A DNA stretch of 63,380 nt, filler included, from Collodictyon triciliatum (taxonomy: Eukaryota), in the NCBI GenBank assembly GCA_043381765.1. It is 6 parts of 6 records of this genome, joined end to end, with 100 filler letters (N's around TTAATTAATTAA, not from the genome) between each part and the next. Parts side by side here need not be neighbours in the genome. Positions count along the whole stretch, not along the records: positions 20,834 to 35,425 come from JBHJMP010000350.1; 5 more parts are not named here. One strand, 5' to 3'. The position numbers were made by a program, and so were the translations under genes. Under the pieces are notes generated by a model that saw nothing but the letters and a program-made list of their open reading frames with translations, did no database searches and was not told the origin of the DNA. This document shows, piece by piece, positions 1 through 63,380 of this stretch. Numbering within the stretch: the first letter of the stretch is position 1; each line of letters opens with the position of its first letter.

Positions 1-210
1 AAAAAAACATAAAAAAACATAAAAAAACATAAAAAAACATAAAAAAAACATAAAAAAAACATAAAAAAACATAAAAAAAACATAAAAAAACATAAAAAAA
101 CATAAAAAACATAAAAAACATAAAAACATAAAAAAACATAAAAAAACATAAAAAAACATAAAAAAACATAAAAAACCATAAAAATCATAAAAAAAAACAT
201 AAAAAACCAT
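1..210. repeat. (A6-8CAT)n tandem satellite
   Basis: About 20 imperfect copies of AAAAAAACAT at the window start. Confidence 0.9.
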
Positions 211-330
211 AACATGATACTTGTTTTTCAAAAGAAAGGCACAAAGGTGGGATTACCTCATAAGCTCCAAATATTCTACTTGGGTTGGATTCTAAACTGA
301 CGCCATTATGTTCTTTTACTTGCTAGCCTC

Positions 331-3300
331 ATGTCCGGAATCCGCATCAAGGTCGACAATCCCGTGGTCGAATTAGACGGTGATGAAATGACAAGGCATT
401 TTTTTTTTTTTGCATTCACTCTTCTGAAAAAGCGTTAACAAAATGGACAATAAGCCATGTTATACAATGTTACACTATTGAAAATCCAAGTATCTATCAA
501 TCCTTTGAATCGAATAAAGAAAAAAAAGGAATATATCTATCCTTTCTAACAAAAAGCTCACCTATTGCAGGGTCATCTGGAAAATGATCAAAGATAAGGT
601 ACGATTCGCTGCATCCTGCTGCCTTGATTAGCTTAACTTTATATCGCGCTCTCAAAAACATTTCAGTATTCTCATGCACCAGTAACTCTGTGCCTGCACT
701 CCAGTCAAAAAAAAACGAATTAATACATAGAAATGAAAACATATTATATGCAACAAGAGATATCTCGCTTATACAAATTCACGAGCTCAAACATCACAAG
801 TACCGGTATAATCATTTGTAGCTTATCCTGCCGTATCTTGAGATTGACATCAAGTACTTCGACCTGGGCCTGCCGAACCGCGATGCCACCGATGACCGGG
901 TTACCATTGAGGCTGCCGAAGCTATGAAGAAGTATAATGTGGGAATCAAGTGTGCCACAATCACGCCAGATGAGCAGCGCGTGAAAGGTATTCTCTTCAT
1001 GCATACCCTTTTCTTTTCATGTCACTAATTCGTTTGCATGCTACATTTAAAGCATCTTATTGCTGTAAAAAAATTCCGACGTTGTAATATGTAATTTATT
1101 ATTCGCCAGTCTATTGTTATTGTTATTATTATCATTTTATTATAACAACCCGTTAAGCTATGCGATGCTTTATTTATACTTCCGATTTACCACTACCAGA
1201 GTTTTCACTGAAAAAGATGTGGCTCAGCCCGAATGGCACTATTCGAAACATCCTTGGAGGAACAGTTTTCCGTGAGCCTATCATCTGCAGCAATGTCCCA
1301 CGATTGGTAGTTGGTAATATCGTGAATTTGGTTAATTCACTTGCGCCTATTTTCCCATGCTGTCCTTATTATTTAATTCACATCATCAAGCAATACACCA
1401 TTATTGTTAAGAGAAAAATGACATAAGACGAAACAAATATACAGGCTGGACAAAGCCTATTATCATCGGGCGACACGCGCACGGGGACCAGTATAAGGCC
1501 AAGGATTTTGTAGTTCCTGGTGCGGGACGCGTAGAAATTGCCTTTTCACCTTCGAACGGAGGACCCGCCCAGAAGTACACCATTTTTGATTTCAAATCAT
1601 CGGGAATTGCCATGGCAATGTACAACACAGATGAGGTTTTTCTTTTGCAAGACAAATATAGTCCTCATACGTTTTTAAATATAACTTTCTCAAGTACCCA
1701 ATTAACTCTAAATTATACCTTTTTTTTGCGCGAAATGAAAATAATTAATTGATTTGCATACATATTCATCATTATCAAGTCTATCAAAGATTTTGCCCAC
1801 TCATGCTTCCAGTACGCTATATCACGTCGTTACCCATTGTACTTGAGGTAATTACCTAGAGTAATTCTTTCGTCAATTTTACTCGATATAAACGCAGTTG
1901 CATTACTTAACCGTTCTGTATGATTAATATTCACAATGACTAGCACAAAGAATACAATTCTGAAGGCCTACGACGGGCGATTCAAGGATATCTTTGAGCA
2001 TATTTACCAACAGTGTGTTTTGTTCGTCAATAAGCTTTTTTTTTATCGCCCATTTATTAAAAAAAAAAAGCTTTCCTGTGAATTATGCTACTTAAGGAAA
2101 TTTAATTTGATTTTACATACAGATGAGATAAATGAAGCGAAATGAATATACTTGGTTTGATTTCTTCTGTGACTCGAATTATGATATTACATCTGATTCA
2201 AATTTAATATTGTATAGGTACAAGGCCGAATTCCAGCGTTTGGGCATCGTCTACGAGCATAGATTAATAGATGACATGGTTGCCTACTGTATGAAATCTG
2301 AAGGCGGATTTGTGTGGGCGTGTAAGAACTATGACGGCGATGTGCAATCGGATACAGTGGCTCAAGGTGGAATCCATTTCTATAAATAATTTATCCTCTT
2401 CTTTTGCCAAAGTTCTTTTCCCAAACAACATTCAAAGTTATTCGTTTGGTTTGTGAACATATATATAAACGATGGCCATCTTATAAGGGTTTTGTAAAAG
2501 TAATATTAATATCAATTGAGAATATGATAATGCAAATCACAATTTAACTGGAGCTTCACATTCCATTTACTTTGTTCCAAAGGATTTGGTTCTTTGGGCC
2601 TGATGACAAGCGTCTTGGTATCTAGCGATGGCAAGACCCTAGAGTCTGAGGCAGCACACGGCACTGTCACACGCCATTACCGTCTTCATCAACAAGGAAA
2701 AGAGACTAGGTTTGCCAATATAGTCACCTCCATTTCTATACGCTATTTTAGAGTTGGGTGCATGAGCTGAAATTAATTTACTTCATTTATTCGTTAAAAT
2801 TATTTTATATGTTTTCCCTCTTTGCATCAAATGAGCATAGCACCAACCCCATCGCGAGTATTTTCGCGTGGACACGTGGACTTGCGCATCGTGCTAAACT
2901 GGATAGCAACAGCAAACTCGCTTTATTTTCGACATGTAATGATACTTATATCTTCCTTCTTTTCGATTTCATATTCATACATATTCTCATTCTTTTTTGT
3001 ACACTTCTCTTATTTTCCTTTAAATGGGATGCTTTTACACACTTTTATCCCGCATCGATTAACGCACTTTGTTTTGTTTTGTTCTGTGCTTGTATTTGTT
3101 CTTATGTTCCTGTTTGTGTGTTACTAGTGCTCGAGGAGGCGTGTGTTCAAACAGTAGAGAAAGGGCACATGACGAAAGACCTTGCAGCCAGTGTCTATGG
3201 GTCTGCGGAAAAGTATAGACCCTGCATTGTGTCTATTTGCGCCGCACCCACATGAACATACCAATTATTAATCTCATTCCTATTTTCTTTTCTTTTATGT

Positions 3301-3473
3301 TGTTTTATTTTATTTCAGTCCTGCTTCTCGTAGATTTACTTCCAAACGATTAAATTAATGCGACTAAATCTCACAGACTGACACGCTCGCAGTATCTGTC
3401 AACAGAACAGTTTATGGACAGCGTTTCTGAAACTTTCCGCGCATCGCTCTACGCTTCGCAACCACGCCTCTAA
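331..3473 (+). CDS. IDH: NADP-dependent isocitrate dehydrogenase (about 11 exons), C-terminal PTS1-like -PRL
   Basis: Exons join in frame and give [90 protein letters not shown] at 3471-3473. Confidence 0.97.
503..527 (+). mobile_element. micro-retroelement copy A (decayed TSD)
   Basis: CTTTGAATCGAATAAAG-A8 in IDH intron 1; flanks 489-503 and 528-542 match at 11 of 15 positions. Confidence 0.55.
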
Positions 3474-3510
3474 CAACCACAAACAGGCATAAACAGACTA
3501 ACGAACGAGC

Positions 3511-6500
3511 ATGAATGAACCCATTGTAAATTCGGAATATGCCCACCCTTTCATTACCTCGCTGAATTGAATGACCATGATAATTTTGTGGTGTGGTTGT
3601 GTTTAAGAAAATACAACCCCGAGTTTTAAAATTCCTGCCACAACAACTCTGCACATCGCAAGACCCAAGAGCAGCGCATCTCCAAACCCCGAAAGAAGTC
3701 CTCTCTTAAACTACCCATTCAGACCGACATGAATATAGTTAACATAGGAGGAAACAAGACAGTCTTCGTTACTTATCCGAAAGGATACTCCAAAGCGAAA
3801 GCAAACACAAGAACCAGCGCCCACGAAAGATAATCCGTCTATAATAACAGAGGCCTCCATTTGTATCCATCGTATTGCAAAATATTTTACAAAACATATG
3901 CGGAAAATCCAATATTTTAAGAGATTCCAGATTCAAAACAAAGCTCATTAATAATAATTTATATATATTCCAGAATTTGAATACCGTTTTCCACAAGAGG
4001 CCGAGCTGGAACCAAAAAAAAAGGAGGAATAGACAGGCAATAGATGGAGATGGCTTGCCTGACTCACAGCCAGAAACTCAGCAGAAGCCTGCCGTGCGCT
4101 ACATGCCAGATCACAGGGACTCAAAAATCGCCACTGAAAGCACAGAGCTTGACAGGTTTGCATCGTTTATCAAAATCATTATCAACATTATTTTAAAATG
4201 GAACTATTAAATAAAACCTGTCACCCTTCGCACTGCCTCCTCAAAAAATAAATAGTCACTTCGTGCGTATATATCGACCCTTTTTCTTTTCCAGTGGCGG
4301 TCTGTCGCTTTCTGTGCCTCAAAACGTTTCGGTCTCTCTCTCAAATGATCCACCAAAGAGTCCGGATAAACTAGCGTCTGAATCGTCTCCTGATAATAAG
4401 GACTATTGGGAGGCGATCAGAAGTCAATCTACACCCATTAAAGCCATTGTCAAGGAGCTCAATGATCTAGAAGCGCGAGTCACAACCCCTTTTGATCGAC
4501 GAAAGAAAGCACATGTTCAAGAGATTCAGCGGAGAACACCGCAAGTAAATTCATCACTACGCTAATATCTTGATCCCTTATCCTCTTGATGTCTTGACGT
4601 CTTAACCTCTTAATCCCTTAATCCCTTAATCCCTTAATCCCTTAATCCCTTAATCCCTTAATCCCTTAATCCCTTAATCCCTTAATCCCTTAATCCCTTA
4701 ATCCCTTAATCCCTTAATCTCTAAATCTCTAAATCTCTAAATCTCTTAACCCCTCCACCTTTTAACATTTCATTCTCTCAAACTTGCATCCGACATTTTA
4801 TTTTTCGATTTCTTCTTGCACTTTGATATACTTTAACACATGATGTTACGGCAGCTTGCCAACTTGGATGTCGCTGACTTGGAAAGAGAATTGTACAAAA
4901 AGCCAAAGCATCATAACGCTTCAAGGTCTAGAATGTGGTTGCATGATGAGGAACGTCTAGTAACATCAAAGTATACATGGCTTTTTCTTTTTTTCATCAC
5001 CTTTATTGACAGATAGATAACAGATACCTGAGGAGTTTGCCATTTTTTTATAAGCATGTCTAAATTTATAGCTCGATACATGGAATCTTCGTGAACAATC
5101 TTAAAGTAATCCAAATAACGTAAAAGGGTAAACAAGGCGGACCCAAATATCTCCATCACATTGCAAGACACATTTGATGCATCGGGAATACGCTTGAATT
5201 CACCCCTTGCAAAGTTTATGAGTGTGCCTATGGACTCCCTTCCTCCACTTCGGCGAAGTAAGTTTGCATACTTTCCAACAATTTCACTTCCAACTTGTTC
5301 CCTTATGGTATGCGCCGATATATCTGACGGTGATCAATTCAATCGTGGAATTTAGCAAATGTTGGACACTCGAACATGTTTCCAGCTAAAGAGTTCAACG
5401 ATGCCAGCCTTCGCGCAAGGCAAGTCATGGTGGGTTATACTTAAAAAAATTACCCCTTTGTTGGGTCTGAAACGATAATATTAACCATTAAGAATTTTCT
5501 TTCATTTAAAAAAACTAATGTTTCATATGGTTTTATTCAGAGTGGCGTTTCATTCGTCCACTTGGATGATGACAATAAAAATTATGATAATCCGTTTCCT
5601 ATGGCATCCCTGAAAGGTAAATATACTTCAAAATTAGAGCCAAACATATCCGCTCAATAAATTGATTGATGCAATTTTTGACACCATTCATAATTGGTAT
5701 TTTAGATCAAGGAGTCGTAGAGAAGAAATCGTATGTTTTTCCTCATGCTATCATTTCACAGTTTTTTCATCTTTATTCGATTCAAGTGTATGTATGAAAG
5801 AACTTGCTCCTTTTTTCAAGCTCATGTTCATGCATTGCAGTTATGTTCATAGCCCGAGGTCTAGAACTGGGACATCAGACCAGAAAAAATCCAACTTTTA
5901 CAGGCTTAGCCCATTTAATACTACAGATGACACGTTATCAAGTATTTTCATGTTACAATTTATTTCTTGCTCCCATGCGCGATGTGAGTTTTTATCTTTC
6001 TCTTTATGGATAAACATTCTTTCATTGAAATTTCTTTAAAAAACAGTCACACGGAGAGTTTCCAAGCTTCAATCCTTATCCATGTCGGGTATAGGAGCAG
6101 CCCTGAATGACACATTGTCGACCACGGGTTCTGTTCTTATCACAAGCAAGTCGGGGAAGGTGAGAAGAAATATAACCGAATCAATGTAAAAATTGGAAGA
6201 TATAATAAAGGAAGTTACTGATGAAAGCGTTTCATATTACTGAGTCTAAATCTAGCTGTATACATAATATATAGGAAATCGATCGCGAAAAACAGCGAGA
6301 GGCAATAATTCCTCATATTCTTTTGTATCATCGATTCTCGTGTTTCAGTATCGCATAAGCATGATTAAACAATTAAAAGATATACTGAATAAAATAGGAA
6401 AGAGATAAAATATATGACCAAGAGAAAATAGAGCTCCTTCAAGTCAGGTCGAAGGAAGAACTAGACGAGTTAACAAAAATACTGGACTTCGACGCTGGGA

Positions 6501-7896
6501 TTGTAAGTAAATTGCTAAAAATAAAAATAAAAAAATCGCGCTTATTGCATGATTCAATAATTAACTAAATATTCCATAGCAACTAGAGTTCCACTTTTTA
6601 ATAAAAAAAATCACTGAAGGTGACAAACTGGAGACTTCAATTTGTAGACAAAAAAGAAGGATTAGTAGCAGATCTGCACAAGAAGCTAGAAATTAGACAC
6701 ACAGAGCGTGAAGAAGTTTGATTTTATTTTAAAGATGTTACATCCAAGTATCCTTTCTGCGCCAATTATTCTTAATGAGGAAAAATCGGTACCTTCATGA
6801 TTTAAAAATAGGTTTATCATAACCGTGCCATGCTTTCTAAAGCAGTGAAGATAATTACCCCAGAAGGAAAACCCATTTTTAAGCCTCCTAAAATTGATAA
6901 TATATGGTGAGCATGAGGTACTCCAGATGCCATATAATCATCTGCTAATCACTGCTACCGACTTCTGCTATCTTGTGTCCAGGAAATCTGCAAAGTATCG
7001 CCTCAACAAGGACCAATCATCATTCCCCATTCGAAAAGACTTTTACTCTGGTCTTCTAGCGCACATAGAACAGGAAGGAGGACTAAAATCTTTCAAGGAC
7101 GAAGCCCTTCTGCTAGCGGTAAAAAGGTGTGTCATACAAATAATATTTAGGCTTTATTTTCAAACAAAAAAAGCAAAACATTATATCTGCTGGGCATCTT
7201 TGTTTCAATTTCGGTATGTAAGAAAATGAAAAAAAAAATGAATTTTACAACCAAAGACATAAAAATGCAGTTGTGTACCGCAAAAGAAAAATTTATCAGT
7301 TGTTATATTCTGAACAAATAGACGAATGGAGGAGGGATACCCCATAAACAGACGGCTGGTTTATGATCTTGTGAAAGAATTTGGTAAAATAAATTTTGTA
7401 CTTGTACTTGTTTTCCATTTCTCTTGGTTAAAGCTTTCTGTCATGATGTTACTTCTTTTGTTAACCTGTCAACAAAATGTCCGCGGGGGTTGTCAGGCGA
7501 AGCATTGGATGCAGATTCAGACTTCAAAGCTATCATTCGTTATTTATGCTTCAAATGCAAGGTGACAAGTGAAGAACTCGAATCCTACGTATCGTCCATA
7601 GGTAATTGAGTAATATGGAGAAGGGTGTAGTGGAGACGCTTCAACCCTCTAATGATGCATTGATTCTCTCTCTTGAACAACCACCTAACTAACCATCATT
7701 TAATTTAGGTACTCTATCGTATGAAACACCCATAAGAAAAGGTGCATCCCAGCACGCTTCTGTGTTGAATCCGACTGCCAACATGGCGTGTTTACAGTCA
7801 AGTAACGAGCCATCAAACTCGTTTGTCGACAAACAGCCGACACGAAATCCTTTCGACATCGTTTATCTTGAAAGATTACCTTCTCTGTACGATTAG
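3511..7896 (+). CDS. multi-exon hypothetical protein; low-complexity N-terminal half and helical C-terminal domain; 5' end uncertain
   Basis: Chain of open segments bounded by AG/GT that join in frame, e.g. ...KPPKIDNIW|KSAKYRLNKDQ...AVKR|RMEEGYPINRR...|GEALDADSDF...SSIG|TLSYETP...LYD*; no family recognised. Confidence 0.6.
4609..4750. repeat. (CTTAATCC)n / (GGGATTAA)n telomere-like tandem repeat in an intron
   Basis: About 13 perfect 8-mers that decay into CTAAATCT variants. Confidence 0.9.
5762..5786 (-). mobile_element. micro-retroelement copy B (no TSD seen)
   Basis: Reverse complement reads CTTGAATCGAATAAAGATGAAAAAA; intronic. Confidence 0.45.
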
Positions 7897-9083
7897 CATT
7901 CAATCAATACCGATTTTTCTTTTTAAAATTACTGAAAAAATATCATAATAGCTCCTTTTTTTTCCCCTATTTCTATTTTTGAGTCCACCAAGTTATGAGG
8001 AATATTCGCATTTCTTTTGGGGTCAACTAAAAAATCAACAACAAAAGACAAAAAAAAACGCACTCTTTGGGTTGCTGCTGAATCTTTCCCTATCTCTTCC
8101 ACCCCCCGCATCGAAAATGATACTTCCAATTCTGGATTCCGATGTGACATGCTTCCATCCTGGACACAACTGTCTATTTTTAGCCACGAATTGATCTATT
8201 ATCCAAAAACGACTATCTTTGACCTTAGAGAGCGCATATAGATTAATTGAATCCTGGTTTTATAGAATCCCACTGGCTATTCGAAGAAAGGATACCAAGA
8301 TTGGACAATTCTTTGTTCACCCCGGCATTCCTATGTGCGTGTTTGCCCGCGCACGAGAATTTTGATCAATCGTCGCGTTTTTCGTCCTTTGGCATTTGCG
8401 TGTGTGTGTGGGTTGCGGGTTTATATTCGTGCGCTTTGAGTGAGCCTCATATCCAACAACGCATTTTCCAATCATTTCATGACACATGTCCACAACAACG
8501 CAGCATCCCATTACCAGATCCCTTTTCGCTTCCTTGTTCTTTTCCCTTCTCTTCTTTTCCAGTCCTCCTTTCATGTTTCACTTTGCTTCGATTATAATAG
8601 GGGATGTTTTTTTTTTTTCTCAAGTATCAGAACAAACCCCAGTCAAAACTGTGAAGAGGAAAAGCATAAACAAAAACAAAAAAGAAATACTCTGAACTGT
8701 GGGTTGTGGATGGAACTTGCAGATGCTTTTGCCTCCGCGGAAATTATTATTATAGAAGAGAATTACTTTTGAAAAGAAATAAAGGAATTGTGATGGAAAC
8801 AAACAAAAGAATCTAAAGAAAAAACGCATTACGGGGCTAAGTAAACGCCATTCGCGTAACCTGGCTGCGATCGTTGCGATCTGCCACTCGCTTGAGTACA
8901 TGAGCGATATCTGCCAGCTGCGAGTCCATTTCCCTTCATCTCTACTCTCCTCTCTCTCTCTCTTCCTGCTTCATTGCGTTAAAAAGAAAAAGAATAGAAA
9001 AGAATAGAAAAGCCCTTGATACACGCTGCTTGTCTCACCTGTCAACACACACTCAGGCCAGTGGGGTTGGATCTGTCTGCACA

Positions 9084-12206
<3,123 letters not shown>

Positions 12207-13330
12207 GTCGCGGATATGTCTGCTTTAATGCCTATGGTAAGCTATCCTTTTTCTAATTTTTTTTTTGGCTTCTGTTCTATAATATGACTAAATAAAAGAC
12301 ACATGTAAATCAGTATAAAAAAATCGCATTATTCCGTATTCGGTTGGAGGAATGTCAATTTTGATTTTCCAACAGTCCAACTTTGTGTGTTGATTTTTTA
12401 TATCATTTTTTTAAAGGAGTCTCAACAAAATGGCAAGGCAAAATAATCTATTTTCATTTCATTGCAATCTGCATAGGTTTACACGATTATGGGGATGTTT
12501 GGTGGCCGATTTATACATTTTCTTTCTTTGTTCTTTTCTTCCTCCATCTTCTCTTTGATGAGAATCACGTTTATCTTTTAACAATAGACTTACGTTGTTT
12601 GCCCCATCCAGAGCCGAATAGAAGACATGCATTCAACACTCTCATTAGACCCTCTCCCAAAGTCCATCCTGGACAAACACTTTTTTCTTTCTTTTTTTAA
12701 TGCCAGACATCATTACCACCACCATCATCATCATATCTTTTCTATGCTGTCCTATTCGCCAGCCTTCTCACTCACTCGCCCGCCCTAGCCGAACCTTAAT
12801 TTTTTCTCTGATTCGATCACCACGATAGATTTGCCAGAGTTTTACCCTTTACTTCTACCCTTTCGCGTTATTTTCTCCTTTCTTTTTTTCTTCATTCGTT
12901 AAATAAGACCAGGCGAAGCGGTTCACCAAACGGCAAACTTGACAGACAAAAGGATTCCATTCAAAGCCATTTAGACAAACTCACCAACAAGTGAATAAAG
13001 ATATAAAGAACCCCCACAAAAGTGTATTGGTTTCGAAGGAAACAACGCATGTAATTGCAGAGGCTCTTGTCCCACGCAATCATGGATGATGCAAGTTGCT
13101 TCCCAAGTAGTGATGAATCAGAAACCTGTGTCTTGTTATGCGAGACGCACGCTAATCAGCATTCTTGCAAATGCCCCAGCAAATTAGTTCATCATGGGTT
13201 GGGTGATTTAAAAAAATGTTGGACGGGTATTCGCTCACACTCCCAAAACTATATTGGGACTGTGGCTTGTGGTTCGCGCAACAAAGCCATTCCATCACAA
13301 AACGGTTCTGATCAAAATCTAATGAAAGAT

Positions 13331-14440
13331 TTATACTACTTCCGATTCTGAATGCCCTGCTCTTCTTCTGGCAACATTCCTTTGAGTTTTGGCGAAAAAG
13401 AAAAAAAAGGAGGTGTGGGGGACAGGAAGAAAAACATAAGAATAGATGAGAGTCAAAAGAATGAAAGAGGGGCAAATGAATACACAATTATTATTCCTCT
13501 ATTTCAGCCGGTTTTCTTTTGTGCAGACGAAGCAGACAACACAGACGATGATGTTGTGGAAGATGTTTGCTGTGTGCGATTGGCCTCTAAGCTTTTGTTA
13601 GGGTTGCGAGTTAACTTAGACCACGAGTTTACATCAAAGTAAATCTGCATCCCATCGACTCCAGTCTTTTCCTGAATCCATTCCTGACTTTGCTTCTGAT
13701 ACACCCATCCACGTCCGTTCCTATGAACCACACAAGGAGAATTAGAAAGAAAAATATGATGCTTCACATTAGTTCGAGTATGTATACTGACAGTAGTTGC
13801 CAGTAAAATATGTCGAAACTGCTACTTACAATTCTTCTGCTGCGGTTGCCTGTAGCGAGGATTTGGGCTTAGAGTAGAAAATGTAGAATAAAGTCTTTTC
13901 CGAAAATTGACGAATTTTGCGGGTCGGTGGTTCTTGGGATAACACATAATAGCAACTGGGTATGCTGTATTGCTCGCCGGTGCGGTTTGTTGGTTGCTCG
14001 AGCCAAGGCGAGTCGAATTTCTTGTAGAGATAGCTACGATGAAAAAGCCTCTTAAGTATATATTGTTACACACAACATAACTCAATTGTGGCTTAAGATA
14101 ATCTCAGAAAAGCTACTTGCTGTGCGGGATTTATGTCGAAGTGATTTCAATAGAGACCGGAAAAAAAATAAAGTAAAATATAAACATCATAAAAGAAGGA
14201 GAGGGAAACATCATGTCCAAAATATACTCTGCTGTGTTTAAGTCCAGTCCCAGAGACGTGAGGTCAGTGCCCAATGCTAGATGACTCAAATCGGCATCGA
14301 CTTTGTTGATTACGCTGAGGAAGCCTTGTAGCCCGAAACGGCTGGAATCAGGGTCTGTGATAGATTTCGGCTGCGTTTTGAACAGGTTAAAATGAGAAAT
14401 TAAATAATAGAGTCGAATTAGAATACCCTAAATGGATACC

Positions 14441-14538
<98 letters not shown>

Positions 14539-16334
14539 TATCCAAATTTAACGAGAAAATGCGAGAAAGTAAATGCCGCAATATTTTCAAAACGATTCAT
14601 TAGATTACAACCTTCATTTGATTAGCCAAAAATGACGGGTCCTGGCTCTGTATCTGCTCCAACATGCTTCGTGCCTTTTAAATAGCGTACAAACCAAAAT
14701 TAAAATAATATCAATCAAGAGAATTGAAGAGTACATTTATCTAACAATGTGATGTGGTAGAATTACGGGGGCAGAATTAACGATGGGTTGTTGCGTTGAA
14801 AGCATCGCCGCAGGCTGCTTTTGTTGCGGATTCGAGCCATTATCGAGTGAAGATGCAACTCCACTTGGTGTTTGATTGAAGGCAGAGGTTTGTTTCATGG
14901 CAAGATTGGCTGGCTGTGGGACTGGTATTTGAGAAATATTCGCTGTCATTCCCATCGAGCTTTGACTCATGCCATAGGCTAATTGGTGGGCGCTTGGGTG
15001 TACATTTTGGTTGCGGCTGAGACTTTGCTGCGACCCTGCTGGTGAAGGGGACGGCATTTGGATGGATAGTCCGGGAGGGACAGGGGTTATTTGTCCATTC
15101 AAATTCGGTATCGTGTGATTCGATGCGAGCATGGATGGTGTCATATTTCGATACATCGCACTGGCGGGGAAGTTTTGCGAATCGTAAAATCCTCCTTGGT
15201 TGATGCCTGATGCTGGAGCATAACCAGCGACTCCATCTTGCATGAGAATAATCGAATTATGTACACGTAATAAGAATGTGTTGGAGGATTTGTCTTATAT
15301 TCAGGTCGTTTTCATAAATACTATAAGAGGTCATTGTATTGTTGGAATTATTGTTATCGTTGATTTGTTACTCCTCTTCTTACCAATGTATGTGTTTTGT
15401 GCGTCAGTGAAAGGCATCTGATTTCTTGGTGTCATCTGCGGATAATAATTGAGTGATATGAAAGATAAGTTTGTTTATTTTTTTTTCATGATTTACACTT
15501 ACGTAACCTTTTTCCCCAAGAGATAGTTTTGGTCGAATAGAATGTGGGTGGATTAGTATCATAATGTATATAGGGTAAATAAAAGAGTGGCACGGGATCT
15601 TTGAATCGAATAAAGGAAAAAAGAAAAGAGTGGCACAGGATAAAGTCAAGGAAATTACAGAGGCTTACTGCGGTTGTAGATGTCACCATTTTGGGTAGCT
15701 GCGTTTGCATATTCCATGATAGAGAGGGGAGTTTGTCCGATGGACTGTTCGGGAATAATAAACTGTGCCTGATTCATCCCCGAAGGTCTTCCTTGCATTC
15801 CTGACCACGAAGTAGATACACATATACATATATTTATAAAGAAGTATTGTTCGTTGATGAAAAATACAGGGACTCCATTCAGCATATGATACCCATGAAT
15901 TGATGTTGTGATTAATTAATTGAATTGTTTAAAAGAAATGGAGACAGGGGGGTATATAACCAACCAGGCGGCATGGACATAGAAGCAACTTGTCCAGTTT
16001 TTCCACCATATGGATTCTATAAAAGGGAGCAGTGTGTTAGTATATTTTTTAAAAGAAAATCTTGGATGAGATACACTTTATAAACTTTTCAACGGCCAAA
16101 CATGTATTCAACTTACTGTTACCACTACCATATTATATTGTAGAGATTATTAGTATTATTATAGTGATTGATGTTGTTGTCACTAACAGAGTGGACAGGA
16201 ATCGGCCGCGCAAGGGGTACTGGGTTCTGAGACTGGTTTTGCTGGGACATCTGCGCGGAAATGTGACCGGAGTAAACCTGTGTGTCTGTTACAAGTGGCC
16301 TTCGCGCACTGTTGACTGAAGACGACATATTCAT
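13331..16334 (-). CDS. CNOT2: CCR4-NOT subunit NOT2; ends at 13504, or at 13331 if a final intron is spliced
   Basis: RFGLQGFL...LALGTDLTSLGLDLN...LYKKFDSPW...YSIPSCY...FSEKTLFYIFYSKP...AAEELNGRGWVY is the NOT2 box; Q/P/S-rich N-terminus. Confidence 0.88.
14441..14535. repeat. (AAT)n microsatellite
   Basis: Direct reading; intronic. Confidence 0.95.
15599..15623 (+). mobile_element. micro-retroelement copy C with 18-bp TSD
   Basis: AAAAGAGTGGCACGGGAT [CTTTGAATCGAATAAAGGAAAAAAG] AAAAGAGTGGCACAGGAT. Confidence 0.8.
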
Positions 16335-18123
16335 CCAGGAAGGTAGTCTCTGAGAGGAAACAGGAGAAGGTTGACAGTTACTAAAGCTTTTGTGCAGAGT
16401 CCTTTTAAATGATTTCGTTCCGTCGCGTGAAGAGCAGTATCCAAGTTGGTGGGAAAGCGACTAAGACATAAACAATAATGATAAAAAAAGAAAAAAAAAA
16501 CGAAGAAAAAAACGCGTAACGAGATCGTTCGCAAAAAAAAAAAAAAAGAAGCTGCTTTGCCACAATGTGGCAGAGTTGTTGATCGCAGTCCTGATTATAC
16601 TAATAATTGACTGACTCATTGGCTTCATGGTCTCTGCATTTTGTACACTTGTGTTCAAGCAAGTATGCGTGTGTTGAGCAGAACTGTGGCTTCGCGTGTG
16701 AAACGAGCAGAAAGAAAAAGAACTACTCCCAAGCCCAAAATGCAACCAGAGTTCTGAGAGAAAACAAGTGGCGGATATTCGGGAATATGGCTCGTATTAT
16801 TATGCAAGAAAACAGAGGAAGGCCAAAAGAACGGGTCAATTAGATAATATACAATATCGTCATTGCGTTCGTCTTCGAATGACTCAACAACTCTGCTTCT
16901 CGCTTCTCCATCACCCAACTTTCGTCCACCCGATATTGAATGTGTGATTAATCGTGAATTTTTGTAATTTTATTTTTTTGTTTTGTTGTTTGGCTTGGTG
17001 GCAATTCGGGACATGAAGCGGAATCGAGTGATATGAAATTATGCCCATATGTGGCAGAAGCATGAATTTCTTTCTCTGATCGAGGGTCGGGTCACTCATA
17101 CCATATCATAATTATATTTTTGGATATTATAATATAATCTTATTATTTGCATAATTTAATGACATAAAACATATAATTCATCATAGATTATATCATCATA
17201 TTAAATGATATATATTACATACAATACAAAATGTAGGTCATCTCAGTACCAATTGTGGCTAGATTAACGCCCTTGCAAACGCATTTCACGGTGCGGTAAC
17301 CACAAAGCAAAGCCAGCGAATTAATCTTGACTCGGCACAATCTATTCAGCCAGAGACTTACTCGCTTCAANNNNNNNNNNNNNNNNNNNNNNNNNNNNNN
17401 NNNNNNNNNNNNNNNNNNNNNNNNNNNNNNNNNNNNNNNNNNNNNNNNNNNNNNNNNNNNNNNNNNNNNNNNNNNNNNNNNNNNNNNNNNNNNNNNNNNN
17501 NNNNNNNNNNNNNNNNNNNNNNNNNNNNNNNNNNNNNNNNNNNNNNNNNNNNNNNNNNNNNNNNNNNNNNNNNNNNNNNNNNNNNNNNNNNNNNNNNNNN
17601 NNNNNNNNNNNNNNNNNNNNNNNNNNNNNNNNNNNNNNNNNNNNNNNNNNNNNNNNNNNNNNNNNNNNNNNNNNNNNNNNNNNNNNNNNNNNNNNNNNNN
17701 NNNNNNNNNNNNNNNNNNNNNNNNNNNNNNNNNNNNNNNNNNNNNNNNNNNNNNNNNNNNNNNNNNNNNNNNNNNNNNNNNNNNNNNNNNNNNNNNNNNN
17801 NNNNNNNNNNNNNNNNNNNNNNNNNNNNNNNNNNNNNNNNNNNNNNNNNNNNNNNNNNNNNNNNNNNNNNNNNNNNNNNNNNNNNNNNNNNNNNNNNNNN
17901 NNNNNNNNNNNNNNNNNNNNNNNNNNNNNNNNNNNNNNNNNNNNNNNNNNNNNNNNNNNNNNNNNNNNNNNNNNNNNNNNNNNNNNNNNNNNNNNNNNNN
18001 NNNNNNNNNNNNNNNNNNNNNNNNNNNNNNNNNNNNNNNNNNNNNNNNNNNNNNNNNNNNNNNNNNNNNNNNNNNNNNNNNNNNNNNNNNNNNNNNNNNN
18101 ACTATGTATTTTTTTAATTGAAG

Positions 18124-19260
18124 CCAATTCACTCGATAAACGCAGCTTCCGTTGGTCACATTCAATGGAACTAAAATATCATTCAAGGAGGAAAACGGTA
18201 CCATTGTTGGTCATCTGAATGTAGACCCTGGCGATGGAGTAGTCAAAAGCTATGAAATCATCCCATCTGTCACATCTGAATACCAGACAATATACAACCT
18301 TTTCCCAAGCCCAAAGTCCACATTTCTAGTGCCAGGCAATCTCCTTATTCAAGATATGCATACTCGTCCCTATTTTCCCCTTTTTTTCTTTCCATTCTGC
18401 CTTTGTCCCTCACGCATTATCTACTGTGTTATTAGTCCTCAAATTTGGGGTTGAAACATTTACATCATGTTTCATCTACACATAATTACATAACTGTTTA
18501 TTTGTTTATTTGTGTATTTATTTATTAGGAAAGCCTTTTTCTGCCACCTATGAGGTTATTGAATCGCCTTCTGTGCCAAAAGTAAAAGATGCTCTAGAGG
18601 TCAGCGGACCGCCTCGACCTCGTGAAAACCTCGGACTGCATAATTTCCCCATCGGATATGGGACTAGTTTGGTTTTTAGATAAAAAAAATCCGCACGATT
18701 CTCTCCAACCTATCCATTTCTTACATTATTTACCAATCATTATAGTTCCTCACACCAAGTTAATAGTGAATTGATGAGGTTTTATTTCACATCCTTTTAG
18801 ACTTGCACCTACCCAAAACAGTTGATGATGCACCAAAGAAGAAATCAAAATCCAAAGTCGCGACGAAACAAATCGAAGCAAAAGCGTATGACGATATCTT
18901 CCAGCCCAAAAAAAACATCTCTTATCTTTATTCATGCTATCCAGATTTCAATAAGAATAAATAATCCGCCATATTGATATCCCTTCTTATTTTCGCCATA
19001 GTTTAGACACTATTTTATATCCAGTTTGTTGGAAACCTATAAAGAGCAAAAATTGATGGAACCAACTTGTTTTTAACATTATTAGCGTTGAAATAGCACA
19101 AAATCCCGCGACCAAAAAGAAGAAAGCCAAGAGGACCGATGCAGACACTACATCTCTGGCTTCGTCAGTCAAGGCAACGCCCGTCAAGATCGAGAATGAG
19201 GAGGCTTCGTTCGATGCTGGGCTGATCAAACAGAAAAAGAAAAGGAAAATCAACACCTGA
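18124..19260 (+). CDS. RNA polymerase I subunit RPA34/PAF49-like; 5' part lost in the gap
   Basis: SYEII...FPS...KPFSATYEVIESP...PRPRENLGLHNFPIGY followed by a Lys-rich tail, the typical RPA34.5 layout. Confidence 0.6.
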
Positions 19261-19878
19261 ATCATAAGAGGAGCCGCCATTTTTTTTCTTTCCGTTTATA
19301 CTGCTCACCACACTCCTTTGTTCCTTTTCACTTTTCTTATCAATAACTTTCAAACCCAGAAATAAGGTTTCATCATACTGCCCTCGTTAATAAACGATTT
19401 CTATGGAAATATATTTGATATATGTGTATATCAAAGGATTTTTTCCCCTTTATTCAATTCAAAGATATATCCCAAAGTATGATACGCTTCTACGCAAAAT
19501 CACACCTCAGTGATATGCTTTTCACTCCTAATGAAATTGTTTGTGTATCCATTGTCTTCTCTCATCAATATGAGTATGTGTATTTTTTTTTTTTTTTATT
19601 GCCGCAGGGTTTATTCAAAGCATATATGCCGAATATTTTTTGGCAATAAGGAATATCCATTGGAACAATAGTAATCGTGTTTATTGTTGCTTGGGAACAG
19701 TGCGAAGCCAAACAACCTTTCTTCTATCTTAGTCTGTCACCTCCCTGCAGAATTATAAGAGAAAATAGGAAAGAAATAAAAAAAAAAAAAGGAAAAGGAA
19801 AAGGGATTGTTATAAAAACATTCAAATTCACATAACCTGAGGTGGACATATAGATGAATTTGTAAATATAAATAGACA

Positions 19879-20614
19879 TTACAATAAAGACACATACTTT
19901 TTCACAGAATCATCAAGTGTCTCAGCCTTTGGTGGGGCGGATTCGCTCTCTTCGACAGTTTTCCCGGTTGGTGAGCTGGGAGACGAGGAGTGTGAATCGG
20001 TTCCTTCACTTTTCGTTCCTTTCCCTTTGTTCTTTGTCTTTTCCTTCAACTTTTGTCGCTTGGCCTTGCGCTTTGCCGCTTTCTCTGCAAGCTCCTTTTC
20101 CACGGCTTCGCGCTTCTTTTTAAACTCCTCATCTTTGATTTGCTACTTTGTGTCGTGAGAGTTGTGTTTACTATTCGACAGACTTGACCAGAACCAATAA
20201 AACAAGATAGGATTCCTCACCGAGGGTATATTGAATACGTTTATAAAAAGTAATGATACGAACAAAAAGAGACATACAGAGTAATGAGGGTCTTTCAGAG
20301 GACTGAAGAAAAGTCAATAAGAAGCAAGGATAGCCTGATTGTATAAAGCACCCCACCCGGAAAACAACTGTTATGTGTGAGGCAAAACCTGCTGGTGTTC
20401 CTGTTCCATTCGCTCAAGCCGGGTCAATTCCTTTCTTCTTCCCATGCGATAGATGTGAAACTCTCCGCTGCCCGCTCCTGCTGTACTTCCTGTACAATAA
20501 GCATATAAAAATAATGATAGGCATGCGATTGTTCCTCTCTATATGCATCAATCTCGAATACTCTGTCGTAATGTGAGCTGCAGTCCTCACTAGGGGCCTT
20601 CGTTTACTCGGCAT
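19879..20614 (-). CDS. PRKRIP1: PRKR-interacting protein 1 (DUF1168)
   Basis: GSTAGAGSGEFHIYRMGRRKELTRL...AEKAAKRKAKRQKLK. Confidence 0.88.
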
Positions 20615-20633
20615 CTTACCCGGTACACAAATT

Positions 20634-20733
<100 letters not shown>

Positions 20734-20833
20734 NNNNNNNNNNNNNNNNNNNNNNNNNNNNNNNNNNNNNNNNNNNNTTAATTAATTAANNNNNNNNNNN
20801 NNNNNNNNNNNNNNNNNNNNNNNNNNNNNNNNN
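20734..20833. other. assembly linker N-TTAATTAATTAA-N (also 35426-35525, 41060-41159, 51666-51765, 57207-57306)
   Basis: Identical 100-nt spacer carrying stops in all six frames, found five times. Confidence 0.95.
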
Positions 20834-22600
20834 GATCAATTTCATATTAGCAACCGACAATACAAAGTGCTCGGCGTCGAGGCATCGGAGAAGTTGCATG
20901 CACAATTCAGAAACAAGTTTTATTTGTGCGCAGGACATAAAATTTCAAGCATGAATGAAACGCGCATTACTTCGGACGATGAGGTAACAAGGCTATCAAA
21001 AAAATAAGTATGATGGCATCGCATCGGCAAGGCCGACGAGTCTAAGACATGCTTTAGTACACGCCATGTAAGGTCAAGAAAAGCAACCAATGTGATAATC
21101 TGTTCAACGAGGGTGTACTTGAGAAACTGTTTGCAGAAGGATTGCGAGGCTTTGAGTCTATCAATCTAGCTCAGGCTTTTTCTGGATGCTGCCTTTGTTG
21201 GTAATGAAGTTGAAATGGCTCGGAATTGATTGCTTTAATACATTCCTTTCAAATATCTGAGTTGATTCTTGGCAGCAATACGAATGCACACATGCATTTA
21301 ATGCAGTATACGGCTTATATAACTCAAAACCATGAAAAAAATATGAGCAGATGATGATTCTGACGAAAAAAGAGCGGATATACAGACAGGACACACTTTC
21401 TCAATACCTTTTTGAATTTAAGACGATGGGCAACCAGTACTAAAATACACCCTTGAATGTCACGGAAACTCTTTTGATAGAATTGCTTTGTTTCAATATA
21501 TATTTTTGTGCTTAAAGAAGCGGACTGCATAATATTTTTAAGATGAATGCCGCCGTGAAGCACTCTTTTACCTAGAGTGGACAAATATTAGGAAATGAAA
21601 AAGGGCGCTTTCAAAAAGAAATGATTTGTCAATCAATTTATATGCGCAAACAAGAATATGGGCATGGGATTCGACAAAAAATATACGCATCGCTTCTGCA
21701 TCTGAATGCAAGTAACACATCACCATATCGCAATAGAACCTATTAGAAGGCGGAAAAAAACAAACATGGGTTCAACTATCCGTTTATGTTGGTTTTGTCA
21801 AACTTTTACAAGCGTAATTCGAATTTTGACGAACTGTACAAGAATTGGTTGTTGAAGAATCGCCCAGTTGTCCATTAGTACTATCCAATCATTATATGAG
21901 CATTTGTTTGTTGATTTAAATGCTTTTGAGAGAAAGAAGAGTATGGAAACATTCAAGGGGAGAACCATGTATATCGATGGAATTCTGTCGATGTAAAATT
22001 GCAAATGGCCACACCACAGTTCCATTCTACCAATACTCAAATAAAGTCTGATTTGCTCAAATATTTATAATGCAGTTTTAACCAAAGGTATGAGACCATT
22101 ATAAAACAAGTCTGCAAGTGCTCACAGGCATTTGCTTAAAATAAGAAAACAATATTACCTTAATCATCATTAAAGCTAAAGTTTTGAACACACTGGTATA
22201 GGAAAACAGCTGAAATATGCTGACACCCCTTTGAGGAACATTTCAGATTTTGTAGAGCGAAGCAAATAACAACGAAACGAATAAATGAACAACATTTCAT
22301 TGTTTTTTTGGGTAAATTTGTACCACTTTTTGCCTTCATAAACTATTCTTCTATGTTCGATACACTTCCCTTTTCTGCTATCGTTTGATGTAAGACTTGT
22401 GCAAACTTTCCTTGTGCTTGTCTGATTTCATGAGAGCGTCTACGATTTTAGGCCCCTTTTTTTTGTGAGAGCGTCCACGATATTCATTATGGGCACACTG
22501 AAATACTTCAGCGAGGCAATTTTAATCTCTAACTGCTTTGGATTCATTCAATATTGAATTCAGATAAAAAATAAAAAAAAATGTCTATAGAGGTATCATG
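20834..22600. pseudogene. decayed, intron-less coding-like DNA, probably part of a mobile or viral relic
   Basis: Long stretches with few stops, no splice structure and no microsatellites, next to the integrase relic; no family recognised. Confidence 0.3.
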
Positions 22601-22820
22601 AAAGCCAGAGTAAAAAATAAATTCAATATTTTAGATAGCTTGTCGATTCCGAAAAATATCAAAGAGATTACCCAAGGGTTTTGGATAAAATGGTCAGTTT
22701 GCTTTCAAGTATATATTATTGTATAATTTCTCATCACATTGGAATAATGTTAGAAAATATTATCATCGCAATGGGAATTTCGAGGAGTTATTGATATATT
22801 GTTTATGTGTCCAACCAACC

Positions 22821-22846
22821 TCTTTGAATCGAATAAAGGAAAAAAA
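22821..22846 (+). mobile_element. micro-retroelement copy D with perfect 16-bp TSD
   Basis: ATGTGTCCAACCAACC [TCTTTGAATCGAATAAAGGA7] ATGTGTCCAACCAACC. Confidence 0.85.
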
Positions 22847-23199
22847 ATGTGTCCAACCAACCGAACAAAGTCATGATAAATGTTACAAAGTCCCTGTAAA
22901 AATCATTAAATTGTGGGCTGTGACAAACGATAAAAGATGCAGCGTTACCATGGACATAAAATAATTGTTTATCAAGTCCAAGTTTGATATGAAAGAATAC
23001 AGATATGGTTTCAACAAGTGACAAAAGCGTCACCTGCAGAAGCCAACAAGAAATAGTGCAAGATTTATAAGAAAAATTACTCAATAAATGAGAGACTAAA
23101 TAAATTAGCATAGTAATGTTACAAATAATGTTGATGAGGCCGATTCAAAGCTGAGGAGACTGATAGCCCAGAGAAAATGAAACGTGGAAGACCCAAGAA

Positions 23200-24652
23200 T
23201 TATTTCAATCCCATTTTTAAACTTAAAATCTCTATTGGAGCCCTCTCGGCTCCTATATTTCATCTGATGACCGTATTTTTGATAGGTTCATCAATTTCGT
23301 CTCATAACTCAAACCCTTCTATGAGTCGCTATCTGGGCTTGTGTATTTTGATAAGTGTGATAGTATTTTCAATCAATAGCAATTCGAAGCCCATGAACTT
23401 TTTCTTTGGATTATATTCGTTATCACATTTTTTTGAAATAAATAGCACCATTTTGTTTTGTGGGTTTATACTCTTTCAGTCCCGTATAAATTTACCAACT
23501 CCAACAGGCAAACAGCTTATTTTGCACTTCATTAATCTAATCAGATTAAATATTCGTTTTTCCGATAAAATTTGTAATTAATCGGGCGCTGAAAAGTTTC
23601 ATCAGTTCTAGCGTCTTTTTCTTACACACATATTATATTTCTTGATTCTCTTGAGATTGATTTAGGCACTTTGGAAGTATCGCTACCTCGGGTACAACTC
23701 TTTTAGTTTTGTCTTTGCCAATGTTGGTGCTATCTACAAACTCCTACAAGCTTGGATGAACATTCCTCATTCTTTTGTAGGTATCCATATAATGCGCGTC
23801 TTAGGATTTCGTTCCCTCCTTTTACAAAAGTGTTAGTTATGGATTTTTTCGGCTGTGACGTCACTGATTTGATATTGTTGGTCATTAAGAGTTTTATGCA
23901 CTTTTGCCTTGAAACTCTTTGCTGTTGTCTGATTGATTTACGGTGATTCCTTTTTCATATTGGATGAATTTCTACAAAGCTCTGTATATCTGTTCTCTGA
24001 GATTTGGCTCGAGTGGGTGAACTATTATTTTTATTGTTTTTAGGCAACTACACATGTCAAAATAAACTTTGTATCCTTAAGGTCTAGCTTCTCTAAATCG
24101 ATAGTATTGGTCTGAACATAGCTTGTTTTGTATTTTGTTAAAGTGGTAGGCAGGTGTTCTTTTTTTCTTGCTTTCTTGATTTCAGTGTCTAGTTTTCTGG
24201 TTTTTGGTGCACAATATTTTTTCTTTTATTGTAATATCTCGAACTCTTTTACTTACACGTGGACTCTGGATATTATTCGTGTGTTTAGAGGCAAAGTTAA
24301 ATTCCTTAATAATTTTTTTGCTTGAAGTGCTCACAGGTTATATTGATTGATTCAGAACGTAAAAATCATCTTCATTTATAAATATTCACTTGCAAAGTGA
24401 GTCATTTGATATCTGATTGTTAATTTTCCACCTTATATACTCTCATATTTTTTTTATTTTTTATTTGAATATAAAGGAGCGCATATCATCTGTATAAATA
24501 TAGTCTCTGAGAATAATGGACTTGGTGTAGTATTTCAAATCCTTCCTCTGGAATTTATTTAATTTGCAACCTGTAGTTTTACTAAGCTTTTCAATTTTTA
24601 CTTGAGTACATCTGGAATCCGGAATGATATAGCGATTGGGGAATGATTTCAT
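23200..24652 (-). mobile_element. pseudogenised retroviral-type (rve/DDE) integrase; Polinton, Ginger or virophage-like
   Basis: Across frameshifts: YVQTNTIDL...KFILTCV...HPL...EQIYRAL...NQSDNSKEFQGK...NNIKSVTSQP...TNTFVKGGNEILRRAL, matching the order of rve motifs (Q.D..D; YILT..D; QSDNG.EF; S.P....NG.VE..N..L). Confidence 0.7.
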
Positions 24653-25210
24653 AAAACATATACAATTGAAGGAATCAGGTCACTGTGATGTAATACTAAA
24701 AAAAAAAAATACTTTTTTGAGGCAAAGATTGCCAGGTTCAGTAAGCGCCATCCTTTCCTTTAAATTACTGGTGAATATGGGAAACATTTAATATCATATT
24801 GAACCTCATTTCTGATGATGCTACTCGATTAACCCTCGGATACGCTGATGTAACTTGCCAGCGCTACCTCCGAACATACGATGCAAATGTGAAATAAAAC
24901 GATATAATTCATGTCATAATGGTTTTCTATTTGCGGAATTTAAAATTATTTAGTCACTTTAGGCTAAATCTGATGAATAGCAACATTCAGTCCTTCTTAT
25001 TATATACCTGATAAATTACATAAGCGTTGGAATGTCCTATATAATGCCCTGCACTGTTGCGTGTCCTTCATCTGCGGATTTCACAAGACAACAACACAAA
25101 CACACCACCCAACAAACGTCTTGCTTTCTTCACGGGTTTGCAGAGTTTTGGTACTGTGCCGCCGCTTCCACAGCCTAATCCCTGCAACTAGAAGACGCCT
25201 GTTGCCAAGT

Positions 25211-26579
25211 ATGGCCTCGGAATCTGCCCCAACCTTTGTGAGCAACCCTCTTGTCTGGGTTGACCTGGAAATGACGGGTCTTGATCTGGAGAGGAATCAG
25301 ATCATTGAAGGCGCGGTCATCATAACAGACGGGGATCTCAACATCGTCGCTGAGGTGATTGGATTTCTGTTCTATGATTTGTTGATCAACATCCTTTTTT
25401 TTTCATTTTCATTATCATTATCATTATCATTATCATTTTCATTATCATTTTCATTATCATTTTCATTATCATTTTCATTATTATTATCATTTTCATTATC
25501 ATTTTCATTATCATTTTCATTATCATTATCATTTTTTTCCAGTTTTTCGGTTTTTTTTTCCATTCAGATAATACTTCCGAAACAAAAAAAAAAACAAAGA
25601 AAAAACTGGACTTGTACTACCGCAGAATCCATGAATACGACATCTTTGTTAACTCATTCATATTCATGGTTTTTCATTTAGGGACCGAATCTTGTAATGC
25701 ACGCCCCCGATGAAATCTTGGATGGGATGGGCGAATGGTGCAAGAAGCATCACGGAGAAAGTGGTTTGACAGAAAGAGCCCACACAAGGTGATTTATAAC
25801 TGCTTTCAATAAGCCAATTATTTCGTATATGTAAATGTCAATAACAACCCTTATATACATTTATAATTTTATATATGTTTTCAAAACACATCCGGAATAC
25901 AGTACTGTTTCTCTGAAGGATGCAGACACGCAATTCGCAGAGTTTGTGCAAAAGCATGTACGCAATGGAAAAGGAATCCTGGCCGGAAACTCAGTCTTTT
26001 TAGACAAAAAGTTTCTTGAAAAAGACATGCCTACCTTTCTCTCTCATCTCCACTACCGCATCGTGGATGTCAGGTGAAACTTTTCTACAATGAACAATAT
26101 AGAAGCAGAAATTTTCACATACATTTTCTTTGATGCTGCTGCTCTCCAGATGAATGCATGATTTGGCTTCAGAAAGTAGCGATGCTTTCTCATTCAGTTC
26201 TATATCCTTGCTCTCCAATCCAATCATGACTAGCACCATCAAGGAGCCTTGCCGACGTTGGTACCCAAAAGAGTTCTCATCCGCCCCTCAAAAGAAAAAC
26301 ACTCATCGGTGATCATTTTTATAATATATACTTTTAAAAAAAAAACCCTGTTAACTCATCATTTCTGTTTCTTTATTCATAACATGATTGATTCCATCGA
26401 CTCACCCATCCTTACCAATTTTGAATGACATACGCGTGTGATGTTTGGTTGTATGATGAATTGCATTATCACCCGAACATTGGCATTTTATCCTTAGTGC
26501 CCTCGATGATATCAAAGAGAGCATTGAGGAACTCCGTTACCATCGCCAAAACATCTTTTTCGTGGGTTCAGCACCCTAA
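25211..26579 (+). CDS. REXO2: oligoribonuclease (Orn/REXO2), 5 exons
   Basis: [58 protein letters not shown]. Confidence 0.95.
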
Positions 26580-26819
26580 CTGACATCATAGTAACCGAAT
26601 ATATATATAATTTTCAGTTAAAGCATGATATCAATTTCTTTTGCTATCTTTGAATCCAGATCAACTCAACCAGCCTTGCCAGCTTTCACACAGGCCAATC
26701 AATCGACTCCTCCTCAAGCTATCCACGCCTGAAAACTTTCCCTTAAATAATAGTTCTCGTGGCTACCTACACGCAGATTAGCAAACTACCTAACCAGCGA
26801 CAGAAAACATGGTGAGGAC

Positions 26820-27215
26820 TTTTTTCTTTTTTTCTTTCTTTTCTTTTTCTTTCTTTTCTTTTTCTTTCTTTTCTTTTTCTTTCTTTTCTTTTTCTTTCTT
26901 TTCTTTTTCTTTCTTTTCTTTTTCTTTCTTTNNNNNNNNNNNNNNNNNNNNNNNNNNNNNNNNNNNNNNNNNNNNNNNNNNNNNNNNNNNNNNNNNNNNN
27001 NNNNNNNNNNNNNNNNNNNNNNNNNNNNNNNTTTTGCTTTCTTTTGTTTTGTTTTGTTTTGTTTTGTTTTGTTTTGTTTTGTTTTGTTTTGTTTTGTTTT
27101 GTTTTGTTTTGTTTTGTTTTGTTTTGTTTTGTTTTACTTTGTTTTGTTTTACTTTGTTTTGTTTTACTTTGTTTTGTTTTGCTTTGCTTTGCTTTGCTTT
27201 GTTTTGCTTTGCTTG
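26820..27215. repeat. compound T-rich microsatellite (TTTTTCTTTCTTTTC)n / (TTTTG)n spanning a gap
   Basis: Direct reading. Confidence 0.9.
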
Positions 27216-27335
27216 TAGATCTTCCATAAATTAAAATACAACCTCTTTCGCTGAATATCCCCAGCATGATTCAATCTGCTTCTTTATGTTGAAGATATAA
27301 ATGGTGTGCCTATCACTACGATTGTGTAACTCATA

Positions 27336-27380
<45 letters not shown>

Positions 27381-27393
27381 TGATTGAGTAGAA

Positions 27394-28704
27394 ATGGATT
27401 TTGAAGACCCGACGGCTCCACTTAAGGCTCCCATCGGCGATGTCAAGTTTTGGCAATTGGCATACTACCAACTTTTTTTCGACGTTGATACAAGCGATGT
27501 GCTTTGGCGAATCGCTCGTTCCTTTGTCCCATATTCGGATCAGTTCTATCGCAGTATTGAGAGAAACCCAGACCTGTACACATTTTTAATTTTATTTTAA
27601 AAATACTTGAAACCCTCGTTTCTTTGTATCCAATTCATCCGATGATATCAATTGAATCCATTTGGATTTTTTCAATAGATATTCCAAGAAATCATCCTAT
27701 TATATAAATGATTTCTTTATATATTTGCGTTCATAGATACGGCCCATTTTGGATTAGCACAACACTGGTGTTCGCCATCGGTATTGCTGGTAACTTTGCC
27801 AGCTATTTGCGTTGGTATTTGGATGACTCTGGCTCTTCAGGAAACTATGATGAATGGGCTGTAAGAATTTATTCAATCACGAAGAATTAATACAATATTT
27901 TTTTGTTTTCCCTGTTATCTGTTGGATTGTTGGGAGTTGAATCGTGCGGCACCAGATTGACATATTCCCTGTGACATTTCCTCGTAATCGTCTCCTTCCA
28001 ATCATTCTGTAGTACGACCTGGGGAAAATCACATTAGGGGCCACCATTGTTTACCTATATGTTACGCTTGTCCCGCTGGCGCTCTATTGGGCTCTTATGT
28101 ATAACGATGGCCCCATGAAGCTGACGCATGTTGTTTGCATATACGGATATTCCCTCTTTGTTTACATTCCGACGGCTGTGAGTACTTTTGATTACAAGCA
28201 TATTTATTTATTTATATTGTTTACATTGATTGGTTGAATGATTAAAAATACCCATCACGAAGCATAAAAACTAAAATTCTTCATATCTCTATGGCTTGCT
28301 TGGGCTTTACTCTTTTAATTATGAAGGGCAAATACTCATTTTTTTTCCTCGTATTTTAATGCATCCCCTTTATGAACACATGAATAGTTCATCACTGCAA
28401 TCCCTAATGATCTGGTCCAAATCATGGCCATTCTGGTTGCATTTGTTACATCGGTAAGTCTCCAAATATGAATTCGCCTTTGCGCACGTGTCAAAAGTGT
28501 GTGGTAGTCTTTTCATTTTTTGAACATATCAATCAATCAATCAATGATAATTTGGCGCCATAATACCAATAGACCGGATTCCTCCTGTCAAACTTCTGGC
28601 ACACCATCACAAACTATCTCCCACATTACCGATGGGTCACAATCGGCGCAGTTTTTTCCTTGCACGCGATTCTGGCGCTTGTGATGAAGCTTGTGTTCTT
28701 TTAA
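27394..28704 (+). CDS. YIPF1: Yip1-domain protein (YIPF1/2 type)
   Basis: YYQLFFDVDTSDV, NPDLYGPFWISTTLVF, CIYGYSLFVYIP, HAILALVMKLVFF*. Confidence 0.9.
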
Positions 28705-28999
28705 GAGCGCTTTTGCAAGAATCACATGCGAATCGAAAGGGTCACTCTCTAATCCATGCACATCAAACTCTGTTCGTCATTCATGCTCTCTATTACTTTT
28801 GTGCGATTTTCGCTCCAGTTTTCAATAAATGCGAATGAAAGATTGAAAAGGATATTCGATTTGCAAATGCTGCTATAATTTGTTGGCTCATTTGAGTGTT
28901 GTAGTCTTGTTGATATCATTACCATTGCTGGTGAGAAAATAGCTTCTCTCTTCTTTTTTTTTTTTTATGACTTATTCATGAACAATCGGAATAGCAAAA

Positions 29000-31900
29000 T
29001 CAAGAATCTTTGCGCTGTACTTTCTTTTGCATGAGTACAATATCGGACTGCATAATGAGGCGGGATGCATCTATGGCTTTGCAAAACATACTCAGTTTTC
29101 CTTCGGTGTCATCCAAAACTGGGCATTTTTCACCCACGAATTCTTGATTCAACTCAAGAGGAGTGGCTTTGATGAGCAAATCCATCTGCCGGTGTCTTTC
29201 CCATCGCTCCATCATCTTTTCGCACACAGACATTCTTTCAATAGCCTTTTCTATCCTACATGAGGTTGTTTCTTTCTTTTAGTATTAATGAATTAGCAAA
29301 TAATACGTGATGGGGTAGTGGTATTATGAATGAAAAAGATACATCCACGATATAATATTCGAAAGATATTACGTCAATCCTTGATTCTGCATGAGAGATA
29401 TTATGTATTGGCGCAGACAACCAACAAAGGAGCAATACACAGCTTGTCGTGATATTTCCTTTCCGTCAAAAACACTCTTTGCGAACGCCTAATTTTATAC
29501 AGAAGCAATAATTAAGAATTTTTTTTTAAAATGGATTACAAGGAATTATGAATGTTGGTTTATCGTGGGATTTCTGTGGTATTTATTCCCATGGGACTCA
29601 CTGGTATGCTTACTTGATTGGCTATTTCTTGCATTCTCTTCATCAAGTAAAGCTCCGTAAAACATCCCCCTGGAATACCTTTCTGTCTCTGCGGATGAAT
29701 GGTACGATGAGCTCTCTTTATGGCACATTAGAAGTTTGAATGGGCAATTTAACGAAAGAATATATACCCGAAACACATTGCAAACACGTGAGACACATTT
29801 TTCAGCTCTTTGTTCCATAGCAACCACCACACTATCAATCGGACTACAAAGAATGATGGAAACCACGGGCAGTGTGCGAAGGCCTGACGAGGAAGGGCGG
29901 AATATAAGGTGATCTTGGATGCTCTGGTATGATTACATATGGTAGGGTTTACATTTGGTGGCATTATCTTCAAAAAATAATTGAGAATCAAATCATCGTA
30001 GTAATAATCAGCATGAAGCTTGGGAAGTCCTGATGGTTTTTCTTTTTAAAATAAAAAAACGACTTACTTTTTCGTAGACTTTCTTTTGTTGCTTTGGTAT
30101 AATCACTTCATCTTCTTTTCTTGACCATCCACCTTCAAAGAGTTGTAAGGTCTATTTAAGACCAGGGTTATTAACTATCTGGCTGTCTGTAAAAGTTTTT
30201 TTTTATTTGGTTTGATGCAATATTGCATATTTGATAAAATTACCATGTTTTCAGCTATGTACTCCATCGTAATATCCTTCAAATAAGACAGAAGCGGAGC
30301 ACCTTATTTTTAATTTTATTTATGATGAGAATATAAGCTGCTCACTATTCAGATTTAGCCATTTATCTCCTTTATAATATGAGCCTGCACGAAAAAAAAA
30401 ATTAAGTTCAAATAATCGCGATGTCCATTTTCTGAATTACCTGAGGCTTCAGATAACAAAAGCACCTCTTTCTGTCCAACTTCATCCACCAAAAGAATAT
30501 TGTGCCCCGATAACAAGTCCGGGAGGATATCGGGGACAGAGCCACTCACAACAATCACATCCACCTTAAGCAATAATACACCAGATAAGTCCTGAATATC
30601 GCTATAAATAATAAAGATATTAATTAATGTTATCTCATGATTGCGATGGTACATTGAAACATCAAGGTCGATTTGTGCAATAAAACGTCATTACAAATTG
30701 CATTACCTTTCATATATTTGCCCGTCCATGAAGACAATACTGTGCCCCGTTTTCTTTCTTTGAATATAAATTCAAATTAATTTTTGATATGAAAGTAAAA
30801 AAAAAATGGACAAACGATGATGCCTTGAACAATACGCTGAATGCAGCAATAGGAAATGTGAAAAAAAAAAAGCAATTAATGCAGGGAAAGTAAGAGGAGG
30901 AAGAGAATTAAATGAATTGTACTTTCAGAATTGTGCTACAATATAAGCTTGTACGCGAAATTTAGGATTTACTTTGGGCTGCTTAAAAACGCTCTCACTC
31001 GAGAGTAAACCAGAGGGCTGGTTTGGTGCATGATGCCTTCTAAAGCTGTAGAGGCTGCCGTTGGATGGCCTCTCATTCCTACAAGCCGGATTCGTCTTTT
31101 TTGGACTTTTGTCGGCTTTGATAGTTTTGAAAATAATGAAGTATATGTACATTAATATTTCATTTGATTGTACAAACATGTGATTTTTCTCATGTATCTT
31201 TTTTTAAAAAACTTAAGCACGATGAATTTGCCTGTTCATTTTAGACTGATATCGAACTGCTGGTTTGCTCACATCTGGAAAATAATTGATGGCACGGGCC
31301 ACTACATCCGACTCCATTCTACACCCGTGTGCGCAGATTTTACATATGGCTTGGATATCTTCGACAGTTCCTGAGGTGCTGCACTTTAGTTCTCATATAT
31401 ATATTAAATTGTAAAATATGTAAGAATAAGATGAGGCGATGAGTATTTGAGGGAGAATATGTTGCACTGAATGAACCTAATTTTTGGCCTTGAGATTTCT
31501 TGAAATATTCGAGATAATCATTGATAGGAATCTCTATATCGCTTATGATCTGATTAATAGAATCCATCAGTTCATCCAAGGCCATCACTATGAAATATCT
31601 AAAGAATTGAATATATTAGCTTTTTCTTCATTAAAATGAAATGGATGATTAGCTGATAAGAAAATTTGTAACAATTAATCGTTTGAAAATACTTATAAAA
31701 CACTATAGTATCGGGCTATTTGTTTCCGATGAATGAAAGTGATTTTAATGAGGAATATGCATCTGTAGATAAAATAAAATCTAGTGTCATTACGTAGTGT
31801 GTCCTTGAGATTCCAAGTCTGATATTAATTGAACCAATAGACCAACCCAAGTGCACAGAGACGCTATCCCTTATATTTCATCGTGGAAGGCAAAGTTATT

Positions 31901-32525
31901 AAAGAAATATATAAGGTGATGATGATGTACTTTGGAATATTGCATTGTATATATACATTCAGATTTAGATATTAGAAGTTACATTAACCCGAATACAAAT
32001 AGAAGGAAAAATATGCAAGAACCCCCCCATTATCTTTAAAAGTAGATATGGAATGTCCAAAGCACGTGAGTGTATGGATTCGAATCACAAAGCACCGTAA
32101 TCCATGAAGCAGAAAATATAGAATATGAATAATTCACAAACATGTCCGATATGTCTTTTGTGTTCGATACACATCGTTCTGATCAAATGCGCTGTTGGGT
32201 GCCGAATGTCCATGAGGTTGATTACCGACAGGGCGTCGCTGGTTATTTGGGAGTCCTCGTCCTTTATGTTTCGATTGAGAAAAAGAAAATGAAACAAAAA
32301 TGATGTTTTGCGAACTTGAAGGTGATCGATAAACACGCCACAACGATATGGGAGAAAGACTACGAGAAAACCTGGGTCTGATTCACGAAGCACTTTGCGC
32401 TCTTTGTCGGACCGAGTAGCGTTTGAGCCGTGATCCACACCGCATCGACAACACGAACCGACGAACCCCGCTCGTGTGAGTCTCTGCGATTGTCTGCATT
32501 TCTCTTCCCCTGCACCTGCTTGGCG
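29000..32525 (-). CDS. BBS12: BBS12-like chaperonin-family protein; start unresolved, apparent frame breaks
   Basis: TLLGPTKSAKCF, DIRHPTAHLI, GH/GIASL, CAHG, IPGGCFTE and VLDDTEGK...KAIDASRLIMQSD resemble BBS12/CCT motifs in order. Confidence 0.7.
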
Positions 32526-32751
32526 CTTAAGAAGTCCTCAACAAAACAAACCAATAAAAAAAAAAGAGAAAAATCAAAACATTAAAAAAAAAATTGTTCG
32601 ATTTACTCAACAACGTGTTTATTCGACAGGAAGGATGAAGATATAAAGAAAACAGGGATGAACAAAGCAAAAAAAATAATAAAATAAAATAAAAAACAAA
32701 AATAAGGAAAAGCGAATATGATAGCAGAATAGGACAAAGAGAAGCGCAGCA

Positions 32752-33901
32752 TTAATTGAGGAGATACTGAATGGACGAGCGAAGCGGGGGACTGCGTGTG
32801 GGCACATTTGCCACCGGACGAGTAGGCGGAGGGGCGGCCAAAGCAGCCGAGAGCAGCGCAAGAGTCGAGTAACGCGGCGGGGCGGAGGTTGATGCTGGGG
32901 CAGACTCTGTGCTTTCCGAGTGCGTACTTGTCTGCGCACTATTCTGCGGAAGAGTCTGCCTGGCCAGAGCCTTCTGCAGATGGATCCAGCGGTAGCGGCA
33001 CTGCTGATCGGTCCGCCCGGGAATCGCCGACGCAACGTCCTTCCACAGCCCTTCGCCGATGAGCGCCACACGCTGCTGCAGCCGCTGATCCTCCTCGTCT
33101 GTCCACGCGCCCTGCAGCGGCCATCACGCGTCATGATACCATATGCGTCGAACCATCACAGAAAGCAAAGCAAAGCAAATCATACCTTGCGGATGTCCGG
33201 ACTCAGCACACGCACCCAGCGCTGACAGCATTGCTCGGCCGTGCGACCCGTGCCAACCGCCTAGAATTGGACCGATGTGGAAAAGAAAAGGAAAAGGAAA
33301 AAGAAAATGGATGGGCAAACATGAATCACCATTCATCACACACATAAGGATGATATCATTTTCGATTTCATGATGATGATGATGATGATGATAATGTCAT
33401 TGGACAGACCTTTGCAATGCGCTTCCACTGCTGGCCGCCCAGCTGAACGACTGCCTGACGCAGACGGTCATCCTCCACTGCCGACCACACACGCGGTTTC
33501 CGCCGTGTCTTTGCGTGGGTTGGAGAAATCGGCGCGGATTCATCGCGGTGATCCATTCGCGGCATCTTTTTGGCAGGCTGTCTGACGTCATCATTGTGAT
33601 CATCACTGTGATCGTCCGTATGTGCCGGGGCCGTGAGTCGAGAGTGATGCGCATCCGTCAGAAGCGACAGGCGCTGCTCAGGCGTTTGGAGAGATGGGTA
33701 GGATGCCGTGTGATGGCGTCGGTGTGGATGCCCGTTTTGTGCGAATGGTGCGTCCATGGATGGATTGGATGGGGCAAATGACATATTGGCTGCTCCGCTT
33801 GGTTGGGTGGGAGAGTTGTCTGGAATCTCGTCTGTGTCCGGGTGGGAGAAAAATCGCGGGCGATTTCGGTTGCTGTCTCTGTGAAGGGGAGAAAATGACA
33901 T
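32752..33901 (-). CDS. R2R3-type Myb transcription factor (3 exons; start uncertain)
   Basis: WSAVEDDRLRQAV...WKRIAK|AVGTGRTAEQCCQRWVRVLSPDIRK|GAWTDEEDQRL...WKDVASAIPGRTDQQCRYRW; ends SSIQYLLN*. Confidence 0.92.
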
Positions 33902-36363
33902 GGGGAAGAAAGAAAAGATGCAGGGGTAATTTTGGGATTTAGATGGCAGGCACGGCGACTATTCTGTGGGGGGTTTGTGCGGATTTGTCTCTGGGAATGC
34001 TGGGGAAGTGGATTGTGTGTGTATTTTGTTTTTGAGTGAGATGTGATGTGGATGGAGAGGATGGTCTGCTGTGGTTTTTTTTCTCTTTCCATAGCACCTT
34101 TGATGGGTTTGGCATGAAAGCTAGTGCGATGATGGAACCAGAAGATGATGATTGAAAAAAAAAACAAAACAAAGAAACAGAGAAACAAAGAAAAGAAGGA
34201 AACAAAGAAACAAAGAAAGACAGATAGAAACAAAGAGAGAGAAAGAAAAGGTAAATGAGTTGATTTTAATATTTTCTGTTTTTTTTTGGAGCTCAGAATA
34301 TCACGAGAACCACAGCCCTTGCGTGCGATTCATCAAGCGGGTTTGTTACGGCTATCTCGAGCGAGAGTTATATTGTCACTTGTCGCTGTGAATCCGAGAT
34401 GGTGTGAGGGGTTTTCTTCCATCAACATATTTGCTTCTCGCTTTTTTGTGATCGAAACATGTTGTGAGGATACAGAGCCGAGCAAAATCGCAGCTGACTT
34501 TCGAGACGAAAACAAAATGAACTTGTCACGCATCTTATTGATTCGCAGCCGTGTGCAATAAAAACGCGTGTTCGTTTGTGTTCATCACACTTCGCTGGTG
34601 TTGGGTGTCTTATTCACCAATTTGTATTGGAAATTTTCTTTTTGGTAGTACTTTGGCGATGTTGCAAGCAAAGCAATCGTTTTGAAAAAATAAGCATGTT
34701 TCTTTCATTTTTCTTGGGAGCCGAGGTTACTAATTTACACGAACGAAGAAAATGTGTTTGTCATTGATGATTTCGTTTTTCGAGTGGGAATTGAATAATC
34801 AAATAATCAATGAACAAAATATACTGCTTTATAAGGTATGGGCCATATATAAATCAACCCCAGCAAGTTAGAATAACGCGTTTTAAAACGCATTTTGAAC
34901 ACAAGTGTCATTGTTTATTGCAACAACCAATTTGACAAACAGAACGAAAATGATGTTGCGAAATTTTCGTCAAAGAGCCTTGTCTTGAATTTTCAGTCAG
35001 GATGGCAATAAATGTAATAGTTGAATGAATCCTATGGGAAATTTGGCTTTCCTGTGGAGGTCGATTCTTTCAATATATTTCTTTCCGAATCATTATTTTC
35101 CAAGATTCGCTCTGCTTGCAATATGAAGTTTGTTGTTGAACGCTCAACGATTCCACTTAAAAGAAAAAGGAAAAACTTGCAACATCCCGTGCCTCAAAGC
35201 TCGCCAATCTTCCTCGTGATTCTGCCTCCAGTCTTCGCAAACTCGTGTCTTTAGAGCCGAAAGTCTCGACAAAGCATTGCCAATTGATTCTCGTTGTCAT
35301 CGAGAGCTGCCACTTATTATTTTCATTCCTTTGCCACCAAATCACAGCGAGAAAAAGACACGTGCCTCCAGTATGGTCTCGAAGCGCCTCTGCTGAAATG
35401 CACAAAGAACAGTTGGGGAAGCAAANNNNNNNNNNNNNNNNNNNNNNNNNNNNNNNNNNNNNNNNNNNNTTAATTAATTAANNNNNNNNNNNNNNNNNNN
35501 NNNNNNNNNNNNNNNNNNNNNNNNNATAAAAAAAGAGAGAATAAAAAAAAGAGAGAATAAAAAAAAAAGAGAATAAAAAAAAGAGAATAAAAAAAGAGAA
35601 TAAAAAAAGAGAATAAAAAAAGAGAGAATAAAAAAAGAGAGAATAAAAAAAGAGAGAATAAAAAAAGAGAGAATAAAAAAAGAGAGAAAAAAAAGAGAGA
35701 ATAAAAAAGAGGATGGTCAAGTCGCTATGTTGCGTAAACCGCGGCTCACCAGGAAGCTTGTTGTTGTCAGTGTGACGGAATCTTCTCCTAATTTGTAGGC
35801 TGCGAGTTATTTTTTCTTCAGATTTTGACCTGTGCACACTTTTCATCGCGCTGGGTGTGCAAATTTTTGGATTTGGGCTGGATGGCGGACTCAGTGGCTC
35901 TTGAAGATGAATGACTCGCTTTATGGCCAGGACATGCCAACAAACGCATTGAGGCATCATCGCCCAGAGACCGCCATTTCCGTTTCTAGCATATCGGAAG
36001 CTTGGTACGCAAGTTGAAATCATAATCGCCTTGCTCTGCATCGAAAACGCCACAGACTCGGGATATTCATTCATGCGGCCAGGAAACGAAAGAAGCTGAG
36101 TGCGTAATCATATCCGCTTGCTTTATGAAAACGAGAATACCATCTAGTGTTATTATCATGATTGGTGTCATTGATTAGATGAGTTTTTGGGCAGAGTATT
36201 CAATGCTGTCGTGGGTTGCAACCAAGATGACGTTTTGTTGAGAGACAAGTATATCAAATGCAAAATTTTTTAGGATAATTTCAATAGGGAAAGAAGAATG
36301 TGATAGGGCTTTATAAATGATTCTTGATGTTCTATTCCTTTGGTTTAGAGCATATTATCTAGA

Positions 36364-38661
36364 CTAGTTTGCCGCATTCACAGGTGCCATTGTTTGCAGG
36401 AAATGCAAAGCGTTTTTTGTCTCCATTTCCTTGCGTGTCTCATCCCATCCAAGTCTACTGGCCATTAAACTACACGACAAAAAAAAAAAAAAAAAAGTCA
36501 TGCAAGCCGCTCATTTTATGATAAACAAATTACTGATACCAGTGCGCATAATGAAATGAGCAAGGATAAAGGCGTGAATCGAAAAGAAGTGCCGTGAACA
36601 AATGAAAGCCCATGGATTTTGCAGAGCTTTTATACTTACTCTACCACTCGCGGAAGCGCTCGAACAGCTTCTTTCTGGTCAAGAAATGCGAGCCGTGTGC
36701 GATGGGCAAGAACATCCACAGGGTTGCATGCGTACTCATGGTCTACAGCATACAAGACTTCAGCCTCGAGATAAGGATACGAGGGCGACAGTCGTTGAGA
36801 AAAGCCTTCTTTGTAGAGGTCAGCAACTAGAACAGCCCGGTCTCCTACAGGTTATACTGTTAGATGAGTTTTATCCCTCTCGGTTCAAATCACAATCCTT
36901 GCTCGGATGTATAAGGGGTTGAAAATGTTTTTGGAGGTAATTCACGACGAGAGAGCACCCACCAAACCACCAAAGTACCAAAAAATCAGAACATCAAAAC
37001 AAGATATAGAATGAACATGGTGCAGAAATTATGTGGGTCATTTCTACCGTAGTATTTTGCAAGGTGTTGCGCGATATTGGTCTCAAGTCCGTCTGTTTGC
37101 CATTTTAATATCATGTTTAAATACTATTCATATGAACAAAACAAAACAAAACAAAACAAAACAAAATAAAACAAATTAAAACAAAATAAAACAAAATAAA
37201 ACAAATTAAAACAAAATAAAACAAAATAAAACAAAACAGAATAATAATGAAATAAAATATAACACAATAAAGCAAAACAGAATAATAATAAAATAATAAT
37301 AATCATTTTGATTTTGTAAGGAATAGTTTTTCGACCACTAAAAAGAAATAAAACCACATTATAAAAAAAATAATCAAAGGAATTAATCTGAACCTAATAA
37401 GTTAGAAGAAAATGCAATTGAATATGAAATCGAAAAAAAGAGAGGGAATCCTTTGTACACTTACATAACTGGGCCAATTTGGTAAACAGAGCCAAATCGT
37501 ACTGATGCGCTCCAATTAGTTTAAGTTGACTGGTAAGGCAGGGATAGACATTTTTAAATTGACCAACCTGAGCAGCAAATTGATTTAGAGTTGCAGGACA
37601 ACTATACTAATATAAATAAAAAATAATGGTATACTAGTAGCAGTACTTAAATAGTGCATCAAAAATATCCCTTTCAAGGAGTTATAACAAGAAGTGTCAT
37701 TGCTCACTTGAATTGCTTTGTCAAGAGTGTCTTCAGCCATTTGCCGGTAAGTCGTCCATTTTCCACCGACGACTGTGACCATTTGGTTCGGGTGCACATA
37801 GACAACATGGTTGCGGCTGACTTGTGCTGTGTTCTTTGAGTTTGGATCCCTCGCCAGAGGACGAATTCCGCTCCAGGCAGACTGAGAAAGAGTCAATCGA
37901 AGATAAGTCAAATGACATGGCTTTGTTACATTTTTTTTTAGGAAAAGAAAATAAAAAGAAAATAAAAAGAAAATAAAAAGAAAATAAAAAGAAAATAAAA
38001 AGAAAATAAAAAGAAAATANNNNNNNNNNNNNNNNNNNNNNNNNNNNNNNNNNNNNNNNNNNNNNNNNNNNNNNNNNNNNNNNNNNNNNNNNNNNNNNNN
38101 NNNNNNNNNNNNNNNNNNNGAAAATAAAAAGAAAATAAAAAGAAAATAAAAAGAAAATAAAAAGAAAATAAAAAGAAAATAAAAAGAAAATAAAAAGAAA
38201 ATAAAAAGAAAATAAAAAGAAAATAAAAAGGAAATAAATAGGAAATAAAAAGGAAACAAAAAGGAAAAAGAAAAAAGAAAAGGGAGATGAAGGAATCGTC
38301 ATGTATAGATTGCAAAATACTCGCACATTTTTTTTTATTCTTCCTTAAAACACTCGCACATTATCTTTGTGACATTTTCTTGGATATCGTTATGTTATAC
38401 AAATCAAAAGTCAATAGGGATTTATGCAAAAAGAAAAAAAAACACTCAGAAGAAAGGAATGAACGACATTTGAAGATTTGAAAAGGTAAAAAAAAATAAT
38501 TCGTCAATATACCAACATTTTAACTATTGCTATGATACCTTCACATCCTCACGCCTTACAGGAATACCAAGATATGCCGATATTTCACCCAATATTGCCT
38601 GTTTATCATATGAGAAACATATTATGGCAAAATAAAGTAAATACATAAATAAATAGTAAGT

Positions 38662-38707
<46 letters not shown>

Positions 38708-40886
38708 CGTTGAATGCACAGTCCCAGACGATAATGCAAAAATAATGTCGGTTCAGTACTTGGATGTCGTTTTCGCGAGGGTAAGGGTAAGGAGTCAGGT
38801 CACACGGGTCATCTGTGGTTCCAGCAAGGGTCATACCTTCCCACTACGATATCCAGGTTATGCTTAGATGATTTGAATCAAGGTGCATAACACATCACAC
38901 GTCCTTTTAAACGGATATGATGTTCTTTTGAGAATGGAGTAATGAATAAACCAGAGCTGTTCCAAGCCATAATATGCAATATAAGGAATAAGCTAATACA
39001 AACAGGGAGCAGAAACATAACGCGGCCGTCTCGTGTTTCAGGTACAATCATTCCGGTTGAGTCAGGCGAATAATAGTTTGGTAGGATAATCTAAAGGAAC
39101 CAAGTCAAATATATAAATAAATTTCTATCATATATTTATATTAATCTGAAACCAAAAATTTATTCAAAAATGATGTTATTTTCTGTTTCTTTGGGAATAC
39201 AATAACTTCTCAGATCAAGATAATTTATTTAAAAACATATTAAAAATATGCATTTACATGAACTCCAGCACTCGTTTGAACAAGAGGTTTTGTTTGTTCT
39301 TCGCCCATTTTGATAACTCCATCTTGCATATATTTACAGGAGGGACTGATAAATAAATAGCATAAAATACTTCAATGTATCCACCGGTTAAATACCAGAG
39401 AAGCATCCAGTAGCGTTCACAACGACCTTGGCATAAATTTCCCAGGTCTCATTGCTGATATTCTGTGCAGTTTATTTTAGATATATGTTTCTATATATAT
39501 AGCAGAGATGACTTTTAAATTCCTGTCGCTTTATTTCCTTAATATTTATTCTTATAAATTTATACAATGACGGGGACATTTCTGCGTGAAGAAAAAAGAG
39601 TAGAAAAAAGAACAGGAAAAAAAGATGAACTATATATCATAAAACATACATCGCGAACACGTGCTCCACATAGTTTTCCGGATTCATCAGCAAGCAGCTC
39701 GGTGACTTCGACATAGTTTGCAATGGCAGCACCCTAACAAGCGTAGATACAAATACGATGACTTTTTTTTTTTAGAATAAAATAAAATTTAACGGTGTGG
39801 TATCATATGTAAAGAAAGTTAAGGAGAAAAAAAAGGCCTCACACGACAACTTCTCAAAAGTGCATGACTAAATAATACTCTGTTCGAAATTATAGGACGA
39901 GATTGAAAGAGTTACATATAATACATGACCAGTATGTTACCATGGAGGCGGCAGTCATGGCTATGCTCACACACAATCGAGCGTCATTCATTTGCCCATC
40001 AAAGTAAACCACAGCACCTTTCAAATTGCTTTTTCCTATCTGCACAACGATTAATGAATGAATTTTGTTTTATCAAATGAATTATGTTGTTCCTATAGTA
40101 ATCGAGGCTTATAGCTTCAATTCAAGGCTCAATACACTTTTCACTAATTTTTGCGTGAGAACTTTCACACACGTTAAATTAATACATGCATGCATTTTTA
40201 AAAAAGACCATCGGGAATCTTTGCAGAGTCTCTTCTCGGGTGAGAAAATGACTACGATAAAGTTTACTCGTTCCTGCAACCAAATCGTACATTTTTGCAC
40301 CAGCCCAGTAATACGGAATCTAATATTTTATACATGAGCGGGCTTGAATGCTATTTCTTTTTACTAACAAATTATCGAGAACTCCAGTGTGATATTAGGT
40401 AGAGGATTGGGTGATATTGTTTTGTTGAGTGTATATGCAAGGTCTTTGAGAGAGCCAAAACCTTCCACCACGAGTACATCGGTGTCATGATGGGTAATGC
40501 GTTTGTCAGATGAGGAGCATTCTTGAGAATCACAGAGCGTTCATGTAGTGCTTCGTAGACCAAGTGCAGCTCATCACGGTCCAAATGGAGCACAGCCTTT
40601 TCCAAGTAACGCACGCCTTGGGCAATACAGATTACAGATTTCATCATGATTGAAATGCAAATCCAAAAGGAGGGAATACTAAAAGAGAATAAAAAGTAAG
40701 GAAGAAGGGAATAAAGGGATCGAATATAAACCTCCGTGCACCAGCTTGGTGCTTCTTGATGAAGTACCAGATGCAAAGTCGTATCTTTCCACAAGGGCAC
40801 AGTTGAGACCTCTTGCCACGGCATCCAAAGCCACTCCAGTGCCTGTTGCACCACCGCCAATGACAAGCACGTCAAAAGCCTTCTTC
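36364..40886 (-). CDS. GPD2: mitochondrial FAD glycerol-3-phosphate dehydrogenase; 5' end truncated at the linker
   Basis: [88 protein letters not shown] introns throughout. Confidence 0.96.
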
Positions 40887-41221
40887 CTAAGAAAATGACA
40901 CGCCACCAGACAAGACATAGAAATGAAGCAGAATGAAACAGAAGAAAGCAGAAGAAAGCAGAATAAAACAGAATAAAACAGAATAAAACAGAATAAAACA
41001 GAATAAAACAGAATAAAACAGAATAAAACAGAATAAAACAGAATAAAACAGAATAAAACNNNNNNNNNNNNNNNNNNNNNNNNNNNNNNNNNNNNNNNNN
41101 NNNTTAATTAATTAANNNNNNNNNNNNNNNNNNNNNNNNNNNNNNNNNNNNNNNNNNNNTTTTTTTGTCCTATCATATTTAGCGAAAATACCACGCGGAG
41201 TCTGATTGTGATTCTTCCTAG

Positions 41222-41401
41222 GGCCTCCTCTTCTGGGCAAACCACTTGCTCAGTGCTGCTTCTCTCCAACTACAGAATATGGACGAGGACCTTGGAGACG
41301 GCTTTCTATTGCTGAAGCTAATCGAAGTAGTTACCGCATTGAAGATTGATGGGTTCCATTCTCGTTCGACCCTGTAAGTGTCCTCCCCACATGTTATCAC
41401 C

Positions 41402-41480
<79 letters not shown>

Positions 41481-44400
41481 TTTTGAAATGAAAACCTTGG
41501 GTGATAGCGGTATGAAGCAGAGAGCGCAAAGTCTGTAGTTGTATTTGTAAATACAACAACTCATATTATCTACTTTTCTGTCATAAAGCCGTTACGTGAT
41601 ATTTTTTAATTGAAAGATTATAATTTATTGTACGCACACCACATAAAACAGAAATGAGAGGATCACAGATGAGGCCAAAGTACAAGAAAACCAAGACATT
41701 ATTCACAAGTGGTTTATGGAGAACTGCTCTGCTCATGGGATCGAGTCCCCATCAAATGGAAAGGGTCTGGCATATCACTCACTTATTTAATTAACAGTCA
41801 CATTCACCACGCACCACTTATCATGGAGGTACTTATACATACAGTGAAGTATGCTTATCAACAAAATAACGGAATCTCTCCATAGTTGCACCCAAAGCAA
41901 CTCTGAGATATCTAGCTAGGGTCGCTGCTTTTATGCCTCAAGTAAGGGTCAATTGCTCTTTCATTTATTCGTCAAAAATTAGCCATGCAACCAAAAAAAC
42001 AAAAACAAGTAGTCACCCAGACTCATAGGTTAATGAAGCCAGCTCTCTCTGGAATATTCTTCGATCCCATCTGTTCGACGGTCGGTTGCTCATTTTCATA
42101 TTGTATCATTATTTTGTTTGCTTTTGTTTGATTTTGTTTGATTTATATTTTATTCTTATACTAATTGTCTTAAACACCAGATTCGGAGTCCATCACCCTT
42201 TTATTCCTCGCTATCTCTTTTAAAAACTTGGATTTGTAATTTTTAATTGTTTACTCTACCCATCAATCATCAATGGCGATTATTTGCAGAGCACTGAACC
42301 ATTTTCTTAGCCTTGATAGGTCTGCATCATATCTGGAAAAAAGCATGGAGTTGGCCCGAGCCGAGCAGAGTTATGCAAAAATTGGATTCATTATCCACTA
42401 CTATCTGGGAACCATTTATCATTTGGATGATATGTAAATTGCTTATTTCCATTTGAATACCTAGTGCTTAAATCTTACTCAAATGAAAACTCTTCTGTGA
42501 ATTTTATTCTTTGGTATTCACTGGATTTCTTTTAAAGGTTCCAGCAGGCTCTCGAAGAATATACAAGAGCTCTTTCTCTCGTTCATGATAATGAAGGAGA
42601 CCATAACTCGCACACTGCGCTCCTACATGGTGTAATTGGGGACTTATATCTGTCCCAAAACAAGTACTTGATACAACTTCAAGCGTATCCGTATTATCTC
42701 GATATTAAATGCAAAAAAATATTTTATTTTTCTTCGCATATCGGTATCGTATACTTGAAGAGAGCATCCATATTAAATGTGAATTTACCCATTAGATTGT
42801 CTGAGTCATCGACCGAATATTCCATATCGATGAATAGCTATATTCAAATCGGTGATGATGAAAGCATACCTGCTGCAATCTCCACCATGAGACTTGGTGA
42901 TGTGCTGTTGGCTGAAAAAAGGTAGTAGTCTAACGCACGATATCCCGGCCCCCTCCTTTTTTTTATTTTTATTTTTTTATCTATAATCTGCTTTGTATGA
43001 TACTAATAATTGAAAACAATCAAGATTTGATGCAGCCAAGGAAATTTTTGAAAAAGCCAAAAGTTTTCTCGTGAAAGCACCCGAGGTCAAGAAGTACCAC
43101 CTTGTTCAAGTCGATGTACGAATTGCCCAAACCTTCTTGGCGACCAACAAGTTTGTTCTTAAGAAATTACTCTATTACTTCTATTTCTATTCATTTTCTT
43201 TTCCTTTTCCTTTTCTATTCATTTTCCTTTCCTTTCCTTTCCTTTCCTTTCCTTTCCTTTCCTTTCCTTTCCTTTCCTTTCCTTTCCTTTCCTTTCCTTT
43301 CCTTTCCTTTCCTTTCNNNNNNNNNNNNNNNNNNNNNNNNNNNNNNNNNNNNNNNNNNNNNNNNNNNNNNNNNNNNNNNNNNNNNNNNNNNNNNNNNNNN
43401 NNNNNNNNNNNNNNNNTTTCCTTTCCTTTCCTTTCCTTTCCTTTCCTTTCCTTTCCTTTCCTTTCCTTTCCTTTCCTTTCCTTTCCTTTCCTTTCCTTTC
43501 CTTTCCTTTCCCTTTCCTTTCCTTTCCCTTTCCTTTCCTTTCCCTTTCCTTTCCTTTCCCTTTCCTTTCCTTTCCTTTCCTTTCCTTTCCTTTCCCTTTC
43601 CTTTCCCTTTCCTTTCCCTTTCCTTTCCCTTTCCTTTCTTTCCCTTTCCTTTCTTATTTCATTAAGCACCGATTTCCCCCAATTACTTACAACTCTTTAA
43701 CAGAGTACCAGAAGCTTTATCTCTCGTAAAACAAGTACATGAGGCCCTCACCCACCCACGGGAAGATTGGACATGCCAAAATGTGGAAGCTCTAGAGTTA
43801 ATTGGAGATACATACCATGAGTTGAAAGAGTAATTACTTATTTCTTTTATAAGTGCTCTATTCTTGATATTGTAATATTTTGACCCGCCAGTTACAATTA
43901 ATCTTTATTGTTAAAAATATTTTGTTTATTCACAAAGTCCTTTATGTCCATATGGTCATCGCATTATTATTCTCCTCTTGCCTCTGAATTGAACAAAAGA
44001 AAGAAAAACTCTGTTATATTTTTTTCACATGGTTTTCCATTCCAATAGATTCAATGAAGCATTGACTATTTACCAGAGAGTACTTGAAGAACGAAAAATT
44101 TTGAATGGGACGAGTCACCCTCGCTATGCTACATCTCTAGAAAATGTTGCACGTACATACTTCGAGCTCAGAAGGTAAAGTTGGCCGTTTCAGGAAAAAA
44201 CAAAAACAAATCACCATCGAACGAATACTTATATATTCTTACACAAAAATTTACCAGAATTTATCAGCCCCTTTTATATGTTTTTGATTCATCTCAATAA
44301 TTTCATAAACATCCCCCTTTACTATTTTAGTCATGAAGGACTGGGGATATATTTTACAGAAGCGTCCAAAATTCGCTCAGTATCCGGTTCCATCTTCAGC

Positions 44401-47400
44401 CTCAAAGATAAAACTCAAATAGAAGGTTTGATTGAAGTTATGAAATCCAAAAGCGAGCACAAAATATCCATACTACTTTACAAGACACTGTTTACTTGCT
44501 TATCAAAGTCTTTCGGATACACAAGCCCTCATGTGTGGAGGTTATGTACAACTGCTGATACATTTTTTAGCTCTATGAAAGCAAATGAAGACCTTGTGAA
44601 ATTCTGGGAATACATCAGAGATAGATACTCCAAAAAACTAGGGTGGGCACACTCCATAGTGCTAAACTCCTGTGAATTTATCTTTAGTCATTCAGTTACC
44701 TTGGGTTCAAGAAAGGAAGTTGCTGAATACACAGGCGTTATGAACTTCATACGCGATATTATTCCTAATGCAAACCTCGATGCCAATTGGAATCGTCACC
44801 AAATAATCTTCTATTTGCACCAAATTGTTTTAATGTCGAGAGAAAACGAAACCTTTTCAAAGGCTTCTTCTGAAGCACTTACTCTCTTAAATTTCATGAA
44901 TGTTCCACTTCACGGATTAGATTTGTCCCGAGTCCATATACCAAATGCTAACTTAAGCAATTCAATTATCAGCGGGGTTAATTTTACAGGAGCAAATTTG
45001 ACAGGAGTTGACTTCACCAATACATTGATCGAAAATTCATCGTTTAAAGAAGCGAACCTGGATAGCATCAAGCTTAGCAAATCAAAAGATAAACTAGAGG
45101 GTCACATGAATATGGTCAATAGTATATGCCACTATACTGGTCCAAACAACGAGAATTGGCTGATTTCTGGGGGAGGCGATAACCGAATCATCGTCTGGGA
45201 GATGTCCACGGGCAGCCTCCTCAAAAAAATCGAACGGCATACTGGGGAAATAACTTCAGTGATTGAAATACATGACTCTCAAGGGGAATCACTCATTGCC
45301 ACAGGAAGTAAAGACAAAACTATCCGGATTTGGGACATCACCACTTCAGAGGAAAAGAAATGCATTGAGACAACTTCTGAAGTGCACAGTATTTGCAAGG
45401 TGTCTGGTCCAAACAAGGAGATTTGGGTGGCATCTTCTAACGAGGACAACAAAGTATACATATACGACGCTGAATCGGGTGCCCAAGTGAAGGAAATCTC
45501 TTTAAAAATAGCGTATCCACGCATGCTCCAACCACTTTACGGTCCAAATGGAGAAGATTGGGTTGCATTAGCTGGGTTTGGGGGTATTGAGCTCCTCGAA
45601 ATAGCAACATCTAGTCATGTTAAACTACTTGAAGGACATTCTGGTGATGTTAAAGCCTTATGTAGCATCGAAGGAGAAAATGGAGAGCAATGGTTGGGGT
45701 CCTCTGGTAAGGATGGAACCATACGAATTTGGGACTACATAGCTGGAAACCAAATACAGCTGATTCACGGGCATGATGAATCAGCTACAACTCTTATTAC
45801 TGCCCGTGGTTTGGGTGGGGAGTATTTACTCATATCTGGAAGCAGTGACACTTCTGTGCGTGTGTGGGATGTAAAAACGCACAAGAAGCTAGATATGCAT
45901 GCAGTTTACACTGGCACAATAACATGTTTATGTATCGTCAAGGGTCCAGGCAATGAGGTGTTAATAGCTGCGGGATGCAGAGACCATTCTATTAGACTAT
46001 TTGACTTACAGTCTGATAACCAGATCAAAGTCCCAGAAGTCAAGAAGGAGATTATTGTTTGTGTTTGTTCTGTTAAAGGCCCAGATGGAGAGCCATGGCT
46101 GGCGTCAGGAAGTACAGATGGAACCATAAATATATGGGACTTGACGACCGGCTTTCTCATAAAGAAAATCGAAGGACATTCCGACACAATATACACGATT
46201 ATTTCTGCACAAGGGCCTAACGGAGAGGAATGGATTGCATCTGGAAGTAGGGATGAGACCACTCGTGTTTGGAATTTGATAAGCAGCAGCCAAGTCTACA
46301 TATTGAAGGGCCACCAGTCATCCGTCCGTACCCTTGCAGCCGCCAGAGGGCCAAATGGGGAAAATTGGATTGTTTCTGGAGGCAGTGATTCATACATGAT
46401 TCTATGGGACTTAGCAAACGGACAGGAAGTAAATAAATTATCTGGAAACGATACAACAGGAGCATGTTTTGTGCAAGGCCCAAATAATGAATCATGGCTG
46501 GTTTCAGGCAGCAGTTACGGCAAAGTCACATTGTGGGATTTGGGTAGCGGCAACATAGTTCATTCTGAAAGCGGCCATAATTTCTCAATTTACGGTATTT
46601 GCGCTGCCCAAGGGCCGATAGGACAGACGTGGGCTGTATCTGCCAGTGACGGTGATGAAAACAACTTGGTTGTTTGGGACTTGACAAAAATGGAGAAGTT
46701 GGTTACATTATCTGGCCACTCTGTAGGCGTATATTGTGTATCAAGTTTCAAAGGTCTCAAAGGAGAAACCTTACTCGCATCCGGTGGACGCGATGGTACA
46801 GTTCGTGTATGGGATATAGTGAATAAGAAGCAGAAAAATGTTTTTGAAGGTCATAGTGATTATGTGTGGAGTGTCTGCTCTACTACGAATGCGAATGGTG
46901 ATGTAGCAGTTATTTCTGGGGGTTGTGATCAAACAATTCGTTTATGGAACGTAAATACAGGGAATTGCATCGTTACCTTAGATTCACAAATGGATACCAT
47001 TCAAAAAGTAGCTCCAGTGAAAACCCCTACGGGCAGAAGAGGAATTATATCAAGAAGTTTTTACGGAGTCCTCACATTGTGGGATATTTCTAATGGGAAA
47101 ATACTCTCAGAAGTATCTATCGCTGATATTGTGCTTACCGATGGGCAAAAACTGATCAACAAAAATGATGGACATGTCTTGGCCACATTCAACAGCCCAG
47201 ATTACGCATCGGATTTCTTTGAAGACTATAAGAATCTCAAAAATCCTCAAAGAATCCTGAAGCAGAGGAAATTACAAGGGAATGATATTCATTTAGAGGA
47301 TACCATAAATTTGAGTTTGTACAATAAAATGCGATTGTTTTCTATTGGTGCTACGTCAGTCGACGCTGATTTTACAAACTATTGTGAAAAAGGCAGCTAT

Positions 47401-50400
47401 ACAAAGGCACAATCAAATATGATGGCTAAATGCTACGAAAATGGATGGGTGGTGGATAAAAACCCTGAGCTATCTCTTTATTGGAAAGAAATAATCCCCT
47501 TGAAAATGTCAAAGGACTATGAGGGTCTAAAAGAGGCAGCACAAAAAGGCTCCAGGTATGCTTTCGAAATCTTGAAAGAGGCGGCAAACATTAAAGAAGA
47601 TGTTATAGGGAGTTTCAGCGTAAAATCTGGAGAAAAATACACAAACCCCACAGTTGCTTCTATGGTTGCCGACTGCTATGAAAACGGGTTCGGTGTCGAA
47701 AAGGACCTTGACCAATCTGCAGAATACTATCAAAAAGCGAATGATTTTGCCAACCTGAAACGGTTAGCCATGATTGGGTCTAAAGTGGCCTTCAAAATTT
47801 TACTTGACTTATCGTCCATTGTCGATGATATTCTCCAGTATGGAGGTTGGGGAGCAAAAATAGGCGAGACTTATCGCTACCCCGATGCGCTCTATACATT
47901 GGCTCAATCGTATGAAAACGGATGGGTGGTTGAAAAGGATTTGAAAGAGGCCAGTAGATGGTATGTCAGAGTAAAAAAAATTGACGATTTGAGGCGACTA
48001 CTTTCTGGGGGCTCTGCAGAAGTATTTGAACTCATGAAGGAGTTATCAGAAGAGAAAGAGGACGTCTTAAATTACGGCTCAAAAGTAGGGGAGAAAATCA
48101 AATACCCTGAAGCATTTTCACTTATTGCATCTTGCTATGAAAACGGATGGAGCGTGGAAAAAAATCTTAAAGAGTCTGTCGAATGGTATCAAAAAATCGG
48201 CGACTTTGACGGGTTAAAACAGCTGGCATCTGTGGGTAGTATGGATGCTTTCTCGGTATTGCAACAAATGTCGATGTCCAAGATCGATATATTTAAATAT
48301 GGAGACTGGGGAGATAAAGTAGGGGAGCGCTTTCAATATCCCAAAGCAGTTTCGTCTCTTGCTGAGTGTTATTTGAACGGTTGGGGCGCGGATAGAGACT
48401 CGAAAATGGCTTCTGAATGGTATGGAAAACTGGAAGAGTTTAATCAGCTCAAGGACATGGCAAAAAATGAGATCAAAGAGGCGGTTGATGAGCTGATAAA
48501 TCTTGCGAGCTTAAAAATCGACATTATCAGCAATGGCGGATGGGGAGAGAAGGTCGGTGAAAAGTTCAAATATACAAGCGCTGTACAGAACTTGGCAGAG
48601 TGTCTGGAGAATGGATGGGGCGTCGAGGTCGATTTAAAGAAGGCAGTTGGTTATTACATAGCCCTATTATCTTTCGATGACCTGAAAAGACTCGCCGAAT
48701 TGGGAACGAAGTATGCATTCGATGCTTTACTTGAGCTGGCTATGTCATCAGAAGTTGAGCTCGACCAAAACGGATTGAAAAAGAATGAAATCTTCAAAAA
48801 TCCTCAGGCTGTTTCCTTAGTAGCTGAATGCTTCGAAAATGGGTGGGGTACTGAGAAGGACCTTGAGAAAGCATTAGAGTTCTACAGAAATTCTGAAAAA
48901 TTCGAGAAGCTACAGAATTTCGCGAAACAAGGAATGAGCAGGGCGTTTGAAATGCTCAAAGAGGCTTCGGACGTTAAAGAAGACGAGCTTGACTACTATA
49001 AGAACAAAGTTGGAGAAAAGTACAAGTACCGACAAGTTCTTCCCTTACTAGCAGAGTGCTACGAAAAAGGTTGGGGAACTACCTTGAATGAACAAATAGC
49101 TTGTGAGTTGCATGGAAAAAATGAGAACTTCCATGTGCTTCAACGTATGGCCAAGGAGGGGTCAACTAATGCTTTTGACATTTTGAAGGAATACTCTTTG
49201 AAGAAAGGATTGCAGCGTGATGCATATACTGGAGGAATATTGGGTGAAACATACTTTTTCTCGTACTTGGTTGATTATGTAGCAAGTTGCTACGAGAACG
49301 GATGGGGCACAGAAAAGGATGCGGAGCAGGCGAAGTTTTGGACTGACATTGTCCCATTGAGGACATCTTACAACTATTCCAGACTGAAAAAATTGGCGCA
49401 AGAAGGTTCATTAGTTGCATTTTCGATGCTGCAAGAGATATCAGAGATTAAATGCGATGTTATGCGCTACAAAGAGAAGATTGGCGAGAAGTATAGATAC
49501 CCTGAAGCTATCTCTGCCATCGCCGAATGCCTTGAGAATGGTTGGAGTGTCAGCAAAGACAAGGAAAGTGCCGCCGATATGTTTCTTAGAGCTGAAAATT
49601 GGGAAGGATTAAAAAGATTAGCAAGAGATGGATTTTCGAAAGCATTTGCGCTTCTGGTGAACTTGGCTGAAATGAAGGAAGAGATCCTTAATTATAACAA
49701 TATCAAAACCGGTGAACGACAAAAGTACCCTGAAGTTGTCATTATTGTCGCTCAGTGCTTCGAAAACGGATGGGGAGCCGAGAAAGATTCGAAAAAAGCA
49801 CTTGAATGGCATGGCATAGCTGGGCACTTTGATTTGCTAAAGCAGCAGGCTGAGCAGGGTTCAAATGCCGCCTTTGGTGTCTTGGAAAAAATGGCGAGCG
49901 TGAAAGAAGATATCGTGGCGAGCAAAGGTCAGAAAATTGGAGAGAGCAATAAATATCCAAACGCTGTTGGATGTGTTATCGAGTGCTATGATAATGGCTG
50001 GGGAGTGGAGCAAGACAAAAAGAAAGCAATCGAGTGGCAAGCAAAGGCTGAAAACATTGATGTTCTGAAAGATTTAGTGGTGGGAGGCTCGCAAGATGCT
50101 TTCGATGTGTTGAATTACATGGCAAACAAGAGAGAGGTTTCCTTCAATAGCTATTATGGTTCCAAGACAGGGGAAAGATATAAATATCCTCAAGCGGCTT
50201 CTGTTCTCAATGAGTGCTATGTGAATGGCTGGAGTGTGGAGAAAAATGAGGAAAGGGCATCTTTCTGGGGAGTCCTCGTCCCTCTTTATCAAAGTGAGGA
50301 TTTCAACGGATTAAAGGAGCACGCAGAAAAAGGCTCTGCTGAGGCATTCAAGTTTATTCTAGAACTGGCTGGGATGAAAGAAGATATACTCGATGGCGAG

Positions 50401-50529
50401 CAGATTGCTGGGGAAAGCTACAAACACCCACAGGCGCACCAAGTTCTGTCGGAGTGCTATGAAAATGGCTGGGGTGTGGAGAAGAACCCCGAAAAGGCTG
50501 CTGAGTGGAAGGCAAAAAATCCTCAATAG
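41222..50529 (+). CDS. giant repeat protein: CH-like domain, about 6-7 TPR, pentapeptide repeats, about 15 WD40, 14 SEL1-like repeats; 5' end truncated
   Basis: LLFWANHLL...DEDLGDGFLLLKLIE (CH-like); TPR exons at 42320-44174; terminal exon 44331-50529 open for more than 2000 codons. Confidence 0.88.
43223..43652. repeat. (TTTCC)n microsatellite spanning a gap, in a TPR intron
   Basis: Direct reading. Confidence 0.95.
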
Positions 50530-50789
50530 CTGTCGCACCGATTCCTTCGTTAGTTGCTTTGGATTTGGAGCTGCGAACTTGGCGTTCAGAGCAAACTAAC
50601 AAAGAATAAAGCAAGAAAAAAAAAAAAGACAAGATAAAGATAAAAGAAAGATAAACCATGAATAATTGTCGCCTTACATCCGTAGGTACTGCAATTATGT
50701 CACACCTATCAGAAAGGAGTGGATATATGCGATAAGTAACTAATATCAATGACTTTGGAGTTTTATTCGACATTATACCTCATTCACAC

Positions 50790-50853
<64 letters not shown>

Positions 50854-51776
50854 GATGCCGCTAGACACATCCCAATGCTTGACGTATACTCGATACTTGG
50901 GCTAAAATTCTGATAAAGGACGAAGAAACTGCCTAATTTTGACGATGGTCTTCGAAGCGATATTAATGAGCTATACTAAGAAGGATAAATGAACCTCGCA
51001 GCTGGGCTGTGATGTAAGTCATGAGTAGAAGACTGAAGGGCTGCATCACTTGTGCAAGACTTACAAAAGAAGTACTCTGATAGTTTATGATAAAAGAAAA
51101 CAGCTTTCTCCTTCTTGCCTATTTGTATTGTTTTTTTTCCCCTGAAAGTACTCACCCTTTTGGGTACGCTTAGTTTTCTTGCTCGTTCATTCCCATCACA
51201 GCAACTCGCAAAGGTAAAGATGGTGAAGAGGAGGGGAGCTGGGGTACAACTAGGTGAGCTTTGTGAATAAACTTGCATCGTTATTGTATGCTGCTTCTTT
51301 CATTTTTAAACCCCTCTGACAAAGCCAAGCTTGAGTATTTATGTCGCTTGTGAGCGTCGCAGTGAGTCGCTGGCTGTCAAAACAAAGACGCACCTCCACA
51401 AAGAATCGACCCAATTCGGCCAAACGTTTTTTTTTTTTTAATTCGAATTGAGAGAATAACACATCAAGGCCAGGCAAAGTCTGCGCGATTGTTTCCCTTC
51501 CTCTGACGTTCGTTGTTCCTTTCATATTAAATATTTCATTTATTCTTATTGTTGTTCTTTTTCTTTTCTTTTTCTTTTTCTCTTTCTTTTTCTCTTTCTT
51601 TTTCTCTTTCTTTTTCTCTTTCTTTTTCTCTTTCTTTTTCTCTTTCTTTTTCTTTTTCTTTTTCTNNNNNNNNNNNNNNNNNNNNNNNNNNNNNNNNNNN
51701 NNNNNNNNNTTAATTAATTAANNNNNNNNNNNNNNNNNNNNNNNNNNNNNNNNNNNNNNNNNNNNAAAAAAATAAA

Positions 51777-51853
<77 letters not shown>

Positions 51854-54180
51854 TTTGTCTGGTATTATTACCCCTGCATTATATATGTGATAATACCACA
51901 TTTTAACATATCATAACGCCTATGTAATACAATAGATGCTTTTGGTTACTTTCCGGCAGTTTATCGAAGGAGGAAACCCCCGAGGGAATTGCCATTGCCT
52001 CCTGGGTGGGTGATAGATGACGAGCGAGGTAGTGCAAACCCCCGATAAAGGATGTAGTGGGTTTTTTTATTTGTTCATGAGAATGGGCAGGGGTTAATCA
52101 GCTGGGAGTAGCTTATGCAGAGTCTATGGCAGAGATTCTACTAATTGAGAGACATGTGATGATATCCAAGACACAGCGGGCAGTATCGTCTTCAAGACTA
52201 CAAACACACTCAAGAAGTTGCTCAATATCCGTTGAGTTAGATTCTTCATCTTTGAGATGAAGATCTTGGGCATTCCCCAGAACAACTTTCCTTTTATGAG
52301 TCATGCTTTCATTTCTACTCTTATTTCAGCATCTACAGATTTCATAACTTCATATATCTTGATAGAGCCTACCATATGATTTTTGCGTAAATTCACTGAT
52401 ATTTTTGTATCTTCTCATCCGACAAAGTCCTCGCCTTGCTTATAAGATGCGTGCTATAGTAAAATTTAAATATCTACTAAAATGACCTGACCTTCCTTTC
52501 ACAATAACAGTCTCAAGTAGCTTGCACATAAAGACATTCTCCATTTGCTCATAAGAGATGACATTTACACTTTCCTTTATTCATTTAAAAGAAGAGATGT
52601 CATTTATCATAATCTCTGTGCTGTATCGCTAATTTATCCCCTCCAACCTACAAATATATCAATTGCATATTCATTACATAATCTACACATGTAAGAATTA
52701 ATATATGATTCTAGTTTATGAGTACATTAAAAATTATTTAAATCAATCTAAACTTTCCTTCCCGCACAATTTGAAGGTAATAATAAGGATTGAAAGATGT
52801 CCTTCCGAATCACCGCTCACTAATCCTTAATATCACCAATAGGAGCTATGGATGGGCACACGCGCGGCAAAAGCCGGCAAAGTCTCCCAACAATCCACAC
52901 TTTGCAGCAACGGTGATGAATCCATTGAGCACACATTTCTTACAATATCCCTTCGCTCAAAACCTGCGCAAAACAGCCGGTGAGATTCTTCAGCTGACAC
53001 TCAAGACGGCTGCGGCTGTTGGCCCAACCCAGGCGATATTTGGAGTTTTGCAATAGCTGCGTCCAGAGGCAAAAACATTCTGGGCAGTGACGCGAGGCCA
53101 TTTGCTATGGACTATGTGGATAGCGCGCATATACTCACGCAAAGCAAGACTCAACAACCAGCCACCCATTCCTGATAACAGGCTGGATGACATTATACAA
53201 ATCTCTTTCCTCAACAGCTTTCTTCGCCACCCGCACGTTCTCTACTACTCCGACCCTGTGAGAAGAGACATATGTGAAAGGAGGCTGAGAAAGAAATTAA
53301 ACCTCGCCTTGTCTCTCTCATGCAAGCACAAGACCCAGGCTACAGGCCAAACTGCAGGATGCAATTCCTGATTACCGACTACTTCTCCGCCACCCGGCCA
53401 ACAAGCAGCGTCCATGCAAACGATGGCTAGCGAACCCAAAGCCAAAACCTCCATCATCTTATACAAATTGAAAGGGAGAATAAAAATAATAGAAGCAAGT
53501 TCACTCCCTTTGAGTTACCTAGAAGAAAAGACACAGAAAAGGCATGCACTTTGGGCTTATCTGTAAACTATATTTGCCACTTTAATGGTGCAAATAAAAA
53601 AAAAACGCGGAGATAGTACTCCGAGCAACCAACGAAGAGAAGAGTGGGGAGATAAAAGGATATGAAAAGACATTGGCATGTATAAAATATTCAGAAAAGT
53701 AGTGCACATGGAAAAGAAAGAATTCCTCCGCCTAGTGCTCGCACAAGATTCCTTCTGGCCTACTGGCAAGATGTTGTAAGAAACAAAGAAGTCTCCATGT
53801 ATTAGACAAACAGACTAAAACAAGAAAATATGCAGCGAATGCTTACACCCAGCAAGCATAATTTTTTCAAGGATACCTAGCTGGTCGCCTTCTCTGCAAT
53901 GAGAAACCTCACTCCCCTATCGAGGCTTTCAGCAAGTGCAAATCAAATTCCATCAAAGAATCTACCTTCAACGCACGACCGATTTATAATCCGAAGCCGA
54001 TATACACGCCCCATCACCACTGGCTACGCGGGCTCCTACAGGCTGATAGGGGAATTCCTTCATCTGCGACGGTATCTCGTACCTGTTCTATTCGAAATTC
54101 GGTTGTTGCGTGGGGTGCGATTCTGACGGGTTTGTGTCCTATCTGTAAGGTTAGCCACCATCCCGTTTGTGGAAGCATAA
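50359..54180 (-). CDS. probable multi-exon gene(s) of unknown product; crosses a linker, so may be two loci
   Basis: GC-richer open segments bounded by AG/GT alternate with AT-rich intron-like DNA; no consistent full model obtained. Confidence 0.3.
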
Positions 54181-54498
54181 TTTGGGAATAGATGGAGAGC
54201 GAATGTTAGCCACGGAATCCTCAAAATCATTGGGAATGCACCCCATTCTAAGCGCACCCTAACTGACGTTTGGAGGAGAAACGTGGTTGGATCAGGACGA
54301 TAGAACAAAGTAAAGCCTGAAAGAAAGAAAAAGCCATTTCGCAGCAGACAAACGAGAAGACTTGGGGGAGGCGCTTAATCACAACGCTATTTCTAATCGT
54401 CTGCCTCATTCTCTTGCCTTTCTTACGGTTTTCTTCTGGCCGGTATAACACGGCTTGGCTTTTTGGTTGGCAGGACAAGAGAGTAAAGGCTCAGGCAG

Positions 54499-63380: not shown

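Follow-up and report, generated by a model that had tools for sequence, protein, structure and literature searches.

The window, by which we mean the whole 63,380-nucleotide stretch of DNA analysed, is gapped, microsatellite-rich, intron-bearing eukaryotic sequence. Its PSP1-domain gene is matched best by a transcriptome-derived protein from Diphylleia rotans, a collodictyonid, with 53% identity across 93% of the query, and fungi are lower at about 43-45% identity. The host appears to lie within or near a little-studied, deep eukaryotic lineage, and the mobile elements of collodictyonids are not treated among the literature matches listed. The landmarks of the window are:

8904-12203, plus strand: PSP1-domain gene
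25112-26811, plus strand: RNase_T-type exonuclease gene with GT..AG introns at 25353-25679 and 26072-26231
44179-50529, plus strand: intronless ORF of 2116 codons that combines pentapeptide repeats with numerous Sel1 repeats and about two WD40 propellers
58709-58780: tRNA-Glu(CTC) gene
20734-20833, 35426-35525, 41060-41159, 51666-51765 and 57207-57306: gaps, each a pair of exactly 44 N with 12 bases between

The N-terminal part of the 2116-codon ORF matches only pentapeptide-repeat proteins of metagenomes. The exonuclease gene is represented by cDNA-like contigs from two sequencing runs, its transcript starts at about 25112, joined directly to adaptor with no spliced leader, and a second version of it, allelic or paralogous, differs by about 5-10%. 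The paired gaps always lie inside simple repeats and look like an assembly convention, not biology.

Dispersed through the window are eight copies of a 19-nt unit, each with an A-rich tail. Two further poly(A)-type insertions of other sequence accompany them. In the lines below, TSD denotes a target-site duplication and coordinates are those of the window:

Copy 1, 491-545 (core start 503), plus strand: insert at about 502-527, CCTTTGAATCGAATAAAG followed by A8; decayed 8-nt low-complexity repeat TATCTATC at 491-498 and 534-541
Copy 2, 5759-5787 (core start 5770), minus strand: TTGAATCGAATAAAG followed by ATGAAAAAAC; no flanking repeat and no TCT
Copy 3, 15581-15641, plus strand: TSD 15581-15598, insert 15599-15623 (CTTTGAATCGAATAAAGG followed by AAAAAAG), TSD 15624-15641; 17/18 identical
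Copy 4, 19427-19477, minus strand: TSD 19466-19477, insert 19439-19465 (TCTTTGAATTGAATAAAGGGG followed by A6, core with one mismatch), gapped TSD 19427-19437; CTTTG[GG]ATATA on both sides with a 2-nt gap
Copy 5, 22805-22862, plus strand: TSD 22805-22820 (ATGTGTCCAACCAACC), insert 22821-22846 (core start 22822; TCT, TTGAATCGAATAAAGG and A7-8, core perfect), TSD 22847-22862; 16/16 identical
Copy 6, 57434-57468 (core start 57451), minus strand: CCTTGAATCGACTAAAGG followed by the decayed tail AAAAACAAACAAAAAAA; no flanking repeat
Copy 7, 63145-63206, plus strand: TSD 63145-63160, insert 63161-63190 (CATTGAATCGAATAAAGG followed by A12), TSD 63191-63206; 15/16 identical
Copy 8, 52553-52606, minus strand: TSD 52592-52606, insert 52568-52591 (CTTTTAAATGAATAAAGG followed by AAAGTG, core with three mismatches), TSD 52553-52567; 14/15 identical
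17-nt insertion, 38314-38362, minus strand: TSD 38347-38362, insert 38330-38346 (AAGGAAGAATAAAAAAA), TSD 38314-38329
222-nt insertion, 58058-58311, plus strand: insert 58074-58295, ending in GAATAAA and A16, with a 16-bp TSD (15/16 identical)

The family is far more numerous than base composition would predict. With up to three mismatches allowed, the 18-mer CTTTGAATCGAATAAAGG has eight matches in the 63-kb window against 0.14 expected, and none of 100 shuffles reaches eight; TTGAATCGAATAAAG with up to two mismatches has seven against 0.46 expected, and again none of 100 shuffles reaches that count. The copies are divided equally between the strands (four plus, four minus), at a density of one per 8 kb. 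The unit ends in AATAAA, flush with the tail, and every core is followed on its 3′ side by an A-run that is either pure (A6 to A12) or decayed. Core mismatches number 0, 0, 1, 1, 1, 2, 3 and 3 across the eight, and this spread, together with tails that range from A12 to decayed, indicates that insertion was repeated over time; copy 5 is probably the youngest. The six copies and three direct repeats listed in an initial annotation are all present as described there, 5762 and 57434 being the low ends of minus-strand tails and the repeats matching exactly at 16/16, 17/18 and 15/16 (copies 5, 3 and 7). To these we add two diverged copies, with cores at 19447-19464 and 52574-52591 (both minus strand), and, for the second of them (copy 8), a fourth clean repeat pair.

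Four of the eight copies are thus enclosed by unique direct repeats of 15, 16, 16 and 18 bp that abut the core start on one side and the end of the tail on the other. Two more have decayed duplications (copies 4 and 1) and two have none (copies 2 and 6), so that the downstream duplication lies directly 3′ of the A-tail cleanly in four of eight and in decayed form in two of eight. The clean duplications (copies 3, 5, 7 and 8) vary in length and, apart from the motifs discussed below, are unrelated in sequence. Significance was assessed by placing the same geometry at 19,120 random positions of the window and counting only matches that were not of low complexity. The clean duplications have p values of 0.0011 (copy 5), 0.0014 (copy 3), 0.0020 (copy 7) and 0.0023 (copy 8). 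The repeat of copy 1 has p 0.015 and is flagged as low-complexity; that of copy 4 has p 0.10 when scored ungapped, and copies 2 and 6 each have p 0.63. In a first null that retained microsatellites, p for the duplications was about 0.02, because the window holds many tandem arrays. A repeat scan of all 238 A-runs of at least six in the window (137 plus-strand, 101 minus-strand) found, outside microsatellite arrays, only five that are flanked by repeats: copies 3, 5 and 7 and the 222-nt and 17-nt insertions. An exact-seed search returned three pairs in the right geometry and two in the wrong one, both of the latter within coding repeats of one gene.

The two copies with no duplication also lack TCT at their start, and copy 2 has CAC at that position. 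The tails of copy 8 (AAAGTG, 52568-52573, minus strand) and copy 2 (ATGAAAAAAC then TGTGAAATG, 5759-5770, minus strand) are both followed by TGT(G)AAATG-like sequence; alignment of the wider flanks of these two copies revealed no homology.

The unit also recurs beyond the window. Seven sequencing runs were listed as candidates, all with shares of at most 0.09; none contains the locus itself. Contigs of four of them were aligned to 21000-26900, and among these no contig spans an insertion site in its empty state. Two of the runs, X2 and X4, are cDNA-like, with adaptor at contig ends, and a third, X3, is a freshwater metagenome. Some X2 and X4 contigs contain the spliced exonuclease gene at 25112-26811 without any differences and with GT..AG joints, which implies that these runs contain either this organism or one very close to it. 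Within 22773-22969, X2 and X4 cover only about 22814-22852, that is, the unit itself. Contigs of X2, X4 and X3 match about 22813-22852 alone, carrying the unit over about 30 nt and then unlike sequence on both sides, and so represent further copies at other loci. The match of one X2 contig starts exactly at 22821. Provided that both loose ends come from a single contig, this copy appears to be flanked by a 16-bp repeat, mismatched at one position, whose first bases are ATGTGT. The X3 contig (267 nt) matches 22813-22847 with two differences. Searches of viral contigs and of prokaryote genome contigs for the unit gave no matches in either. Metagenome matches to a 21-mer, at 23 loci of which 12 are one sequence, were set aside as chance matches, since none of the 23 has a flanking repeat or a TCT start within 50 nt on either side.

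These observations bear on whether the family arose by retroposition at all, or instead reflects a motif that is fortuitous or functional (such as a cassette for the poly(A) signal), the footprint of a DNA transposon or an artefact of assembly or amplification. The window is a gapped draft rich in A-rich microsatellites, and AATAAA followed by A-rich sequence is common in it (71 of 197 AATAAA sites), which leaves some room for such an origin. Yet the enrichment over shuffles is more than 50-fold, the 15-18 bp duplications are unique, non-repetitive and placed exactly at the unit edges, none of the eight copies abuts a gap, and the unit is found in independent contigs from three other runs. We therefore consider an origin other than retroposition very improbable.

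The companion insertions show the same machinery at work in this window, in the 222-nt case on a longer template. The 222-nt insert is pyrimidine-rich and lies about 400 bp upstream of the tRNA-Glu gene; it has no further copy in the window and no match in Pfam or Rfam. The 17-nt insertion has a 16-bp duplication (15/16, AATGTGCGAGT[G/A]TTTT) that starts AATGTG. The first bases of this insert, AAGG, are those at the end of the core, and it may either derive from a different template or be a still shorter member of the family. Evidence for target-primed reverse transcription by a LINE enzyme can be summarised as (i) the A-tails; (ii) the terminal AATAAA; (iii) variable duplications of 14-18 bp; (iv) insertion in both orientations; (v) the range of ages; (vi) the two companion insertions. 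The first three are the hallmarks to which the initial annotation had appealed, and they hold up here. We regard this mechanism as highly probable. The family, its tails, its duplications and its constant start are direct observations; the enzyme, the RNA species and the way in which the 5′ end of that RNA is made are what we infer.

The near-constant 5′ end, already remarked upon in the annotation, is borne out: the bounded copies start within 1-2 nt of one base. In all four clean copies C2 of CTTTG is separated from the duplication by 0-1 nt, and the inserts start TCT, (T)CT, CA (one change from CT) and (T)CT, so that every cleanly bounded insert begins at T1/C2 of (T)CTTTG. Although the sample is small, the ends of all eight window copies lie no more than 3 nt from T1 and none is shorter. 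The count of core suffixes with AAAA directly behind them was flat at three for every length from 7 to 16 nt and fell to two only at 17-19 nt, and hence the window holds no shorter copies with 7-16 nt of the core. Upstream of T1, no sequence is common to any two of the eight.

How the 5′ end is fixed is the point on which the most serious alternative turns. The copies could be ordinary 5′-truncated copies of a LINE that ends in the 19 nt of the unit, with a narrow zone in which the reverse transcriptase stops or switches template, owing to a pause site, a bound protein or an upstream structure, and with longer copies elsewhere in the genome. Tail, AATAAA and variable duplications fit this account equally well. 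The L1 element Ylli of Yarrowia lipolytica leaves very short pieces, 104 fragments from 30 bp to 1 kb in a graded series, and its describers state that no duplications were identified (PMC5014426). At the junctions in the window, overlaps of 1-4 nt (T, CT and TCTT) are shared by the duplication as its last bases and the insert as its first. Short overlaps of this kind are also typical of truncated L1 junctions. In two outside contigs the match begins further upstream, about 3-7 nt before T1 (4 and 7 nt), as judged from alignment coordinates only. On the same coordinates ACC would precede TCT in three copies, these two contigs and copy 5, which hints that for some copies the template may have been longer and the stop spread over a ragged zone.

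Against truncation of a LINE, none of the eight window copies reads through, no upstream sequence is shared by two of them, and shorter copies are absent from the window. The eight reach 17-19 nt and none is shorter or longer, a pattern that a constant per-base (geometric) stop rate cannot yield on both sides; such a rate is ruled out, and the unit is either discrete or bounded by a very narrow stop zone. The continuous distribution of 5′ ends expected of an ordinary truncated LINE is not what the eight window copies display, the distribution as a whole being drawn from these eight and about three outside contigs. No parent LINE or source gene for the unit was found in the 63-kb window either, no small RNA was seen, and a search of the 162 window ORFs (1 + 20 + 141) for a reverse transcriptase or endonuclease domain gave none. 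The copies thus resemble 5′-truncated poly(A) LINE copies in having an A-tail with AATAAA flush against it, dispersal in both orientations, duplications of 14-18 bp and junction overlaps, and differ from them in a 5′ end fixed within 1-2 nt, in having only 19 nt of unique sequence, in the lack of graded lengths and in the lack of a parent element in the window. We consider truncation of a LINE a possible but doubtful explanation.

The description of the family as SINE-like in the annotation needs to be withdrawn. The unit shares with SINEs a short, non-autonomous sequence with a constant 5′ end, an A-tail, duplications and dependence on LINE enzymes. Unlike SINEs, it has no transcription of its own: 19 nt leave no room for A and B boxes, and hence for an internal polymerase III promoter, and there is no tRNA-, 7SL- or 5S-derived head. 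Rfam and ARAGORN reported nothing at any copy and, in the window, only the one tRNA gene. It follows from the missing promoter that the copies cannot themselves be sources of new copies, and that all of them stem from one or a few sources. The unit is also 4-5 times shorter than the shortest SINE that we found mentioned, Platy-1 of about 100 bp, described as the shortest one known in primates (PMC4864456).

Comparison with other short retroposed sequences places the unit at the lower extreme. LINE-tail repeats offer a parallel in form, being short repeats that make up a family of their own and have the sequence of the 3′ terminus of a LINE transcript. One of them is the Drosophila 'suffix', about 265 bp long, which has the same sequence as the F element at its 3′ end; the unit differs in its length of 19 nt and in that the LINE of suffix is known, whereas none is in hand here. 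A conserved 3′ stem-loop of the kind that the reverse transcriptase recognises in stringent-type LINE and SINE tails was sought in the unit, but the best fold (-1.3 kcal/mol, z -0.18) is no better than shuffles, and in all five copies tested z lies between -0.18 and 0.63 with none significant, so that a structural tag for the enzyme is not evident. Two other origins were considered and rejected. A tRNA trailer does not fit because the lone tRNA gene ends in a T-run and has no likeness to the unit. A spliced leader is excluded because transcript 5′ ends at 25112 and 26731 join adaptor directly to genomic sequence, and also because AATAAA with a tail behind it is the mark of a 3′ end.

The ends of poly(A) RNAs are also copied in trans, with duplications, in processed pseudogenes and orphan 3′ transductions, usually as single copies with variable 5′ ends. 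The 222-nt and 17-nt insertions resemble them, and the family differs from them in being multi-copy with one start. The copies might nevertheless be fragments of processed pseudogenes, made when the extreme 3′ end of a single abundant cellular mRNA was mobilised in trans. The machinery does use other templates, as the 222-nt and 17-nt insertions, with other sequences ending in GAATAAA and an A-tail, attest, and copy 2, having no duplication, could be a native gene end. This copy, however, carries CAC in place of TCT, no source gene was found in the window, and we know of no precedent for eight trans mobilisations of one mRNA within 63 kb with the cut at an identical base each time. We think an mRNA end unlikely.

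Our preference is for a short discrete template, ahead of a fixed stop on a LINE RNA, with an mRNA end last. We propose that the copies are 'dead-on-arrival' products of a single RNA end, short, discrete and polyadenylated, with the sequence (T)CTTTGAATCGAATAAAGG and an A-tail, a reading that we hold to be as apt to prove wrong as right. A LINE-encoded endonuclease would nick the bottom strand, often at T/A(A)ATG, and the freed 3′ OH would prime reverse transcription at the A-tail. About 19 nt would then be copied, as far as the 5′ end of the template, and a second nick 14-18 bp away would give rise to the target-site duplication. The constant start would accordingly mark the template 5′ end and not random truncation. 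The template would most likely be a processed 3′-terminal fragment of a longer polyadenylated RNA, either a LINE transcript or the product of one master gene, and its 5′ end could be generated by endonucleolytic processing, by a ribozyme or by a stop.

The target sites point to some choice by the endonuclease. Duplications of copy 5, of the 17-nt insertion and, if its loose ends are joined, of the X2 contig begin (A)ATGTG; that of copy 8 begins TAAATG, and copy 7 has TAT before GTCC. A tendency for duplications to start with (A)ATGTG or AAATG after T is thus seen over the sites at 22805, 38362 (minus strand), 52606 (minus strand), 63143 and in the outside contig. It is unlikely that ATGTG stands at three of eight duplication starts by chance, on a comparison made post hoc in a small set with ambiguous borders between tail and duplication. 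The consensus nick site of L1, the type named in the annotation, is TTTT/AA, by which duplications would start with an A-run behind a T. Here T/A fits most sites and only one of the five clean window duplications (copy 3) starts AAAA, and the sequences at the sites suggest an endonuclease with some preference that would be unlike that of L1. The duplications of copies 5 and 7 also have GTCCAACC in common. A larger repeat behind this shared sequence was rejected, as the remaining flanks are unlike.

Retroposition itself is a known mechanism; what the comparisons suggest to be new, within a small sample, is a 19-nt multi-copy unit with a fixed start. A literature search of partial coverage found the 15-mer of the unit in no published paper and, in work on the shortest SINEs and retrotransposons, no 19-nt multi-copy unit with a fixed start. 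A bolder form of the short-template proposal, which we advance tentatively, is that a discrete RNA, released from a longer transcript and made up of about 19 nt and a poly(A) tail, may be the smallest template known to be mobilised as a multi-copy family through target-primed reverse transcription, with an endonuclease preferring T/ATGTG-like sites. If the template is a discrete RNA of this size, it would set a new lower bound for repeated copying by LINE machinery, and a poly(A) tail with fewer than 20 nt would be enough for efficient retroposition. The family would also offer a natural system for asking what sets the 5′ end, the end of the RNA or a stop by the enzyme. Should the window in addition be typical of the genome, thousands of copies would be expected, in a protist lineage whose mobile elements are undescribed.

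Because each copy brings AATAAA and an A-run, at one per 8 kb, the family could give rise to poly(A) sites and A-rich microsatellites, and the window abounds in both. A-rich minisatellites occupy 1-220, 35527-35710, 37950-38230 and 40961-41060; their units, for example (CATAAAAAAA)n, (GAGAGAATAAAAAAA)n and (CAGAATAAAA)n, contain (G)AATAAA and A-runs, and these arrays could have grown from the tails of such insertions. At 4600-4720 there is a tandem array of the 8-mer AATCCCTT, with about 15 units that decay into AATCTCTA.

What the first reader, a model, noticed from the sequence alone, without database searches (positions are those of the whole stretch)
41222..50529. Chimeric receptor-like giant protein: CH-TPR fused to an NLR-type pentapeptide-WD40 module and a SEL1-like array, with no NTPase
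Seen: ASSEALTLLNFMNVPLHGLDLSRVHIPNANLSNSIISGVNFTGANL (~44860-45075), about 15 WD40 repeats, the cap LQGNDIHLEDTINLSLYNKMRLFSIGA (~47271-47352), then 14 SEL1-like repeats. Known (from recall): the A..NA.T.L...DL..I.IP.ADL / WD40 / GLS..N..LL.QRGA module normally follows a NACHT domain in Mortierella, Mycoavidus and ciliate NLR-like proteins. Here no Walker A is visible; a CH-like domain and TPRs take its place. Inference: an undescribed, possibly cytoskeleton-anchored sensor or scaffold with several kinds of repeat binding surface, and a candidate protist immune receptor.
Basis: partly seen in the sequence, partly recalled or inferred. Interest (0 to 1): 0.72.

Follow-up and report, generated by a model that had tools for sequence, protein, structure and literature searches.

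The report
NLR-like repeat protein lacking its NTPase
A freshwater protist gene encodes a giant protein made only of repeat domains (TPR, pentapeptide, WD40, Sel1); its closest relatives are NLR-type receptors, but this copy lacks their nucleotide-switch core, so it probably acts as a partner or decoy and not as a receptor on its own.

Summary
The sequence features are real and sit at the stated coordinates. One 2,329-codon ORF runs from ATG 42273 to the stop at 50529 through six GT-AG introns. It encodes six TPR exons, a TPR-like helical region, a pentapeptide beta-helix, 15 WD40 repeats, a cap motif and 14 Sel1 super-repeats of about 77 aa, with no Walker A. RNA contigs from freshwater metatranscriptomes and colinear homology both support the 44174/44331 junction.

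The helical region has only three relatives among 1.84 billion representative proteins, all from Diphylleia rotans. One of them, P0125, reads CH-DUF4062-NACHT-TPR-helical-pentapeptide-WD40-cap-Sel1. So CH and TPR flank the NTPase in this family and do not replace it.

The window's CH exon is 46% identical to the CH domain of P0125. About 500 nt separate the CH exons from the first TPR exon, and no DUF4062 or NACHT sequence lies there. No RNA links CH to TPR.

The window is a chain of short records. This record begins 62 nt before the CH exon, so the gene is cut at its 5' end.

Verdict: a switch-less derivative of a lineage-specific NLR-like family. It is a new variant of a known kind. An assembly artefact is not excluded.

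The parts
41060..41159 (.). Record linker (44 N + TTAATTAATTAA + 44 N). The record that holds the finding runs from 41160 to 51665.
   Evidence: Five such linkers occur in the window. Reading them as joints between separate records is my inference.
41222..41373 (+). CH-domain exon 1, the N-terminal half of a CH domain. An AG acceptor at 41220-41221 means earlier exons lie off the record.
   Evidence: Pfam CH E 5e-4, profile 7-50/109. PDB alpha-actinin CH1 3e-4. 46% identity to P0125 residues 193-238, E 3.8e-7. Alignment score 111 against 24.7+-4.6 for shuffles, 0 of 2000 reaching it. The donor at 41373|41374 is used in an RNA contig.
41652..41764 (+). CH-domain exon 2. The start is RNA-supported. 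The end is uncertain: the frame stops at 41788 and the only GT before that is at 41765.
   Evidence: Joint 41373|41652, GT..AG, in one 151-nt contig of run X1. Colinear with P0125 residues 240-262, score 48, with 1 of 2000 shuffles reaching it. No Pfam hit on its own.
42273..42433 (+). First TPR-region exon (T1). It is either the start exon from ATG 42273 (in-frame stop at 42237-42239) or an internal exon from the acceptor at 42290.
   Evidence: Open frame and a phase-2 GT donor. Only its last ~15 residues fall inside the colinear BLAST alignment to P0124 and P0125. Alone it has no significant similarity. No RNA cover.
42538..42663 (+). TPR exon T2 (126 nt, one 42-aa unit)
   Evidence: TPR_12 0.0041 and TPR_MalT 0.0022. 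GT-AG and in frame.
42796..42921 (+). TPR exon T3 (126 nt)
   Evidence: An RNA contig of run X2 joins 42921|43025. In frame. No Pfam hit alone.
43025..43150 (+). TPR exon T4 (126 nt)
   Evidence: Same RNA joint. In frame. No Pfam hit alone.
43704..43829 (+). TPR exon T5 (126 nt). The intron before it holds a microsatellite and a 100-N gap at 43317-43416.
   Evidence: No Pfam hit alone.
44049..44174 (+). TPR exon T6 (126 nt)
   Evidence: TPR_12 1.1e-6 and TPR_10 3.7e-6. A contig of run X4 covers exactly this exon and continues with the first 15 nt of the large exon.
44331..44892 (+). Start of the large exon: TPR-like helical region, the family-specific part
   Evidence: phmmer gives 3 hits among 1.84e9 representatives, all Diphylleia rotans. 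A low-confidence AF2 model (pLDDT 53) shows 8 helices. ESM features give weak TPR leads.
44890..45084 (+). Pentapeptide-repeat beta-helix
   Evidence: Pentapeptide 2e-10 and Pentapeptide_4 1.1e-9. 35 of the 120 hits are homologous here.
45080..47100 (+). 15 WD40 repeats, enough for two propellers, each with a GPNGE.W-type insert
47272..47352 (+). Cap motif after the WD40 array
   Evidence: Homologous to P0002 residues 2394-2430 and P0032 residues 1307-1343.
47395..50526 (+). 14 Sel1-type super-repeats of about 77 aa, followed by the TAG stop at 50527-50529
   Evidence: Sel1 5.5e-52. 14 cores. Mean pairwise identity 38%. Aligns to P0032 residues 1744-2158 at 7e-25. Stop codon.

Best explanation
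The locus is a derivative of a lineage-specific NLR-like (STAND) family found in Diphylleia-related protists. The full form of that family is CH - DUF4062 - NACHT - TPR_12 - helical region - pentapeptide - WD40 - cap - Sel1.

Shown: (1) TPR exons T1-T6 and the 6.2-kb exon form one intact 2,329-codon ORF, and parts of it are present and spliced in environmental RNA. (2) The CH exons upstream are homologous to the CH domain of the full-length relative. (3) The roughly 860 residues that lie between CH and TPR in that relative (DUF4062, NACHT, and the segment before the TPR array) have no counterpart in this record.

Inferred: the product is a repeat platform without a nucleotide switch. It would consist of a TPR solenoid of about 10 hairpins, a pentapeptide beta-helix, two WD40 propellers, and a Sel1 solenoid expanded from the single C-terminal Sel1 unit seen in the relatives. 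STAND proteins need the NTPase to switch and oligomerise, so this protein most likely binds the same kind of ligands or partners as its NACHT-bearing paralogs and acts as their adaptor, competitor or decoy, not as an autonomous receptor.

Whether the partial CH domain is translated in the same polypeptide is open. I put it near 40%.
For: The ORF and splice model are 6,990 nt with no internal stop and all introns GT-AG. Residues 40-560 of the model are colinear with P0124 residues 212-768 (2e-55) and P0125 residues 1149-1665 (1e-53).

RNA: joints at 41373|41652 and 42921|43025, exon T6 continuing into 44331, and seven further contigs at 99+% identity on the large exon, from 4 runs of 3 studies.

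Family: the helical region has 3 relatives among 1.84e9 representatives, P0002, P0124 and P0125, all from D. rotans. The first 1000 residues of P0125 hold CH at 4.6e-11, DUF4062 at 8.5e-11 and NACHT at 1.3e-5. CH exon 1 is 46% identical to P0125.

No tblastn match to P0125 residues 290-1100 better than E 0.36 exists anywhere in the window, and there is no Walker A. P0002, labelled a complete ORF by its source, also starts at the TPR array and has no Walker A. The cap plus one Sel1 unit ends P0002, P0124 and P0125, and a Sel1 array also follows NACHT-pentapeptide-WD40 in P0032 and P0060.
Against: The record is cut 62 nt upstream of the CH exon, and no whole genome is held, so no paralogs or upstream exons could be seen.

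No RNA covers T1 or T2, or links CH to TPR. T1 alone has no significant similarity.

The RNA support is one contig per joint, from metatranscriptomes. DNA carry-over cannot be excluded for the unspliced pieces.

A short-read assembly could have collapsed across the low-complexity stretch at 42100-42150. Two RNA contigs fit only 28-33 nt there, and one of them runs on unlike the record.

P0002 may be a 5'-truncated transcript contig.

The partner or decoy role rests on no test. Both AF2 models were of low confidence.
Confidence: 0.55

Rival explanations
1. Assembly artefact. The real gene is an ordinary full-length member of the family (CH-DUF4062-NACHT-TPR-...-Sel1), and the NTPase exons were lost by a collapse or chimeric join in a fragmented short-read assembly.
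For: The assembly is highly fragmented: records of 5-15 kb, 100-N gaps, and introns full of microsatellites. There is a low-complexity stretch at 42100-42150 where RNA contigs fit only partly. The closest full-length relative has the core exactly between the two parts that are present here.
Against: There is no N between 41373 and 42538. At least 2.6 kb of unique coding sequence would have to vanish without trace. The 41373|41652 joint in RNA agrees with the record. The D. rotans relative P0002 also lacks the NTPase.
Confidence: 0.12
2. Two separate units. The TPR-to-Sel1 gene starts at ATG 42273, and the CH exons are the remnant or tail of another transcript and are never part of this protein. 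There would then be no CH fusion and no cytoskeletal anchoring.
For: RNA joins CH exon 1 to 41652. That frame ends at 41788, and its only GT donor (41765) cannot reach T1 in frame without an extra exon. No second half of a CH domain was found in 7 ORF pieces between 41508 and 42220. P0002 starts at the equivalent point, with Met followed by TPRs. An in-frame stop lies 33 nt before ATG 42273.
Against: CH and TPR-...-Sel1 lie in one ORF in P0125, so finding them next to each other on the same strand here is unlikely to be chance. CH exon 1 spliced to 42290 would be in frame, and 19 hypothetical one-exon bridges exist. All known introns of the gene are phase 2, as is the CH exon 1 donor.
Confidence: 0.25
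3. A decaying pseudogene: a dead NLR copy that has lost its core and has no function.
For: The core domain is missing, and the CH domain is incomplete with an early stop in the exon-2 frame.
Against: The 2,329-codon ORF is uninterrupted, and six canonical introns that preserve the frame are retained. Spliced RNA is present in environmental samples. The 14 Sel1 units have diverged to 27-49% identity while staying open.
Confidence: 0.08

Closest known systems
Diphylleia rotans EukProt protein P0125 (EP00002 P032243/P032246, 2,619 aa), uncharacterised
   Same: CH domain (46% identity to CH exon 1), TPR_12 array, the family-specific helical region, pentapeptide lead, WD40 repeats with a GPNGE.W insert, cap motif and C-terminal Sel1 unit, all in the same order.
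   Different: It has DUF4062 and a NACHT/NPHP3_N-type P-loop (AESGIGKS at residue 656) between CH and TPR. It has more than 15 WD40 repeats (about 20 by eye, not counted by any search) and only one Sel1 unit. The window's gene has none of the core and 14 Sel1 super-repeats. Identity over the shared part is only about 28%.
Diphylleia rotans P0002 (EP00002 P040976, 2,520 aa)
   Same: It starts with TPR_12 repeats and has no Walker A. It then has the helical region, pentapeptide, WD40, cap and one Sel1-like unit. It is the best overall hit at E 4e-208.
   Different: It has no CH, many more WD40 repeats and no Sel1 array. It may be a 5'-truncated transcript.
NACHT/NB-ARC-pentapeptide-WD40 proteins of Reticulomyxa filosa, Paramecium, Mortierellaceae and bacteria (names as given by the sources), and D. 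rotans P0032 and unnamed P0060, which add a Sel1 array
   Same: A homologous pentapeptide lead followed by WD40 (35 of 120 hits). P0032 and P0060 also carry Sel1 repeats that align to the window's array. P0032 shares the cap.
   Different: 32 of the 35 have a Walker A upstream. They lack the TPR_12 array and the helical region (0 of these hit residues 19-205).
Classical STAND/NLR receptors with WD40 or TPR sensors (Apaf-1, fungal NACHT-WD40 and NB-ARC-TPR NLRs, NPHP3), recalled from general knowledge
   Same: A repeat 'sensor' arm made of TPR and/or WD40. The relatives' NTPase matches NACHT, nSTAND1 and NPHP3_N.
   Different: The defining NTPase is absent here. The combination of pentapeptide, 15 WD40 and 14 Sel1 in one arm is not a described NLR arm in the searches I ran.
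NB-Sel1-like-repeat fusions in Klebsormidium NLR-like genes (PMC7145615, passages read)
   Same: It is a precedent for Sel1-like repeats attached to an NLR-type gene.
   Different: Different NTPase clade (NB-ARC), no pentapeptide or WD40, and the NTPase is present.

Membership tests
STAND / NLR-like NTPases (NACHT clade) | P-loop NTPase domain (NACHT) with Walker A | tested here: not met
   GxxxxGK[ST] does not occur in the large ORF. No tblastn match to the DUF4062/NACHT part of P0125 anywhere in the window. No NACHT among the 25 Pfam families listed for P0001 (44 passed the threshold) or in the pieces scanned. Caveat: the record is cut at its 5' end.
STAND / NLR-like NTPases (NACHT clade) | C-terminal super-structure-forming repeat arm (TPR, WD40 and the like) | tested here: met
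   TPR_12, pentapeptide, WD40 and Sel1 by Pfam.
Diphylleid CH-DUF4062-NACHT-TPR-pentapeptide-WD40-Sel1 family (P0125 type, unnamed) | Family-specific helical region between the TPR_12 array and the pentapeptide repeat | tested here: met
   phmmer: P0002 1.9e-21, P0124 2.2e-10, P0125 1.6e-5, and nothing else among 1.84e9 representatives.
Diphylleid CH-DUF4062-NACHT-TPR-pentapeptide-WD40-Sel1 family (P0125 type, unnamed) | N-terminal CH domain of the same type | tested here: inconclusive
   Exons 1 and 2 are homologous to P0125 residues 193-262. The last third of the domain was not found, and no link to the TPR exons is shown.
Diphylleid CH-DUF4062-NACHT-TPR-pentapeptide-WD40-Sel1 family (P0125 type, unnamed) | DUF4062 + NACHT core | tested here: not met
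   Only about 500 nt lie between the CH exons and T1.
Pentapeptide-WD40-cap module | Pentapeptide lead, WD40 array and C-terminal cap motif, in this order | tested here: met
   The cap matches P0002 and P0032. My stricter cap pattern found it in only 5 of 35 module-bearing hits.
Sel1-like repeat (SLR) proteins | Repeated Sel1 helical hairpins | tested here: met
   Pfam Sel1 5.5e-52. 14 cores at a period of 75-81 aa. The model is all-helical but of low confidence.
Calponin-homology domain proteins (actin or microtubule binders) | Complete CH fold of about 109 profile positions. F-actin binding usually needs a CH1-CH2 tandem (recalled). | tested here: not met
   Only profile positions 7-50 score, below the Pfam cut-off. 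There is no second CH. The rest of the domain was not detected.

The most novel reading that the evidence does not exclude
This is a naturally 'decapitated' NLR that is still in use. In a relative of Diphylleia (CRuMs supergroup), a member of an undescribed receptor family (CH-DUF4062-NACHT-TPR-pentapeptide-WD40-Sel1) has lost exactly its signalling core. It keeps an intact, expressed 2,329-codon sensor arm whose terminal Sel1 unit has been amplified 14-fold. It may still carry a CH stub. It would work as a decoy, inhibitor or co-receptor for its full-length paralogs, a protist counterpart of paired or truncated NLRs in plants and animals.
Probability: 0.3. Interest if true: 0.65.

Novelty: new variant of a known kind. 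Interest (0 to 1): 0.45.

Why it matters
NLR-type receptors are studied almost only in animals, plants, fungi and, lately, bacteria. This locus and its Diphylleia relatives point to a separate family in a deep-branching eukaryote lineage. That family has an unusual N-terminus (CH + DUF4062) and a composite sensor arm (TPR + pentapeptide + WD40 + Sel1). My literature searches found no paper describing it. An expressed copy without the NTPase would be a natural test of what an NLR sensor arm does on its own. The finding is also a caution: the 'missing NTPase' sits in a record that is cut at its 5' end, in a very fragmented assembly.

Tried and rejected
- The metagenome scan with the N-terminal 273 aa matched 38 pattern stretches. 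Only 1 was a weak relative (33% identity over the pentapeptide part, L001), which was of no use.
- The third homolog search, with CH exon 1 against longer proteins, returned nothing at E<=1e-4. P0125 itself exceeds that search's 2,000-aa ceiling.
- Pfam on 7 ORF pieces between 41508 and 42220 found no second half of the CH domain.
- A candidate 'last CH helix' in another frame (41799 onward) is not significant against P0125: 1580 of 2000 shuffles reach its score. I dropped the frameshift idea as unsupported.
- Enumerating splice paths from CH exon 2 to T1 gave 19 hypothetical bridges, too many to be informative.
- T1 alone shows no significant similarity to P0125, P0124 or P0002, so the deletion breakpoints cannot be mapped.
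- AF2 on single sequences gave the helical region plus pentapeptide at pLDDT 53.4 and the cap plus 5 Sel1 units at pLDDT 41.1. Only secondary structure was used, and no fold search was run because the models are too poor.
- The ESM Atlas gave only weak TPR leads, with a best score of 0.87 and recognition below the usual level.
- My first motif patterns for the lead and cap were too strict, matching 1 and 2 of 120 proteins. I replaced them with a BLAST-anchored count.
- RNA runs: parts of the stretch without cover (T1, T2, T5, 41765-42289) say nothing either way.
- No complex prediction was run.
- Supplements of papers were not opened. Those of PMC7145615 might list further NB-Sel1 architectures.
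Full report
**What the window is.** The window is not one piece of chromosome. It holds 17 runs of N: ten 44-N runs that form five linkers of the shape 44 N + TTAATTAATTAA + 44 N, six plain 100-N gaps, and one 730-N gap. I read the five linkers as joints between separate records; this is inference. On that reading the finding lies in a record of 10,506 nt (41160-51665) with one internal 100-N gap at 43317-43416.

**Checking the observation.**
- The large ORF 44278-50529 is 2,083 aa.
- Both quoted peptides are present, at 44863-45000 and 47272-47352.
- Pfam on the ORF gives WD40 at 1.5e-60, many beta-propeller families, and Sel1 at 5.5e-52.
- Pfam on the first 273 residues of the exon gives Pentapeptide at 2e-10 and Pentapeptide_4 at 1.1e-9.
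- Fifteen WD40 units with a period of about 45 aa align with each other (mean identity 27%). Most carry a GPNGE.W-type insert.
- Fourteen CYENGWG-type cores are spaced 75-81 aa apart. They define 14 Sel1 super-repeats with a mean identity of 38% and a range of 27-49%.
- GxxxxGK[ST] is absent.
- The CH-like exon at 41222-41373 scores CH at 5e-4. That is 20.7 bits, below the cut-off of 26, and covers profile positions 7-50 of 109. It also matches 37 PDB chain sequences at E<=1; those listed are mostly CH-domain actin-binding proteins, with alpha-actinin CH1 best at 3e-4.

The CH match is only the first half of a domain.

**Gene model for the TPR exons and the large exon.** Reading the sequence and testing it in a script, the exons are:
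- T1: 42273 (or 42290)-42433
- T2: 42538-42663
- T3: 42796-42921
- T4: 43025-43150
- T5: 43704-43829
- T6: 44049-44174
- the large exon: 44331-50529

Together they give a 6,990-nt ORF of 2,329 codons with no internal stop and only GT-AG introns. T2 to T6 are each exactly 126 nt, one 42-residue TPR unit, and all the introns are phase 2. Only 2 of the 6 TPR-exon pieces hit a TPR family on their own: 42539-42661 at 0.004 and 44050-44172 at 1e-6.

Residues 40-560 of the model align colinearly with two Diphylleia proteins: P0124 residues 212-768 (2e-55) and P0125 residues 1149-1665 (1e-53). The tblastn alignments of both run straight across the 44174/44331 intron.

**RNA evidence.** Four metatranscriptome runs from 3 studies of aquatic, freshwater and lake water hold 6-10% of the sampled words of 41160-46000. 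When laid on the stretch, most pieces are 99+% identical:
- One X2 contig joins 42921|43025.
- One X4 contig covers exactly 44049-44174. It continues with 15 nt that occur only once in the window, at 44331, followed by what I recognise from memory as Illumina adapter.
- Seven more contigs lie on the large exon.

The RNA support is one contig per joint, and unspliced pieces could be DNA carry-over.

**What family it belongs to.** The whole-ORF search found 1,227 proteins at E<=0.001 among 8,000 scored candidates, and the WD40 repeats dominated the result. Splitting the ORF and comparing each part with the 120 listed hits gave:
- Helical region before the pentapeptide repeat (residues 19-205): matches only P0002.
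- Pentapeptide lead: matches 35 of 120.
- Cap: matches P0002 and P0032.
- Sel1 array: matches P0032 (7e-25), P0060 and the tail of P0002.

Of those 35, 32 have a Walker A upstream of the pentapeptide lead. The exceptions are P0002, P0065 and P0108.

An exhaustive phmmer search with the 187-aa helical region against 1.84 billion representatives found only three proteins: P0002 (1.9e-21), P0124 (2.2e-10) and P0125 (1.6e-5). All three are EukProt transcriptome proteins of Diphylleia rotans, as is P0032.

**The informative relative.** P0125 is 2,619 aa. Pfam finds CH at residues 191-277 (4.6e-11), DUF4062 at 379-470 (8.5e-11), and a NACHT/nSTAND1/NPHP3_N P-loop domain at 618-845 (NACHT 1.3e-5). 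By eye and by the regular-expression and BLAST checks, these are followed by TPR_12 units, the helical region, the pentapeptide lead, more than 15 WD40 repeats (about 20 by eye), a cap and a single Sel1 unit.

P0032 has a NACHT at residues 462-632 (1.3e-5), then pentapeptide, WD40, cap and a Sel1 array.

In this family, CH and TPR flank the NTPase. They do not replace it.

**The CH exons and the missing core.**
- CH exon 1 is 46% identical to P0125 residues 193-238 (E 3.8e-7; alignment score 111 against 24.7+-4.6 for shuffles).
- An X1 RNA contig joins 41373 to 41652 with GT..AG ends. The peptide from 41653 is colinear with P0125 residues 240-262 (score 48, with 1 of 2000 shuffles reaching it).
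- That frame reaches a stop at 41788, and the only GT before it (41765) cannot reach T1 in frame without a further exon. Nineteen hypothetical one-exon bridges exist and none has evidence.
- CH exon 1 spliced directly to 42290 would be in frame, but RNA shows the 41652 acceptor in use.
- No remainder of the CH domain was detected in 7 ORF pieces between 41508 and 42220.
- Nothing in the window matches P0125 residues 290-1100. The best match is a spurious one at E 0.36 in another record.
- An AG acceptor directly before 41222, only 62 nt from the record start, shows that earlier exons lie off the record.

**Organism.** A PSP1-domain gene in another record of the window (11499-12203; Pfam PSP1 7.7e-33) has its best relative in D. 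rotans at 58% identity. The next D. rotans protein and fungal proteins are near 44%. Together with the family that is found only in Diphylleia, this places the organism as a relative of Diphylleia but not D. rotans itself. The 99+% RNA matches come from freshwater samples.

**Interpretation.** The locus is best read as a member of this NLR-like family that lacks the DUF4062-NACHT core. It keeps an intact, transcribed sensor arm whose terminal Sel1 unit has been amplified to 14 super-repeats.

STAND proteins use the NTPase to switch and oligomerise; this is established knowledge of the class, recalled here. A copy without it cannot be an autonomous receptor. The most likely role is as a ligand-binding or adaptor subunit: a partner, competitor or decoy of the full-length paralogs. 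That step is inference.

P0002 of D. rotans also starts at the TPR array and has no Walker A. This suggests that such forms are a normal part of the family, although P0002 could be a truncated transcript.

**Rivals.**
- Assembly collapse hiding the core exons (about 0.12). There is no N in the interval, but there is low-complexity sequence at 42100-42150 where two RNA contigs fit only 28-33 nt.
- CH exons not part of this protein, with the gene starting at ATG 42273 (about 0.25). This is compatible with the main reading apart from the CH.
- A dead pseudogene (about 0.08). The 2,329-codon ORF, the retained splice sites and the spliced RNA argue against it.

**Literature.**
- 'NACHT + pentapeptide repeat + WD40' gave 5 papers. 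None is on this architecture. In PMC7159879 I read passages that name pentapeptide repeats among superstructure-forming modules of bacterial conflict systems.
- 'Diphylleia + NACHT' gave 1 irrelevant paper.
- 'calponin homology + NACHT + STAND' gave 9 papers, irrelevant by title and abstract.
- 'NACHT + Sel1 + WD40 + protist' gave 3 papers. In PMC7145615 I read passages that report NB fused to Sel1-like repeats in Klebsormidium.
- Two further searches gave nothing specific by listing.
- Supplements were not seen.

So I found no description of the family or of an NTPase-less member. These searches cover open-access text only.

**Structure attempts.** Both single-sequence AF2 models were poor. 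The first (pLDDT 53.4) shows eight helices, then a beta-helix, then beta-strands. The second, the cap plus five Sel1 units, is all-helical at pLDDT 41.1. Neither was good enough for a fold search. ESM features gave only weak TPR leads.

**Verdict.** The novelty class is a new variant of a known kind. Interest is moderate (0.45), because the key claim of a lost NTPase rests on a 5'-truncated record in a fragmented assembly, and because the function is inferred.

Noticed in passing
window 20734-20833, 35426-35525, 41060-41159, 51666-51765, 57207-57306: Five linkers of 44 N + TTAATTAATTAA + 44 N. The window seems to be a chain of six short records, so genes on either side of a linker need not be neighbours in the genome. 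There are also six 100-N gaps and one 730-N gap (17371-18100).
   Followed up: partly
window 42538-44174: Five consecutive exons of exactly 126 nt, each one 42-residue TPR unit, all separated by phase-2 GT-AG introns. This one-repeat-per-exon layout suggests growth by exon duplication.
   Followed up: partly
window 41395-41489 and 43172-43660: Long microsatellites inside introns: (TTTC)n, and (CCTTT)n around a 100-N gap. Similar arrays occur in other records (for example 10856-11200, 37585-38300, 40930-41059). They probably cause the fragmentation of the assembly.
   Followed up: no
window 40682-40900 (-): N-terminal exon of an FAD-dependent oxidoreductase (Pfam DAO 5.3e-16), which looks like glycerol-3-phosphate dehydrogenase by eye. 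It lies in the neighbouring record.
   Followed up: partly
window 11499-12203 (+): Gene with a PSP1 C-terminal domain (7.7e-33). Its best relative is Diphylleia rotans at 58% identity, with fungi near 44%. I used it to place the organism.
   Followed up: yes
window 33371-33958 (-): ORF with a Myb-like DNA-binding domain at its C-terminal end (7.7e-7).
   Followed up: partly
window 60556-61706: A stretch with GC about 0.56 against about 0.37 elsewhere. It has overlapping long ORFs on both strands, one rich in RD/RE/RG dipeptide runs. Nature unknown.
   Followed up: no
P0124 (D. rotans, 1,219 aa) versus P0125 residues 903 onward: P0124 begins with Met in the segment after the NACHT domain of the P0125 type. 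It then has TPR, helical region, pentapeptide, fewer WD40 repeats, cap and one Sel1 unit. It is either a truncated transcript or a second naturally shortened form.
   Followed up: no
P0060 (unnamed NCBI record, 2,359 aa): Precomputed Pfam lists NACHT, pentapeptide, WD40 and Sel1 in one protein (Walker A at residue 703, pentapeptide lead at 1080, Sel1 at about 1851-2259). A stretch near residue 480 looks TIR-like by eye; I did not test that. Its organism is unknown.
   Followed up: no
window 50530-51665: Three minus-strand ORFs of 91-139 aa lie downstream of the gene (50357-50773, 50979-51278, 51253-51525). None has a Pfam match.
   Followed up: partly
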